Shown here in pieces: positions 1 through 60,611 of a stretch of DNA of 60,611 nt (the stretch's first letter is position 1; the number at the start of each line of letters is the position of its first letter). Below the pieces are notes generated by a model. That model ran no database searches and was not told the origin of the DNA. It worked only from the letters and a program-made list of their open reading frames with translations. Source of the DNA: Candidatus Omnitrophota bacterium (GTDB taxonomy: Bacteria > Omnitrophota > Gorgyraeia > Gygaellales > Profunditerraquicolaceae); NCBI GenBank assembly GCA_026387355.1, contig JAPLLW010000012.1:1-60611 (forward strand). The letters run 5' to 3'. The translations under genes and the position numbers were made by a program.

Positions 1-2
1 AT

Positions 3-290
3 TTATCCCGGGGTGCAAATTTCAAAAGAGGAGCGACCAGAGTTAAGGGACAGCATATGGTCAGTAATTCTGGATTTACCCCTGTTGTCCAACCGAACAT
101 GAAGCAAGCAATCGATAATGCTATCGAGAGTGTCCCAGGGGCCGTTGCCCTTCTCGATGGAGTTATCTCGCAAAGGATCGCCCCTTTTAAGACAGGATAT
201 GTTGTAGAAGGAACGCCGCTCATCGACCTGAACCTTTTGACCGATACGATCCCTACGCCGGTTAATCAATCTTCGCCGAAGTCAAAGTAA
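3..290 (+). CDS. 3' end of an unidentified gene, 5'-truncated by the window edge
   Basis: Frame is open from the window edge to TAA at 288-290, and an intrinsic terminator follows on the same strand at 362-397. No family recognised. A competing antisense ORF lies at 3..269. Confidence 0.3.
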   Translation, partial: LSRGANFKRGATRVKGQHMVSNSGFTPVVQPNMKQAIDNAIESVPGAVALLDGVISQRIAPFKTGYVVEGTPLIDLNLLTDTIPTPVNQSSPKSK

Positions 291-361
291 ATGCACATCA
301 GGTGTTTAAAAGTTCTGAACCAGAGGTAAATAGACTTATTTATAATCTGTGTCATTTCTAC

Positions 362-397
362 AAAGGGCTGGACTTAAAACGTTTCAGCCCTTTTTCT
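362..397 (+). terminator. Rho-independent terminator
   Basis: GGGCTG (365-370) pairs with CAGCCC (385-390), followed by TTTTT. Preceded by TATAATCTGT (341-350). The same module recurs at 15076-15124. Confidence 0.7.
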
Positions 398-570
398 TGT
401 AAAATGGCTAGAGAGATATAGCCTTCTAAGGAGGGGGGTCAAGCGGATTTAAACTCTATCTCTAATAAGCCCAATTTCTCAATATTTACCCATATTACCC
501 ATATAATTAGCCTGTTAGTATTAAGAGATATAGTTATAGAGTATGCTGACCTGGGTAAATAATGCAAGAG

Positions 571-603
571 ACCTGCTATAAAAGGCGGGTTTTTTGTTGC
601 CTT
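571..603 (+). repeat. 33-nt direct repeat, copy 1 (hairpin + T-run + TTGCCT)
   Basis: ACCTGCTATAAAAGGCGGGTTTTTTGTTGCCTT matches 7651-7683 at 31 of 33 positions. ACCTGC/GCGGGT form a stem (one G-U pair) followed by T6. Confidence 0.8.
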
Positions 604-624
604 CTTAGTCACCTGTGTTAAAAT
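597..624 (+). promoter_or_regulatory. Putative sigma70-type promoter for the 661 gene
   Basis: TTGCCT (597-602), 16-nt spacer, TAAAAT (619-624). The -35 lies inside the direct repeat. Confidence 0.4.
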
Positions 625-660
625 ATAATGTAGTAGTATTTAATTTAAGGAGGGAACACA

Positions 661-1508
661 TGAATAATCTTAAAAAGATGCAGGATTTAGCTTTAAAGTT
701 AATACTTTTTCTAGTGTGGTTTGATTTCATGTGTTTCGCAATTATTATTACAGCAAATATTCTTAATTGGTCGTTTTTCAATTCAAAAATAGCAAGTGCT
801 TTTTTTACTGTATTTGGTATAAGCTTAGGTTCACTCGCAGCACTTACTGCCCTTCATGTAGTTCTGACCTTATCTATTATTTCTAATTCTATAAGTTTTT
901 TAGTAAAAGAAAAAGAAATTACTGATGAAACGATAATCAAGAGAGATAAAAGGAATTTTGGAAAGTTAATTTTAACTTCTATTGCGATAATATTATTGGT
1001 TGTTGGATATCAGGGAATTATTGAAAGAAATGTGGCTAAGAATAAGGTTAAAAAAGTAGAGATTCAAGTAAGAAATATGGCTCAATCGGTTTTGGTTACT
1101 AGGTTAGTTGATTTAGTCCAAAACGATGATAAAGTTAAGAAGCTGTATTTTCTTAGAGATGAAATACTGCTTTCTTCAGAAGAATATAGGAGTATATCCC
1201 TATTAATCCCTAGGGCGGGGGAACAGGGCCAAGTCTTTTATGAGATAACTCCATGGGATTACGATAATAAAGATGAGACAAGTATATCTAAAGCCTTGAA
1301 GAAAGTATTCGTTCCTTACGAAGAAGAGCGGAAGAAGTTTAATAAAATGCTTAAAACGCATGAGCCGTTTGTTGTAGTAAATAGCTATGCTATTAAAGCT
1401 TATTATCCAATAGTTAGGGATGGTAAAATAAAATTGATAATATTGTTAGATACAAGCCGTAATATTGATAGCGGCTATCTTATGTCTCGTGGTAAATTTA
1501 GTTCTTAA
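661..1508 (+). CDS. Hypothetical membrane protein (N-terminal TM helices plus soluble C-terminal domain)
   Basis: ATG at 661 follows AAGGAGGG (648-655). The track's upstream start at 615 lies within the predicted promoter. Hydrophobic N-terminus; no family recognised. Confidence 0.6.
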
Positions 1509-1535
1509 CAATTTACGAAATTTTTTACAAATACA

Positions 1536-1579
1536 GAAAGGAGGCAGTTTAAAGTAACGCTAAAAGTCATTTAAAGTTC
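1536..1579 (+). repeat. Junction repeat, head-only copy (c0)
   Basis: GAAAGGAGGCAGTTTAAAGTAACGCTAAAAGTCATTTAAAGTTC aligns with the 5' parts of the 1835 and 2905 copies. It begins 28 nt after the stop codon. Confidence 0.7.
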
Positions 1580-1616
1580 TGCTCATGATCTTGTAGTCAG
1601 TAGCTAGGGAGGTAAG

Positions 1617-1805
1617 ATGGAAAAGTTAGCATTATTAATTTCAGGTATTATTTTTCTTATAGTTTCTATTTTGCATTTATTAAGAGCACTTTCTAATATA
1701 GAAGTAAAAATAGGAAGTTATATATTGCCAAAATGGTTAAGTTTTTTAGGGTTCATATTCCCTTTTCTATTATCTTTGTGGTTGTTCAAACTTGTTAGGG
1801 GCTAA
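1617..1805 (+). CDS. Small two-TM membrane protein
   Basis: 62-aa ORF preceded by GGGAGG. Two hydrophobic segments. Confidence 0.5.
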   Translation: MEKLALLISGIIFLIVSILHLLRALSNIEVKIGSYILPKWLSFLGFIFPFLLSLWLFKLVRG

Positions 1806-1834
1806 TTTATATAATTAGTGTTAAAGTCAATAAT

Positions 1835-1969
1835 GAAAGGAGGCGGCTTAAAGTAGATTTAAAAGTCGTCTAAAGTTCGGTCTTCCGTTTTCCCGCTCAC
1901 CAACTTTTATATTCAAGCGGATTTCGCCACAAAACATAAAGTAATTGGGGTAGCTCAAAATCGGGCTCC
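1835..1969 (+). repeat. Junction repeat, full copy (c1)
   Basis: The core 1860-1966 (107 nt) differs from 2931-3037 at a single position (1890 T vs 2961 C). The head GAAAGGAGGCGGCTTAAAGTA is shared with c0, c2 and c3. Confidence 0.9.
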
Positions 1970-2086
1970 CGCAACCAACTCTCTATGTAAGTATAATACT
2001 TGCGTAGGGTTTTTGTTTGTTTACATCTTAAAATTTGTGGTAAAATAAACTACCGGGTGGTTTTAATTAGAATAAGGAGGGAAGAT

Positions 2087-2461
2087 ATGAAGAAAATCTT
2101 AGTTGTTGATGACGAAAAAGACATAAGGGATTTAATTAAAGAAGCACTTACGAAAGAGAAGTTCTCTGTAATTACCGTTTCAAGTGGTGAAGAGGCCATT
2201 GTTTTAGCTAAAACAGATAAACCCCATCTAATATTGTTGGACATCGCTATGCCAGGAATGGATGGTTATATTACCTGCGAGGAGTTGCAGAAAGATTCAA
2301 AAACCAGAAATATTCCTGTATTATTTCTTACTGGAAAAGATTTAGATGAGCAAAGTATAATTGGACATTGCCAAAATCTTTGTGCCGCAGGATATGTATC
2401 TAAAACATCTTCGCTGAAAGATTTATTAGAAAAAGTTAAAGAAGCTTTATTCAGGTCTTAA
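2087..2461 (+). CDS. Single-domain response regulator (CheY-like receiver)
   Basis: MKKILVVDDEKD..LILLDIAMPGMDG..KP-type receiver motifs. ATG at 2087 follows AAGGAGGG. The track's start at 2000 is an upstream extension. Confidence 0.85.
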   Translation: MKKILVVDDEKDIRDLIKEALTKEKFSVITVSSGEEAIVLAKTDKPHLILLDIAMPGMDGYITCEELQKDSKTRNIPVLFLTGKDLDEQSIIGHCQNLCAAGYVSKTSSLKDLLEKVKEALFRS

Positions 2462-2470
2462 AAACGGTAA

Positions 2471-2872
2471 TTGGTGCTGGAAGCAGTGGAGAAGGAGGAA
2501 GTGTTGGAGAATAAAAGAACTGCTTGGGTAATTGTATTTACAGTATTATACTTTTCACTTGCCATATATTATTCTTTTATCTTTTTAATGGATTTCAAGG
2601 CGGTTATTACCGGAGATTTGTCAAATACAGTTACAATTACTGATGACCAAAGATTTAATTATTTGTTCGTATTAGTTTGTGATTTAATAGCTTTAGTTAA
2701 GACAGTTCTGTATATAATAAGTGCTATTTTGCTGGTAAAATTAAGGAAGTGGGGTTACAGAATAGCTTTCCTATGTTTATGTGTTCCGATTATCCCTGAG
2801 TTTGAGTTACCAGTCTTAATTTTTAATATAATTTACTTCATTCGGCCTAAAGTAAGACAACAATTCAAGTAA
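2471..2872 (+). CDS. Hypothetical membrane protein
   Basis: Hydrophobic 133-aa ORF. The true start may be GTG/TTG near 2503-2506, after GAAGGAGGA. Confidence 0.5.
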   Translation: MVLEAVEKEEVLENKRTAWVIVFTVLYFSLAIYYSFIFLMDFKAVITGDLSNTVTITDDQRFNYLFVLVCDLIALVKTVLYIISAILLVKLRKWGYRIAFLCLCVPIIPEFELPVLIFNIIYFIRPKVRQQFK

Positions 2873-2904
2873 CGTCGCCTACCTTAAAAACGGTAACCAA
2901 ACAA

Positions 2905-3040
2905 GAAAGTAGGTGGTTTAAAAGTAATACTAAAAGTCGTCTAAAGTTCGGTCTTCCGTTCTCCCGCTCACCAACTTTTATATTCAAGCGGATTTCGCCA
3001 CAAAACATAAAGTAATTGGGGTAGCTCAAAATCGGGCCCC
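2905..3040 (+). repeat. Junction repeat, full copy (c2)
   Basis: Core 2931-3037 is near-identical to 1860-1966. Followed by the 12-bp palindrome GCGCGTACGCGC (3064-3075). Confidence 0.9.
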
Positions 3041-3125
3041 ATCTAGAGAAGAAGGTAGTACCTGCGCGTACGCGCTTACGTATCTTTCCGCCTACTAAAT
3101 CGCCTGAAATTTTACATGAATTTTA

Positions 3126-3175
3126 TTGACGAAATAAAATAATATGTTAAAATTGTTATGCACATATGTTCATAA
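3126..3175 (+). promoter_or_regulatory. Putative promoter plus palindromic operator of the ars operon
   Basis: TTGACG (3126-3131), 16-nt spacer, TAAAAT (3148-3153). A 20-bp near-perfect palindrome TTATGCACATATGTTCATAA (3156-3175) lies immediately downstream. Confidence 0.5.
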
Positions 3176-3190
3176 CTAAGTGAGGATATT

Positions 3191-3487
3191 TTGAGGCCTA
3201 AGAAGACCAGATGGGTAGAGTGTGTTCCGGGCGAGAGGTGTTTTAAACCGCTTTGTAAACCTTTAAGCAAGTTGGAAGTAGTATCTTTAACTCTTGATGA
3301 GTTTGAAGCTGTTCGTCTTGCTTGTCTTGAAGGTTTAAAGCAGGTTGATGCCGCAAAACTTCTTAAGATTTCCCGGCCGACTTTTTCTAGAATTATTTCA
3401 TCTGCACATAGAAAAATAGCTGATGGCTTGGTTAATATTAAGGCGATCAGGATCGAAGGCGGTTGTTGTAAAATTAAAAGGAGGTAA
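3191..3487 (+). CDS. DUF134-family predicted DNA-binding protein (candidate operon regulator)
   Basis: TTG start after GTGAGGA. The N-terminus MRPKKTRWVECVPG..FKP and the HTH-like segment EFEAVRLACLEGLKQVDAAKLLKISRPTFSRI are typical of DUF134 as I recall it. Confidence 0.7.
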   Translation: MRPKKTRWVECVPGERCFKPLCKPLSKLEVVSLTLDEFEAVRLACLEGLKQVDAAKLLKISRPTFSRIISSAHRKIADGLVNIKAIRIEGGCCKIKRR

Positions 3488-3489
3488 TA

Positions 3490-3642
3490 ATGGAAGGCAA
3501 GTCAGGAGAAAAAAAGTCAAGCAAAGGATTCTTTTCGCGGATCTTTGATAAATTGGATAAGAAGATGGAAGAAAAGGCTAAATCCAGTTCCTGTTGTTGC
3601 AAGAGCGATGATAAGGAAGGCAAGAAATCATGCTGCAGTTAA
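3490..3642 (+). CDS. 50-aa Lys/Ser-rich micro-protein with CCC and CC motifs (not in the ORF track)
   Basis: ATG at 3490 lies 5 nt after AGGAGG. It translates to MEGKSGEKKSSKGFFSRIFDKLDKKMEEKAKSSSCCCKSDDKEGKKSCCS and overlaps the arsP-like start by 13 nt. Confidence 0.5.
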   Translation: MEGKSGEKKSSKGFFSRIFDKLDKKMEEKAKSSSCCCKSDDKEGKKSCCS

Positions 3643-4592
3643 TTGTTGATTGGTTTGTTTATGGGGTATTAAAATTACCGACTCAATCAAAATTAGCAGG
3701 AGTGGTTAATTTCTTCTTGTATGATTCAATAAAGATTACATTATTGTTTTTTGTATTGATAACCGTTATTGGTTTTTTAAGGACATTCCTGCCACAACGT
3801 AAAATCAAAGAATGGTTAAGTAAAAGCAAAGGATTCGGAAATTTATTTGCATCTATATTTGGTGCAGTTACGCCTTTTTGTTCCTGTTCATCAATTCCAA
3901 TCTTTTTTAGTTTTATTGAGGCGCAAATACCATTAGGGATAGCGTTTTCCTTCCTTATTACATCCCCCATTATAAATGAATATTTGGTAGTTTTGATGTT
4001 CGGATTCTTTGGTTGGAAGATTACGCTGGCTTATATTACCAGTGGTATTATTATCGGTGTAGTTTCAGGGCTTATTTTAGGAAAGATGCATTTAGAAAAA
4101 TATATTGTGCAGGATATGGTTACTCCGGATAGCGATATTTTTGATAAAAGGATAAAATATCAAGGGTTTAAGGATAGATTGGGCTTTGGTGTTAATGAGG
4201 CGTTATCAATTGTAAAGAAGCTTTGGATTTGGGTGTTAGTTGGCGTTGGTATTGGAGCTGTGATCCATAATTACATACCTCAGGAAGCGGTTCAGAAATT
4301 AATCGGCAAAACAGGATTTTTCTCAGTGCCTATTGCTACTTTAATAGGTGTCCCATTGTATGGTAGTTGTGCTGCGATACTTCCTGTGGCAATAGTTTTA
4401 TTTCAGAAGGGTTTCCCCTTGGGTACGGCTTTAGCTTTTATGATGGCAGTTTCTGCGTTAAGCTTACCAGAAGCAATTATGCTAAGAAGAGTAATGAAGC
4501 TAAAATTAATAGCTATTTTTTTCGGTATAACTACCCTGGGCATTATAGTTACAGGTTATTTGTTTAATTTATTGCAAAAGATATTAGTTTAG
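3630..4592 (+). CDS. arsP: ArsP-like (DUF318) permease, candidate organoarsenical efflux
   Basis: 320-aa polytopic protein with TPFCSCSSIP, the vicinal Cys pair reported for ArsP. Sits in an operon with acr3. Confidence 0.7.
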   Translation: MLQLIVDWFVYGVLKLPTQSKLAGVVNFFLYDSIKITLLFFVLITVIGFLRTFLPQRKIKEWLSKSKGFGNLFASIFGAVTPFCSCSSIPIFFSFIEAQIPLGIAFSFLITSPIINEYLVVLMFGFFGWKITLAYITSGIIIGVVSGLILGKMHLEKYIVQDMVTPDSDIFDKRIKYQGFKDRLGFGVNEALSIVKKLWIWVLVGVGIGAVIHNYIPQEAVQKLIGKTGFFSVPIATLIGVPLYGSCAAILPVAIVLFQKGFPLGTALAFMMAVSALSLPEAIMLRRVMKLKLIAIFFGITTLGIIVTGYLFNLLQKILV

Positions 4593-4613
4593 ATAAGTAC
4601 AAAAGGAATTTGT

Positions 4614-5030
4614 ATGTATAAAAAATTATTTTTAATTATCTGTATCCTTGGATTTATTGTGGTTTCATATGCTGCAGAAAAGCCGTCGGCTGATAAAGTA
4701 TACGCTTATTATTTTCACGGCTCCATGCGTTGCCCTACTTGTTATAAGCTGGAACAGTATTCAAGGGAAGCCATAGAAACTAACTTTAAAGATGCGCTTG
4801 CCTCAGGAAAACTGGAGTTTAAAGTCGTCAATGTAGAGGATAGGGGTAATGAACATTATGGTAAAGATTATCAGCTTTATACCAAATCGCTTATCTTGTC
4901 TTTAGTCGAAAATGGCAAAGAAATTAAATGGAAGAATATGGATAAGATTTGGGAGTATGTCGGTAATAAGCAGAGATTTATTGATTATATAAAGAGCGAA
5001 GTAGCTAATTTTCTAAAGGAAACTAAATGA
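4614..5030 (+). CDS. Thioredoxin-like secreted/lipid-anchored protein, ArsF-like
   Basis: Signal peptide plus a CPTC (CxxC) motif. About 140 aa and translationally coupled to the next gene (ATGA overlap). The ArsF assignment is from memory of family naming. Confidence 0.55.
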   Translation: MYKKLFLIICILGFIVVSYAAEKPSADKVYAYYFHGSMRCPTCYKLEQYSREAIETNFKDALASGKLEFKVVNVEDRGNEHYGKDYQLYTKSLILSLVENGKEIKWKNMDKIWEYVGNKQRFIDYIKSEVANFLKETK

Positions 5031-5716
5031 CAGGGGTATTTATAGGATTTGCTTCAGCATTGTGGCTAGGTATATTAACTTCAATAAGCCCGTGTCCTTT
5101 GGCTAGTAATGTGGCCGCTATTTCGTTTCTATCTAAGAAAATAGCTCATCCGTTTTTTGTGTTCATCTCAGGACTGGCTTATACGCTTGGGCGCATGGCT
5201 TCTTATGCGATCTTGGGATGGATTATTATTAACTCTTTACTAAGCGTTCCGCAAGTCGCCCAGTTTTTACAGAAATACATGGGTAAGGCTCTGGGCCCAC
5301 TTTTAATTATTACAGGGCTTATGCTACTTGAAATAATTACTATTCGCTTGCCGGGAGTATCGCTTTCACAAAAGCATCATAATAAACTTGCAGAATCCGG
5401 GGCTCCGGGTGCATTTTTGCTTGGTTTTATTTTTGCTCTAGCATTTTGTCCTATTTCGGCAGCTTTATTTTTTGGTAGTCTTATCCCTTTAGCGATTAAC
5501 AGTAAAAGTGGCATTGTCCTACCATTTATTTACGGGATTGGTACAGGGTTACCGGTTCTTCTATTTGTTGTTGCTATTGCTTTGGGTGTGACATCTTTAA
5601 GTCATTGGTTTCATAGGATTACACGGCTCGAATACTACACTCGTAAAATTACCGGAGTCGTATTTATCCTTGTTGGTTTGTACTATACAGGAATATATAT
5701 TTTAAGATTATTTTAA
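5027..5716 (+). CDS. DsbD/CcdA-fold membrane protein, ArsG-like permease
   Basis: 229-aa six-TM-like protein with SISPCPLASN, a DsbD_2-type motif. Lies in the ars operon. Confidence 0.55.
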   Translation: MTGVFIGFASALWLGILTSISPCPLASNVAAISFLSKKIAHPFFVFISGLAYTLGRMASYAILGWIIINSLLSVPQVAQFLQKYMGKALGPLLIITGLMLLEIITIRLPGVSLSQKHHNKLAESGAPGAFLLGFIFALAFCPISAALFFGSLIPLAINSKSGIVLPFIYGIGTGLPVLLFVVAIALGVTSLSHWFHRITRLEYYTRKITGVVFILVGLYYTGIYILRLF

Positions 5717-5725
5717 GGTGAGCAA

Positions 5726-6535
5726 TTGGAAATAGACAAGAGTAAGCAGTATGAAATTATCGTTTTCCCGAATCAGGATGATGGCTTAAAAGCTCAGCGA
5801 GTTTTGCTTTCTAAATGCGCAGATTTTAAACATATTTCTACATTGGCGGTAGTTGTTCCTGAAGAGCATAAAGAGGCAGCGTGCCGAGCCATTATTGATG
5901 AAGATGTGCTGGTTAGCGGACATTATCCGTTTTTGTATCGTGATTATGAAGAAGATTTCTTCAAAAAAGCCCATGAATATAAGGCCTCAGAATCAAGCGG
6001 CGAATTCTTAAAGAGTATTACGTTATGTTATGTGGCACCTTGTATGGCTGATGAGAAAAAGATACGGCTAATTGGGTATTTCGATAGAGATATAACAGAG
6101 ATTTTACCTTATCTAAACGCTGTCATTAAAGGTGGATCATATAATAAGGGCGCATCGATTTTGACTTATGCGAAAGAGCGCCGCCTTATTAATTTGTACA
6201 ATATAAAAATTACCATTGCCAAGGCGGATGACATTATTGATGCGTGGGTGATATTGGATGAAGTTAAGAAGTTGGTAAGTAATACATACTCAAACCGTGA
6301 TACCATAAAACCGAACTATGAAGAAAAAGTTAAAGTAACCGCCTTGCAGATTTATGGTTGGCTTCCTAAGACTAATTGCCGTGCATGTGGAGAAGCAACG
6401 TGCCTTGCGTTCGCATGTAGGCTTTTATTGGGTGAGCAGAAGCTTTCAAGGTGTGTTCCTTTGTCAACGGAATCAAAATTCGTAGAGAATAAAAAGATCA
6501 TGCAGGAAATGGCAGAAGCATTGGGCGTTGCGTGA
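5726..6535 (+). CDS. Fe-S cluster domain protein, possibly ArsE-like
   Basis: TTG start after AAGGTGAG. C-terminal [26 protein letters not shown] resembles the PF04060-type putative Fe-S domain. Confidence 0.45.
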
Positions 6536-6557
6536 TGAAGATAATGGAGGGATAGGT

Positions 6558-7601
6558 ATGAGTGAAGGTATTGTTAAAAAATTATCGTTCTTGGATAGGT
6601 TTCTGACGTTATGGATATTCTTGGCTATGGGAATAGGAGTTTTCTCTGGATATGCCTATCCACAGATTGTAAACTTCTGGAATAGGTTCCAGGTTGGAAC
6701 AACCAATATCCCAATTGCCATAGGCCTTATCCTGATGATGTATCCTCCTTTGGCAAAGGTAAAATACGAAGAGATGGGGAGTGTTTTTCGTAACACAAAA
6801 GTATTAGTACTTACGCTTATTCAGAACTGGATAATTGGGCCAGTGCTTATGTTTATTTTGGCCGTTGTATTTTTGCGGGGATATCCTGAATACATGGCAG
6901 GGTTAATTATGATTGGGCTTGCCCGATGCATTGCTATGGTTATTGTTTGGAATGAATTAGCAAAAGGAGATACGGAATATTGTGCAGGTTTAGTTGCCTT
7001 TAATTCCATATTCCAAGTATTGTTTTATTCAGTTTATGCTTGGATTTTTATTACAGTATTACCAACATGGTTCGGGCTTAAAGGGTCAATAGTGCGCATC
7101 TCGATTGGTCAGATCGCTTGGAGTGTGTTTATATATTTAGGGATACCGTTTATTGCTGGGATTATCAGTCGTTTTAGTTTAATTAGACTTAAAGGAAAGA
7201 ATTGGTATGAGAAGAAGTTTATTTCACGTATTAGTCCTTTGACGCTTATCGCGCTTCTTTTCACCATTCTGGTTATGTTTTCCTTTAAGGGCGAATATAT
7301 TGTTAAGATTCCGCTTGATGTAGTGCGCATAGCGATTCCGCTTGTTATTTATTTCATAGTTATGTTCTTAGTTTCTTTTTATATGGGGAGGAAAACGGGA
7401 GCGGATTATTCAAAGACAGCTACTCTATCCTTTACGGCAGCAAGCAATAATTTTGAGCTAGCGATTGCAGTAGCAGTTGCTGTTTTTGGCATAAATTCAG
7501 GAGCGGCATTTGCGGCTGTAATAGGGCCATTAGTAGAAGTCCCAGTGCTTATAAGCCTTGTTAGCGTTTCTCTGTATTTTAAAAGAAAGTATTTTAACTA
7601 A
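6558..7601 (+). CDS. acr3: Arsenite efflux transporter, ACR3 family
   Basis: [16 protein letters not shown]-terminus and GLARCIAMV with the conserved Cys; 10-TM-like profile. ATG at 6558 follows GGAGGG. Confidence 0.9.
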
Positions 7602-7604
7602 TAT

Positions 7605-7634
7605 AAGGGAAGCGGTTTAAGGTAGCACTAAAAT
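7605..7634 (+). repeat. Junction repeat, degenerate head-only copy (c3)
   Basis: AAGGGAAGCGGTTTAAGGTAGCACTAAAAT aligns with the heads of c0-c2. It starts 4 nt after the acr3 stop. Confidence 0.5.
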
Positions 7635-7650
7635 ATGGCATACACGATCG

Positions 7651-7683
7651 ACCCGCTACAAAAGGCGGGTTTTTTGTTGCCTT
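7651..7683 (+). repeat. 33-nt direct repeat, copy 2 (terminator + TTGCCT)
   Basis: ACCCGCTACAAAAGGCGGGTTTTTTGTTGCCTT. Perfect ACCCGC/GCGGGT stem plus T6; 31 of 33 positions match 571-603. Confidence 0.85.
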
Positions 7684-7705
7684 ATAGTTATTCTGGGGTT
7701 ATAAT
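7677..7705 (+). promoter_or_regulatory. Putative promoter of the 7733-15031 operon
   Basis: TTGCCT (7677-7682), 17-nt spacer, TATAAT (7700-7705). Confidence 0.5.
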
Positions 7706-7732
7706 TAGTGGCAAAAGTAATGGAGAGTGAAA

Positions 7733-8839
7733 ATGAGAAAAGGACTGCTTACATTAATTCTTTTGATTCTGGCTATTCCCCTGTATGCCGATACTATTTA
7801 TTATACAGATGGAACAAAGTCCGAAGGTAAGATTGTTAAATTAACAAAAGATATTGTTATAATTAGGGAAATAGTTAGTGGGGCTCAGTGTGATACTGAG
7901 GCTCCACGGTTGTTGGTAGAGCGTATAGAAAGAGACTCTGGGGTAAAGTCTCGGCCTATTTCGAAGGAAACGATTAAAAAAGAGCCTATAGTAATACCAA
8001 TAGAAGTTCCTGCGTCTGTTGTGCAGCTTCCTTCGCCTGATATTGATGAAGATTCGGAGCAAAAAAAGGTAGATTTGCCAGAGCATGATTTGAAGAAGTT
8101 GTCAATGCGTGAGCAGAAAGGACCAATAGAGGAAGAATCGGTCAGGTCGCAGGCACAACAAAGAAATTTAGTTCAAGAGCAGGTGCTAAATGAGAAGGTT
8201 GTGCAAAAAGAGAAGAAAAAAGAGCCTATGCCTATACTAAAAACAGAGCCGGTATTAGTACAGGGAAGAAAGCCTATGTCTGTGTTGAAAACAGAGCCTG
8301 TATTAGTCCAGGGAACAAAACCTATTCTGGCGTTGAAAACAGAGCCCGTATTAGTACAGGGGACAAAGCCTATGCCGGCGCAGAAAGCAGAATCTAAGTT
8401 TGAACAAAAAACAAAGCCTAAGCCGGAACAAAAAATAAAACCCAAACCGGATCAGAAGATAAAGCCTATGCCGGTGCAAAAAACAGAGTCAGTCCAGGAT
8501 AAAAACAAACTTTGCAGGTATTCATTTAAAAAACGCGAGGATAAGACTTTGATCTTTGGTGATAAGGTAACCATGCGTAGGGTCGAATTATCTGTTGTTG
8601 TTCCTAACGATACTTCTTTTACTCAACTTCAGAATCTTTTCTCTTATTTTCTGCAAAAAGAGTTGCTCAAGGATAAAAAACTCGATGCTTTTTGGGTTAT
8701 AGCTTACCGTAAGGCTTACAGTAAGGAAGGTATTCCAATGGCCTATGGTATCTGGGCTCCGCCAGGCGGTTGGGATGATTTTGTGCATATCCAGAATAAA
8801 GATCAATATCAGTGGCAGTACCGTCTAATTAAACGATGA
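7733..8839 (+). CDS. Secreted/lipoprotein-like protein with tandem LKTEPVLVQGTKP repeats and a Lys/Pro-rich tract
   Basis: Signal peptide MRKGLLTLILLILAIPLYA. The N-terminal ADTIYYTDGTKSEGKIV motif is also seen in the 48908 protein. Contains three 16-aa tandem repeats. Confidence 0.7.
   Translation: MRKGLLTLILLILAIPLYADTIYYTDGTKSEGKIVKLTKDIVIIREIVSGAQCDTEAPRLLVERIERDSGVKSRPISKETIKKEPIVIPIEVPASVVQLPSPDIDEDSEQKKVDLPEHDLKKLSMREQKGPIEEESVRSQAQQRNLVQEQVLNEKVVQKEKKKEPMPILKTEPVLVQGRKPMSVLKTEPVLVQGTKPILALKTEPVLVQGTKPMPAQKAESKFEQKTKPKPEQKIKPKPDQKIKPMPVQKTESVQDKNKLCRYSFKKREDKTLIFGDKVTMRRVELSVVVPNDTSFTQLQNLFSYFLQKELLKDKKLDAFWVIAYRKAYSKEGIPMAYGIWAPPGGWDDFVHIQNKDQYQWQYRLIKR
8240..8383 (+). repeat. Three tandem 48-nt coding repeats
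   Basis: AAAACAGAGCC.GTATTAGT.CAGGG.A.AAA.CCTAT... repeats at 8240, 8288 and 8336, in frame within the 7733 gene. Confidence 0.9.
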
Positions 8840-8877
8840 TAATTGAGTTTCTTCATAAAAGCCGGAGATAATTCCGA

Positions 8878-10014
8878 ATGAATCTTCTTCTATTGGCTTC
8901 TAAAAACTTGTGGCATAGGAAGATGCGAACTTGCCTGACAATATTTGGCGTGGGTACAAGTATCGCCGTTTTTGTTTCGTTAGTCGGCTTAGCAGGAATT
9001 TTTACAGACGCATTTCGGCAGATGTACAAGTCGCGTCAAACAGATCTAGTCGTGCGGGAAAAAGGAAATTTTGATTTTCTATCCAGCGGTATCGATGAGA
9101 AATACGCGGATAAGATTATGCAGATACCGGAGGTCTTAAGCGTAAGTAAAATACTTATTGATTTTTCATTATCCGGGTCAAAGGATTATTTTCTGGTATT
9201 AGGATGGGACCAAGATGCCAGTTTATTTTCAAAACTAAGAATCCAAGGTAGGCGCCCGGAGAGTGATGATGAAGCCTTAGTCGGAGCGACTATCTCTAAG
9301 AAATTTAACAAGAAGATCGGTGATAAAATAGAGGTAAAAGGCTCTAAGCTTACGATTGTCGGTATTTTTGAAAGTAAGAGCATGTTTGAAGAAGGCAGTG
9401 TAATAATCCCGCTAGAGAAGCTTCAAATGATTAAAAAAGTTCCCGGCAAGATCACTCTGTTTAATATTGTGGTTAAAAAAGGGGGTTTTTACGGCGGCAA
9501 GCCGGTAAATGATGAGGATCAAATCGAGCGTACTCGATCTTTAATTGCGAAGATGCTTCCGGATACCGAAGTCAGGAGCGTTGAAGATATAGTTTCGGCG
9601 GATAATACAATGACATCTTTTCTGAATTTTGCCTGGGCGATATCCATAGTTGCCTTCATTGCGGCAGTCTTAGGGATAATTAATACTATGGTTACTTCGG
9701 TGTTGGAGCAGACCAGCAAAATCGGTATTTTACTGGCGATCGGCTGGAGGAAGCTAAAGATTCTCTGCCTCGTTCTATACGAGTCTATATTGTTAGGTAT
9801 GCTGGGAGGCGTTTTTGGTTTAATTCTAGGATACGGAATAATGAACATCTTGGTACGTTCACCGCAACTACAGAATATTGGCAGAGTTAACTACAACTTT
9901 ATTTTCATGGCAAAAGTAATTATGGTCTCTTTGTTAGTGGGTTTTTTATCCGGGATATATCCGGCGATTAGGGCGATTTCCATTAAACCGATTGAGGCAT
10001 TACGTTATGAATAA
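8878..10014 (+). CDS. ABC transporter permease, FtsX/MacB/LolCE type
   Basis: N-terminal TM (LRTCLTIFGVG), large periplasmic domain, then a C-terminal three-TM FtsX-like block ending IYPAIRAISIKPIEALRYE. Confidence 0.85.
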   Translation: MNLLLLASKNLWHRKMRTCLTIFGVGTSIAVFVSLVGLAGIFTDAFRQMYKSRQTDLVVREKGNFDFLSSGIDEKYADKIMQIPEVLSVSKILIDFSLSGSKDYFLVLGWDQDASLFSKLRIQGRRPESDDEALVGATISKKFNKKIGDKIEVKGSKLTIVGIFESKSMFEEGSVIIPLEKLQMIKKVPGKITLFNIVVKKGGFYGGKPVNDEDQIERTRSLIAKMLPDTEVRSVEDIVSADNTMTSFLNFAWAISIVAFIAAVLGIINTMVTSVLEQTSKIGILLAIGWRKLKILCLVLYESILLGMLGGVFGLILGYGIMNILVRSPQLQNIGRVNYNFIFMAKVIMVSLLVGFLSGIYPAIRAISIKPIEALRYE

Positions 10015-10672
10015 AGAGTCCTTAATCGAAACAGTCAATCTTTCAAGATATTATAAGGATGGTAAAGTTCTGGCGTTAGATAATGTTTGCCTAAAGATAG
10101 CTAAAGGTGAGTTTTTAGCGATTAAGGGATCTAGCGGGAGTGGAAAGTCAACCTTACTGCATCTAATCGGAGGATTAGATATTCCTACTGCAGGGGAAAT
10201 ATATTTTGAGGGACAAATTGTCAGCGAGGTTTATAAAAAAAGAGGGTTCAGGTTGAACAATTTAGGATTTGTATTTCAAGCCTTTTATCTGTGGCCGGTG
10301 CTAAATGTCTTGGAGAATGTGTTGTTACCCTTAATGGAATCGTCTCTAAGCAGGCAAAAGAAGCTCCAAAAAGCAAAAGATATTATTAATCTAGTTGAAA
10401 TGAATGACAAGATTTCCTCTTCCGTGAGCAATCTTTCTATCGGCCAGAGGCAGAGGGTGGCCATAGCCAGGGCCTTAGTGATGGATCCTAAGCTGGTATT
10501 AGCAGACGAGCCGACTGGTAATCTTGACTCAAAAAACACAGAGAACGTCCTGTCTCTTTTTAAAACATTAAATAAGCAAAGAGACGTTACTATCGTTATG
10601 GTTACACACGAGGAAAAGGCACTTATTTTTTGCGATCGCTGGATTCAATTATCAGATGGTAAGCTGCAATAG
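10007..10672 (+). CDS. ABC transporter ATP-binding protein (MacB/LolD-like)
   Basis: Walker A GSSGSGKST, signature LSIGQRQRVAIARAL, Walker B LVLADEPTGNLD. ATG at 10007 overlaps the permease stop (ATGAATAA). Confidence 0.9.
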   Translation: MNKESLIETVNLSRYYKDGKVLALDNVCLKIAKGEFLAIKGSSGSGKSTLLHLIGGLDIPTAGEIYFEGQIVSEVYKKRGFRLNNLGFVFQAFYLWPVLNVLENVLLPLMESSLSRQKKLQKAKDIINLVEMNDKISSSVSNLSIGQRQRVAIARALVMDPKLVLADEPTGNLDSKNTENVLSLFKTLNKQRDVTIVMVTHEEKALIFCDRWIQLSDGKLQ

Positions 10673-10687
10673 TTTAAAAAGGTGTAA

Positions 10688-11638
10688 ATGGTCAATCTAG
10701 GTTTAGCGCTTCAAGTTTTAGCGGTATATTTGTCACTTAGCAAGCAAGGAAAGGGTTTCTTAAAAAAAGCCGTTGGAAAATCCCACCAGTTAGATAAAAT
10801 ATTAAGTAAGTCAGTTTTTACGGATCTTCAGAAAATACTTTATTTAATTAAGGCTTTTAAAGTTTGCGATAAAGTATTTAACCGTCAGGTATCAGATCAA
10901 TTATGTTCTGATCTTGGGCGAGAGAAATCCGCGATGTACTCAAGATTCGTATCTTACGGTTGGTTTAGTTTGTTGATGTGGGGTAAGGTACTTGAGGCAT
11001 TTAATCTGGTTTATGATGAAGACGCAAAGGAGCGCTGCGTCCTTGTTGCCTTCACGCATCGTGAATGGAATGACCTCTTTGATAATCAAGGCTATTCTTT
11101 TAAAGAACTGGTTATGGCTTTTGATTATCAGGCGACCATACCCAAGCAGCTGATTTTTCTAAGGCAGCTTAAACATATGGAGAGAAAACTTGCTCCGCCG
11201 GAACGTTTCGGCAAATTTTATCAGCATATGCAGGGATTTGATATTTGCAGTCTTTTTGAATATACGCCGGAAAAAGCCGAGATAATTTTGAATCAGGTTG
11301 CCCCGTTCATCGCCCTGCTATTTATGTATATCATGGTTTCGGAAATACCCGAGGGATTAAAAGAAGCCTTGAAGCCGGTTTCCAGATGGTTGTACATGTT
11401 GGATGAATTAGCGGATTTAGAGCATGATAGGCAGATAAACAGGGTAACGTATATGATTATGGTTAAGCAGCCTGAAAATGCGATGCGGGAACAATTCGAG
11501 GAGTGTCGCAAGGTTATATTGCGTAACGCTCCTAACCCGGATAAATTAATCAAATTTATGGAGACAATTACATCTAGGGTCATCGACGCAAGGAAACGGG
11601 GAACAAATATTGAGAGTAGTTTTTTTAACATCAGTTGA
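10688..11638 (+). CDS. Squalene/phytoene-synthase-like (class I isoprenoid synthase fold) paralog with degenerate Asp-rich motifs
   Basis: Paralog of 14078-15031 (KERCVLVAFTHREWNDLFDN, LDELADLEHDRQINRVTY, NAPNPD). Family assignment is by motif reading only. Confidence 0.45.
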   Translation: MVNLGLALQVLAVYLSLSKQGKGFLKKAVGKSHQLDKILSKSVFTDLQKILYLIKAFKVCDKVFNRQVSDQLCSDLGREKSAMYSRFVSYGWFSLLMWGKVLEAFNLVYDEDAKERCVLVAFTHREWNDLFDNQGYSFKELVMAFDYQATIPKQLIFLRQLKHMERKLAPPERFGKFYQHMQGFDICSLFEYTPEKAEIILNQVAPFIALLFMYIMVSEIPEGLKEALKPVSRWLYMLDELADLEHDRQINRVTYMIMVKQPENAMREQFEECRKVILRNAPNPDKLIKFMETITSRVIDARKRGTNIESSFFNIS

Positions 11639-11656
11639 ACACAGAAGTAAATCGGA

Positions 11657-12832
11657 GTGCTAAAAGTGATGAGAATAGTCGGAAAAAGAAAACTGATTCC
11701 GGAATTGTCGGAATTATTAAGTAAGCTTGCTGTTGATCACTTAGCCCAACAAAAATTTCTAGTTCAAATGGTTAGAATTACGGCAATGATCTCTAATCCG
11801 CTCATCAGAGCCGCTTTTTTCCGCGCTTATCTTAGGATTCACGCGAATAAGATTAATAAAGATGGTCGGCATGGCTCAGTAGTCATAGAGATTACCAAGC
11901 GCTGTAATCAACAGTGCCCACATTGCTATTCTCGGGTGCAGCGTAAGAAAAACATGAAGGCCAATACAATTAATCAAATAATAAAATTGGTGCGCAATAA
12001 TTATAAACACATTTTTATTACCGGAGGAGAGCCGACCCTGGATAAGCGTGTTTTAAGCATCGCTAAGATTAATCCGGATATCATGTTTTTTATGTTTACC
12101 AATGGTGGTCCGATCGACCAATCTTATGCCAGGAAGCTTGCGGCAGTCGGCAATCTGATACCGATTTTAAGCATTGATGGATATTCACAAAAGCAGCATG
12201 ATTATTTTAAAGGAAAGGGTAGTTACCAACGGGTTATGCGGGCAATTAAAGTATTAAATTCAGTCCGGATGCCTTGGGGATACTTATCCATGATTACCAA
12301 TATTAACGCCCGCCAAGTTCTTAGTAAGAAATTTGTTAAAGCCATGAAGCAGAAAGGCGCAATTCTTGCCAGGTATTTGGAGTTTTTTCCGGTGGGGCCG
12401 CATGCTACTCCAGAGTTGGTGCCGTCAGCAGAAACTTACTATTTGATGGAAAAAAGAAAACAGGAGATTATCAATGACGACGAAATATATATGCAGGAGA
12501 CGGTTCAAAAGAAATGTTTAGGTATGATATTTTTTGATGTGAATGGTAACATAAAATGCTGTCCATTTTTTCATTATTCCAAGCATAATATTGCCCAGGG
12601 AAATATCGAAGGGCTGATAAAAAGTTCTACCTTAGATTGGTGCCGGGCTAAATATCCCGGAGAATGTCCGGTTTATTCTGACCAGAAAGGGTTAAAAGCG
12701 CATCTTCTAAAGCGAAAATGGAGACCAACCATCTCATTCAGCCAAGGAAATTCAATTACTCCGCAATTAGCTAAAGTTATGTCTGATAACTACCGGTCAT
12801 TTCTAAAGATTAAAGCCGCTAGGCCCTTATAA
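11657..12832 (+). CDS. Radical SAM enzyme with Cys-rich C-terminal (SPASM/twitch-like) region
   Basis: CNQQCPHCY (CxxxCxxC), GGEPTL, and C-terminal KKCLG..NIKCCPFF..WCRAKYPGECP. The start may instead be ATG at 11669. Confidence 0.8.
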   Translation: MLKVMRIVGKRKLIPELSELLSKLAVDHLAQQKFLVQMVRITAMISNPLIRAAFFRAYLRIHANKINKDGRHGSVVIEITKRCNQQCPHCYSRVQRKKNMKANTINQIIKLVRNNYKHIFITGGEPTLDKRVLSIAKINPDIMFFMFTNGGPIDQSYARKLAAVGNLIPILSIDGYSQKQHDYFKGKGSYQRVMRAIKVLNSVRMPWGYLSMITNINARQVLSKKFVKAMKQKGAILARYLEFFPVGPHATPELVPSAETYYLMEKRKQEIINDDEIYMQETVQKKCLGMIFFDVNGNIKCCPFFHYSKHNIAQGNIEGLIKSSTLDWCRAKYPGECPVYSDQKGLKAHLLKRKWRPTISFSQGNSITPQLAKVMSDNYRSFLKIKAARPL

Positions 12833-14073
12833 TGAGAAACTGTGATCTTCCTACCCGAACAAATCCTTGGGGGATGGTTAAGACTATCGGCAATACAGTA
12901 AGCGCTGATAAGAAGTCTTTAATTAAGTATGTTGAATTTAATATTACTGGTAGATGCCAGGCAGGCTGTATTACCTGTCCGACCCCGCTAGCTTATCCTA
13001 ATGAAAAAATATTTAAGACAGATATTGATCTGAGGCGTGAATTTAAACTTTTCCAGTTTTTCTTGATCAAGCTAAAGAAATTAGGGATGGAGTTTGTGAC
13101 TATTTACGGCCGGGAACCTACGCTTTGGGATAAAGAGGCAGATGAGCCAAATAAGTTCCTAAAAAGTATGATTCTCTGGCTAAGTAAAGATTTAAAAGTC
13201 AGAGTTTGTTTAGCTACCTCCGGAATTTCCTTAGAGGAATCTGTTTTAAAAGTTTTATTCGACAATCATGGCGTATTATTTATGAAAGATTGGGGAAGTG
13301 AAGGATCTGTGGAGAAGTTGATAAAAAATAAAGGCGCCTACTCAAAAATCCGGCAAAGCTGGGATCTTGTAAAGAGTTTAGGTAAACGTTATAAGAAGAC
13401 CAGGGTCGTAGCCGAGTTTTTATATACCGGCATTAATCGGGGCGATCTTCTGGCGTTTTGGAGAAGTTGTTTTAAAAACGGATTCTTACCTTTTGTAGAG
13501 TCTCCGGTGATCAAGGGTAGTTGTGTTAAAAATTATAAACAATTAAATACCAACCCGGAAAGCTATGTTAGAGATATATATGAACTTTCTCTCCTGAATT
13601 TATCTTTGAGGTATGGGTTGAGCAAGTTAAAGGCGAGCCAAACTGATATTTGGCAGCCGCCTTATGGGAGCGTTTTTCCATCTCCTTGCGATAAGTTAAC
13701 CTATGCCAGGGGGCTATTTCTGGAGAGGAATGGCAACCTCAGTCTTTGTTGCGGAGTAGATAAGCGGTTAGGGAATATAAATGATAAGGATATTAAGCGC
13801 AAGCTGCAGGATAATTCATTGCTTAAGCGAATACGCCTGGCCTATGAAAATTTAGAAGGCTTTTGCGGTACTTGCGATTATAGCAGAGAATTTCATCTTT
13901 GTTATGGCTGCCGCGGTAACGGTTATACTTATCAGGGTAGTAGTCAGGGTGTATTTGGCCAGGATCCGATGTGCTTTGGTAAAATAGCGCTAGAGTTAGA
14001 AGGACAAGGCAAGCTTGGCAGTTTCATGAGTAAAAAGCATATACAGAAAATACTCGATTATTTTAATAATTAA
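12832..14073 (+). CDS. Radical SAM/SPASM-domain enzyme
   Basis: GRCQAGCITCP (CxxxCxxC), YGREPTL, and C-terminal LSLCCGV..GFCGTCDYSREFHLCYGCRGNGY. TAATG overlap with the previous gene. Confidence 0.75.
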   Translation: MRNCDLPTRTNPWGMVKTIGNTVSADKKSLIKYVEFNITGRCQAGCITCPTPLAYPNEKIFKTDIDLRREFKLFQFFLIKLKKLGMEFVTIYGREPTLWDKEADEPNKFLKSMILWLSKDLKVRVCLATSGISLEESVLKVLFDNHGVLFMKDWGSEGSVEKLIKNKGAYSKIRQSWDLVKSLGKRYKKTRVVAEFLYTGINRGDLLAFWRSCFKNGFLPFVESPVIKGSCVKNYKQLNTNPESYVRDIYELSLLNLSLRYGLSKLKASQTDIWQPPYGSVFPSPCDKLTYARGLFLERNGNLSLCCGVDKRLGNINDKDIKRKLQDNSLLKRIRLAYENLEGFCGTCDYSREFHLCYGCRGNGYTYQGSSQGVFGQDPMCFGKIALELEGQGKLGSFMSKKHIQKILDYFNN

Positions 14074-14077
14074 GACG

Positions 14078-15031
14078 ATGCTAGAGAAGATTAATATTCT
14101 TGGTTTATATATTTCATTGTCCGGTAACGGTAAGAGGCTATTTAGGCGCTTTGCTAGGATGTTAAATAATGCGCGCAGTCTTTCGTATTCACGGGAGCTG
14201 GTGGCAACAATTAATGATACTATGGGCGTCGATAAAAAGAAGTGGTTTTCCTGTATTAGGGCAAGCGACTCAGGATTTAAAGAGTTTATTCCAGACTGGT
14301 ATATCGCTGGATCTAAAATTAAGCCCGAACAATTATATTACCGATTTTTTAAAATGGGGGCTGTCCTTTTATACGAACATTCTAGTTTATTTTTAGCGTA
14401 TAATATATCAGTCGATACAAAAGCGAAGAAAAGATGCATTCTTCTGGCATTTCTGAAGCGGGTATACGATGACCTAATTGATAATGAACATATTGGGAAA
14501 GATATTTTATTTAATAGTCAGCCAAATATAGGATTAATGAATAATGCTGACTACAGGTTGTTTTTAGATTTAAGGAAAAAGATTAGGGAAGTAGCTTCAC
14601 CTTTGGAGTTCGTTAATTATTACGCTACCCTTAAAGAAGTAAATGATGCACAGGGCATTCTGGCTTGCGATAAGAGCGTAGAAAATACTATTCCTTATAA
14701 AATCAAGAATGGTTTTCTCCTGGATATGTATATTATGATGAATGATCTACCGGATGAACTTATCAGGGCTTTGGATGTTACCGCTGAGTTTTTTGCCTGC
14801 CTGGATAATTTTTACGATTATGACGAAGATCTGGCTAAGGGCAAGATCACTTACATTAATCAAAGCATAGACCCCAAAGGAGCTCTGGAACAAAAATTTG
14901 AGAAAGCCGCCGTATACTTACGAAAGAATAGTCCTAACCCAGACGGGTATTTAAAAGGATTAGGAAGTTTGATGAAAATCGTACTCTTTGCACGTGAAAA
15001 GAAACTAAATAAATTATCATCATTTGTATAA
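14078..15031 (+). CDS. Squalene/phytoene-synthase-like protein (class I isoprenoid synthase fold)
   Basis: LLAFLKRVYDDLIDN and LDNFYDYDEDLAKGKITYI resemble the two Asp-rich motifs of the SQS/PSY family (AxCRxxDDxxD; RDxxEDxxxGRxYLP). Confidence 0.5.
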   Translation: MLEKINILGLYISLSGNGKRLFRRFARMLNNARSLSYSRELVATINDTMGVDKKKWFSCIRASDSGFKEFIPDWYIAGSKIKPEQLYYRFFKMGAVLLYEHSSLFLAYNISVDTKAKKRCILLAFLKRVYDDLIDNEHIGKDILFNSQPNIGLMNNADYRLFLDLRKKIREVASPLEFVNYYATLKEVNDAQGILACDKSVENTIPYKIKNGFLLDMYIMMNDLPDELIRALDVTAEFFACLDNFYDYDEDLAKGKITYINQSIDPKGALEQKFEKAAVYLRKNSPNPDGYLKGLGSLMKIVLFAREKKLNKLSSFV

Positions 15032-15092
15032 ATAATACGATTGAACCAGCCATCTTAAGGCGTGTTAATATTTAATATAATCTGTCTTTTTG

Positions 15093-15126
15093 CAGGGCTA
15101 GACTGAATAGTTTTAGCCCTTTTTGT
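15093..15126 (+). terminator. Rho-independent terminator ending the 7733-15031 operon
   Basis: GGGCTA (15095-15100) pairs with TAGCCC (15114-15119), then TTTTT. Preceded by TATAATCTGT (15076-15085), as at 341-350. Confidence 0.75.
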
Positions 15127-15318
15127 TTATTTGGTATCCACTGCTACTTCCTGCGTTCTAAATCTTAGCTGGTTTAATCCCTCCTGAAAGCGCTTTCAAG
15201 AAAACCAAGTTTTGTACTTGAAATTAGCTGAAAGTAAAGCATACTTTATAGGTAAGCATGCCCTAAAGGCCGAATAAACATTTATAATAAAAACAATATG
15301 AATATTGAGGAGGATGCG

Positions 15319-16815
15319 ATGAAGACTTTAAAAGTTAACCTAGCAGATATTTTTTTAAGTGTTTGTTTTAGCGTTGTTATGTGCTTAAGCTTTGTCTCAT
15401 TCATCTACGCTGAAGGTTCGTATAATGACGAACCGGAACAAAGTTCGCAGTCTTATCAACAACCAGCCGCTGTTTCCTATCAGGACAACTCTAGTGCATA
15501 TAACTATGCTCCTACATATAACAATACACCTAACAATACACCTGATTTGAGCAATATAAGTAACAGTTTGATTATGCAGCCAAGCAGTAATTATCCGGGG
15601 ATTGATTCAGCAAACACACAAGTTTTAGGTTCTTCAGTAAACCAGCCGGCTAATGCCGTTGTTCAGAATTTTGTAACTAACCAGTTTTCAGGCGCAGATG
15701 TAGGCCAAGCTATCGGTCCGGCCGCGACATTAAATGATTCGACAGGCAGTAGCTATCCAGGGATGGGTGGTTTTTCTTTAATGGTAACTGAGGGTACGCC
15801 TGTTGGAAATACTAATTTAGTGAATGATATCAATATACCTTCCGGAAATGATATTATAGTTAACAATATGATCGCTGATGCTGCCAGAGAAGGCGGACCA
15901 CAATTCATTACTAAAGAAATGTTAAGTGACCCGGCTGCGCTCGAAATGTTAAGTAAAGCATGGTCCCCGAATGCAAGCAACCTATCTTCAGAAGTACAGC
16001 CGTTCACTAAAAATACACCTGTAGCTACTAATGATTGGTCAGAGATGCAACTTACCCCCATGTATGACAATTCACCCGGGATTAGCGCTCCTGTCGAAGT
16101 AGATAACATTATTAATCAAACCAAAGAAGTCTTAAATAATAGCGCTTTATCCGGATCAGAAAATCTAATACCTTGGTCGGAATCAAAACAGTATACCAGC
16201 CCTGAATCAGATATTTTTCCGCTTGGAACTGCTCCTCAAGAAAATCTTATATATAAGGTACTTGAGCCGATAGAGATCCCTTATCAAATACAAGCATCGC
16301 CAGTTGAGAAACAGCGAGAAATAATACAAGAAGCTCCCGCACAAGAGATTACTACCTCTTCTTATCCAGGGCTTGCCGGATTTGTCATTAGCTCTATGGT
16401 TACTGAAGCAGGAGATATCAACACAAATGGAGAAATTAATCCTAATCGCGGGCCTATACACCTAGACTCTAATAATGGCAATTGGGAAACTAATGAAGAA
16501 GACCAAAGAGCGATAGATTATTACTTCCATAATGATTATATTGATAATGGGAAGAACGCAGGTATAGAGAGTACCCCAGTTCTTAAGGATACTATGCCTG
16601 GGATGTCAATAGAAAGTAGCATAGTCCCTAAGGATGCTAATCCCGGGGTGTCAGAGGCAGGTCAAGCTATCGGTCCGTCAGCTCAGCAAGGGTTTCAAGG
16701 GTTTGACACAGCAGGGTGGGTACGTATTGATAATGAAGGGAATTTGCGAAATTCGCAAGGTATGATTACCGGACATACTACCGAGCGATTGATTGTGTTG
16801 CCTAAGGGTGAATAA
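15319..16815 (+). CDS. Secreted low-complexity (Asn/Ser/Pro-rich) protein with internal repeats
   Basis: ATG at 15319 follows GAGGAGGA. Signal peptide ends in IYAE. Repeats: SSYPGMGGFSLMVTEG / SSYPGLAGFVISSMVTEAG and GQAIGPAA / GQAIGPSA. Confidence 0.65.
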   Translation: MKTLKVNLADIFLSVCFSVVMCLSFVSFIYAEGSYNDEPEQSSQSYQQPAAVSYQDNSSAYNYAPTYNNTPNNTPDLSNISNSLIMQPSSNYPGIDSANTQVLGSSVNQPANAVVQNFVTNQFSGADVGQAIGPAATLNDSTGSSYPGMGGFSLMVTEGTPVGNTNLVNDINIPSGNDIIVNNMIADAAREGGPQFITKEMLSDPAALEMLSKAWSPNASNLSSEVQPFTKNTPVATNDWSEMQLTPMYDNSPGISAPVEVDNIINQTKEVLNNSALSGSENLIPWSESKQYTSPESDIFPLGTAPQENLIYKVLEPIEIPYQIQASPVEKQREIIQEAPAQEITTSSYPGLAGFVISSMVTEAGDINTNGEINPNRGPIHLDSNNGNWETNEEDQRAIDYYFHNDYIDNGKNAGIESTPVLKDTMPGMSIESSIVPKDANPGVSEAGQAIGPSAQQGFQGFDTAGWVRIDNEGNLRNSQGMITGHTTERLIVLPKGE

Positions 16816-16954
16816 GTAGTGTTAAGATAATTGTACGTTTTCGTATTGCGGCGCTCTGGAAATTGTTACGTGTCTTGGCATAACTTCTCGGTGTTGTTTC
16901 TGCATAACTTGGTTTATGATACCATAAACCCAGAGATTCGCGCTGTTAGCTGAT

Positions 16955-16990
16955 AAGGGGCATCCGTAACAAGGGCGCCCTTTTTGTTTG
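16955..16990 (+). terminator. Probable intrinsic terminator about 140 nt downstream of the 15319 gene
   Basis: AAGGGGC...GCGCCCTT imperfect stem followed by TTTTTGTTT. Confidence 0.45.
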
Positions 16991-17082
16991 CAATTTTAGG
17001 ATTTGTGATAGAATATGGGCATGGGCGGTTATAGTGTTTTATTTCTTTAGTAGCGTAGCATTGTATCAAAAAAGGAGGAGGA

Positions 17083-17478
17083 GTGGATAAAAAAATAGTA
17101 GTATTATTTATTGATGATGAGTTAGACTATGGTGCTTTAATTAAAGCTCATCTTCCAGCTATAGGTAATTTTGAAGTGGTTTGTGCCCATAACGGCAAAG
17201 AGGGTTTAAAGTTAGCCGGAAACATAAAACCCGATATTATTCTTCTCGATATAGTTATGCCTGACCTTGATGGTTTCGAGGTGCTTGAGAAATTAAAGAA
17301 GGACAATAAGACTATGGCGATTCCCGTGATTATGTTAAGCGGCTTGGATGATGATAATGTCCGGATAAAGGCATCTGGATTATATGACGAAGGATATATT
17401 ACCAAACCCGCCGATAGCTATCAGATAAAAGCCAAAATAGAGGAAACTCTGAAGATAAGAGGCGCTAGGCCAGCCTAA
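17083..17478 (+). CDS. Single-domain response regulator (CheY-like receiver)
   Basis: GTG start after AAGGAGGAGGA. VVLFIDDE..IILLDIVMPDLDG..TKP receiver motifs. Confidence 0.85.
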   Translation: MDKKIVVLFIDDELDYGALIKAHLPAIGNFEVVCAHNGKEGLKLAGNIKPDIILLDIVMPDLDGFEVLEKLKKDNKTMAIPVIMLSGLDDDNVRIKASGLYDEGYITKPADSYQIKAKIEETLKIRGARPA

Positions 17479-17565
17479 GGTTTTTCTTAATACAAAGTTG
17501 TATATAAGAGACTAGAAGATCTTAGGTTACTATAAATCGAAGGTTGCGTTAGGGGGTATGATGCA

Positions 17566-17880
17566 ATGAAGAAGTGCCCATTTTGCGCCGAAGAAATACA
17601 GGAAGAAGCAATATTGTGCAGATTCTGCGGGAAGGGGTTAGAGGGAAAATCTCAAGAGGTTAAATGGTATTTTAAAACTTATGGGATAGTTATTGCTTTT
17701 TTATGCGTAGGTCCATTAACTTTACCCCTAGTCTGGTTAAATCCTCGCTTTAGTCAAAAAACGAAGATAATTGTAACGATAATAATTATTATTTTAAGTT
17801 GGTATCTAGCTTCTTTATCTATTAATTCCCTGAAGTCGTTAAAACAATATTACGGATTAATTTCCCAGAATAATCTTTAA
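17566..17880 (+). CDS. Zinc-ribbon membrane protein
   Basis: [17 protein letters not shown] (CxxC..CxxC) followed by two hydrophobic helices. Confidence 0.6.
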
Positions 17881-17901
17881 TTATTATAAAGGAGGAAGTA
17901 A

Positions 17902-18024
17902 ATGAATGTTAAAGAGGTTGGTGAGAAATATAAGTGTTCTGTTTGTGGTAATGAAGTTACAGTAACTAAAGTAGGTGGAGGGGAGCTGGTTTGTTGCGGT
18001 AAGCCAATGAATAAACAAAAATAA
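17902..18024 (+). CDS. Desulforedoxin-like 40-aa protein (not in the ORF track)
   Basis: ATG lies 6 nt after [46 protein letters not shown] matches the desulforedoxin pattern YKCxxCGxxVxV..GGGxLVCCGxxM. Followed by a terminator. Confidence 0.75.
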
Positions 18025-18066
18025 AGTAAGGATGTAGTTTTGTTCATATCTTGATTAACCCGCTAA

Positions 18067-18097
18067 GTTAGTTTAGCGGGTTTTTTTGTTGATTTGG
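18067..18097 (+). terminator. Rho-independent terminator
   Basis: AACCCGCTAA (18067-18076) pairs with TTAGCGGGTT (18083-18092), followed by T7. Confidence 0.85.
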
Positions 18098-18165
18098 GTG
18101 ATGGTCAGGAGTATAATTGTTTTGCTAATAAATTCGGAGGATAGCTGTTGCTAAGAGGGGGAATT

Positions 18166-18642
18166 ATGAAATATGCCAGGAAGATGAAATATGTTAAGCC
18201 GTACACAGCAACAGATGCCTTGGAAATAGCTCTTGAAAAAGAGAAAACCGCATATAAATTCTATGATCAGCTGCTTAAAGATGCAAAGGAGTTCAAGCTG
18301 GTATCCGTAGTAAAGAAGCTGCGAGATTCCGAAGGGGTGCATGTTAAGATTATACAAAGAATGCTTGAGAATAAGAAAAGTGGTGCAGAAGATATCAAGA
18401 TAGATAAAAGGATAAAATATGCTACAAAAGAAAGTTATAATAAGCCTAAAACCTTTGAAGAAGCGTTAGAGCTTGCTTTGGTAAGAGAAAAGTCCGCAGC
18501 AGATTTTTATTGCCATTTTTATCGTCAACTGTTTGGTAATTCGGAAAGTTTATACCTACTGGTTGTATTAAAGAAGCTAAGTTATATGGAGAAAGCGCAT
18601 ATTAAGATTGTTGAGCGCATGTTGAAAAATAAAGTTTTTTAG
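18166..18642 (+). CDS. Rubrerythrin/ferritin-like di-iron four-helix-bundle protein (duplicated half-domains)
   Basis: Two repeats of A.E.A...EK.A..FY ... L...E..H.KI..RML (the E...ExxH pattern twice). ATG at 18166 follows AGAGGGGG. Confidence 0.55.
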   Translation: MKYARKMKYVKPYTATDALEIALEKEKTAYKFYDQLLKDAKEFKLVSVVKKLRDSEGVHVKIIQRMLENKKSGAEDIKIDKRIKYATKESYNKPKTFEEALELALVREKSAADFYCHFYRQLFGNSESLYLLVVLKKLSYMEKAHIKIVERMLKNKVF

Positions 18643-18665
18643 GATTATTAAATCAAGGAGGCAAG

Positions 18666-19028
18666 ATGGGACAAAACGAGAAGAAGCGGAGTGGCTGCTT
18701 AACGGTTTTCTTAATCCTAATGCTTATCGCAAATGCATTAGTAACCTTGCTCTATATTTTTGGTCCTTTTTTTGTAAGACAAACTCTTCCTAATTATCCG
18801 GCCTGGGGGATTCCGATTCTAACAATTTTGTGTATTCTAAACATCGTATTTGCTGTTGCTGTTTTTAAATGGAAAAAGTGGGGCGTCTACGGGTTTGGTG
18901 CTAATTCCATAATAGCCTTTTCGATAAATTTAATTACAGGTGTCCCGTTTTTCTCCGCCTTGATCGGGTTTCTTGGAATAATTATACTTGTGTTATTGGT
19001 TCGTCCAGTATGGAATTGTCTTGAGTAG
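18666..19028 (+). CDS. Hypothetical polytopic membrane protein
   Basis: Preceded by AAGGAGG. Three to four hydrophobic helices. Confidence 0.55.
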   Translation: MGQNEKKRSGCLTVFLILMLIANALVTLLYIFGPFFVRQTLPNYPAWGIPILTILCILNIVFAVAVFKWKKWGVYGFGANSIIAFSINLITGVPFFSALIGFLGIIILVLLVRPVWNCLE

Positions 19029-19106
19029 AATCTTTATAGCTAAACGAAAGGGATATAATCTATTCTCGGAAGGCCAAAGGTTTGTTTATATAAAAGGAGA
19101 GATCAT

Positions 19107-19481
19107 ATGAAGACTTACAAGTTATTAGCTATGTGGGTTTGTTTACTGCTGATTTTCTCTCAATCGGGTTGTGCTACTGCCGGGAATAGCAGTCCTCTGC
19201 AAAATCTTAAAATCGGTATGAGTAAAGATGAAGTTCGCCTTTTAGCAGGTAACCCCGACACAATAAAACAAGCAACAAAAAACAATACTGGTAAAAACAT
19301 CGAATCCTGGACGTATTCTCTTAAGACCGAAGAATATCTGCTTCGCTTTAAAGATGATAACCTAGCTTGGTGGGGGGAGAAACAAGATTGGATAATGTCA
19401 TCAGATTATAGCGGGGAAACACTACAGGAAGAAGAGGGTATTCGAGACACAACCGGATTGGAAGAAACTATAAACGATTAA
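19107..19481 (+). CDS. Lipoprotein
   Basis: Signal peptide with lipobox-like FSQSGC. Preceded by AAAGGAGAG. Confidence 0.6.
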   Translation: MKTYKLLAMWVCLLLIFSQSGCATAGNSSPLQNLKIGMSKDEVRLLAGNPDTIKQATKNNTGKNIESWTYSLKTEEYLLRFKDDNLAWWGEKQDWIMSSDYSGETLQEEEGIRDTTGLEETIND

Positions 19482-19618
19482 AGTATTGAAGATTAAATTT
19501 ATGTTTGAGCAAATCATAAAGCATAAGTATTTTTTTCATATTGTAACATTAATGGTTATTCTATCCGTAACTATTTTATTTATTATCTTTAGCGGAACTC
19601 AAAATTAGAAAGCTAAAG

Positions 19619-20206
19619 ATGGCAATCAGAATCAAGCCACCTGTAAAGTTTAGAATAGATCAACCAATGAAAGAAGGGATATTCTTAGCCGTATTTATTT
19701 TTTCCTGCTTCTTTTTTACTTATGCTGAAGAAGATTATTCCGCTAGCTATTCGGAGGTTGCCGCTTCTGGTTCGGCTATTGAATCTACATATGCAGATAC
19801 CGCAGCTTACTTGGAATCACAATATGCCAATGAATCAGTTAATCCTTCTGCCTGGGCGGTTGAAGCCTCTTCCTCAGGAGACGGTGGTAATGATTATGGC
19901 GCAAGTTATTCGGAAATCATTTCGTCCAACGCTACTATAAATGCAATGTATTCTGATATAGTAGCTAGGCATGAAGCTCAATTCGCCAACGAATCTATCC
20001 TACCGGCTTATTGGGGGGCAGGTTCTGTTGATGACCAAAGTGAATATGATCATTATATAGATCTTACCCCGCGCTCTAATGTAGATTTAAGAAATGTTGC
20101 TATCCCGCCGGTTTTAAGGAAGAGCGAGTCTTCTGAGGGTGAGGAAAAACCTTTTACGGAAAAAGATCAGGATACTAAAAAGGCTTCAGAAGAAGATAAC
20201 AAATAA
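19619..20206 (+). CDS. Secreted acidic protein with an internal duplication
   Basis: DYSASYSEVAASGSAIESTYADTAAYLESQYANESVNPSAW is repeated as DYGASYSEIISSNATINAMYSDIVARHEAQFANESILPAYW. Signal peptide ends in TYAE. The start may be 19667. Confidence 0.5.
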   Translation: MAIRIKPPVKFRIDQPMKEGIFLAVFIFSCFFFTYAEEDYSASYSEVAASGSAIESTYADTAAYLESQYANESVNPSAWAVEASSSGDGGNDYGASYSEIISSNATINAMYSDIVARHEAQFANESILPAYWGAGSVDDQSEYDHYIDLTPRSNVDLRNVAIPPVLRKSESSEGEEKPFTEKDQDTKKASEEDNK

Positions 20207-20231
20207 AATCTTTTTATGAAAGGAAAGAAAG

Positions 20232-20618
20232 ATGTTTAAAAGAAAAGGTAATGCAGTTTTACAGTATGGGATTCTAGTAGCTCTGGTAATTTCCACGTTA
20301 CTTATTATGCAGGCGTTTATTAAAAGAGGATACCAGGGCTCATTAAAGGCATCCGCTAACAGAATTGGAGAGCAATTCTCTACGAGTTCAGAGACTATAA
20401 AAACAGAGCAGACCTTGTCTGAGGAGGGGCAGGTTATTGATACACACGTTCTTCCTGCTGATAAGCCGGGAGTCTACACTTGGAATACTAATACTGGCGC
20501 AGAAGTAACCGTTGTTACTCAGGCCAAGTCAGGGATTCTTAGCAAAGAGAAGGCAAGGTTAGATGATTATGCAACGGATGCTTTAAGCGGGAACATAACT
20601 GACCCAGATCTTCCATAA
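20232..20618 (+). CDS. Flp/class-III-signal-like prepilin with an extended C-terminal domain
   Basis: MFKRKGNAVLQYGILVALVISTLL resembles the Flp motif G-x-T-A-I-E-Y-G-L-I-A-A-L-I, with Q in place of E. Total length is 128 aa. Confidence 0.45.
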   Translation: MFKRKGNAVLQYGILVALVISTLLIMQAFIKRGYQGSLKASANRIGEQFSTSSETIKTEQTLSEEGQVIDTHVLPADKPGVYTWNTNTGAEVTVVTQAKSGILSKEKARLDDYATDALSGNITDPDLP

Positions 20619-20683
20619 TAAACAGTAAATATTGATTTAATGAATAAATTATCATAGTATTTTAAGAGGAGTAAAGAAGAATT

Positions 20684-20974
20684 ATGGGCAAAAAATCTTA
20701 TGCATTAGTTTGCATAATTGTCTTTTGGGTTTGTTTTATCGTAGCAGCTTATGCTACAGCGGAGAATATTTCTAAGCCTGCTTCGGCTACTTCAGTAAAG
20801 CCAACCTTGCCTGTTACAAAATCAGATCCTGTTTTAAATTCAAAGAAGGATAAGGGCAATATAAAACACCACACTGCGGTTAAGAAGAAAAGCAGCGATA
20901 AGTCTGGCAAGTTAACAAAGGTTAAGTGGAAGGTAAAGCCCATGAGGAATGAATATAGCAAGAGAGGTTGGTAA
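20684..20974 (+). CDS. Small secreted Lys-rich protein
   Basis: Signal peptide followed by a basic low-complexity tail. Preceded by AGAGGAG. Confidence 0.45.
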   Translation: MGKKSYALVCIIVFWVCFIVAAYATAENISKPASATSVKPTLPVTKSDPVLNSKKDKGNIKHHTAVKKKSSDKSGKLTKVKWKVKPMRNEYSKRGW

Positions 20975-21033
20975 TCAAGCGTTGACGATAATAATATTAT
21001 AATTGCTTATAATGTGCTAGAATAAATTTAGAG

Positions 21034-21387
21034 ATGGATAACCAACGTAAGCAAATTAGAATTAATAAGTTTGTAACTGTTGGTTATTATCAGCTAAGGG
21101 GTTTTCTTCGTTCCTCTTGTCACAGTAGAGATGTTTCAATAACTGGGATTAGGTTAGCTAGTTTTCAGAGATTTGAGCCTAAGATTGTTCTAAAACTGCA
21201 GATTAATTTACGGGATGATTTTAAGCCTGTTGAGGCCGTAGGAGAGGTGGTCTGGTTAAAAGATACCAAGGATAGGAGTTTTCCTTACGATATTGGATTA
21301 AAGTTTATTAAAATTAATGCGGATGCAAGTAAAAAGATCGGCGATTATATTAAAGAAATGATAGAAAAAGAAGGGATAAGAGCTTAA
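21034..21387 (+). CDS. PilZ domain protein (candidate c-di-GMP receptor)
   Basis: RKQIR (RxxxR) and DVSITGIRL (DxSxxG) motifs in a 117-aa protein. Confidence 0.65.
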   Translation: MDNQRKQIRINKFVTVGYYQLRGFLRSSCHSRDVSITGIRLASFQRFEPKIVLKLQINLRDDFKPVEAVGEVVWLKDTKDRSFPYDIGLKFIKINADASKKIGDYIKEMIEKEGIRA

Positions 21388-21402
21388 GAAGTCTAAATTA
21401 AA

Positions 21403-21942
21403 ATGAAGAAAATCATTAGTTTGTTTATTGCGATAATTTTAGTATCTGGTTGTGCCCATCGCGCCCCAAGGCAGAAGATTGTTCCGGATAAACCTTACGA
21501 AAGTCCGACAGTTTATAATTTCAAAAGTACGGATAAGGATAAAGCTAAAGTATTCCAAACTATGGGTATGGATTACTTGAGTCAAAGAGAATTAATGCAA
21601 GCCCAGACTTATTTGAAGAAGGCGCTTAAGCTCGATCATACTCTTTACAAATCGTGGTTTTGCTTAGGTCTATTAAATATGGATAGCCAAGACGGCTACG
21701 ATTATCTACAAAAATCAATAGAATGTAAGCCGGATTTTGTAACTCCTTATTATTGGATGGCTTATTACCATTGCCGTTTAGGGCAAGACCAGAAAGCAAT
21801 CGCATTATTTAGGAAATACATTGAGTTGGCTAAAAATGAGCCGGGTGAGGACGAAAGGTTAAGTTCAGCTAAACAAGTTTTAAAAGAGTTGCTTAGTGGA
21901 AAAGATGGCGAGCTTTTGAAGACGATAAGGAGTCCTAAATAA
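21403..21942 (+). CDS. TPR-repeat lipoprotein
   Basis: Lipobox LVSGC. TPR-like segments (AQTYLKKALKLDHTLYKSWFCLGL, YYWMAYYHCRLGQDQKAIALFRKYIE). Confidence 0.7.
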   Translation: MKKIISLFIAIILVSGCAHRAPRQKIVPDKPYESPTVYNFKSTDKDKAKVFQTMGMDYLSQRELMQAQTYLKKALKLDHTLYKSWFCLGLLNMDSQDGYDYLQKSIECKPDFVTPYYWMAYYHCRLGQDQKAIALFRKYIELAKNEPGEDERLSSAKQVLKELLSGKDGELLKTIRSPK

Positions 21943-21943
21943 T

Positions 21944-22195
21944 ATGCGCAATAGACTTAAAAAAATCGAATACCTGAATATTATTCTTACAGCTATTCTT
22001 ATTCTATTATTTTTGTTTTCTTTTCTTATGATCAGATTGCAACTGCCTTTAATTGAATTAAACAAGAACCTTAAGGTCTTAACTGAATCAAATAATATGA
22101 TAATAAGCCTTCAGCAGCGCCTAGAGAAGACTACTTTGGAGCTTAAGGATCAAATTGAGCTGTTTAACAGCAAATTTGTGAAAAAGAAGAAATAA
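21944..22195 (+). CDS. Small membrane-anchored coiled-coil protein
   Basis: One TM helix. Start overlaps the upstream stop (TAATATG context). Confidence 0.4.
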   Translation: MRNRLKKIEYLNIILTAILILLFLFSFLMIRLQLPLIELNKNLKVLTESNNMIISLQQRLEKTTLELKDQIELFNSKFVKKKK

Positions 22196-22196
22196 G

Positions 22197-22424
22197 ATGA
22201 CTATCATCCAAAGATGGTTTTTAATTATTGCTTTATGGGCGTTAATTTTGATTACGGCTTTCGGTTTTTACTGGTTTTATATAAGGCCGGCAAGAATCAG
22301 GCAGATATGCACTAAAGAGGCGAATCAGGCCTGCGCAGAGATCAAATCCAGCCTAAATAATATGCTCGAGGTTAATCAGGCGGTTTACGCACATTGCTTA
22401 AGGCGTAACGGCATAGAGAAATAA
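22197..22424 (+). CDS. Small membrane protein
   Basis: One TM helix. Tightly packed with its neighbours. Confidence 0.4.
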   Translation: MTIIQRWFLIIALWALILITAFGFYWFYIRPARIRQICTKEANQACAEIKSSLNNMLEVNQAVYAHCLRRNGIEK

Positions 22425-22432
22425 TTAATTTC

Positions 22433-22783
22433 ATGAATAATAAGGGCGATAGCGCTGCGAAGGACTTAATTTTAATTGGTATCTCTACAGTTTTTGTATT
22501 TATCCTCTCCTATTTCTTCAATGTCTTTTATTTCTTAGTTGACGTTATTAACAAAAACCCACGCGTGATAACCTATGTTGATGAAATCGTTACGGTCTTG
22601 TTAACGCTTTCTATAAGTTTAGCTATTTTCTCTTGGCGCAGATGGATTAGTTTAAAGAAAGAGACTTTCAGGCGAATCAAGTTGCAGGAAGAGCTTATTA
22701 GAATAGCTAATACAAAAGCAGAAACCGAACGAATTGTTAATAAACAGCTCAGTAGCGAAATTGAGTTGCGTAAGATGATGTAG
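22433..22783 (+). CDS. Membrane protein with C-terminal coiled coil
   Basis: Two TM helices followed by a charged helical tail. Confidence 0.4.
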   Translation: MNNKGDSAAKDLILIGISTVFVFILSYFFNVFYFLVDVINKNPRVITYVDEIVTVLLTLSISLAIFSWRRWISLKKETFRRIKLQEELIRIANTKAETERIVNKQLSSEIELRKMM

Positions 22784-22821
22784 GGGTTATTTATGCGCTT
22801 CGATATTAAGAATAGATTTAT

Positions 22822-23217
22822 ATGAGCAAAGAGTTAAAGTTTCTAAGTTTGTGGTTACCTGCTTTTGCCTGGGCAGGTTGCATTTTCTTTTTTTCAAGCA
22901 TCCCCGACTTAAAATCTAATCTTGAGTATGATTTTGTTCTTAGAAAAATAGCACATATGCTCGAGTATTTAATTCTGACTTTTCTTTTACATAGAGCACT
23001 TAAGGGCTCATTTAAAATCAGCTCCTTTATACTTTTCATCTATCCGGCAGGCGCATCATTTTTATATGCTATTTCGGATGAAATCCATCAGTTATTTGTT
23101 CCGGGGAGAAGCTGTTCTGTTTTGGATATCTTGATCGACACTGTCGGTATTTTGGGATTTTATATTATAATTAATTTCTTTAAGATATGGGAAAGAGCAA
23201 GGTTGCGCATAGGCTAA
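22822..23217 (+). CDS. VanZ-like family membrane protein
   Basis: LRKIAHMLEYLILTFLL and DEIHQLFVPGRSCSVLDILIDTVG are typical VanZ motifs. Confidence 0.75.
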   Translation: MSKELKFLSLWLPAFAWAGCIFFFSSIPDLKSNLEYDFVLRKIAHMLEYLILTFLLHRALKGSFKISSFILFIYPAGASFLYAISDEIHQLFVPGRSCSVLDILIDTVGILGFYIIINFFKIWERARLRIG

Positions 23218-23220
23218 CTA

Positions 23221-23475
23221 ATGGGCAAGATTAAATTAGATATGCACGGAATTTTTAACAACCAAGAGGCAATTGATAGAGAGTTGCGTAGAGTCATTGA
23301 TCAGGCTGTGCTTAAAAAGATTTCTTTGATAGAGATAATCCCAGGTAAAGGGAGCGGTCAGTTAAAAAAGCATGTTTTACGATTTCTGGAAGAGCCTAGT
23401 GTTAAAAGGCTTTATCATCGTATAGAAAAAGACGATAAGAATTTTGGTAGAATTTTTGTACATTTTAGGTTTTAA
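23221..23475 (+). CDS. Smr domain protein
   Basis: LDMHG...LIEIIPGKGSGQLKKHVLRFLE matches the Smr/MutS2 C-terminal pattern (DLHG, HGxG). Confidence 0.7.
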   Translation: MGKIKLDMHGIFNNQEAIDRELRRVIDQAVLKKISLIEIIPGKGSGQLKKHVLRFLEEPSVKRLYHRIEKDDKNFGRIFVHFRF

Positions 23476-23518
23476 GATAAAGTTAATCTTAACTTTTAAG
23501 CATTAATCAGGAGGTAAG

Positions 23519-23884
23519 ATGTTTGAACGATATCACGAGCCCTTATTGAATCGTGCAGCTTTTATCATGCGCATGCTACGCTGCATGTCTATTGCCTTCG
23601 CCGTTTTATTTTTAACTATTTTCTTCGGTACGTTAGTTTTCCATTACGTAGAGAAGCTTTTTTGGATTGATGCGTTCCTGAATTCAGTATTAATTATGAC
23701 TGGTCTGGGTTTAGTGGGTGTTTTAAACACGTCTTTTGGAAAGCTATTTGCTGCTTTTTACTCTTTATTCAGTGCATTAGCTTTTTACTCGGTTCTAGCG
23801 ATCATTTTCACACCGCTTTTACATCGCCTATTCCATCATTTTCATCTAGATATGGAGATTAAAAGGCGAAATACATATGCATAA
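23519..23884 (+). CDS. Hypothetical membrane protein (ion-channel-like two or three TM helices)
   Basis: Preceded by CAGGAGG. Hydrophobic; no selectivity-filter motif recognised. Confidence 0.45.
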   Translation: MFERYHEPLLNRAAFIMRMLRCMSIAFAVLFLTIFFGTLVFHYVEKLFWIDAFLNSVLIMTGLGLVGVLNTSFGKLFAAFYSLFSALAFYSVLAIIFTPLLHRLFHHFHLDMEIKRRNTYA

Positions 23885-26219
23885 ACTTTGGGAATTCACC
23901 GATAGTCTTGGGAGTTTCAAATCTGCTTACGCTGATAAAATCAAAAGTCTTTACCTGCCGCTTTGTAATGAGGCAGTAATGTCATCGCTAAGTGCTGATT
24001 TACATGGCGACTTAAAAAGCGGTCAGAGTTCATTTCTATTTGAGCCGGTTTCGCGCATAGACTTGGCCTCTTCCCGAGCTTCAAGAAATTTCTGGGTCTA
24101 CATTAATAAGAATAAAATTTGGTCAGCAACAGGTGTCTCTAAAGACTTAAAACAAATTAAAGAAGATAAATTTATCCTGGAGGCTGGTCTTCTTTGGCAG
24201 CAGATTACTAGAGTTAATAAATCAATTGGCTTAAAAGCAGAGATTCTTTCCTTTGTTCCTTCAACTGGAGAGCCGGTTGAGATAATGCAAGTTAGATTTA
24301 CAAATATGGGTTCAAGTAAAATACAGTTCACCCCAACAGCAGCTATTCCTATTTACGCAAGAGGTGCCAGTAATATCCGTGACCACCGTCATGTTACCTC
24401 GCTTTTGCAAAGAATAATCTTAAATAAATATGGGGTTATATCTAAGCCCACACTTAGCTTTGATGAGTCAGGGCATAGGTCGAATAAGGATTATTATTTT
24501 GTTTTGGGTTGGGATGAATCGGGAAAGGCCCCACAGTATATCTATCCAACCCAGGATATGTTTTGCGGTGACGTAGGCGACTTGGAAGCGCCGGAATGCG
24601 TTTTACAAAATAAGTTCCCTTTAAAAGAAAATATCCAAGGTAAAGAACCGATGGGTGCTTTGCGTTTTAAGGATGTGCAATTAGCTAAAGGGAAAACCCG
24701 AACCTATATTCTAATAATGGGTATTAGCGAGAGTAATGCGGATATTTCCAGGGTAATTAGAAATTTTAAAGATTTAAAGAAAGTTCAGCTATCGTTAAAA
24801 GAAACCAGGAAGTTTTGGATAGAAAAGTCAGATTCATTAAGTTTTTCCACTGGCGATAAGGAATTTGATAATTGGTTTCGTTGGGTGGGCATTCAGCCAT
24901 TTTTAAGAAAAATATTTGGTTGTTCGTTCTTACCGGATTTTGATTATGGTAAGGGCGGGCGCGGGTGGCGTGATCTGTGGCAGGATTGTTTGGGGCTAAT
25001 TTTATCCGGATCTAAAGATGTGCGCAGGCTCTTAATTAATAACTTCTCAGGGGTACGCGTCGATGGTTCTAATGCTACGATTATAGGGAAAAAGCAAGGT
25101 GAATTTATTGCCGACAGGAATGATATCTGCCGCGTATGGATGGATCACGGGATCTGGCCGTTACTAACTACAGAGTTGTATATTGAAGAAACTAATGATT
25201 TTGGTATTCTTTTTGAAAAAACCGGCTATTTTTGTGATCAACATACGGGGCGTTCGACTAAAATAAATTCGAAATTTAAGCCAAGTAATTACAAGGGGAC
25301 AATTTTGGAACATTTAGTCCTTGAGAATCTTACTCAGTTTTACAATGTGGGTGCGCATAATCATATACGGCTTGAGGGGGCGGATTGGAATGACGGATTA
25401 GATATGGCAAAAGAATTCGGCGAGAGTGTTGCTTTTAGCTGTATGTATGCGGCTAACCTCAAGAAATTGGCAAAGTTCTTACGGAATTCAGGTAGGCAAA
25501 AGATAAATCTTTTAGAAGAGATTAAAGTTTTACTTAAAGTTTGTAACTATAGTGATATAGCGGCTAAGCAAAGCATACTAAAGGATTATTTTGCAAGGGT
25601 TGGAGATGTCATAAGCGGTAAAGTTATTTCAGTAAATTGCGCTCAGCTTATTAATGATTTAGAGTCGAAGGCAGATTGGATGTTTGGGCATATCCGAAAG
25701 ACAGAATGGTTGTCCGAGGGGTTTTTTAATGGTTATTATGATAATAAGAAAAAGAGGGTTGAAGGTATGTTTGGCGGTAAAGTTAGGATGATGCTGGCTT
25801 CTCAGGTTTTTGCGATTATGAGCGGGGCGGCAGAATACTGGCAAGTAAAGAAAATTATTTCTAACGTTGAGAAATATCTTTTTGACCGTAAACTCGGCGG
25901 GTATCATCTTAATACTGATTTTGGTGCAGAAAAACACGATTTAGGCCGAGCTTTTTCTTTTTCTTATGGCGACAAGGAAAACGGTGCTATTTTTTCGCAT
26001 ATGGTAGTGATGTATGCCTATGCTCTATACCAACGAGGCTTTAACAAAGAGGCCCAAAAGGCATTAGATTCCCTATATAGGTTAAGCGTAAAAGACGTTA
26101 AAAGTAAGATTTACCCTTGTTTGCCGGAATACTTTAATCTCGAAGGAAGAGGTATGTATTCGTATCTTACCGGATCAGCTAGCTGGTTTGTGCTGACCAT
26201 GTTTAAATATAAGAAATAG
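23877..26219 (+). CDS. Large (alpha/alpha)6-barrel glycoside phosphorylase/hydrolase, GH94-like
   Basis: 780 aa. The RLEGADWNDGLDMA motif resembles the GDWND motif of cellobiose/beta-glucan phosphorylase families. Subfamily unknown. Confidence 0.5.
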   Translation: MHKLWEFTDSLGSFKSAYADKIKSLYLPLCNEAVMSSLSADLHGDLKSGQSSFLFEPVSRIDLASSRASRNFWVYINKNKIWSATGVSKDLKQIKEDKFILEAGLLWQQITRVNKSIGLKAEILSFVPSTGEPVEIMQVRFTNMGSSKIQFTPTAAIPIYARGASNIRDHRHVTSLLQRIILNKYGVISKPTLSFDESGHRSNKDYYFVLGWDESGKAPQYIYPTQDMFCGDVGDLEAPECVLQNKFPLKENIQGKEPMGALRFKDVQLAKGKTRTYILIMGISESNADISRVIRNFKDLKKVQLSLKETRKFWIEKSDSLSFSTGDKEFDNWFRWVGIQPFLRKIFGCSFLPDFDYGKGGRGWRDLWQDCLGLILSGSKDVRRLLINNFSGVRVDGSNATIIGKKQGEFIADRNDICRVWMDHGIWPLLTTELYIEETNDFGILFEKTGYFCDQHTGRSTKINSKFKPSNYKGTILEHLVLENLTQFYNVGAHNHIRLEGADWNDGLDMAKEFGESVAFSCMYAANLKKLAKFLRNSGRQKINLLEEIKVLLKVCNYSDIAAKQSILKDYFARVGDVISGKVISVNCAQLINDLESKADWMFGHIRKTEWLSEGFFNGYYDNKKKRVEGMFGGKVRMMLASQVFAIMSGAAEYWQVKKIISNVEKYLFDRKLGGYHLNTDFGAEKHDLGRAFSFSYGDKENGAIFSHMVVMYAYALYQRGFNKEAQKALDSLYRLSVKDVKSKIYPCLPEYFNLEGRGMYSYLTGSASWFVLTMFKYKK

Positions 26220-26342
26220 GCAATAACTTAAGGGCGTTGTTATTTCTAGAATCGAAATGAACAGTTTATCTTTAAAAGTTTATATTGAAGAGATTCTTCT
26301 TTTGAGGTATAATTAAAAAGCTATAATAAAAAAGGAGGGAGT

Positions 26343-26804
26343 ATGGTAAAAAGAATTGGTATTGCAGTGATTGGTTTGTGTATAGTGTTTATTTTTGTCT
26401 TAAAAGCTAATGCTCAGCAGAAAACGCAAGATATTAGCCCTCAAATTAAATGCGAGATTGCCAATTTAGAGAAGGCAAATAAGTTATTAGAAGAGCAAGG
26501 TAGGCCACTACATTCGCAAATTAAGCAAATCGAAGGACAAGCTAAGCCGTTGCATAAAGAATTGCGTTTGATTGAAGATGAAATGAAAGTTGATACAGAT
26601 AAGATTAAAAGTGAGGGTGAAAATGCTCAGCTTCGCAAACAAATTAAGCTATTAGAAGGGCAAGCTAAACCAATACGTTCTCAGATTAAGCAAGCTGAAG
26701 AACAGGCTAAGCCGCAACGAGAGAAGCTTCGCTTGATAGATGACGAAATAAAAGTTAATATAGATAAGATCCGTAGTCTGCGTGGAGAGCTTAAGGCAAA
26801 ATAG
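26343..26804 (+). CDS. Secreted coiled-coil protein with an internal duplication
   Basis: Signal peptide. GQAKPLHKELRLIEDEMKVDTDKIKS is repeated as EQAKPQREKLRLIDDEIKVNIDKIRS. Confidence 0.55.
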   Translation: MVKRIGIAVIGLCIVFIFVLKANAQQKTQDISPQIKCEIANLEKANKLLEEQGRPLHSQIKQIEGQAKPLHKELRLIEDEMKVDTDKIKSEGENAQLRKQIKLLEGQAKPIRSQIKQAEEQAKPQREKLRLIDDEIKVNIDKIRSLRGELKAK

Positions 26805-26857
26805 CAACAAACGCCAAAAGCTATATCGAGCGGAATTAGTTTGAGTAAGATAAAAAT

Positions 26858-26898
26858 AGGGCGCATCTATTTCAGAGAATTAGATGCGCCCTTTTTTT
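26858..26898 (+). terminator. Rho-independent terminator
   Basis: AGGGCGCATCTA (26858-26869) pairs with TAGATGCGCCCT (26881-26892), followed by T7. Confidence 0.85.
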
Positions 26899-26900
26899 GT

Positions 26901-26928
26901 TTGCTAAAAGGGATTTTTTTGCTATAAT
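26901..26928 (+). promoter_or_regulatory. Putative promoter of the purine operon
   Basis: TTGCTA (26901-26906), 16-nt spacer, TATAAT (26923-26928), about 30 nt upstream of purB. Confidence 0.5.
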
Positions 26929-26958
26929 AAAGTTCCTCAATTAAGAAAGGCAAGCTAG

Positions 26959-28254
26959 ATGATAGAGCGCTATAGTCTTCCGGAAATGAACAGTATTTGG
27001 CAGGATGAGTTTAAGTTTAAGACCATGCTAGATATTGAGATACTCGCCTTAGAGTCTTTTGCAAAGCAAAAGAAGATCCCGCTACAAGCAGTCAGAAGAA
27101 TCAAGCAAAAAGCCAGATTTAACCTCAATCAAATTAAGAAAATCGAAGAGAAGACACAACATGATGTGGTAGCTTTTGTCACCAATGTATCCCAATATAT
27201 TGGAGCAGATGCCAAATATCTGCATGTCGGGCTTACCTCATCAGATGTCTTAGATACTACGCTAGGCGTTCAGCTAAGCGCTGCCGCAGATATTCTAGTT
27301 GACGATATAAACCGTTTACTTAATGTTCTCGCTAAGAAAGCCAAGCTTTATAAAGATACAGCTTGTATGGGCCGTACCCATGGTGTACATGCCGAGCCTA
27401 CAACCTTTGGTCTAAAGCTGGCTCTTTGGTATGATGAGATGAAGCGCAATCTCAGCCGCTTAGAGCTTGCAAAAAAAGAGATAGCGGTGGGCAAGCTTTC
27501 CGGAGCCGTAGGCACATATTCTAATATTGACCCGCAGACTGAAGACTATGTGTGCAAGAAATTGGGGTTAAAGCCGGTAAAGATAGCTACTCAGATTATC
27601 CAAAGGGATATTTATGCTGTTTTTTTGGTAAGGTTGGCAATTATTGGCTCAAGTCTTGAAAAATTTGCTACAGAGATAAGGCATTTGCAGCGCACCGAGG
27701 TGTTGGAAGTTGAGGAGCCGTTTGGTAAAGGGCAGAAGGGTTCTTCCGCCATGCCGCATAAGCGCAATCCGGTAATCTGTGAGCGCATCTGTGGGTTGTC
27801 CCGCCTTTTGCGCGGAAATTCCCTTGCCGCTATGGAGAATATTGCTCTTTGGCATGAGCGTGATATTTCGCATTCATCAGTAGAGCGGGTAATTATTCCG
27901 GATTCTACAATAGCATTGGATTATATGTTGAATAAATTTATCCAGGTTATTGAAGGCTTAAATGTTTATCCGGAGCATATGATGGCTAACATCATAAAGA
28001 CCCGAGGTCTGATTTTTTCTCAACGCGTGCTCTTAAATTTAATGGAAAAGGGCCTCACCCGACTTAAGGCTTATGATTTAGTACAGCGGGCAGCGATGAG
28101 GTCATGGAAGCAGGAGATGGATTTTAAGACTAGCCTCATGCTTGAAACAGAAATCTTACGGTATTTAAGCGAGAGGGAATTAGATAAAATATTTAATTTA
28201 AATTATTACCTACGGCAGGTTGATAAGATTTTTAGAAAAGTTGGTTTATTATAA
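26959..28254 (+). CDS. purB: Adenylosuccinate lyase
   Basis: MIERYS..M..IW N-terminus and the signature GSSAMPHKRNP. 431 aa. Confidence 0.95.
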   Translation: MIERYSLPEMNSIWQDEFKFKTMLDIEILALESFAKQKKIPLQAVRRIKQKARFNLNQIKKIEEKTQHDVVAFVTNVSQYIGADAKYLHVGLTSSDVLDTTLGVQLSAAADILVDDINRLLNVLAKKAKLYKDTACMGRTHGVHAEPTTFGLKLALWYDEMKRNLSRLELAKKEIAVGKLSGAVGTYSNIDPQTEDYVCKKLGLKPVKIATQIIQRDIYAVFLVRLAIIGSSLEKFATEIRHLQRTEVLEVEEPFGKGQKGSSAMPHKRNPVICERICGLSRLLRGNSLAAMENIALWHERDISHSSVERVIIPDSTIALDYMLNKFIQVIEGLNVYPEHMMANIIKTRGLIFSQRVLLNLMEKGLTRLKAYDLVQRAAMRSWKQEMDFKTSLMLETEILRYLSERELDKIFNLNYYLRQVDKIFRKVGLL

Positions 28255-28288
28255 AGCTTTACCCACCCAATACCCCTAATTTATTATC

Positions 28289-31219
28289 ATGTTTTATAAA
28301 ATTGAGGTAAGAGAAAAATCCGGTATTTCTGATGGTTCGACTAAGCTCACCACTAATCTTGAGCGCAGTCGAAGGATTGACGCTGTTGGCGCAAGCGTCA
28401 AAAGCGATATCCTTGATTTTGGAATTAAGACAGTTAAGGATGTGCGCTTCATGCAGGTTTATACTATTGAAGGCGAATTGCCCGAAGAACAAATCAAGAT
28501 AATCTGCGAGGAGCTACTTACGGATAGAGTCTGTCAGGATTATTCAATAAACCCCGTAATTCAGAAGCCCAAGAAGGACGAATTCATACTCGAAGTAGCT
28601 TATAATCCCGGAGTAATGGATCCGGTTGAAAAGTCGACTTTAAAAGGAATAAGCGATCTGGGTATAGAAGGCGCTGAATCCGTTAAGACAGCCAGGAAAT
28701 ACATTATTAAAGGCAGGCTCTCCACAGCTCAACTAAAAACCATCTCTGAAAAACTGCTTTATAATAAACTTATCCAGCATATTGTTAAGCCGAGTGCCTC
28801 TGAGCATAAGGTTGACGAGGGGAGTGATTATCAATTTAATTTAGCGGTCGTAGATCTAATCGGCGCAACAGATGATAAATTGTTAGAGTTAAGTAAGAAG
28901 GGCCAGCTATTTTTGAATTTAACCGAAATGCGCACGATTAAGAAATATTTTAAATCGCTGGGTAGAAATCCTACTGATTGCGAACTTGAAACAGTCGCGC
29001 AGACCTGGTCTGAACACTGCTCGCATAAGACATTTAGGGGTAAGATTAAATATACCGAGAAGATTAAGTTAACTAAAACCAAATTAATCAACAACCTGCT
29101 TAAGTCAACAATAATGAAAGTAACTAAGGAATTAAATAAACCCTGGTGCGTATCTGTTTTTAAGGATAATTCCGGAGTAATCCGCTTTGACGAACTGAAT
29201 AATATTTGTTTTAAAGTAGAAACGCATAATCATCCCTCTGCTTTAGAGCCATTTGGAGGCGCAAATACCGGTATCGGAGGAGTAATCAGAGATCCTTTAG
29301 GAACGGGGCTGGGCGCAAAGCCTATTCTAAATACAGACGTGTTTTGTTTCGGACCGCCAGATTATCCCCTATCTAAATTACCGGTTGGCTCACTTCATCC
29401 TAAACGTGTAATGAAGGGGGTAGTAAGCGGGGTGCGCGATTATGGTAATAAGATGGGGATTCCGACAGTAAACGGGGCGATACTCTTTCATGAGAAATTT
29501 GTGGGGAATCCGCTTGTTTATTGCGGGACAGCCGGAATTATGCCTAAAGATAAATCTTTCAAGAAGACAAGTGTAGGGGATTTAGTGGTAGTTGTCGGAG
29601 GCAGAACCGGCAGGGATGGTATTCATGGAGCAACATTTTCATCCGGAGAACTGACGCATGAGTCAGAGACTATTTCAAGCGGAGCTGTGCAGATCGGAGA
29701 TCCCATCCAGGAGAAAAAGATGGTGGATACAATCCTGCAGGCGCGCGATAAATGTTTGTATAGCGCGATTACTGATTGCGGTGCAGGAGGGCTTTCAAGT
29801 GCAGTTGGTGAGATGGGCGCAGAGTTGGGTGTAAAGGTAGATTTAGATAAGGTTCCTCTAAAATACCGGGGTCTTACTTATATGGAGATTTGGATTTCTG
29901 AGTCGCAGGAAAGGATGGTTCTTTCTGTAGCGCCGGATAAGATAGATGCGCTTTTAGCAGTATTTGAGAGTGAAAATGTTGAAGCTGCGGTAATTGGTGA
30001 GTTTACTGATACTTTTAGGCTCGAGCTTTATTATAAAAATGATTTAGTCTGCAATCTGGATATGGATTTTTTACATGAAGGTTTACCTAAAATTGTAAAA
30101 GAGGCTCTTTATGTGCAGATAAAACACAGAGAACCTAAGATAAAATGCGCTAAAAACCTTAGTCCGATATTAAGTAGGTTGCTTTCCCAATATGATATTT
30201 GTTCTAAGGAATCGGTAATCCGTAGATACGACCACGAGGTTCAAGGCGGTTCGGTTTTAAAGCCTTTAGTGGGGATAAATAATGATGGGCCATCGGATGC
30301 TAGTATTGTAAAGCCGATACTGAATTCTTCAAAAGGAGTAATTGTCTCAAATGGAATAAATTTTAGATACGGTTTTATTGATCCTTACTGGATGGCTGCC
30401 GCTTGTATTGATGAAGCTTTGCGTCAGATTATCTGCGTGGGCGGGTCATTAAAACAAGTAGCAATTTTAGATAATTTTTGTTGGGGTAATCCGGATAAAC
30501 CGGACAGACTTGGGACTTTAGTGCGCGCTGCGTATGGCTGTTATGACGCTGCTAAGGGATTCGGCACTCCGTTTATATCCGGTAAAGACAGTCTTTATAA
30601 CGAATATAGCGAACATGGTAAATCCATGGCAATTCCGGGAACACTTTTAATCTCGGCAATTTCAGTTATGGATGAAACAGACAAGGCAGTTTCAATGTAT
30701 GCAAAGGAACCAGGAGATTTGGTATATATAGTAGGTGAGACTAAAGAGGAATTAGGGGGTTCGCATTATTATGATTTATTTGGGGCAATCGGCAATAATC
30801 TCCCAAAGGTAAATGTAAAGAAAGCTAAATCAATATTCGAGGCTTTAAGCAGGGCTTCGCAAAAAAGATTAATCCGGGCTATGCATGATTGTTCCGAAGG
30901 AGGTCTGGCAGTAACACTAGCTGAAATGGCTTTTTCCGGAGGTTTAGGTATGGAGGTATTTCTTTCCGAAGTCCCTTATTCCGGAGAAAATAGAGATGAT
31001 TTTGTTTTATTCGCAGAGTCAACTTCAAGATTTATTGTGGAGGTCCAGAAGAATAAGAGGTTTGAATTTGAGAGAGCGATGAAGGGTTTATCTTTTGGGT
31101 TAATTGGTTGCGTAAACTCAAAGAGGGATTTAATAATTCACGGTTTAGACGGAAAAACCTGTATAAAGAATGATATTAATAAGTTAAAAGAGATATGGAA
31201 GGAGCCATTGAGATGGTAA
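28289..31219 (+). CDS. purL: FGAM synthase subunit PurL with an N-terminal tandem PurS-like extension (PurS-PurS-PurL fusion)
   Basis: SEHCSHKTF, ETHNHPSALEPFGGANTG and other PurL motifs. The roughly 240-aa N-terminal extension has two PurS-like repeats (YKIEVREKSGISD...; FILEVAYNPGVMDP...). Confidence 0.9.
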   Translation: MFYKIEVREKSGISDGSTKLTTNLERSRRIDAVGASVKSDILDFGIKTVKDVRFMQVYTIEGELPEEQIKIICEELLTDRVCQDYSINPVIQKPKKDEFILEVAYNPGVMDPVEKSTLKGISDLGIEGAESVKTARKYIIKGRLSTAQLKTISEKLLYNKLIQHIVKPSASEHKVDEGSDYQFNLAVVDLIGATDDKLLELSKKGQLFLNLTEMRTIKKYFKSLGRNPTDCELETVAQTWSEHCSHKTFRGKIKYTEKIKLTKTKLINNLLKSTIMKVTKELNKPWCVSVFKDNSGVIRFDELNNICFKVETHNHPSALEPFGGANTGIGGVIRDPLGTGLGAKPILNTDVFCFGPPDYPLSKLPVGSLHPKRVMKGVVSGVRDYGNKMGIPTVNGAILFHEKFVGNPLVYCGTAGIMPKDKSFKKTSVGDLVVVVGGRTGRDGIHGATFSSGELTHESETISSGAVQIGDPIQEKKMVDTILQARDKCLYSAITDCGAGGLSSAVGEMGAELGVKVDLDKVPLKYRGLTYMEIWISESQERMVLSVAPDKIDALLAVFESENVEAAVIGEFTDTFRLELYYKNDLVCNLDMDFLHEGLPKIVKEALYVQIKHREPKIKCAKNLSPILSRLLSQYDICSKESVIRRYDHEVQGGSVLKPLVGINNDGPSDASIVKPILNSSKGVIVSNGINFRYGFIDPYWMAAACIDEALRQIICVGGSLKQVAILDNFCWGNPDKPDRLGTLVRAAYGCYDAAKGFGTPFISGKDSLYNEYSEHGKSMAIPGTLLISAISVMDETDKAVSMYAKEPGDLVYIVGETKEELGGSHYYDLFGAIGNNLPKVNVKKAKSIFEALSRASQKRLIRAMHDCSEGGLAVTLAEMAFSGGLGMEVFLSEVPYSGENRDDFVLFAESTSRFIVEVQKNKRFEFERAMKGLSFGLIGCVNSKRDLIIHGLDGKTCIKNDINKLKEIWKEPLRW

Positions 31220-31881
31220 GAAAAATGCATAAGATTATTATCAAGGATGATTTTACCCAGGAGGATCCCTGGCGAGTATTTCGTATTATGTCAGAGTTTG
31301 TAGAGGGTTTTGAGGTTCTCTCTAAGGTCGGTAAGGCAATTTCTATATTCGGTTCTGCGAGAACTAAGCCTGATACAAAATATTACAAATTGGGTGAAGA
31401 AGTTGCTTATCATATTGCAAAGGCAGGATACGCTGTAATTACCGGAAGCGGTCCAGGACTTATGGAGGCTGCGAATAAAGGGGCTAAGAGAGCCGGAGGG
31501 CATTCCATAGGATTGAATATTCATATCCCATGCGAACAAAAGCCGAACAAATACGTAGATACCTTGTTAGATTTTCGTTATTTCTTCATCCGCAAAGTAA
31601 TGTTTGTTAAATACGCCAAGGCCTTTGTGATTTTACCAGGAGGTTATGGCACCCTGGATGAATTCTTTGAGGCGATCAATCTTATTCAGACTGATAGAAT
31701 ACCAAAATTTCCGGTTGTTCTATTAAATAGCGAGTATTGGAATGGTTTATTGGATTGGTTAAAGAAGACCGTATTAAAAGAAGCCAACATCAGCCCAGAA
31801 GATCTGGATATCTTTACAGTTGTTGATGACCCTAAGGATGTGGTAAAGGCAATAAAGAAATTCTATGATAAAAAGGCCTAA
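31213..31881 (+). CDS. LOG/TIGR00730-family nucleotide phosphoribohydrolase-like protein
   Basis: ISIFGSAR, GSGPGLMEAANKGA and PGGYGTLDE motifs. ATG at 31213 lies 9 nt after AAGGAG. Confidence 0.85.
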   Translation: MVRKMHKIIIKDDFTQEDPWRVFRIMSEFVEGFEVLSKVGKAISIFGSARTKPDTKYYKLGEEVAYHIAKAGYAVITGSGPGLMEAANKGAKRAGGHSIGLNIHIPCEQKPNKYVDTLLDFRYFFIRKVMFVKYAKAFVILPGGYGTLDEFFEAINLIQTDRIPKFPVVLLNSEYWNGLLDWLKKTVLKEANISPEDLDIFTVVDDPKDVVKAIKKFYDKKA

Positions 31882-32647
31882 GGTTTGCGTAGTCAGGACA
31901 GCAGGGACTAATTGCGACAAGGAGACTGCGTTTGCTTTTTCTAAAGTAGGCGCCAGCTCTGAGCTTGTGCATATTAATAATTTAGTAAAAGGCAAGGTTG
32001 CACTTACGGATTATCAAATCTTAGTTTTTTCCGGAGGGTTTAGCTACGGCGATGATATTGCTTCCGGAAAAATATTTGCCAATGAGTTAAAGTGTAAGTT
32101 ATCCGAAGCGCTAAAGAAGTTTATTCAAGACGGGAAAATTATTATCGGTATTTGTAATGGTTTTCAGATTCTAGTTAAAAGCGGTCTACTTCCCGGTAAT
32201 AAAGAATTAAGCCAGGAGGCAAGTCTGATTATTAATGATTCCGGCAAGTTCGAAGACCGTTGGGTTTACTTAAAGAAAAATGGTAAATGTATCTGGACAA
32301 AGAATCTTTCCGAAATTATTTATTTGCCTGTTGCCCACGGTGAAGGCAAATTCATCGTCAAGGACAGAAAAACCTTGCAGAGTTTAAAAATTAATAAGCA
32401 GATTGTTTTTCAGTATTGCAACGAAAAAGGCGAGCTTATCGGTTATCCGGATAATCCTAATGGGTCAGTTGAGAATATCGCGGGTATCTCTGATTCGACG
32501 GGAAGAATCCTAGGGCTTATGCCTCATCCGGAGCGACACGTATCTAGTCAACAGCATCCGCGTTGGAGCTCTTCAGGTAAAAAGTTTGCAGGAGAGGGAT
32601 TAGCAATTTTTAGTAATGGCGTTGAGCATATTAAAAAACATTTTTGA
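31865..32647 (+). CDS. purQ: FGAM synthase glutaminase subunit
   Basis: GICNGFQIL (nucleophile Cys), HGEGKF and MPHPER motifs. Confidence 0.9.
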   Translation: MIKRPKVCVVRTAGTNCDKETAFAFSKVGASSELVHINNLVKGKVALTDYQILVFSGGFSYGDDIASGKIFANELKCKLSEALKKFIQDGKIIIGICNGFQILVKSGLLPGNKELSQEASLIINDSGKFEDRWVYLKKNGKCIWTKNLSEIIYLPVAHGEGKFIVKDRKTLQSLKINKQIVFQYCNEKGELIGYPDNPNGSVENIAGISDSTGRILGLMPHPERHVSSQQHPRWSSSGKKFAGEGLAIFSNGVEHIKKHF

Positions 32648-32659
32648 GAAAGGCTTACA

Positions 32660-34072
32660 ATGAGCGGAATTTTTGGTGTAATTGCAAAGAAGGACTGCAG
32701 TGAAGATCTTTATTACGGGACAGACTATCATTCGCATTTAGGTACACAGTTTGCGGGGCTTGCCGTATATGGTAAGGAGCTAACGCGTAAAATTCACGAT
32801 ATTCGCGGTAGCCAGTTCAAGGCAAAATTCTACGAGGATTACTTGAAGATGCCCGGGGATATGGGTATTGGCGTAATCAGCGCGCGTGACGAGCAACCGA
32901 TACTTATTAATTCCAAATTCGGCCCCTATGCGATAGTAACTAACGGTTTTATTGATAATGCGGATAAACTTGCGCGCGAGCTTTATAAAAAAGGAAAATC
33001 TTTTAGCGAGGTAACAGATGGAAGAGTCAATCTTACTGAGCTGGTTGCGAAGTTAATTATACAGGGTAAGAATATTACCGCAGGAATTGACAGTATGTTT
33101 AGTAAGATTGATGGTTCATGTTCGCTCTTATTGTTAAATAAGGATGGTATTTATGCGGCGCGCGATAGATTCGGATTTACTCCGCTGGTTATCGGAAGAA
33201 AGGGGAGTAGTTGGGCTGTCTCAACCGAGAGCTCCGCTTTTCTTAATCTCGGATATAAGATTGAGAAATTTCTTGAGCCGGGCGAGATTGTGCTTTTGAA
33301 TAAAAAGGGTTTAACTACGAAGAAGAAGGGCGGGAAAGTAAATCAGATCTGTTCTTTCCTCTGGATTTATGCGGGTTTTCCTGCCTCAAAATATGAAGGG
33401 TTGAATGTAGAGATGTCCAGGGAGAGAAGCGGCGCAACACTCGCCGAGGGAGATAATATTGAAGCGGATATGGCAGCAGGGATTCCGGATTCAGGTACGG
33501 CGCATGCTATCGGTTATAGTATGAAGTCAGGAGTTCCATTCAGGAGGCCGCTAGTAAAATATACTCCGGGTTTTGACAGGAGCTATACTCCTGTTTCTCA
33601 GGAGAGGCGCGACCTGATTGCCAAGATGAAATTAATTCCAATTCCGGAGATTATTAACGGTAAGCGTATAGTATTCTGCGATGATTCCATAGTGCGCGGT
33701 ACGCAGCTTAAGAATTATACAATTAAGAAGTTAAAGTTTCACGGGGCAAAGGAGATTCATTTAAGGATTGCATGCCCTCCGCTTATGTATCCTTGCAAGT
33801 TCAATTTTTCCACGCGTTCCATTAAAGAACTTGCTGCGCGTAAGGCGATAAAGGCGCTTGAGGGTAAAGATATAAAAAACGTTAATAAATATCTGGATGA
33901 AGATTCTGTTTGGTATAAAAAGATGGTTGAATGGATTAGGAAAGATTTGGGGGTAACTACCTTAAGATACCAGAAGCTAAATGATATGATCTCTGCTATT
34001 GGTCTCTCTAAAGATAAGGTATGTCTTTTTTGTTGGACGGGAATAGAGCCGAAAGGGTGCAAGAAATGCTGA
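32660..34072 (+). CDS. Amidophosphoribosyltransferase paralog lacking the N-terminal nucleophile Cys (Ser instead)
   Basis: Starts MSGIFGV where PurF has M-C-G-I/V. Retains the PRT motif RIVFCDDSIVRGTQ and the C-terminal CLFCWTG Fe-S-type cysteines. Confidence 0.75.
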   Translation: MSGIFGVIAKKDCSEDLYYGTDYHSHLGTQFAGLAVYGKELTRKIHDIRGSQFKAKFYEDYLKMPGDMGIGVISARDEQPILINSKFGPYAIVTNGFIDNADKLARELYKKGKSFSEVTDGRVNLTELVAKLIIQGKNITAGIDSMFSKIDGSCSLLLLNKDGIYAARDRFGFTPLVIGRKGSSWAVSTESSAFLNLGYKIEKFLEPGEIVLLNKKGLTTKKKGGKVNQICSFLWIYAGFPASKYEGLNVEMSRERSGATLAEGDNIEADMAAGIPDSGTAHAIGYSMKSGVPFRRPLVKYTPGFDRSYTPVSQERRDLIAKMKLIPIPEIINGKRIVFCDDSIVRGTQLKNYTIKKLKFHGAKEIHLRIACPPLMYPCKFNFSTRSIKELAARKAIKALEGKDIKNVNKYLDEDSVWYKKMVEWIRKDLGVTTLRYQKLNDMISAIGLSKDKVCLFCWTGIEPKGCKKC

Positions 34073-35532
34073 AGATAAATCCTGACGAACCAAGAGAATA
34101 CTGCGGGCTATTTGGCATATCGAATAACAAGCAGGCTAGTTGGCTTACTTATTTAGGCCTGTTTGCCCAGCAGCATAGAGGGCAGGAGGCCTGTGGCATA
34201 GTCGCTAATAATAAAGGTAATTTATCGATTCATAAAGGAATGGGTTTAGTAAGCGATGTTTTTGGCGGAGCTGTTTTAAGTAAATTAAAAGGAAGTACTG
34301 CAATGGGCCATGTGCGTTATTCTACCACTGGTTCAAGCGTATTAAAGAATGCACAGCCACTTTTGGTTGATTATGCTAAGGGTTCAATCTGTATAGCGCA
34401 TAACGGTAATTTAGTAAATTCTTTAGAGCTGCGCAAGCATCTGGAAGAGACAGGTTCAATCTTTCAGACCACAACTGACTCGGAAATCATAATTCATCTT
34501 ATGGCGCGCGGGAAATTGCGTAATTTAGACGAAAGCCTATTGTATGCATTACAAAGAATTAGAGGGGCTTATTCTTTGATACTTATGGATAACCGGAATT
34601 TAATCGGAGTAAGGGATCCCTGGGGATTTCGTCCGCTATCGCTGGGTAAGCTCGGGAATTCTTGGTGTCTGGCTTCTGAGACTTGCGCCTTCGATTTAAT
34701 CGGGGCTAAATTCGTAAGGGCAGTTGATCCGGGAGAAATAGTTTTTATTAATGACACAGGATTAAGGTCAATCAGGCCTAAGGAATGGCGCGTAGGTCAT
34801 AGGCATGCGCATTGTATCTTTGAGCATGTTTATTTCTCAAGACCTGATTCCAATGTTTTTGGTGAGACAGTGCATATCGTACGTAAGAAACTAGGGGCAC
34901 AGCTGGCAAAAGAATTTCCGGTTAAAGCAGATTATGTTGTGCCTGTTCCGGACTCAGGGTATTCTGCTGCTTTAGGTTACGCGCAGCAATCAGGCATACC
35001 TTTAGAGATGGGGATTATCCGCAATCATTATGTAGGTAGGACATTTATTCAGCCGGCGCAGGATTCTCGCGATATGGGCGTAAAAGTAAAATTTAATTTA
35101 ATGAAAGATGTTTTGCGCGGTAAGCGCATTGTTATAGTTGACGATTCCATTGTGCGTGGAACAACCTCAAAGATCCGCGTGCGCAACTTGCGTAAGGTAG
35201 GAGTTAAGGCAGTGCATTTAATGATCTCATGTCCGCCGCACAGGTTTCCGTGTTATTACGGGATTGATTTTCATAAATCAAGTGAATTGATTGCTAACAG
35301 GTATTCTTCGATTGATAAAATCAGGGAGTATCTTGGTGTTGATAGTTTGGGTTATTTAAGTTTAGACGGGATGCTCAAATCTCTTAAATACGGTAAGAAT
35401 GATTATTGCACTGCTTGCTGGACGGGAAAATATCCGATAATGGCAGAGAGAAGGCACGGAAAGTTTTCGCTAGAAGGAAGATGTTGCGGACAAGGAGAGA
35501 TAGCGGTTGGCCCGGGGTGCCTCTTGCGCTAA
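34066..35532 (+). CDS. purF: Amidophosphoribosyltransferase with a short propeptide
   Basis: MLKINPDEPREY-CGLFGI (propeptide then Cys1, as in Bacillus-type PurF), VDDSIVRGTT and CTACWTGKYP. ATG at 34066 overlaps the upstream stop. Confidence 0.9.
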   Translation: MLKINPDEPREYCGLFGISNNKQASWLTYLGLFAQQHRGQEACGIVANNKGNLSIHKGMGLVSDVFGGAVLSKLKGSTAMGHVRYSTTGSSVLKNAQPLLVDYAKGSICIAHNGNLVNSLELRKHLEETGSIFQTTTDSEIIIHLMARGKLRNLDESLLYALQRIRGAYSLILMDNRNLIGVRDPWGFRPLSLGKLGNSWCLASETCAFDLIGAKFVRAVDPGEIVFINDTGLRSIRPKEWRVGHRHAHCIFEHVYFSRPDSNVFGETVHIVRKKLGAQLAKEFPVKADYVVPVPDSGYSAALGYAQQSGIPLEMGIIRNHYVGRTFIQPAQDSRDMGVKVKFNLMKDVLRGKRIVIVDDSIVRGTTSKIRVRNLRKVGVKAVHLMISCPPHRFPCYYGIDFHKSSELIANRYSSIDKIREYLGVDSLGYLSLDGMLKSLKYGKNDYCTACWTGKYPIMAERRHGKFSLEGRCCGQGEIAVGPGCLLR

Positions 35533-35565
35533 AACGCGCTGCGAGGCATCCCCGTGCCACCCGCC
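35502..35565 (+). repeat. GC-rich hairpin repeat, subfamily 1 (copy A)
   Basis: AGCGGTTGGCCCGGGGTGCCTCTTGCGC-TAAAA-CGCGCTGCGAGGCATCCCCGTGCCACCCGCC. Its right arm is near-identical to copy B (43581-43644). Overlaps the last 31 nt of purF. Confidence 0.8.
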
Positions 35566-35608
35566 ATATCAGTTATGTTTATCTTATAAGGGAGAGCGTG
35601 GTTTTAAT

Positions 35609-36607
35609 ATGAAAAAGATTACTTATAAAAAGTCCGGAGTTGATATTAAGGCGGCGAGTGCGTTTAAGGGAAAACTAAAGGCGATAGTGCGCAAATCTTT
35701 TCGTCCTGAAGTTTTAAAAGATATCGGAGGATTTGGAAGTTTTTTTAGGCTGGATAAAGATAAATTCAAGGATCCGATTATGGTTTCATCTAGCGACGGA
35801 GTAGGGACAAAACTAAAGATCGCCCTGCTTGCCAATAAGCACGATACTGTTGGTATTGATGCTGTGGCTATGAATGTCAATGATATCCTTTGCACGGGGG
35901 CCCAGCCGCTCTTCTTTCTGGATTATATTGCTTATAGCAAGGTAAAAGAAAATGTTCTTGTGGGTATTGTAAAAGGTATAAATGATGGTTGTATTGAATC
36001 CAATTGTTCATTAATCGGTGGCGAGACTGCGCAGATGCCCGGTATGTATAAAGAGGGAGAATATGATATTGCGGGTTTTTGCGTGGGTGTGGTTGAGCGG
36101 AATGAGATTATTGACGGTAGCGCTGTAGAGTGTGGCAATCTGGTTATTGGTCTAGAGTCTAGCGGGATTCACTCCAATGGTTATTCATTGGTGAGAAAAG
36201 TTTTTTCCGAAAACGAATTAAAGCGCATGAGTAAAGAGTTGCTTACCCCTACTCGCATTTATGTTAAGCAGGTATTAAGTTTATTACCTGATAAAGATAT
36301 TAAGGGTATTGCGCATATAACGGGTGGTGCATTTTACGATAAGATCAGCCGGATATTGCCGGCGAATATTGATGTAATGATTGATAAAAATTCTTGGGTA
36401 ATCCCTAAGATGTTCCGTCTAATCCAGAACAAAGGTAATATTGACGATCACGAAATATTTCATACATTAAATATGGGCATTGGGATGGTTTTAATCGTTG
36501 AGGCATCTTCGGCTGTGAAGTTAATTTCAAGGCTGGCTGCATTTAAGCTTAAATCCTGGGTTATCGGTAAGACGATTAAGGGAAACAAGCAGGTGCATAT
36601 AGTTTAA
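35609..36607 (+). CDS. purM: AIR synthase (phosphoribosylformylglycinamidine cyclo-ligase)
   Basis: YKKSGVDI, GGFGSFF, DGVGTK and NMGIGMVL motifs. ATG at 35609 follows AAGGGAGAG. The track's upstream extension lies in the repeat. Confidence 0.9.
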   Translation: MKKITYKKSGVDIKAASAFKGKLKAIVRKSFRPEVLKDIGGFGSFFRLDKDKFKDPIMVSSSDGVGTKLKIALLANKHDTVGIDAVAMNVNDILCTGAQPLFFLDYIAYSKVKENVLVGIVKGINDGCIESNCSLIGGETAQMPGMYKEGEYDIAGFCVGVVERNEIIDGSAVECGNLVIGLESSGIHSNGYSLVRKVFSENELKRMSKELLTPTRIYVKQVLSLLPDKDIKGIAHITGGAFYDKISRILPANIDVMIDKNSWVIPKMFRLIQNKGNIDDHEIFHTLNMGIGMVLIVEASSAVKLISRLAAFKLKSWVIGKTIKGNKQVHIV

Positions 36608-36616
36608 GGTGGTAAT

Positions 36617-37066
36617 ATGGATGCTTATATAAATCTGTTAAAGGAGCTATATTATAAAGAACGAAAGAAGCTTGAAGAATTGCCTATTTTTAGCAACGAA
36701 GGTAAATTGAGGTTTTTTTCCACAAGAAAAGATATACTTGATAAGATAAGAAAGAATTTGAGGATTTCTCAGATGCTAGAGAGGGTAGATATAACGGAAG
36801 TGGCTAAAGAAGATTTGTTGCGGGATAGAGATAAGGCAGATAAAATTGAAGAAAATATCGAGAGGGCGATAGAGAGAGAATTGCTGGAAATTGAGAATGA
36901 GGAAAAAGAAGGCATGGAAGATGCGCGTTATTCCGCAGCCGATTTTGCGGAATATATTATTCAATTAGAAAGAGTAGGAGCGATAGAGGCTGATTTAGAG
37001 AACAATCGTCTGTTTCCAGGAGAAGTTTATGCAGAAATGCAAGAAATTAAAGAGAGCAATAAATAA
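36617..37066 (+). CDS. Hypothetical acidic coiled-coil protein
   Basis: 149-aa Glu/Lys-rich ORF, tightly spaced after purM. No family recognised. Confidence 0.45.
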   Translation: MDAYINLLKELYYKERKKLEELPIFSNEGKLRFFSTRKDILDKIRKNLRISQMLERVDITEVAKEDLLRDRDKADKIEENIERAIERELLEIENEEKEGMEDARYSAADFAEYIIQLERVGAIEADLENNRLFPGEVYAEMQEIKESNK

Positions 37067-37081
37067 AAAGGAGGAAGGAAA

Positions 37082-37954
37082 ATGAGTATTACGTTTTTAA
37101 TATTAATAATTATCGTGGTTGTATTTTTTATGGGGATCAGGATTGTGCGTCCTACGCATCGTGGTTTGGTTGAGAGATTCGGTAAGTATAACCGTTTTGC
37201 TAGTCCGGGATTTAACTGGGTATTTCCTATCATCGAGAATCTCTACCAGATTAATATAACCGAGCAAATGGTTGATGCTGAGCCGCAGGAGATTATTACT
37301 AACGATAACTTAAACGCTAAAGTCGACGCCCAGGTTTATTTTAAGGTTAAAGCTGATGAAGCAGATGTTAAGAATTGTCAGTATAGTGTAAATAATTATC
37401 AGTGGCAGATTGTGAACTTGGCGCGGACAACGCTTAGAAATATAATCGGTACGCTTACTTTAAAGTCCGCAAATAGCGAAAGAGGTAAGATTAATGCTGA
37501 GTTGCATAAGACTCTTTGCGAGGAAACAGCTAGCTGGGGCCTTGAGATTGTTAGGACAGAATTAAAAGAGATTGATCCTCCTAAAGATGTTCAAGAGACG
37601 ATGAATAAAGTTGTAAAGGCTGAAAATGAAAAAATTTCAGCAATTGATTATGCTACTGCTACTGAAACTGTTGCAGATGGCCAGAAGCGCGCGGAGATTA
37701 AGAAGGCAGAAGGTGTAAAGCAGGCGCGGATTTTGGAGGCAGAAGGTGAGGCAGCTGCAATTAAACTTGTTAACGAAGCAGCAGAGCATTATTTCGTAGG
37801 CAATGCGCAAGTTTTACGTAAACTTGAGGCAGTTGAGAAGGCATTAGTGAATAACGCTAAAATTGTTATTCCGGCTAATACTGAGTTGGTTAATGTAATT
37901 GGTGAAATGGCCGGTTTTTTGCCGATAAAGAATAAAGAGCAAGTGGGTAAATAA
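37082..37954 (+). CDS. SPFH/band-7 (stomatin/prohibitin-like) membrane protein
   Basis: N-terminal TM then VRPTHRGLVERFGKY and a typical SPFH core, with an Ala/Glu-rich coiled coil C-terminally. Confidence 0.85.
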   Translation: MSITFLILIIIVVVFFMGIRIVRPTHRGLVERFGKYNRFASPGFNWVFPIIENLYQINITEQMVDAEPQEIITNDNLNAKVDAQVYFKVKADEADVKNCQYSVNNYQWQIVNLARTTLRNIIGTLTLKSANSERGKINAELHKTLCEETASWGLEIVRTELKEIDPPKDVQETMNKVVKAENEKISAIDYATATETVADGQKRAEIKKAEGVKQARILEAEGEAAAIKLVNEAAEHYFVGNAQVLRKLEAVEKALVNNAKIVIPANTELVNVIGEMAGFLPIKNKEQVGK

Positions 37955-37960
37955 ATTTTT

Positions 37961-38023
37961 ACGGGTCCTGACTGGGCCGTTTCTCGCTGCATCACGCAGC
38001 TCGAAATCGTCCCAGTCACCCAT
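37961..38023 (-). repeat. GC-rich hairpin repeat, subfamily 2 (copy D, inverted orientation)
   Basis: ACGGGTCCTGACTGGG....CCCAGTCACCCAT. The reverse complement reads ATGGGTGACTGGG...CAGGACCCGT, matching the family ends. Confidence 0.7.
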
Positions 38024-38072
38024 AAAAATTTATTATTTCACAGTAGTTCTGTATTTATAAAAAAATTATTTT

Positions 38073-38114
38073 AGCGGGTGGCCCGCCATAAATTGTGGCG
38101 GACCAGGACCCGCG
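38073..38114 (+). repeat. GC-rich hairpin repeat, subfamily 2 (copy E, short)
   Basis: AGCGGGTGGCCCGCCATAAATTGTGGCGGACCAGGACCCGCG. Shares the apical CCGCCA/TGGCGGA stem with copy F. Confidence 0.75.
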
Positions 38115-38126
38115 TAAGGTTAAAGT

Positions 38127-39407
38127 ATGCGTATATTAGTTATCGGTTCAGGTGGTAGAGAGCATGCGCTAGTTTGGAAGATCGCGCAGTCAAAGCTGGT
38201 CGATAAGGTGTTTTGTGCGCCCGGTAATGCAGGCATTGCTAAGCTAGCCGAGTGCGTAGATATTAAGGCTGAAGATGTGTCGGGTCTGTTAAATTTTGCA
38301 AAGAAGGAAAAGATTGATTTAACTATAGTCGGCCCCGAGGTCGCTTTATCTTTAGGCATTGTTGATGAGTTTATTAAATATAAATTAAAGATATTTGGCC
38401 CTAATAAAAAAGCTGCTCAGATGGAGTCAAGCAAAGTATTTTCCAAGCAGTTGATGAAGAAATACAACGTTCCAACAGCTGATTTTAAGGTTTTTGATAA
38501 TCCTGAGGAAGCAAAAAAGTATATAGATAAAATTGGTGCTCCTTGTGTAGTTAAGGCAGACGGGTTAGCTGCGGGAAAAGGCGTTGTGGTTGCTAAAAGC
38601 GTTGATGAAGCTAAGCAGGCAGTTGTTGCAATAATGCAGGATATGATTTTTGGTTCTGCCGGAGAAAAAATTATTGTTGAGGAGTGTCTTGAGGGCCAAG
38701 AGGCATCGATTATTGTTATAACCGATTCAGAGGAAGTGGTTGTTCTGGCTTCTGCTCAGGATCACAAAAGGATTAATGATTTTGACCAAGGGCCTAATAC
38801 CGGTGGAATGGGCGCATATTCACCTGCTTCAATAGTCACTCCGGATTTATTCCTTGAGATTCTGGATAAAATAATATACCGCACAATCGATGGTATGGTA
38901 AAAGAGGGATTAGACTATCGGGGAGTTTTATATGCCGGGGTAATGCTTACTAATGAAGGACCTAAAACTTTAGAATTTAATGTGCGTTTTGGCGATCCGG
39001 AGACACAGGCAATATTGCCGCGGTTAAAGTCAGATTTAACAGAGATTCTGATCGCGGCGAGCGAAAAGAAGATATCAGATTTAAAGATTTTAGAATGGGA
39101 TAACCGCGATTGTGTCTGCGTAGTTTGTACTGCCGGTGGATATCCTGGCAAATATGAAACGGGAAAAGAAATTTTTGGCTTAGAAGATCTAGATAAGATG
39201 AATGATGTAATAGTCTTTCATGCCGGGACTAAATTTCAGGCGAATAAGATTGTAACAAGCGCAGGGCGCGTTTTAGGGGTAACCGGTTTAGGCGATAGCA
39301 TAAAAAATGCAATTGATAATACCTATGCGGCAGTTCAAAAGCTAAGCTTTGAAGGCATGCATTATCGGCGGGATATCGGAGCTAAAGCAATGAGGAGGGA
39401 TTTTTAA
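38127..39407 (+). CDS. purD: Phosphoribosylamine-glycine ligase
   Basis: MRILVIGSGGREHALVWK N-terminus with an ATP-grasp core. 426 aa. Confidence 0.95.
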   Translation: MRILVIGSGGREHALVWKIAQSKLVDKVFCAPGNAGIAKLAECVDIKAEDVSGLLNFAKKEKIDLTIVGPEVALSLGIVDEFIKYKLKIFGPNKKAAQMESSKVFSKQLMKKYNVPTADFKVFDNPEEAKKYIDKIGAPCVVKADGLAAGKGVVVAKSVDEAKQAVVAIMQDMIFGSAGEKIIVEECLEGQEASIIVITDSEEVVVLASAQDHKRINDFDQGPNTGGMGAYSPASIVTPDLFLEILDKIIYRTIDGMVKEGLDYRGVLYAGVMLTNEGPKTLEFNVRFGDPETQAILPRLKSDLTEILIAASEKKISDLKILEWDNRDCVCVVCTAGGYPGKYETGKEIFGLEDLDKMNDVIVFHAGTKFQANKIVTSAGRVLGVTGLGDSIKNAIDNTYAAVQKLSFEGMHYRRDIGAKAMRRDF

Positions 39408-39889
39408 TGAGTAAGATAAGTATAATTATGGGTAGTGTTTCGGATTTAGAGACAGTATCTGAAGCAATAATTGTATTAAAGGAATTTAAGGTTGATTTTG
39501 AGGTTAAGGTGCTTTCTGCGCACCGCAGCCCTAAGGAGTTAGTACAATATGTAGAAGCAGTTTCAAAAAAAGGGACAAAGGTTTTTATTGCGGCAGCCGG
39601 TGGTGCTGCGGCATTAGCCGGGGTAGTAGCGGCGCACACAATATTACCTGTAATAGGTATTCCCATTGAGACATCTAACTTAAAAGGTATGGATTCGTTG
39701 CTCTCTACGGTTCAGATGCCCGGGGGTATACCGGTTGCCTCAATGGCTATTGGTAAGGCAGGCGCAAGGAACTCAGCGCTTTTTGCTCTAGAGATTCTCG
39801 GGATAGCTGATAAAAAGATTCAAGCCAAGTTATGCGCGTATAAGAATTCTATGCGGCTTAAGATTAAAAATACAAAAATTAAAGTATGA
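39407..39889 (+). CDS. purE: N5-carboxyaminoimidazole ribonucleotide mutase
   Basis: IIMGSVSD, SAHRSP and AGGAAALAGVVAA motifs. TAATG overlap with purD. Confidence 0.9.
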   Translation: MSKISIIMGSVSDLETVSEAIIVLKEFKVDFEVKVLSAHRSPKELVQYVEAVSKKGTKVFIAAAGGAAALAGVVAAHTILPVIGIPIETSNLKGMDSLLSTVQMPGGIPVASMAIGKAGARNSALFALEILGIADKKIQAKLCAYKNSMRLKIKNTKIKV

Positions 39890-40947
39890 CTCAGGCTAAG
39901 ATAATAAAAGTTGATCCTCTGAATATCAAAGAAGACTATGTCCATCAGGCAGCGCATATTTTACGAGCCGGCGGTTTAGTGATTATTCCCACTGAAACAG
40001 TTTACGGCCTAGCCGCTGACATGTTGAATAAAAAAGCAGTTGAAAGATTATATGAAATTAAACAGCGCCCTAAGGATAAACAGTTTTCTGTAGCTATCTC
40101 CCAAAAAGATAAAATTGAAGATTTTGCGCGCAAAATTCCGCTTTCGGCTTACAAAGTGATCGATAAATTTTGGCCGGGTCCTTTAACTATCATTTTAGAG
40201 GGGATTAAAGGGTCAAGTATAGGTTTGCGTATGCCGGATAATGAGATTGCTTTACGTATTATTGCTGCGACAAATGATCCGATAGTTTTACCTTCAGCGA
40301 ATCTTTACGACAAGCCTGCGCCGATAAGTTTTACAGATGCACTAGCTGATTTAGGCTCTCTTGTGGATCTTGCTATTGATGCTGGGCCTACTAAACTTGG
40401 AGTTGAATCTTCGATTGTAGATCTAAGGGGAGAGGAAATCCAATTTCTTAGAATAGGTGCGATAAGCCAGGATGAGATTGATAAGGTGATTAAGAAAAAG
40501 AATATTCTATTTATCTGTACGGGAAATTCCTGCCGTTCGGTGATGGCGGAGGCTCTTTTAAGGAAAATGATGCAGGAGCAGAATAGGCGCGATGTAGAAG
40601 TTTCTTCTGCTGGTATTATGATGATCTCGGGCTTAAGCGTATCCCAGGGGACAAGAGATGTCTTAGCCAGAGAAGGTATAGATGTTTCGGGCCGTATCTC
40701 TCAAAGAGTAACTAAAGAGATGATTAAAAAATCAGATTTAGTTTTGGTAATGGAGAGGATGCACGAAGATGCAATCCTGCGTATTGCCCCCGAGGTAAGA
40801 AATAGAGTGTTTTTGTTAAAAGAGTTTGCTAAAATAAGTGATAAGAATCTTGATATCCTCGATCCGATCGGTAAACCGCTAGAGTTCTACGAAAAAACAA
40901 TTCTTTGTATAAAGGAGGCCCTGGAAAGGGTGAGTAAATTGATATGA
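39886..40947 (+). CDS. Fusion of a TsaC/YrdC-type threonylcarbamoyl-AMP synthase domain and a low-molecular-weight protein (Tyr/Arg) phosphatase domain
   Basis: The N-terminal half has GGLVIIPTETVYGLAAD and FWPGPLT. The C-terminal half has ILFICTGNSCRSVMAEALLR (CX5R P-loop) and LDILDPIG. Confidence 0.85.
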   Translation: MTQAKIIKVDPLNIKEDYVHQAAHILRAGGLVIIPTETVYGLAADMLNKKAVERLYEIKQRPKDKQFSVAISQKDKIEDFARKIPLSAYKVIDKFWPGPLTIILEGIKGSSIGLRMPDNEIALRIIAATNDPIVLPSANLYDKPAPISFTDALADLGSLVDLAIDAGPTKLGVESSIVDLRGEEIQFLRIGAISQDEIDKVIKKKNILFICTGNSCRSVMAEALLRKMMQEQNRRDVEVSSAGIMMISGLSVSQGTRDVLAREGIDVSGRISQRVTKEMIKKSDLVLVMERMHEDAILRIAPEVRNRVFLLKEFAKISDKNLDILDPIGKPLEFYEKTILCIKEALERVSKLI

Positions 40948-41405
40948 AACCTATATTAATCGCCTCTGACCATGGAGGGTTTGCTTTAAAAGAGAGTATT
41001 AAGTCTTATCTGCTTAAGAAAAAGATCCCGGTAAAGGATCTTGGTCCTTTTAGTGATGAGCGTTGCGATTATCCCGAATATGCTTATAGCTTGGCCAGTA
41101 AGATTTCAGAAGGAAGATTTAAAAAAGGTATTTTAATCTGTAAGAGTGGGATCGGAAATTCAATTGTCGCTAACAGATTACCCGGGGTACGCGCAGCCTT
41201 GTCTCTTAATGTGAAAATGGCCAAGCTATCGCGCGAGCATAACGACAGCAATGTTTTGGTTTTGGGTTCGCTTTTTGTGAAATCCGCATTAGCTAGAAGC
41301 ATAACTCAAATATGGTTAAATACGCAGTTTCTTAATGGTAGGCATAAACGTCGTTTGAAACAGATAAAAGAAATTGAAAGAAAGATTAGAGGGGGTTTAA
41401 GGTGA
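40944..41405 (+). CDS. rpiB: Ribose-5-phosphate isomerase B
   Basis: IASDHGGF and [13 protein letters not shown] motifs. 153 aa. Confidence 0.9.
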
Positions 41406-42649
41406 GACATCTCAAAATAACAGATCCGGATATTTATTCAGCTATCAAAAAAGAACTTATTCGAGAAGAGGGTAATTTAGAGCTAATCGCCTCCGAGAAT
41501 TTTACTTCTCTTGCAGTACTTGAGGCGCAGGGTTCTGTTTTAACGAATAAATATGCAGAAGGGTATCCTTATAAGCGTTGGTATGGCGGATGTGAATATA
41601 TGGATGAAGTGGAGAGATTAGCTATTGAGCGCGCCAAAAAAATATTTGGCGCAGAATATGCCAATGTCCAGCCGCATTCTGGGTCGCAGGCGAATATGGC
41701 TGTTTATTTTGCTATGCTTGAACCGGGCGATACGGTTTTAGCTATGGATTTAGCTGCAGGTGGGCATCTTACTCATGGCCATCCGCATAATTTCTCAGGA
41801 AGATTTTTCAAAATGGTTGGTTACGGAGTGGATCGTAAGACTGAAATGTTGGATTATGATTTAATCATGTATTTAGCTAAGAGACATAAACCTAAAATGA
41901 TTCTTGCGGGCGCTTCCGCCTATCCCAGGAAAATGGATTTTAAAGCGTTTAGAAAGATATGCGACAAGGTAGGCGCTTACCTTTTTGTTGATATGGCGCA
42001 TATCGCAGGTTTAGTTGCTGCGGGAGTTCATTCTTCTCCGGTTCCTTATGCGGAGTTTGTTACCTCCACGACACATAAGACTCTGCGTGGCCCTCGCGGA
42101 GGGTTTATTCTTTGCAGAGAAGAATTCGGCAAGAAAATTGATGCTCAGGTCTTTCCTGGAATTCAAGGCGGGCCGTTAATGCACGTGGTCGCGGCGAAAG
42201 CCGTAGCTTTTAAAGAAGCGATGACTGCAAAATTTAAGACTTATCAGAGGCAGGTGGTAAAGAACTCTAAAGAACTCGCCCGAGCTTTGGCAAAAAAAGA
42301 ATTCCGTATTGTCTCCGGAGGCACAGATACGCATCTTATGCTGGTAGATTTAAGTGAAAAAGGAGTAACCGGCGCAGATGCTTCAAATATTCTAGGCACA
42401 GTTAATATTACGGTGAACAAGAATCTTATACCTTTTGATAAAAAAGGGGCGGGGGTTACTAGTGGAATACGCATCGGCACTCCGGCGGTAACTACCCGCG
42501 GGTTAAAAGAGTTTCATATGCACAAAATCGCCGGATTTATCAATGACGCGATTGAGGAAAGCGATAATCCTAAGAAGTTAGAGATTATAAGAAATGAAGT
42601 TTACAGTTTAACCAAAAGATTTCCATTATATCCGGAGTTAATTAAATAA
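41402..42649 (+). CDS. glyA: Serine hydroxymethyltransferase
   Basis: [18 protein letters not shown] and [14 protein letters not shown] (PLP Lys) motifs. GTG start overlaps the rpiB stop. Confidence 0.95.
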
Positions 42650-42651
42650 AA

Positions 42652-43110
42652 ATGAATAAGAAATTGCAAATTAGGCCAAGTTGGGATGAATATTTTCTAG
42701 AGGTTGCTAAGCTTGTGTCAAAGAGGGCGACCTGTTTACGTCGAAGCGTAGGCGCGGTTGTGGTAAAGGATAAAAGGATATTATCTACCGGGTATAATGG
42801 CGCGCCCAGTGGGATAAAACATTGTATTGATGTAGGATGCATGCGTCAGAAATTGAAAGTCCCTTCGGGAGAGCGTCATGAACTTTGTCGCGCATTGCAT
42901 GCCGAACAAAACGCATTAATTCAGGCATCTTTATACGGGATAAGTGTTAAGGGGAGCACTATCTATGCCACTTGTCAGCCATGTGTTATCTGCGCCAAGA
43001 TGCTCATTAATTCTGGGATCAAAGAAATTGTTATCGCCGAAGGTTATCCGGATAAGATGGCTATGGATTTCTTAAAGCAAGCCAAGATAAAAGTAAGAAG
43101 AATAAAATGA
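42652..43110 (+). CDS. dCMP deaminase (ComEB-like)
   Basis: WDEYFL, HAEQNA and CQPCVICAK zinc-binding motifs. Confidence 0.9.
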
Positions 43111-43574
43111 AATGTCCTTTTTGCGCTTATAAAGAAGATAAAGTGGTTGATTCTAGGGCAACAGCAGAAGAATCAGCAGTTAGGCGGCGCCGCGAATGTT
43201 TGAAATGCGGCAAGCGTTTTACTACTTACGAATACATAGAAGAGGTTTCTCTGATGGTAATAAAGAAAGACGGACGCAGAGAACCATTTGACCGTAAAAA
43301 AGTTATTGCTGGAATTATCCGCGCCTGCGAAAAGAGGCCGGTAAGCATTGAGAAGATGGAAGAGATTGTTACTCAGGTTGAGCGCGGAATCCAGAAGAAA
43401 TCCGACCGCGAGGTCGCTTCAAGCCGTATAGGCGAGCTGGTAATGGAGAAATTAAAGAATCTGGACGATGTTGCCTACGTACGTTTTGCTTCTGTGTACC
43501 GGCAGTTTAAGGATGTTGGGCAATTCATGGTTGAGCTAAAGGATATTTTAGGTAAAGAGAAAAGAAAGAAATAA
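43107..43574 (+). CDS. nrdR: Transcriptional repressor NrdR
   Basis: [29 protein letters not shown] zinc ribbon plus an ATP-cone. Confidence 0.95.
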
Positions 43575-43580
43575 ATATTT

Positions 43581-43644
43581 AGCGGGCGACACGGGGCGCT
43601 TCTCGCGCTAAGACGCGCTTCGAAGCATCCCCGTGCCACCCGCT
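43581..43644 (+). repeat. GC-rich hairpin repeat, subfamily 1 (copy B)
   Basis: AGCGGGCGACACGGGGCGCTTCTCGCGC-TAAGA-CGCGCTTCGAAGCATCCCCGTGCCACCCGCT. Forms an imperfect stem of roughly 28 bp. Confidence 0.85.
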
Positions 43645-43691
43645 AAAAGTGTTCTTGAGTTGTTCAATGACATAAAGAGGAAGAAGTAAAT

Positions 43692-43766
43692 AAGCGGGTG
43701 GCTTGGCTTAGTTCGAGCACGCAGCGTCAGCAGCGCGCACAGAACAAGCCAAGACAGGACCCGCTT
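43692..43766 (+). repeat. GC-rich hairpin repeat, subfamily 2 (copy C)
   Basis: AAGCGGGTGGCTTGGCTTAGTTC....GAACAAGCCAAGACAGGACCCGCTT, a long imperfect hairpin with the family termini. Confidence 0.85.
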
Positions 43767-43809
43767 GGTATATTCATAATTGCTTATGGATATAAGGGGA
43801 TGATGTAAG

Positions 43810-44220
43810 ATGGTCGAAATGGAATTAAGTAAAATTGTAATTGACGAAAAAAGGCATGATCAATTGATCGTGCTAAAAGAAAAAGGCGGAGAGAGAGTTT
43901 TGCCTATCGTTATCGGGCTAGCCGAAGCTTCGGCTATAAAATTAAAGATAAGCGGCTTTGTACCGAGTCGGCCATTAACCCACGATCTGTTACATTCAAC
44001 CATTCAGTTTCTAGAAGCTAAGATCGAGAAGATAATTATCGATAAATTAGAAGAGAATACATTTCATGCGAAGATATTCTTAAAATCCTCATCAGGCCAG
44101 GAAAAAATCATTGATGCCCGCCCCTCGGATAGCGTAGCCCTTGCAGTCAGGGCTAAGGCGCCGATATTTGTTGAAGACGAAATTATTAAGCAATCAGCTA
44201 TTTTCAATCAAGATAAATAA
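43810..44220 (+). CDS. Bifunctional nuclease family (DUF151/BFN) protein
   Basis: VLPIVIGLAEASAI, RPLTHDL and DARPSDSVALAVRAKAPIFV motifs. Confidence 0.8.
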   Translation: MVEMELSKIVIDEKRHDQLIVLKEKGGERVLPIVIGLAEASAIKLKISGFVPSRPLTHDLLHSTIQFLEAKIEKIIIDKLEENTFHAKIFLKSSSGQEKIIDARPSDSVALAVRAKAPIFVEDEIIKQSAIFNQDK

Positions 44221-44244
44221 ATCCGTTCATATTCTCTAAAAGAG

Positions 44245-45687
44245 ATGATTAAATTCACGCTAGAAGATAAGGCTATGCTTAAAAAGATTAACGAATTCTC
44301 TAAATCCAGGCGCATAAAGCTGTATTTGGTAGGAGGGGCTCTGCGCGATTTGTATCTGGGGAGAACGAAAAAGAATCCTGATTTTGATTTTGCCATTAAG
44401 AGGCAAGCGATTAGCTTTGGCAGGACCTTGGCTAAGTATCTGCATGCGGGGTTTGTGGTTCTGGATAAAGAGCGCGGCGCATGCCGCGTAGTGAAGAAGG
44501 CAGAAGATAAAATCTATACTTTTGATTTATCGGATTTCCGCGGGAAAACCTTAGAGGATGATCTTAAGCATCGCGATTTTAGCATTAATTCCATGGCGTT
44601 GGAACTAGAAAAGGTCTTTAGTAGTAGAGATTTAGAAGCAAATCTGATCGATTTATACGGGGCAAGGAGAGATTTAGGTTTAAAGATAATAAGGGTAATA
44701 AATAATAAGTCATTCCGTGAAGATCCTTTGCGTATTTTACGCGCTTTTAGTTTTGCTTCTTTATTAGGTTTTGAGATTGAGAAGAATACTTTGAAATTGG
44801 CAAAATTAGAAAAGGCAAATTTAAGCAAAGTTTCTTTTGAGCGCATACGGGATGAATTATTTAAGATATTCGATAGTGATAGAACCTTTGCTTGTTTTGT
44901 GGCCTTGGATAAACTAAAGATTCTAGAGATAATTTTCCCGGAAATAAGGAGAATGCGTAGGATCGGGCAGGGGCCGTATCATCATTTGGATGTCTGGCAG
45001 CATACTTTAGAGACTATTCGCCAGCTTGATTTATTGCTCGCCTCTTTAAAAGACAAAGAGATAAAAAGTTATCTTGATATAGCAATTTCTTCGGATAGAC
45101 AACGCAGAAGTTTATTGAAATTAGGCGTATTTCTGCATGACTTTGGTAAACCAAAGACCTTACGTCGCGAAAAGGGAAGGACAACTTTTCATGGCCATGA
45201 AAGAGCAGGGCTAATGTTCAGCGATGATATCGCGCGAAGGCTCAAGCTTTCTAACGACGAAAAGTATTCTTTGCATAAAATGGTTTTGTGGCATCTGCGA
45301 CCGGGATATTTAGCTGATTCTATGCGTCCGACCCCGCGGGCAAAATTCCGTTATTTCCGCGATGCCGGATGCGAGGCCTTAAGCATACTTTTGTTATCAT
45401 TGGCTGACCAGCGTGCGACCAAGGGCCCGTTAACTACCGCTAAGGCTCGCCTGCAGCATGAACGGGTAGTTAGCAGTTTAATAAAGGAATACCTTAAGAA
45501 GGATAAAGAGGTAAAACATGCGCGTCTTGTTAACGGAAACCAGATAATGCAGGAGTTTAAATTATCTCCCTCGCCGCTAATCGGAGAGATCCTTTCGGAG
45601 CTTGATGAATTGCAGGCCATCGGTAAGATTAAGACAAGTAAACAAGCTTTTCAAGCAGCGGTTAAATATATTAAGAAAGTTAAATGA
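44245..45687 (+). CDS. cca: tRNA nucleotidyltransferase (CCA-adding enzyme/poly(A) polymerase family) with HD domain
   Basis: YLVGGALRDLYLGR, DFDF, RDFSINSMA, EDPLRILRA and LHDFGKP (HD) motifs. Confidence 0.85.
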   Translation: MIKFTLEDKAMLKKINEFSKSRRIKLYLVGGALRDLYLGRTKKNPDFDFAIKRQAISFGRTLAKYLHAGFVVLDKERGACRVVKKAEDKIYTFDLSDFRGKTLEDDLKHRDFSINSMALELEKVFSSRDLEANLIDLYGARRDLGLKIIRVINNKSFREDPLRILRAFSFASLLGFEIEKNTLKLAKLEKANLSKVSFERIRDELFKIFDSDRTFACFVALDKLKILEIIFPEIRRMRRIGQGPYHHLDVWQHTLETIRQLDLLLASLKDKEIKSYLDIAISSDRQRRSLLKLGVFLHDFGKPKTLRREKGRTTFHGHERAGLMFSDDIARRLKLSNDEKYSLHKMVLWHLRPGYLADSMRPTPRAKFRYFRDAGCEALSILLLSLADQRATKGPLTTAKARLQHERVVSSLIKEYLKKDKEVKHARLVNGNQIMQEFKLSPSPLIGEILSELDELQAIGKIKTSKQAFQAAVKYIKKVK

Positions 45688-48230
45688 AGAAGATAATCAT
45701 TATAGTATTTATCTGTTTCGTAATTTTGATTACCGGCGGAGTTTTCTATTTAAACCAGGTTTACCTCCCCAAAACAATTAAGGCCCTGATCATTAAAGGG
45801 ATTGAAGAGCAAACTAATACCAAAGTTAGCCTAGATTCTGTTAAGGTTAATTTATTAAAAGGTTTAGTTTTAAAGAATCTTGTCCTTTCCTATAATCAAA
45901 CCTCAATTATTAATGTGAAAGAGGCATCCTGCATAATCTTGCCTTGGGCTATTTTACAGAAAAAGATTATTATCCCTAATATAAGCTTGAATTCAGCGCA
46001 GCTATATATTGAAAGGAAGGCAGACGGGGTCTTTAATCTCCAGGATCTATTTCATGCTAAAGAGTCTCCTGCGCAGGCCAAGGAGCCAATTATAGCTTCA
46101 ACAGTTCCTTCTGGAGCGGGGGAATTAGCAGTAGCTCCTGCTGCAGTTGTTACTGCCACTCCGGGATTCAGTATATCTATTTACAGGATAAAATTAGCTA
46201 ATTCCAGGATAATCTTTAAAGACAATACTTTTAAAGAACCTTTTATCAAGAATATCGATAATCTTAATCTGGTTATGTATCTGTCTTTACCGCAGCTGAT
46301 TAAATTCAAGCTTTCCGCGCAAGTTGTGTCAAATCCTGTATCAAACTTGTCCGCATACGGTGAATTTAAAATACCTGCCCAGGAGTTGAATGCAAAAATA
46401 TCCATTCAGAATATCCCTCCCAAAGACTACGCTGGTTATTACAAAGATTCAGGGTTGAATATCAGTGAAGGCTTACTCAGCGCATTAATTGATCTTAAGC
46501 TAAAAGACAATCTAATTACTTCTGAAAGTCAGGTGCAGGCTAAGGATTTTGCAATTGTAAAAGATACGATTACAATTAAGTCAAACTTAGATGCAAAAGT
46601 TACATTAGGCTATAATTTAGAAGATAAAGTACTAAGATATTCAGGAATCGCCAATCTCTCTAATGCCGAAGTCTTAGGAATAGATACAATTGATAAAATA
46701 AGCAATATAAGTTCTCAAGTTAATTTTGATAACTCCGGTTTAAGTACGGAAAAGTTAACTGCCAATGTTCTCGGGCTACCTCTTCAAGGTAAGTTGAAAT
46801 TAAGTAACTTTAGCGATCCCGTATTTAGTCTTGGGGCTATAACTAGCTTGAGTCTTGTTTCTCTGCAGGGTATATTAAAAGATAAATTCAATGTAATTTT
46901 GCCTGGAAAACTCTCTGGAAACGCAAATCTATCTATTTCAGTTACAGGTAAGCTTGCCGAGACTGATAAGCTTAATATAATCGGTAATCTCGATTTTCTA
47001 AACGCCGGATTAAAATTAGACAAACTTGATTCTCCTGTTCAAGATATTAACGGCAGGATAGCTTTTACTATGGATCAGGCTCAGTGGCAGGATTTAAGTT
47101 TTAGATTTCAGGAGCTAGTCTACAAAACAACGGGAGGATTAAATAATTTTAAATCTCCGCTTTTAGATTTTAGCTTAGGCTCCAAGGAGCTTACCTTAAA
47201 TACAAAATTTACTGTTAATGATAAGCTAATAAGCGTAACTAATTGTAGCGGTCGTTATCTTGCTTCCGATTTTGCAATTAAGGGCAGTATCGATACTACA
47301 TCAACCCCTGAGTCCTTACTTGATTTAAGCGGGAGTTTGTTTATTGATTTAAGTGATTTGCGTAAGTTGTTAAGTAAATTTAAAGATCAATTGGATAAGA
47401 TTAGCCCTCAGGGTAAAGTTCATGTGCAATTTAATTTATTAGGCAAGGCTAGCGATATACAGAATTGTGCTATTGAAGCCAAGATTTCTTCTGACGATAT
47501 TTCGTTATATGGTTTTAAAGGTAAGGATATGTCCATTAGTTATGTACAAAAAGATAAGATTATCGATATTCCTTTTATCCGCCTTTCTTTATATGGCGGT
47601 GTACTCAATGCTGCTTTTAAATCAAATTTACAATCTAAGAACTGCCCATATTGGTTTAATATTGTTATACAGGGAGTTGATATTAATGAATTAAAGCTCG
47701 ATACTCCGGCTAAAGATAAAGATGTTGCAGGGATTATCCATGGGGAATTCAAGGCTAGTGGTTTCTTGGGAGATATTTATAACTCAGAAGGCGCAGGTAC
47801 AGCATCAATTACCAAGGGTAAGCTTTGGGAACTGGATTTATTTAAAGGGTTGGGCAAGCTTATGTTTACTCAAGATTTCACAAACATTGTATTCTATGAA
47901 GGTAGCTGCGCATTTATTATGCGAGACAAATATATCTCAACCGAAAACCTGGAGATGAAAAGTAATATGGTTAATCTTTCGGGGCCGGTGAAAATAGGCC
48001 TAGACGCTTCCATTAATGCTGTTCTTAATGTAGATATGGTCAATGAGCTTGCTCCTTTGACCGGCACCTTTAAAGATGTGACTAAATCAATATTGGGTCA
48101 AACGAATCAATTCGCGGTGATTAAGCTTAGTGGTACACTCAAAGACCCAAAATATAAATTCGAGGCACAAGTAGGTAATATTATAAAGGGACTGACTGAT
48201 ATTTTCTTCAAGAAAAAAAATAGTGACTGA
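45684..48230 (+). CDS. AsmA/DUF748-like envelope biogenesis protein
   Basis: N-terminal TM anchor then about 800 aa of Ser/Asn/Leu-rich predicted beta-rich repeats. The N-terminal LPKTIKALI..LDSVKVNLLKGLVLKNL resembles the AsmA family. Confidence 0.6.
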   Translation: MKKIIIIVFICFVILITGGVFYLNQVYLPKTIKALIIKGIEEQTNTKVSLDSVKVNLLKGLVLKNLVLSYNQTSIINVKEASCIILPWAILQKKIIIPNISLNSAQLYIERKADGVFNLQDLFHAKESPAQAKEPIIASTVPSGAGELAVAPAAVVTATPGFSISIYRIKLANSRIIFKDNTFKEPFIKNIDNLNLVMYLSLPQLIKFKLSAQVVSNPVSNLSAYGEFKIPAQELNAKISIQNIPPKDYAGYYKDSGLNISEGLLSALIDLKLKDNLITSESQVQAKDFAIVKDTITIKSNLDAKVTLGYNLEDKVLRYSGIANLSNAEVLGIDTIDKISNISSQVNFDNSGLSTEKLTANVLGLPLQGKLKLSNFSDPVFSLGAITSLSLVSLQGILKDKFNVILPGKLSGNANLSISVTGKLAETDKLNIIGNLDFLNAGLKLDKLDSPVQDINGRIAFTMDQAQWQDLSFRFQELVYKTTGGLNNFKSPLLDFSLGSKELTLNTKFTVNDKLISVTNCSGRYLASDFAIKGSIDTTSTPESLLDLSGSLFIDLSDLRKLLSKFKDQLDKISPQGKVHVQFNLLGKASDIQNCAIEAKISSDDISLYGFKGKDMSISYVQKDKIIDIPFIRLSLYGGVLNAAFKSNLQSKNCPYWFNIVIQGVDINELKLDTPAKDKDVAGIIHGEFKASGFLGDIYNSEGAGTASITKGKLWELDLFKGLGKLMFTQDFTNIVFYEGSCAFIMRDKYISTENLEMKSNMVNLSGPVKIGLDASINAVLNVDMVNELAPLTGTFKDVTKSILGQTNQFAVIKLSGTLKDPKYKFEAQVGNIIKGLTDIFFKKKNSD

Positions 48231-48870
48231 AGTCTTAAAAACATTAAAATTAATTTGCGAACAAGTAAAAAACTACAAGACGCCTTCAGTTACAGTAGTT
48301 TCATATAATAAAGATCCCTATCAAGTTTTAGTCTCATGTATTTTAAGTCTACGCACTAAAGATAAAACTACCATTGAGGCCTCAAACAGATTATTTAAGA
48401 TTGCAGATAACCCTAAGGGTATGCTAAAATTATCTAATAGTAGGATAGCTCAGATAATTTATCCGGTAGGTTTTTATCGCAACAAAGCAAAAGTAATTCT
48501 AAGCTTAAGCGATAGGATTATTAAAGAGTTTAAGGGAAAAGTCCCTAATAATATTGAAGAGCTATTGTCGTTCAAGGGAGTGGGGAGAAAGACAGCAAAT
48601 TTAGTATTAGGACTAGGTTTCAATATTCCGGCAATCTGTGTGGATACGCATGTGCATAGGATTTCAAACCGCTTGGGTTGGGTTCAGACAAAAAACCCGC
48701 AAGAGACAGAAGTTGCATTAGAAAGAATTATACCCAAAAGGTTATGGATAGAATTAAATACTATATTGGTAGGTTTTGGCCAGAATTTATGTCTACCGGT
48801 TTCGCCATTTTGCAGCAGGTGTTTGGTATTTAAATTTTGTAAACGCAGAAGAGTTTTAAGCCGGCGTTAA
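48223..48870 (+). CDS. nth: Endonuclease III
   Basis: ILSLRTKD, the HhH-GPD segment FKGVGRKTANLVL, VDTHVHR, and the C-terminal CxxxxxxCxxCxxxxxC cluster (CLPVSPFCSRCLVFKFC). Confidence 0.9.
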   Translation: MTEVLKTLKLICEQVKNYKTPSVTVVSYNKDPYQVLVSCILSLRTKDKTTIEASNRLFKIADNPKGMLKLSNSRIAQIIYPVGFYRNKAKVILSLSDRIIKEFKGKVPNNIEELLSFKGVGRKTANLVLGLGFNIPAICVDTHVHRISNRLGWVQTKNPQETEVALERIIPKRLWIELNTILVGFGQNLCLPVSPFCSRCLVFKFCKRRRVLSRR

Positions 48871-48907
48871 GAATCATAATAGAGGAGCATAAAAAGAGTC
48901 TGAATAT

Positions 48908-49591
48908 ATGAAGATAATTCTTTGTTTATTATTTATTTTTTCTTTTACTCTTGCTTGCGCCGATACCTTGTATCTTAAAAATGGACGTAGTATCGAAGGA
49001 ATTATTGTGCGCGAAGATGATGCAACTATTGAGTTAGAGGTAGGTTCAGGCTCGGTAAGATTCTTTAAGAAAGAGATTGAAAGGATCGCGAAAGATTCTA
49101 CTCAAGACTCAAGCTCTATGCGTCGCAAGTGGGATGAACAAAAGAAAAAGATGCAGGACAGGATTGTTAAGCAGCAGCTTGAGGACGAGGCTAAGCCGCG
49201 CTCTATAGATTTCTCGCGTGATTCTCAGGGTATATTCTTAAAAGTTTTGCTAGATGGTAAAGTTGAAACGAGGATGCTTCTGGATACCGGGGCAACAACC
49301 ATGCTTATTACCATGGATGTAGCGGATAAATTAAGGATCAGGCTGAATAATTTTCAACCGGATATGAAGGTGCAGGTAGCCGATGGCCGCGTGATTAATG
49401 CAAAGCGTTTAATAATTGACAGGGTAAAAGTTGAAGGGGTTGAGGCGAGGAATGTAGAGGCCGCGGTTTTGCTTGATAATACAGACGATCTTGGTTTTGG
49501 CGATGGACTGCTAGGAATGTCGTTCTTGAAGAATTATAATTTTAAGATTGACCAGAAAGAGAGAAAATTAATTTTGGAGAAATATCGATGA
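48908..49591 (+). CDS. Secreted retropepsin-like (clan AA) aspartic protease
   Basis: Signal peptide, [12 protein letters not shown] (D-T/S-G) and GLLGMSFL motifs. The N-terminal [17 protein letters not shown] motif is shared with the 7733 protein. Confidence 0.75.
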
Positions 49592-50004
49592 AATCATATC
49601 GCCAGCGCTTAGAGTTTAATACAAGGGATAGACAAGAGTTTATTAATATTACATCTCAGGTTGAAGAGGTTTTAGCAAAAAGCGGAATAAAAGAGGGTTT
49701 ATGTTTAGTGAATGCTATGCATATTACTGCTAGTGTCTTCATAAATGACGATGAGGGTGGTTTGCATCGTGATTTTTCCGCTTGGCTTGAGAAGTTAGCA
49801 CCTTATGGCAAAGAGAAGTATCAGCATAATTTAAGTGGTGAAGATAATGGGGATAGTCATTTAAAACGAACGATTATGGGGCGCGAAGTAGTAGTGGCTG
49901 TTACGAATGGTAAGCTTGATTTTGGCCCCTGGGAGCAGATCTTTTACGGTGAATTCGACGGAAAACGTAAAAAAAGTGTTTTAATGAAAATAATCGGTGA
50001 TTAA
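49588..50004 (+). CDS. YjbQ/UPF0047 family protein (secondary thiamine-phosphate synthase)
   Basis: [22 protein letters not shown] and [13 protein letters not shown] motifs. Confidence 0.8.
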
Positions 50005-50042
50005 CGGGCAGACGTTAATCAAATTTTCTTAATGGAGATATT

Positions 50043-51008
50043 GTGAGAATCAAAGATACCGAGATTAAAGTTGTAATGGGAGATATCACTGAACTAAAGG
50101 CTGATGCGATTGTGAATGCAGCAAATAATAAGGGCCTTATGGGCGCAGGTGTTGCCGGCGCAATTAAGAAAAAGGCCGGTAAGATAGTAGAAGAAGAGGC
50201 GGTAAAGAAGTGTCCTATAAATATAGGGGAGGCAACTTTTACTACTGCTGGTGCGCTAAAGGCTAAATACGTGATCCATGCGGCTACCATGGATATGAGT
50301 TTTAAGACTGACGAGATAAAGATACGCAATTCGTGCCGAAATTCGTTAAGGGTTGCGGATAAGCTAGGTATAGAATCAATGGTTTTCCCTGCCCTGGGTT
50401 GTGGTACCGGCGGTTTTCCTCTATTGGCTTCGGCAAAGATTATGGCCCAGGAGGTTTTGAAGCATTTGCGTGAGGAGGATACATCACTGAAAGAGATCAC
50501 CTTTTGTCTTTATGGCCAAGAGGCTTTTGTAGCTTTTAACAAAGGCGTATTAGGTTACCTGGAATACGTAACCACAAAATTGTCAGGCGGGCCATATGTT
50601 ACGGTTGATGCGATTATTGAATTACCGGAAGGAATTGTTCTTATAGAAAGAAGCAACCCGCCTTTTGGCTGGGCATTACCGGGTGGTTTTGTGGATTACG
50701 GCGAAAGTTTAGAGGATGCCGTTATCAGGGAAGCAAAAGAAGAGACTGGATTAAATATAACCGACCTGCAACAATTTCATACTTATTCTAACCCCAAGCG
50801 CGATCCGCGTTTTCATACTATCGGGACTGTCTTTACTGCTAAATCTAAGGGGGAGCCTAAAGCAGGAGATGATGCGGTAGGGATAAAAGTGGTTAAATTA
50901 GAAGAAGTTACGAAATTAAGCCTTGTTTTTGACCACAAAGATATTCTACAGGATTATAAAAAAAGGGGTCAGAATTATTTTTCAGTCATATCTAATAAAG
51001 AAAAATAA
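50043..51008 (+). CDS. Macro domain-NUDIX hydrolase fusion (ADP-ribose processing)
   Basis: The N-terminal half has [29 protein letters not shown] (macro). The C-terminal half has [29 protein letters not shown] (Nudix box). GTG start. Confidence 0.85.
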
Positions 51009-51024
51009 TTCTGACCCCTTTTTT
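50965..51024. terminator. Bidirectional intrinsic terminator (perfect 19-bp inverted repeat)
   Basis: GGGGTCAGAATTATTTTTC (50965-50983) pairs with GAAAAATAATTCTGACCCC (51000-51018). Flanked by A7 upstream and T6 downstream, between convergent genes. Confidence 0.85.
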
Positions 51025-52903
51025 AGCCTTCTCTGAGTTGTTTCTCCGCATCCACCACATCGCGGTTAATTACGCGGATAGTTTCTTTGATTTTGTCTTT
51101 TAACAGGTAGGAAGTTACTTTTGCCTCGGCAATCTCGCGCAGTATCTGCACGCTCATTCTGAAATAGCGCACTACTTCACCTTCATCCGTATCGCTAAAT
51201 CTTAAGGTTTTATCAAAAGTTGTCCCGCGAAGCCAAGCCTCCATCGCTGTGCTCATATGAAAATAGGGGAGTTTGCTAAACGGGTAAATGCGGTACCTTT
51301 CTTCCTTATGTTTTATATCTTCGTATATCTCTTCGCAGGTCCTTTTTATTGAGCGGGTATTTTTTGAAAGGCTTGAAGGGAGGCGTTGGTTTTTGCGCGG
51401 TTCAAAGACCGCAGCAACCGCAACTACGCCTAGTCCGAATTCGTCCAGTTGCTCCATAATTTGCTGGTCATAAAGTTCGGATAAAATTAACTCATAACCA
51501 TAGATGCTTTTGGCAAATATTCCTTTTTGGGTTAAAGAGTTGTTAGCGATATAACCGCACTCTTTAAGTAATTTTAATTTTGCATCAATTAGCCTGAGTG
51601 CTTCTTTCTGTTCATTTTTACGTGATTGGAAATAATGAAGAGAGAGAGGATATATTTTAAATAAATCGTCCTGGTATTTTTCATAAAGATTAAGAATCGT
51701 GGCGTATGAGGTATTCAGCTGGCTTTTTACCTCTTCGGGTTTCCCGTAGATTACCCTCCTAACTTCATCTAACGTAATTCTATTAAGATTAATCCGGCAG
51801 TAGACAAAACCTTCATCGTCAATGCCGCGCCTGCCTGCACGGCCGGCCATCTGATAAAAATCGCGCGTCTTAAGATTCCGAACGTAGCGGCCGTAGAATT
51901 TGCGCAGCTCGTCAAATATAACCGATCGGCTAGGCATATTAATACCTAAGGCAAATGTCTCAGTTGTAAAAATAACCTTTAAAAGGCGGCTGGTAAAAAG
52001 TCTCTCAATTACTTCTTTTAGAGTAGGAAGCATGCCAGCGTGGTGATAGGCAATCCCGTTTTGAATAAGCTGATAGAGGTTCTGTGCGGTGCGGTCAGAT
52101 TTTAAATCAAAACGCTCGCAGAGTTCCTGGTACATGTTGGTAATCTCGGTTCTTTCCGGCCCGGTTAAAAAATTAAAGTTGGCCAGGTCTTCGGCTAGTT
52201 CTTCCGCGCGCCTGCGTCCAAAAACAAAATAAATACAAGGAAGGTCTTCTTTAGAGCGTAGATAATTAATTAGTCCGTATAATTTATTCGGTTTGGCGAA
52301 TCTTAGCCTGCGGAAATGATCTATTTTATCCGCAACCTCATTTCCCGCCTGAAAAAAGAAGTGCAGGGGGACAGGGCGTTTTTCTTCAATCACAGTTTTT
52401 ACAGGTTTATTATGTATGGATTCGATCCAGGAGGCGAATTCTTTAATGTTCGGGATAGTTGCAGAGAGCCCGAGCAGGTTCATGTGCTTAGGTAGGAATA
52501 TCAAGGATTCTTCCCAGACAGTCCCGCGCTCAGGATTATCGATATAATGGATTTCGTCAAATATAATCCAGGAGTATTTTTTTAGGCTATCAGGCTCATC
52601 CAAGACCTTGTTGCGAAAGATCTCGGTAGTCATGATTAGCACCGGGGCAAAGGCATTTAGAGATACATCACCGGTGAGGATTCCAATCTTGTCTCCGTAT
52701 TTTGCCTGGAAGTCGCGGAATTTCTGGTTTGAGAGTGCTTTGATGGGAGCGGTATAAATTACGCCGATATTCTTCTCAATAGAATCAGTGATGATGTGTT
52801 CGGCAATTGCAGTTTTGCCCGCGCCAGTAGGAGCGGAGACGATTACAGAATGTCCGTTATTGATATGGTCAATAGCTTCTTGTTGGAAACGGTCGTAAAT
52901 CAT
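51023..52903 (-). CDS. Ski2/HelY-like superfamily II DEAD/DEAH-box helicase
   Basis: SAPTGAGKT (motif I), FDEIHY (II), LSATIPN (III), YHHAGMLP, QMAGRAGRRG (VI), plus a C-terminal Ski2-type extension. Confidence 0.8.
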   Translation of the reverse strand: MIYDRFQQEAIDHINNGHSVIVSAPTGAGKTAIAEHIITDSIEKNIGVIYTAPIKALSNQKFRDFQAKYGDKIGILTGDVSLNAFAPVLIMTTEIFRNKVLDEPDSLKKYSWIIFDEIHYIDNPERGTVWEESLIFLPKHMNLLGLSATIPNIKEFASWIESIHNKPVKTVIEEKRPVPLHFFFQAGNEVADKIDHFRRLRFAKPNKLYGLINYLRSKEDLPCIYFVFGRRRAEELAEDLANFNFLTGPERTEITNMYQELCERFDLKSDRTAQNLYQLIQNGIAYHHAGMLPTLKEVIERLFTSRLLKVIFTTETFALGINMPSRSVIFDELRKFYGRYVRNLKTRDFYQMAGRAGRRGIDDEGFVYCRINLNRITLDEVRRVIYGKPEEVKSQLNTSYATILNLYEKYQDDLFKIYPLSLHYFQSRKNEQKEALRLIDAKLKLLKECGYIANNSLTQKGIFAKSIYGYELILSELYDQQIMEQLDEFGLGVVAVAAVFEPRKNQRLPSSLSKNTRSIKRTCEEIYEDIKHKEERYRIYPFSKLPYFHMSTAMEAWLRGTTFDKTLRFSDTDEGEVVRYFRMSVQILREIAEAKVTSYLLKDKIKETIRVINRDVVDAEKQLREG

Positions 52904-52989
52904 TACTCTTATTATAAAAGAAAATCCCTTAACCGCAATATAATAATTTTGTTAATTCATGAATAGGAAGTAATTAGTTTGGGTTTTAT

Positions 52990-53086
52990 AGCGGGTGACT
53001 GCCGAGACGGTGACCTTGCCCGCGCGCATCCGCCAAGATTTATGGCGGAGAGCACGGGCGAGGTGGATCGGCAGGCAGGACCCGCT
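52990..53086 (+). repeat. GC-rich hairpin repeat, subfamily 2 (copy F, longest)
   Basis: AGCGGGTGACTGCCGAG...CATCCGCCAAGATTTATGGCGGAGAG...CGGCAGGCAGGACCCGCT. Lies in the divergent promoter region between the helicase and the 53161 gene. Confidence 0.85.
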
Positions 53087-53160
53087 TAAATAATTATATA
53101 CTGATAAGTTTTACAATGTAAAATCATTGATTTATCTTATAAAAATAGTAAAATGAATCA

Positions 53161-53712
53161 ATGGGGTATGAGTTAGCCTTGAACAAGGCCTGGGATGATT
53201 TAGCTAAGTTGAATCCCGCTAACAAGTTATCAGTTAAGTTTTTGGCGGATGAATATAGCGTAGATTTACAGGAAAAAAGAGTTTCATCCTTATCCTGCAA
53301 TGTTGCGGCAAAAGATTTTACAAGCATTATTATTCTGCATTATCTTGTGCAGAGATTAAAGGGCCTGCCTAAGCCTAGCGGCGAATGGCTTACCTTTAGG
53401 GAATTCTCAGGGGTAGAAGGTTATTATGAGACTTATCGTAAGCGCTCTATCGAACCAATCATTAGAAAATACGGTAAGAACCCTGAGGGGATTAAGGCGG
53501 CGCTAGAAAGATTACCTGCTAAAAAAGTTGCCACAGGGGATATCGGAATCATTGTTGAGGCTTTTGAGGGGGTCCCGGTTTTAGTTAAGCTTTGGAAAGC
53601 CGATGATGAGTTTGGCCCTGATGCAAATATGTATTTTGATTCGAGCATCACCAGTATATTTTGTACAGAAGATATTATTGTAATCGCCGGATTTGTAGGA
53701 ACCAGTTTGTAA
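53161..53712 (+). CDS. DUF3786-like protein
   Basis: MGYELALNKAWDDLAKL N-terminus and C-terminal ADDEFGPDANMYFDSS..FCTEDI resemble DUF3786 as I recall it. Unverified. Confidence 0.45.
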   Translation: MGYELALNKAWDDLAKLNPANKLSVKFLADEYSVDLQEKRVSSLSCNVAAKDFTSIIILHYLVQRLKGLPKPSGEWLTFREFSGVEGYYETYRKRSIEPIIRKYGKNPEGIKAALERLPAKKVATGDIGIIVEAFEGVPVLVKLWKADDEFGPDANMYFDSSITSIFCTEDIIVIAGFVGTSL

Positions 53713-53724
53713 CGGAGGCCCAAA

Positions 53725-54291
53725 ATGAAATATTTGCGTAGTAGTATTCTTTTCTTTGCCGGATTAATTTTACTTTTAAACCTTAGCGGTTGCAACGAAG
53801 ACGGAATCCCAGGCTTTGACTCTGATAAGGCTAAATTTGTTATACCTATAGGCAGAAGTTATAATTATTCAGATGCCTTAATAAGCCGCGTAGTTGACGG
53901 AGATACGCTTGTGCTTGAAAGCGGAGAGAGGGTGCGTTTAATAGGCATTGATACTCCTGAGCTGCATGAGTCTAATAAGCTCTATAAGGATGCCCAGCGT
54001 ACCAAACAAGATGTCTCTACAATTCAGAAGATGGGTCTTAAGGCTTATGAATTTACCAAGAACCTCGCGGAAGGTAAACGCTGCAGCCTGGAATTTGACG
54101 TAGATAAATATGACAAGTACAAAAGGCTGTTGGCTTATGTTTATCTTAAAGACGGTACTTTTTTAAATGCGCAGATTGTCAAAGAGGGTTACGCTTCATT
54201 AATGACTTATCCGCCGAATGTAAAGTATGCTGATTTATTTTTAAAATTATATCAAGAGGCGCGCGAAAATAAAAGAGGTCTCTGGAAGTAA
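53725..54291 (+). CDS. Thermonuclease (SNase-like) lipoprotein
   Basis: Lipobox LNLSGC. VVDGDTLVLESGERVRLIGIDTPE, YKRLLAYVYL, EGYA and RGLW motifs. Confidence 0.85.
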   Translation: MKYLRSSILFFAGLILLLNLSGCNEDGIPGFDSDKAKFVIPIGRSYNYSDALISRVVDGDTLVLESGERVRLIGIDTPELHESNKLYKDAQRTKQDVSTIQKMGLKAYEFTKNLAEGKRCSLEFDVDKYDKYKRLLAYVYLKDGTFLNAQIVKEGYASLMTYPPNVKYADLFLKLYQEARENKRGLWK

Positions 54292-54316
54292 GTTTGTTTA
54301 TCTTAAGGAGGTAATT

Positions 54317-55357
54317 ATGTTGCGATCTTTAACTGCTGGTGAATCACATGGGAGAGCGATTATTTCTATACTAGAAGGCATGCCGGCAGGCCTTAAAATA
54401 GATATCACTAAGATTAATGCGGAACTAAAGCGCAGACAGCAGGGCTTTGGCCGCGGCAAGCGCATGCAGATTGAAAATGACCATGCTCAGGTTTTATCAG
54501 GAATAAAAAATAATACTACTTTAGGTAGTCCAGTCACCCTGCTTATACAGAATAAAGATTGCAGTATTGATAAGCTGCATAAGGTTAGTTGTCCGCGGCC
54601 AGGGCATGCTGATTTGGCGGGATTGCTTAAATATGGATTCAGCGATTGTCGCGCTGTGCTTGAGCGGGCTTCAGCCAGAAGCACGGCGGCAACTGTTGGA
54701 TTGGGCGCTTTATGCAAGATTCTGCTTAGAGAATTTAAGATAAGTGTTAGTAGTAAAGTTTTGTCCGTGGGGGGAGAAAATAGCAGCCAGGGGATGAAGG
54801 ATAAAATCTGCGAAGCGATTAAGAATAAGGATACGATTGGCGGAATATTTGAAGTTGTTGCCAAAGGCCTTCCAGTGGGATTAGGTAGCTATGTTCAGTC
54901 TGATAGGCGCCTTGACGCCAGGCTCGCCCAGGCGATAATCTCTATCCCCGGGGTTAAGGCTATCGAAATCGGATTAGGCCTAGGATACGCAGTCAGTTTC
55001 GGATCTGAGGTGCATGACGCAATCCACTTTTCAAAATCAAAGGGATATTTTCGTAACACAAATAACGCCGGAGGTATTGAAGGCGGGATCTCTAACGGCG
55101 AAGATATAATTTTACGCGCTTGCATGAAACCAATAGCTACTTTAATGAATCCTCTTGAGTCAGTAAATATCTCGACTAAGAAGATCTCTAAAGCAGCGGT
55201 TGAGCGATCGGATACCTGCGTTGTCAGCGCTGCCGGGGTAGTGGCTGAGTCTGCCTGCGCTTTTGTGCTGGCGGATTGTTTGCTTGAGAAATTCGGCCAG
55301 GATAATATCCAGGATATAAAGAATGCGTACAAAAATTATCTGGATAGAATAGCCTAA
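54317..55357 (+). CDS. aroC: Chorismate synthase
   Basis: TAGESHG, GRGKRM, RPGHAD, ERASARSTA and GGISNG motifs. Confidence 0.95.
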   Translation: MLRSLTAGESHGRAIISILEGMPAGLKIDITKINAELKRRQQGFGRGKRMQIENDHAQVLSGIKNNTTLGSPVTLLIQNKDCSIDKLHKVSCPRPGHADLAGLLKYGFSDCRAVLERASARSTAATVGLGALCKILLREFKISVSSKVLSVGGENSSQGMKDKICEAIKNKDTIGGIFEVVAKGLPVGLGSYVQSDRRLDARLAQAIISIPGVKAIEIGLGLGYAVSFGSEVHDAIHFSKSKGYFRNTNNAGGIEGGISNGEDIILRACMKPIATLMNPLESVNISTKKISKAAVERSDTCVVSAAGVVAESACAFVLADCLLEKFGQDNIQDIKNAYKNYLDRIA

Positions 55358-55366
55358 CTCTAAAAT

Positions 55367-55654
55367 ATGGTTTTTTTAGATTATTTCAATATAACTTTTG
55401 AGCGGTCTAGGGAATCTAGGGATCTGGTTGTTAGGGGTGAAGTGAAAAACCACTCCGGGACAAGTTTTAGCGCTGTAGCTATACGTATAATCTTGTTTGT
55501 CAAGAATATAGCCATCGCAAATACTGTTTTGGTGGTAAACAACCTACCTGCCGGAGCAACCAAAGTTTTTGAGAAGCGCGTAGAAGAATTAGATTACGAT
55601 CAGGTGTATAAAGATATAACCCGTTACGAAGTCTGTACCGAAAGCGTTTATTAA
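55367..55654 (+). CDS. Hypothetical protein
   Basis: 95-aa ORF. No family recognised. Confidence 0.35.
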   Translation: MVFLDYFNITFERSRESRDLVVRGEVKNHSGTSFSAVAIRIILFVKNIAIANTVLVVNNLPAGATKVFEKRVEELDYDQVYKDITRYEVCTESVY

Positions 55655-55712
55655 ATTAAAGATTATTATGTTAGAAAAGTCACCCTCTAACGTCTATTAA
55701 AGGTAGAAGGGG

Positions 55713-55976
55713 GTGATGATAATGGCTGATAGCGTTATTCAGGTAAGCCGGATTTTCCGCGTTGACGGTAAATCAAAGCTTAAGGCGTTTGCGGATGTTT
55801 CCTTCGCCGGGATTATAGTTAAGGGTTTTAGTGTTGTTGACGGCAGCAAGGGTTTGTTTGTAAGTATGCCGCGGCACCAGGGTAAAGACGGTAAGTGGTA
55901 TAACACGGTTTATCCGACTACCAAAGAACTAAAAGAGCAGCTTAGCGAGGCAGTTTTAGCTGTTTATCAGGAGTAA
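55713..55976 (+). CDS. spoVG: SpoVG family protein
   Basis: KLKAFADVSFAGIIVKGFSVVDGSKGLFVSMP. The start may be an internal ATG a few codons downstream. Confidence 0.85.
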   Translation: MMIMADSVIQVSRIFRVDGKSKLKAFADVSFAGIIVKGFSVVDGSKGLFVSMPRHQGKDGKWYNTVYPTTKELKEQLSEAVLAVYQE

Positions 55977-55990
55977 GAGGGATAGGTAAA

Positions 55991-56031
55991 GGTATAGGTA
56001 GAGGTATAAAAATTACCATCTCTACCTATAC
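55991..56031 (+). terminator. Hairpin after spoVG (possible terminator, no T-run)
   Basis: GGTATAGGTAGAG (55991-56003) pairs with CTCTACCTATAC (56020-56031). Confidence 0.35.
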
Positions 56032-56053
56032 TTGTGCCTCTATCTAGTTCAAT

Positions 56054-56575
56054 ATGAATATTTATCTTGTAGGGTTCATGGGTACTGGTAAAACTTCTGT
56101 TGGCAAAGAATTAGCAAAGAAGAAGAAGTGGCATTTTATTGATTTAGATGAGCTTATTGAATTAAGGGAAGGTAGAACAATAGCGGATGTTTTTGCTAAA
56201 GAAGGAGAGCCGTATTTTAGGCGTCGCGAAAAACAGGCCTTAAAAGAGGTTGCCAAGGAGAAGAAATTTGTGGTTGCCTGCGGAGGTGGTATTGTTGTTA
56301 ATCAGGATAATATCAAGATTATGAAGGAGACAGGGCAGATTATCTGCCTAGGCGCAAAGCCCGCTGTAATATTGAAGAGGACGATTACTTCTACGCATCG
56401 TCCGTTACTTAATGTAAAAAACCCCAAAGAAAAGATCGAGCTGCTTTTAAAATTACGTTCTCCTTATTATGCCCTTGCACATAAGACTATTGATACTTCA
56501 AAGCTTTCCGTAAAAGAGGTAGCAGCGAAGATTTTAAAGATCGCTACTATTAAGAAAAGAATGGCAAAAAGATGA
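56054..56575 (+). CDS. aroK: Shikimate kinase
   Basis: IYLVGFMGTGKTSVGK (Walker A), FIDLD, RRRE and VVACGGG motifs. Confidence 0.9.
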   Translation: MNIYLVGFMGTGKTSVGKELAKKKKWHFIDLDELIELREGRTIADVFAKEGEPYFRRREKQALKEVAKEKKFVVACGGGIVVNQDNIKIMKETGQIICLGAKPAVILKRTITSTHRPLLNVKNPKEKIELLLKLRSPYYALAHKTIDTSKLSVKEVAAKILKIATIKKRMAKR

Positions 56576-57648
56576 GATTACTGAAAATAACTGTTTTGGC
56601 GATATTCTTTTCATCAATTTTTGTTTCTGCCTTTGCCGAAGAAGATATTTCTTGGCAACTAGAAGAGTATCTCGAGGGTTACTCAGAGGCTTATTTTAGT
56701 GCGCATTATCAAAAGGCGATAGACTTAGGCGAAGATGCTTTGTATGTTTTAGAAAATAAATTCGGAAAAGTTAATCCGAATGTTGCGGCAATGTGCTCTA
56801 ATTTGGGGACACTCTATAAATTTCAAGGTAAATTATCTGAATCTGAGAATTATTACAAAAAGGCGCTGGAGATTTACGAAAAGACGCTGGGTTTAGATAA
56901 TTCTTATTGTGCAAAACTTTGGAATGCTTTAGGAGAGAATTATCAGGCCAGGCGCAAATACAATGAAGCTGAAAAGAGTTATAAGAATGCGCAAAATGTT
57001 TGGGATAAGAATTTCGGTAAGGATAATTACAATACAGTTCTAGTATCTAGCCATATGGGTTCTTTATATAAAGACCAGCGTAAGTATAAAGAAGCGGAAA
57101 CTATTTTAAAGAATTCTCTTCAAGTGATGGCTAAGGGCTATGGCCAATCTAACCCCATATTAATCCGTCCGCTAACTGATTTAGGTAAATTATATGAGGT
57201 GCAGGGTAAACTTATGGAAGCTGAGCAGTATTATAGGTATACCTGGGCTTTATTTAAAGGAAACTTTATGCTTGAAGACCCAAGTGTGCAAAAAGCTTAT
57301 TACCGGATGAAGCAGGAGATGGAGAGGCAGTGGAATCAGCGCAGCGAACCCATATATAAAAGGCTAATGGATTTAAACGATCTTTATATCGGCCCCTGGC
57401 ATCCGAATGCACCGGATATTCTTAATAATCTTCCCATGCTTTATTTAGAAGAGGAGAGATATGCTGAGGCAGAGAATATTTATGAAGATTCTCTTGAGAT
57501 AATGTTGAGTAATCTTGGGCCAAACCACCTTAATGTGGTTAAAGTCTTAAAGAATATGGCAAAGTTTTATCGCAAGATGGGCAAGCTAGACAAGGCTAAA
57601 GAGCTAGATGCGAAGGCAGAGGCAATCCGCAAGGAAATTCGTTATTAA
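56572..57648 (+). CDS. Secreted TPR-repeat protein (TPR_12/kinesin-light-chain-like repeats)
   Basis: Signal peptide ends in AFAEE. Repeated units of the form ...LG.LY..QGK..EAE.YYK.AL.I.EK..G. Confidence 0.75.
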   Translation: MRLLKITVLAIFFSSIFVSAFAEEDISWQLEEYLEGYSEAYFSAHYQKAIDLGEDALYVLENKFGKVNPNVAAMCSNLGTLYKFQGKLSESENYYKKALEIYEKTLGLDNSYCAKLWNALGENYQARRKYNEAEKSYKNAQNVWDKNFGKDNYNTVLVSSHMGSLYKDQRKYKEAETILKNSLQVMAKGYGQSNPILIRPLTDLGKLYEVQGKLMEAEQYYRYTWALFKGNFMLEDPSVQKAYYRMKQEMERQWNQRSEPIYKRLMDLNDLYIGPWHPNAPDILNNLPMLYLEEERYAEAENIYEDSLEIMLSNLGPNHLNVVKVLKNMAKFYRKMGKLDKAKELDAKAEAIRKEIRY

Positions 57649-57733
57649 AGTAGGCGTGTAATCTAAATTTGATTTTTGTAAGAAAATTTAGCCCCTCCGT
57701 AAAAGATATGGAAAATAATATCCCCAGAAATAA

Positions 57734-58825
57734 ATGACGAAAAAAGAAGCCTTAATCAGCCTGAATATGGTTCTGGATATCGGGAGCATCCGGCTTAAGA
57801 GTCTGCTCGATGAATTTATACAGCCCCAAGAGATTCTTAAGGCATCTGCGGATAAATTAATGCGGGTCTCTGGGATCGGAGAGAAGATTGCGCATAAAAT
57901 TTCATCGCTAAAAGCACAGGATTTAGAGGATGAGCTTAAGCTTGCTAAAAGGCTTGAACTCAATATTTTAACTTACGAAGATATAGATTATCCTGAGAAC
58001 CTGAAAAATATTTATGATCCGCCCATAGTCCTCTATGTAAAAGGTAGGTTAAGAAGCGAAGATGTAAATAGCTTTGCTATCGTGGGAAGCAGAAGAGCCT
58101 CAATTTACGGTTTATCAAGCGCAGAGAAATTCGCCTCTCAATTAGCTGAAAAAGGGCTAACTGTTGTTTCCGGGATGGCGCGCGGTATTGATACTTTTGC
58201 CCACCAGGGGGCAATAAGGGCAGGGGGGCGTACTATCGCGGTGATGGGGGCAGGTTTTAATCATATTTATCCTCCTGAAAATAAAAAGCTGTGCGCAGAG
58301 ATCACAGAATCAGGAGCGGTTATTTCAGAATTGCCTATCAATACCCCGCCTCTTCCTCAGAATTTTCCCCGGCGTAACCGAGTAATTAGCGGCCTGGCTT
58401 TAGGTGTATTGGTGGTTGAGGCAGCAAGGAATAGCGGTGCGCTTATCACTGTTGATTTTGCCCTGCAGCAGGGACGCGAGGTCTTCGCTATCCCAGGTAA
58501 GATTGATTCAGATAGTTCTTCCGGGACCAATAAATTGATTCAGCAGGGCGCAAAGTTAGTGACAAGTGTTGAAGATGTCCTGGAAGAGTTTGTAGAAATG
58601 CCTTCTTTAGAAAAAAAAGAACCGACCTTGAAGAAATGCAATTTAGCCGATGAAAACGATGGTACTTTGTATGATTTAATAAAGAGTCAGGTTATCTCTT
58701 TGGATGAGTTGGTTGAGAAATCAAAGATGGATATATCCTGTGTTTCTGGTATACTTTTAAGATTACAGATAAAAAAGTTAATTAAACAACTTCCGGGTAA
58801 GTATTTTGTAAGGACTGGGGTATAG
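57734..58825 (+). CDS. dprA: DNA processing protein DprA/Smf
   Basis: IVGSRRAS.YG, SGMARGIDTFAHQGA, VLGAG-like and SGALITVDFALQQGREVFAIPG motifs. Confidence 0.9.
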   Translation: MTKKEALISLNMVLDIGSIRLKSLLDEFIQPQEILKASADKLMRVSGIGEKIAHKISSLKAQDLEDELKLAKRLELNILTYEDIDYPENLKNIYDPPIVLYVKGRLRSEDVNSFAIVGSRRASIYGLSSAEKFASQLAEKGLTVVSGMARGIDTFAHQGAIRAGGRTIAVMGAGFNHIYPPENKKLCAEITESGAVISELPINTPPLPQNFPRRNRVISGLALGVLVVEAARNSGALITVDFALQQGREVFAIPGKIDSDSSSGTNKLIQQGAKLVTSVEDVLEEFVEMPSLEKKEPTLKKCNLADENDGTLYDLIKSQVISLDELVEKSKMDISCVSGILLRLQIKKLIKQLPGKYFVRTGV

Positions 58826-58843
58826 TAAGAAAGGAAGGGTTGG

Positions 58844-60611
58844 GTGAAGAAAAAGAGTTTAGTAATCGTAGAATCTCCCACTAAGGCTAAGACCATAGGT
58901 AAAATCCTGGGGGATAGCTTTAATGTTGTTTCTTGTATGGGGCATGTTATTGACCTGCCGCAGAAAAAGCTAGGCGTTGATGTAGAGAATGGGTTTACGC
59001 CTGAATATGTAACTTTAACCGGTAGACAGAAGGTTTTGACTGAGCTTAAAAAAGAAGCCAAAAATAAAGAAGCCGTATATGTAGCTACCGATCCTGACCG
59101 CGAAGGTGAGGCTATAGGTTGGCAGATTAAAGAGCGTATTTTAAAGAAGGCAAATGTCTTTCGGGTTGTTTTTCATGAAATTACTCCGGCTGCGGTGAGC
59201 GAGGCATTTAAACATCCGCGTGATTTTAATACAAATATGATTGAGGCGCAGGTTGGCCGCAGGGTGTTGGACAGAATTGTGGGATATTTTTTAAGTCCTT
59301 TACTTTGGAAAAAAATTGCCCGTGGGTTAAGTGCCGGGCGTGTGCAGTCGGTAGCTCTTAGATTAATTATCGAAAGAGAGCGGGAGATTCTAAAATTTAT
59401 TCCGTTTGAATATTGGGAGGTAGAGGCCCAGCTTGCAAAAGATGATAATAAGTTCTTAGCGAAGTTAGATAAGGTGGAGGGTAAGAAAGCTGAGCTAAAA
59501 AATAAAACTGACTCGGAAAAGATATGTGATGAACTAAAGGGTGAGAAATTTATTGTTTCTGATGTTAAGAAGTCGGAAAAGAGACGTAATCCTGACCCGC
59601 CATTTATTACCAGCACCATGCAGCAGGAAGCGTTTAATAAGCTTAGGTTTAATGCCAATAAAACTATGTCTGTAGCCCAGCAATTATACGAGGGTATTGA
59701 TATAGGGCAGGATAATCCAGTTGGCCTGATAACTTATATGCGTACGGATTCTCCGCGCGTAGCCCCTGAGGCGATTAAAGAGGTACGCGAATATATCGCT
59801 ATGAGCTTTGGCAAGAACTATCTACCTGAGCAGCCCAACGTATATAAAGTTAAGAAACTTGCCCAAGAGGCGCATGAGGCAATCCGTCCTACATTTGTTA
59901 TGCGTCATCCTGATGGCCTTAAGAATTTCCTTACTCCCGACCAGAATAAATTATACGAAATTATTTATAACCGTTTTGTCTCAAGCCAGATGAAACCGGC
60001 TGTCTATGCATTAACTAATGTAAGTATAGAAGCAGGGATTTGTCAATTCAGTGCCTCAGGCAGCACACTTGTTTTTGATGGTTTTACCGCAGCTTACAAT
60101 AAAGAGAATGAAGATGATAATGGTGATGATTCTGCCGAGAAGCCTAAGAAAAATATTATTCCTGTTTTAACCAAGGCAGATATCTTAAAGTTATTAAATC
60201 TTACGCCCTCGCAACATTTCACTAAGCCGCCGGGAAGATTTTCGGATAGTTCTTTGATTAAGGCATTGGAAGAAGACGGGATTGGCCGGCCTTCAACTTA
60301 TGCCCCGATAATTTATACTTTGATCTTGCGTGACTATGTGCGCCGGATTAAGGGGTATCTTAATCCCACAGAACTAGGTTTTAAAGTTTGCGATTTGCTG
60401 GTTGAATTCTTCCCTAAGATTATTGATGTGGGTTTTACCGCGCTAATGGAAGAAGAACTTGATGAAGTTGAGGAGGGGAGATTAAAGCGCAATAAAGTTT
60501 TAGAAGATTTCTATGCGCCCTTTAAAGTAAGCCTTGATTATGCGCAGGCAAATATCAAAAAAGAGGTTATCACTACTGATCAGATCTGCGATAAATGCGG
60601 TAAGCCTTTGA
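58844..60611 (+). CDS. topA: DNA topoisomerase I, 3'-truncated by the window edge
   Basis: GTG at 58844 follows AAGGAAGGG. VKKKSLVIVESPTKAKTIGK (TOPRIM), DPDREGEAIGW, GLITYMRTDS, and the beginning of the Zn-finger CDKCGKPL at the edge. Not in the ORF track because it is open-ended. Confidence 0.95.
   Translation, partial: MKKKSLVIVESPTKAKTIGKILGDSFNVVSCMGHVIDLPQKKLGVDVENGFTPEYVTLTGRQKVLTELKKEAKNKEAVYVATDPDREGEAIGWQIKERILKKANVFRVVFHEITPAAVSEAFKHPRDFNTNMIEAQVGRRVLDRIVGYFLSPLLWKKIARGLSAGRVQSVALRLIIEREREILKFIPFEYWEVEAQLAKDDNKFLAKLDKVEGKKAELKNKTDSEKICDELKGEKFIVSDVKKSEKRRNPDPPFITSTMQQEAFNKLRFNANKTMSVAQQLYEGIDIGQDNPVGLITYMRTDSPRVAPEAIKEVREYIAMSFGKNYLPEQPNVYKVKKLAQEAHEAIRPTFVMRHPDGLKNFLTPDQNKLYEIIYNRFVSSQMKPAVYALTNVSIEAGICQFSASGSTLVFDGFTAAYNKENEDDNGDDSAEKPKKNIIPVLTKADILKLLNLTPSQHFTKPPGRFSDSSLIKALEEDGIGRPSTYAPIIYTLILRDYVRRIKGYLNPTELGFKVCDLLVEFFPKIIDVGFTALMEEELDEVEEGRLKRNKVLEDFYAPFKVSLDYAQANIKKEVITTDQICDKCGKPL

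Follow-up and report, generated by a model that had tools for sequence, protein, structure and literature searches.

Gene order and limits of the locus

The window, a 60,611-nt stretch of DNA, comes from an uncultured Omnitrophota bacterium and carries four tightly packed genes on the + strand, designated A1, B, C and A2 in that order. A check of the open reading frames upholds the coordinates, strand and junctions that the sequence-only reading gave for all four. A gap of 18 nt (11639-11656) separates A1 from B, the stop and start codons of B and C overlap as TAATG (12830-12834), and 4 nt (14074-14077) lie between C and A2. The module as first delimited, with these four genes only, is too narrow, as it leaves out an ABC exporter pair; a hairpin at the 3' end had also been overlooked. 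The features of the extended locus are as follows.

7677..7705, + strand: sigma-70-like promoter match, TTGCCT-17-TATAAT, a consensus match only and the best in the region
7727..8839, + strand: secreted protein, 370 aa, with no Pfam match and with 24/48-nt tandem repeats (KTEPVLVQGxKP)
8878..10014, + strand: MacB-type (type VII) ABC permease; Pfam MacB_PCD 3e-16, FtsX 2e-15
9992..10672, + strand: ABC ATPase, LolD/MacB-like; Pfam ABC_tran 4e-33
10688..11638, + strand: A1, 316 aa, unnamed family with a class I isoprenoid-synthase fold, paralog of A2; 40 homologs
11657..12832, + strand: B, radical SAM; Pfam Radical_SAM 6e-20
12832..14073, + strand: C, radical SAM/SPASM; Pfam Radical_SAM 1.8e-5 and SPASM 5e-4, both just under the gathering scores
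14078..15031, + strand: A2, 317 aa, paralog of A1, with no Pfam or NCBIfam match; 43 homologs
15094..15132, + strand: terminator-like hairpin (15094-15120) in the sequence, GGGCUAGAC...GUUUUAGCCC and then UUUUUGUUUAUUU

The permease has a periplasmic core domain and an FtsX domain, and its gene is overlapped by the start of the ATPase gene; the ATPase matches the NCBIfam LolD model at 2e-64, below the curated cut-off. Across the block from the ATPase to A2 the intergenic gaps are 16, 18, -1 and 4 nt. The transcription unit may start at the promoter match, which has a strong terminator (7650-7671) immediately 5' of it, in a region where promoter-like sites show no enrichment relative to shuffled sequences. 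The gene for the 370-aa repeat protein ends 38 nt before the permease gene and may be co-transcribed with it. Its membership of the module is doubtful, because the protein is not conserved in the other related loci, where tblastn gives no match. The operon probably ends at the 3' hairpin (-12.7 kcal/mol, z = -1.8), which a simple terminator scan overlooked because of its imperfect stem.

The A1 and A2 proteins

A1 and A2 share 27% identity over about 310 aa (E=9e-30), which establishes the paralogy that had been proposed from the sequence; none of their homologs (n=40 and n=43) is annotated. A2 contains both peptides, LLAFLKRVYDDLIDN and LDNFYDYDEDLAKGKITYI, that had been read as the two Asp-rich motifs of the squalene/phytoene synthase (SQS/PSY) family. 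In A1, motif 1 is R125-x2-N128-D129-L-x-D132 (nt 11060-11083) and motif 2 is D239-x3-D243-x3-D247-x4-R252 (nt 11402-11443). The corresponding segments of A2 are R128-x2-D131-D132-L-I-D135 (nt 14459-14482), a canonical DDxxD, and D243-x3-D247-x3-D251-x3-G255-K256 (nt 14804-14845). In 35 family members, some with as little as 15-20% identity, R128, D132, D243, D247, D251, D64, Y87 and A107 (A2 numbering) are invariant and D135 is nearly so; conservation across the family peaks at the two Asp-rich motifs. The consensus is (D/N)DxxD with an invariant Arg before it and DxxxDxxxD with Lys or Arg after it, the A1-type proteins having NDxxD rather than DDxxD. Judged from their sequence, these are the two metal-binding motifs of the class I isoprenoid-synthase fold.

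The AlphaFold2 model of A2 is all-alpha (pLDDT 88.5, pTM 0.88), and its top 50 Foldseek matches in the PDB are all class I isoprenoid enzymes, among them farnesyl, geranylgeranyl and octaprenyl diphosphate synthases and the bacterial terpene synthase 4zq8. The best matches are moderate, with E from 6e-4 and TM-scores of 0.44-0.58. Structure prediction followed by a Foldseek search, the check suggested with the sequence-only reading, has therefore found a class I terpenoid-synthase fold for the A2 model; the assignment of A1 and A2 to SQS/PSY made in that reading is not supported. PF00494 matches neither A1 nor A2 nor any of the 35 family members, SQS/PSY structures are absent among the top 50 fold matches of A2, and hhalign gives a probability of 1% for the family against a genuine SQS/PSY profile. 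Against prenyl synthases the probability is 6%, whereas the control comparison of SQS/PSY with prenyl synthases reaches 77%. A1 has no NCBIfam match and no Pfam match besides a weak one to DUF5685, A2 has neither, and profile searches of PDB sequences with the family return nothing. Neither Pfam, NCBIfam, PDB profiles nor hhalign links A1 or A2 at the sequence level to any characterised isoprenoid enzyme. The two proteins constitute a rare, previously undescribed family of the terpenoid-synthase fold.

Radical SAM enzymes and related loci

B and C are both genuine radical SAM enzymes, and the cysteines for their auxiliary clusters are conserved. Their earlier description, with Cys-rich SPASM/twitch-like C-termini, is borne out by Pfam, by the conservation of three Cys in the twitch-like C-terminus of B and of seven in the SPASM domain of C, and by the fold matches of C. 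In B the CxxxCxxC motif is CNQQCPHC (C83/C87/C90, nt 11903-11926), the invariant Cys of the twitch-like C-terminus are C287, C302 and C337, and a partly conserved extension of about 75 aa forms the N-terminus. Its NCBIfam matches are generic and all far below the cut-offs, and its matches in PDB sequences include SkfB (1e-7) and GDGT-MAS (4e-6). In C the motif is CQAGCITC (C42/C46/C49, nt 12955-12978), and the seven invariant SPASM Cys are C286, C306, C345, C348, C357, C360 and C381 (nt 13687-13974). The AlphaFold2 model of C (pLDDT 92.4) has anSMEcpe (2e-9), CteB, SuiB and EpeE as its top Foldseek matches.

The co-occurrence search proposed earlier finds the A1-B-C-A2 core again in about 20 loci, mostly from Omnitrophota, with one from Lentisphaerae and the remainder unclassified; all Omnitrophota-type loci with sufficient flanking sequence have it. 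The genes upstream of the block vary between loci. The ABC pair lies directly upstream of A1 in most of them and is missing there in L008, L012, L013 and L049. In L036/L037, where the core has 31-49% identity, the ABC pair has given way to a lipid-type MMPL transporter plus a DctP-like protein, and the Lentisphaerae locus L019 keeps the order permease-ATPase-A1 although its block has broken up into two convergent units. The association with a transporter thus survives both a rearrangement and a swap to another transporter class. We found no named family and no published cluster that this gene combination fits, as had been suspected when it could not be mapped to a pathway.

Other relatives connect the A family with isoprenoid synthesis. 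Single-copy A1-type genes directly adjoin a gene encoding a CrtC/AttH-lipocalin and polyprenyl_synt fusion at six loci (L018/L060, L053, L056, L057, L059 and the P0105 contig), co-directional at some and convergent at others, and these loci have no radical SAM gene. In L021 the order is FtsX permease, polyprenyl synthase, Fe-S protein, radical SAM/SPASM and A-type gene. The isoprenoid link first suggested by the motifs thereby gains independent support. It rests on these distant relatives (25-31% identity), since neither in the window nor in the Omnitrophota loci is there a gene for a polyprenyl synthase, a cyclase or a reductase. The sequence-only reading had rightly noted that the window lacks a cyclase, HpnE, a polyprenyl synthase and a precursor peptide.

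Proposed function and comparison with known systems

To our mind there is about an even chance that the operon makes and exports a modified isoprenoid lipid, with A1 and A2 as isoprenoid enzymes, the radical SAM enzymes as tailoring enzymes and the ABC pair as exporter. Gene content, paralogy, fold, the conserved motifs and cysteines and the conserved neighbourhoods are observed; which class of substrate is used, in which order the steps occur, what radical chemistry takes place and that the product is exported we infer along the following lines. A1 and A2 would each bind an all-trans polyprenyl diphosphate, supplied by the cell's own prenyl-diphosphate synthase, via Mg2+ held by the two Asp-rich motifs, and would then ionise or condense it. 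The two paralogs have been retained together despite deep divergence and probably perform two non-redundant steps (like HpnD/HpnC or SSL-1/SSL-2) or form a heterodimer. The translationally coupled B and C, with one auxiliary cluster of twitch type and two of SPASM type, respectively, would next modify the hydrocarbon at unactivated carbons by a radical reaction such as C-C cross-linking or cyclisation. The sequence-only reading had proposed, as a possible chemistry, a head-to-head condensation followed by radical cross-linking. The product would then be drawn out of the inner membrane, in the direction of the envelope, by the MacB-type ABC pair or, in one relative, by the MMPL transporter.

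A role in RiPP or protein maturation appears unlikely. On that reading B and C would act on a ribosomal peptide or a protein whose gene lies elsewhere, A1 and A2 would serve as peptide prenyltransferases or accessory scaffolds, and the ABC pair would export the mature peptide. ComQ, which has the prenyl-synthase fold, is a peptide prenyltransferase acting on ComX, and many of the characterised proteins closest to B and C in HMM and fold comparisons are peptide-modifying enzymes such as anSME, CteB, SuiB, SkfB and WgkB. MacB-type pumps export peptides too, and the ABC ATPase matches the model of the darobactin exporter DarD at 2e-55, below the cut-off. L039 has a B-C pair without A genes, flanked by transposases, and two Nif11-type precursor genes 6.5 kb downstream of that pair; however, five unrelated genes intervene, and IS elements interrupt the locus. 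In the window, with its short gaps, there is no fitting precursor-peptide ORF within or next to the block, and no small conserved ORF is found inside or adjoining it in about 20 loci, whose upstream genes differ. Pfam and NCBIfam reveal no RRE/PqqD, protease or leader-processing domain. The MMPL transporter of L036 is of a type typical of lipid export, and the A-type relatives paired with polyprenyl synthase/CrtC fusions have no radical SAM partner at all.

It is similarly improbable that A1 and A2 are non-catalytic helical partners or chaperones of the radical SAM pair, with acidic motifs that bind metal or a non-isoprenoid phosphate and a fold that reflects remote ancestry. TM-scores of only about 0.5, the lack of HMM or profile similarity to isoprenoid enzymes and the NDxxD of A1-type proteins are consistent with such a role, but neither motif varies even across very deep divergence, and motif 1 is preceded by an SQS/PSY-like invariant Arg. 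Moreover, A-type proteins cannot be mere radical SAM accessories, because they repeatedly adjoin polyprenyl synthases where radical SAM genes are absent. Tailoring of a quinone, a tetrapyrrole or another cofactor, with C acting like AhbD/NirJ or the radical SAM enzymes modifying a prenylated quinone whose side chain A1 and A2 handle, beside an unrelated Lol-like housekeeping pump, is very unlikely: the C-terminal domain of C does score best with the TIGR04053, AhbD and NirJ2 models (2e-7 to 5e-6), B reaches about 1e-13 to 1e-15 with the models for NirJ, AhbC/D and MoaA, LolD is the closest match of the ATPase and the ABC pair is absent at some loci, but the model matches lie far below curated cut-offs (e.g. 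30 bits vs 395-500) and cover the generic core or SPASM region only, no heme, quinone or UbiA-type gene occurs in the window block or any related locus, and the transporter association persists in L019 and L036.

Several known systems offer comparisons. DUF5685 (PF18937) is the only Pfam family with a signal, in 9 of the 35 A-family members (E from 5e-4, motif 2 region), all below the gathering score (17 bits vs 26.7); it is itself uncharacterised, and the only paper that mentions it does so in passing. The trans-isoprenyl diphosphate synthases (PF00348: IspA, IspB, CrtE, GGPPS) are the best structural matches of A2 (3lom, 4kkm, 7my0, 5zlf), hhalign places motif 2 and G(K/R)xT of the A family on their SARM and GKxT motif, and a few remote A-family relatives have faint polyprenyl_synt matches. 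Unlike them, A1 and A2 give no significant HMM match and the family has DxxxDxxxD instead of DDxxD as motif 2; the low-probability hhalign alignment needs an 11-residue gap, and the prenyl synthase invariants K45, R48 and R93-R94 (IspB numbering, reference alignment A4) have no counterpart among the (near-)invariant residues of the A family.

The SQS/PSY enzymes (PF00494: CrtM, CrtB, HpnC/HpnD, SSL-1/2/3) share with A1 and A2 the class I alpha-helical fold superfamily, the layout R-x2-(D/N)D-x2-D and (N/D)-x3-D-x3-D-x4-(R/K), and the invariant Arg three residues ahead of motif 1. Genuine members have R42-x2-D45-x3-D49 and N157-x3-D161-x3-D165-x4-R170, and the inter-motif distance is 116 residues in A2 and Thermus CrtB alike. 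A paralog pair is likewise retained in these systems; HpnC/HpnD and the Botryococcus SSL enzymes divide two half-reactions between them. In contrast, A1 and A2 have no HpnE or desaturase partner and are accompanied by radical SAM enzymes.

Tes/GDGT-MAS, GrsA/B and Mss are radical SAM enzymes that link unactivated carbons of lipids through C-C bonds. B weakly resembles GDGT-MAS (7tol), a likeness confined to the generic radical SAM core, and scores better with SkfB, a peptide enzyme; the best fold matches of C are anSME and CteB. No glycerol-ether lipid genes adjoin A1-B-C-A2.

The hopanoid (hpn) clusters differ in having a squalene-hopene cyclase and HpnE, and none of the six proteins of the present locus reaches any Hpn equivalog model in NCBIfam. 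B and C are twitch/SPASM types, whereas HpnH, HpnJ and HpnP are radical SAM types other than SPASM/twitch. The logic of the two is the same: one locus unites a paralogous pair with the fold of head-to-head synthases, tailoring enzymes of the radical SAM kind and an exporter dedicated to lipids, in the hpn clusters as HpnC/HpnD, HpnH/HpnJ/HpnP and the MMPL exporter HpnN (PMC12324291), and the L036 relative also uses an MMPL transporter.

Organization and conservation of the module

The core is made up of four genes, ~4.3 kb in total, in which two paralogs of an unnamed family (the A family), A1 and A2, enclose the radical SAM genes B and C. The features of the core and of its immediate surroundings in the window are the following.

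7650-7671: strong terminator, dividing the upstream arsenic-resistance-like genes from the module
7677-7705: best promoter-like site, after the terminator and before the gene at 7727-8839
7727-8839: gene for a secreted repeat protein of 370 aa with a signal peptide, directly upstream of the ABC permease
8878-10014: MacB-type permease (PF12704, 3e-16; PF02687, 2e-15)
9992-10672: ABC ATPase (PF00005, 4e-33)
10688-11638, + strand: A1, 316 aa
11657-12832, + strand: B, 391 aa
12832-14073, + strand: C, 413 aa
14078-15031, + strand: A2, 317 aa
15094-15120: terminator-like hairpin 3' of A2

The sequence-only reading had described the core accurately. All four open reading frames were found where it placed them, all on the + strand, and the 18-nt gap, the TAATG overlap through which B and C are translationally coupled and the 4-nt gap were each verified in the sequence, as were the quoted A2 motifs and both CxxxCxxC boxes in the translated frames. 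The paralogy of A1 and A2 also holds, with 27% identity over ~310 residues (E=9e-30). B and C have no detectable similarity to each other outside the radical SAM core.

The same gene set recurs in other genomes. When 13 genome and 21 metagenome loci were surveyed by tblastn, the metagenomes being scanned with A1-type sequences only, every Omnitrophota-type locus with enough flank showed the order A1-B-C-A2. In five related loci (L001-L005) the conserved block comprises a MacB_PCD/FtsX permease, an ABC ATPase, A1, B, C and A2, and the flanks vary. The permease and ATPase lie directly upstream in most Omnitrophota-type loci and are not there in L008, L012, L013 and L049. They have the periplasmic core, the FtsX domain and the separate ATPase of a MacB-type (type VII) ABC transporter, and all their NCBIfam scores are below cut-off, with no LolCDE, MacB or DevCA equivalog among them. 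In one locus, L046, A1 is duplicated in tandem before B, C and A2 (987-2938; 74% and 68% identity to the A1 of the window).

Upstream of the permease, the 370-aa protein contains 24/48/96-nt tandem repeats (8223-8485) encoding KTEPVLVQG(T/R)KP-like units, has no Pfam match and is not conserved in related loci. A conserved seventh gene or substrate at this position was considered and rejected, since the window, L001 and L004 encode unrelated proteins there. Further upstream are an ArsP-type permease (3630-4592), a DsbD_2 membrane protein (5027-5716), a 269-aa protein with a C-terminal PF04060 Fe-S domain (5726-6535) and an ACR3/SBF-family transporter (6528-7601); this arsenic-resistance-like run (3630-7601) is unrelated to the module.

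Downstream of the module, the window at 18148-31219 is syntenic with L004 at 11074-20954, and the A2 proteins of the two are 56% identical. A rubrerythrin-like protein, a TPR protein and a GH94 glycoside phosphorylase (23877-26219) are common to both, and the order and size of two window frames of 431 and 976 aa agree with the adenylosuccinate lyase and PurS/PurL-like genes of L004, which places the window in a related Omnitrophota genome. Every 2-kb bin of 1-60611 has a positive GC skew, and almost all long open reading frames run on the + strand, which suggests that the whole window belongs to the leading strand of one replichore. Two secreted low-complexity proteins with internal repeats are encoded at 15298-16815 (505 aa; repeats such as SSYPG(M/L)(G/A)GF and AGQAIGP, no Pfam match) and 19619-20206 (195 aa; repeats such as DY(S/G)ASYSE...ANES). 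No homolog of squalene/phytoene synthases (SQS/PSY) or of prenyl synthases was found elsewhere in the window, and Rfam searches over its whole length gave no riboswitch or other RNA regulator. An anti-phage defence system was also rejected, as all PADLOC matches are of the generic ABC and viperin-core kind.

Fold and affinities of the A family

A2 had been likened to the SQS/PSY family from two Asp-rich motifs, and A1 with it as a clear paralog. When 35 members with identities as low as 15-20% are aligned, D64, Y87, A107, R128, D132, D243, D247 and D251 are invariant and R89, R119, L133 and D135 nearly so. The first motif is R-x2-(D/N)-D-L-x-D, reading DDLID in A2-type and NDLxD in A1-type proteins, and the second is D-x3-D-x3-D-x3-G-(K/R)-x-T-Y. 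Seven annotated CrtB, CrtM and HpnD proteins, which make only a small reference profile, share invariant R42, D45 and D49 followed by N157, D161, D165 and R170; against these residues of Thermus CrtB stand R128/D131/D132/D135 and D243/D247/D251/K256 of A2. The SQS/PSY pattern of RxxD(D/E)xxD and NxxxDxxxDxxxxR ~116 residues apart is present in A2, the spacing inside each motif is the same in the two families and 116 residues separate the motifs in both, and the motif observation of the sequence-only reading is therefore sound.

Family membership, however, did not stand. PF00494, the SQS/PSY model, gave no match at E<=1 for A1, A2 or any of the 35 family members, and neither PF00348 nor any terpene-synthase model of Pfam matched either protein; the only Pfam match of A1 is a sub-threshold one to DUF5685 (E=0.004), and A2 has none. 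Alignment of the A family with the small SQS/PSY profile by hhalign gave a probability of 1.1% and paired the second A-family motif with the first SQS motif. The corresponding probability against prenyl-diphosphate synthases was 6%, with motif 2 falling on the SARM and GKxT motifs, and a control between SQS/PSY and prenyl-diphosphate synthases, using equally small profiles, reached 77%. SQS/PSY membership is thus rejected on both HMMs and profiles, the motif pattern alone being in agreement. Membership in the trans-isoprenyl diphosphate synthases was likewise rejected on the lack of a PF00348 match and the low hhalign probability; the FARM and SARM of these enzymes are both of the DDx2-4D type, whereas motif 2 of the A family is DxxxDxxxD.

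The AlphaFold2 model of A2, built from 46 family sequences, is wholly helical (pLDDT 88.5, pTM 0.88), and its best 50 Foldseek matches in the PDB are exclusively class I isoprenoid enzymes, namely FPP, GGPP, GFPP and octaprenyl diphosphate synthases and a Streptomyces terpene synthase (E from 6e-4, TM up to 0.58, probability 1.00 for most and >=0.99 for all); no SQS/PSY chain is among these 50. Being all-alpha and similar to solved members, the modelled A2 has the class I isoprenoid/terpenoid synthase fold, as the sequence-only reading had anticipated. Motif 1 ends the helix 114-137 and motif 2 occupies the end of helix 226-246 and part of helix 248-253, so that each acidic motif sits at the C-terminal end of a long helix, where it is predicted to bind metal. 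We conclude that A1 and A2 probably represent a highly divergent new family of the class I isoprenoid-synthase fold. The layout of its motifs is SQS/PSY-like, and it does not belong to PF00494.

None of the curated HMM libraries that we tested has picked up the family; NCBIfam, for one, gave nothing for either protein. Among 5.8 billion proteins, A2 has 43 relatives and A1 has 40, all unannotated, and those with a named source are all from Candidatus Omnitrophota. A profile of both paralogs found only 53 proteins among 1.84 billion cluster representatives at 50% identity, 31 of them below 1e-30. These numbers indicate that the A family is real but rare. Sequence searches of the PDB with single sequences and two family profiles gave nothing meaningful, the matches to KwaB (E=0.026) and PEX19 (E=0.09) being judged chance.

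Gene neighbourhoods of distant relatives

Relatives outside the Omnitrophota-type loci provide independent clues. A Lentisphaerae locus (L019) has the block broken up into convergent units, C-A2 on one side and permease-ATPase-A1 on the other, so the link between transporter and A1 outlives rearrangement. All four core genes are present in L036 and L037 (identity to the window 31% for A1, 49% for B, 49% for C and 35% for A2), with an MMPL transporter showing faint Patched and sterol-sensing matches and a DctP-like protein in place of the ABC pair. An A1-type gene adjoins an MMPL transporter in L016. In L021, a high-GC locus, the order is the C-terminus of an FtsX permease, a polyprenyl synthase, an Fe-S protein, a different radical SAM/SPASM gene and lastly an A1-type gene. 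A2-type proteins, which carry the canonical DDxxD, occur only downstream of a C-type radical SAM gene (L019, L020, L036), and A1-type proteins are found with the radical SAM pair as well as in its absence.

A lone A1-type gene (25-31% identity) adjoins a gene for a ~730-750-aa fusion protein in six loci, namely L018/L060 (Aminicenantes), L053, L056, L057, L059 and the contig P0105. The fusion joins a CrtC/AttH N-terminal lipocalin, Lipocalin_9 and a polyprenyl synthase (L018 1538-3736, L053 8911-11163) and always adjoins a single A1-type gene, the orientation of the two being co-directional or convergent depending on the locus. This pair looks like a separate, undescribed isoprenoid unit of two genes, and offers an easier entry to the basic reaction of the A family.

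The independent neighbourhoods of these distant relatives tie the A family to prenyl-diphosphate metabolism and lipid-type export. A proteins that are non-catalytic or have a non-isoprenoid role would be hard to square with the invariant motifs or with the pairing of A1-type genes and polyprenyl synthases where radical SAM genes are lacking, and we regard such a role as improbable.

Other gene sets of lipid type adjoin the module in some relatives, two of which are L036 and L001. On the - strand of L036 (9738-14297) are an ACP, a ketoacyl synthase and two B12-binding radical SAM genes. L001 carries at 12516-20852 a KR, a DAO/NAD_binding_8 oxidoreductase, a KS, an ACP, an acyltransferase, an AMP-ligase, an ApeP-like radical SAM/SPASM protein, LolA and MMPL, a set resembling an aryl-polyene-type cluster.

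Radical SAM enzymes and the proposed chemistry

Both enzymes between A1 and A2 are radical SAM proteins, as had been claimed. B matches PF04055 with 72.4 bits against a gathering score of 29.5 (E=6e-20) and has invariant C83/C87/C90; C, with invariant C42/C46/C49, scores 25.4 bits, just below the same gathering score, and its model has the radical SAM fold. That model (AlphaFold2, pLDDT 92.4) matches anSMEcpe at 2e-9 and 67 more chains at E<=1e-3; CteB, SuiB, EpeE, BlsE and viperin also match. Each protein had also been credited with a SPASM/twitch-like C-terminus, where SPASM is taken as a seven-Cys motif with two auxiliary clusters and twitch as its truncated form with one. For C this is borne out by seven SPASM cysteines kept together with C42/C46/C49 in 35 homologs and by a fold like that of the SPASM enzymes anSME, CteB and SuiB, the PF13186 (SPASM) score being 20.7 bits against a gathering score of 21.5. 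B orthologs down to 46% identity keep C83/C87/C90 and the C-terminal C287, C302 and C337, which are consistent with a single twitch-type auxiliary cluster; with just these three invariant C-terminal cysteines and no SPASM HMM match, B can be called twitch-like only provisionally.

Neither B nor C is near any NCBIfam equivalog cut-off, and the substrates of their nearest relatives include peptides, sugars, nucleotides and lipids alike, so the class of substrate cannot be read from homology. The closest structural neighbour of C was discarded as a clue to substrate, since peptide, sugar and nucleotide enzymes all match. Peptide-modifying relatives could suggest that the locus matures a RiPP or another protein, as could the Nif11 genes of L039. 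This locus is the one exception, with a B-C pair (46% and 52% identity) that has no A-family gene within 10 kb. There, on a 7.6-Mb contig (6741-18370), the pair directly follows IS66 and DDE transposases, and the stretch 4.7-7 kb downstream of it encodes a C11 peptidase and two Nif11-type peptides, the latter 6.5 kb away. Maturation of a peptide is nevertheless unlikely, as no precursor, RRE or protease was found in ~20 loci and the polyprenyl-synthase and MMPL contexts also count against it. A precursor peptide, which would mark an ordinary RiPP locus, was found neither within nor beside the block: the junctions leave no room, the flanks contain no conserved small open reading frame, and Pfam and NCBIfam gave no PqqD/RRE or protease match in the cluster; a precursor may be encoded at a distance. 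Cofactor tailoring, whose sole basis is far sub-threshold matches to AhbD and NirJ, is very improbable.

We infer that the module belongs among isoprenoid-lipid biosynthetic clusters. A polyprenyl diphosphate would be supplied by a housekeeping prenyl-diphosphate synthase, none being encoded in the window, and its diphosphate would be bound by A1 and A2 via Mg2+ and then ionised or condensed, the two proteins acting one after the other or as a heterodimer. B and C may then perform radical chemistry on the resulting hydrocarbon, and the product would leave the inner membrane via the MacB-type pump, or via MMPL in L036. A more specific proposal, which we put forward tentatively and consider rather less than probable, is that A1 and A2 form a new catalytic family which, with the SPASM/twitch radical SAM pair, builds an unprecedented envelope lipid of Omnitrophota and of a few other uncultured lineages, for example a head-to-head condensed isoprenoid that is then radically cross-linked or cyclised, exported by a MacB- or MMPL-type pump. 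If so, it would constitute a new route to complex isoprenoid lipids without squalene-hopene-type cyclases and a potential source of orphan sedimentary biomarkers. To our knowledge, the widespread phylum Omnitrophota has almost no cultured members, and next to nothing has been learnt of its envelope lipids.

What is new is the A family, its pairing with SPASM/twitch radical SAM enzymes and the association with an exporter; the fold and the superfamilies of the enzymes are already known. The combination had been suspected to lie outside named pathways and characterised clusters, and indeed neither it nor the A family is on record in Pfam, NCBIfam, the PDB or the literature, where searches on DUF5685, terpene synthases with radical SAM/SPASM enzymes, Omnitrophota isoprenoids and biosynthetic gene clusters, and phytoene synthase with MMPL returned no description of the cluster. 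If our reading is right, the A family is a rare unnamed branch of the isoprenoid-synthase fold, and since two radical SAM enzymes and a lipid-type exporter are its constant partners, undescribed isoprenoid lipid chemistry is indicated. As a candidate for new chemistry of terpenoids and of lipid radicals in an uncultured phylum, the module is well defined and testable, and its four small expressible genes are targets in the search for new reactions, one terpenoid and one of lipid-directed radical SAM type.

Among known systems, the hopanoid hpn clusters are known to combine two SQS-like paralogs, radical SAM tailoring enzymes and an MMPL exporter (see also PMC12324291), and the overall logic of the module is parallel to theirs. 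Of the HpnC/D/E, SHC, HpnH and HpnN equivalogs expected of such a cluster, none is among the six proteins of the module, which all stay below the NCBIfam equivalog cut-offs, and no cyclase is present.
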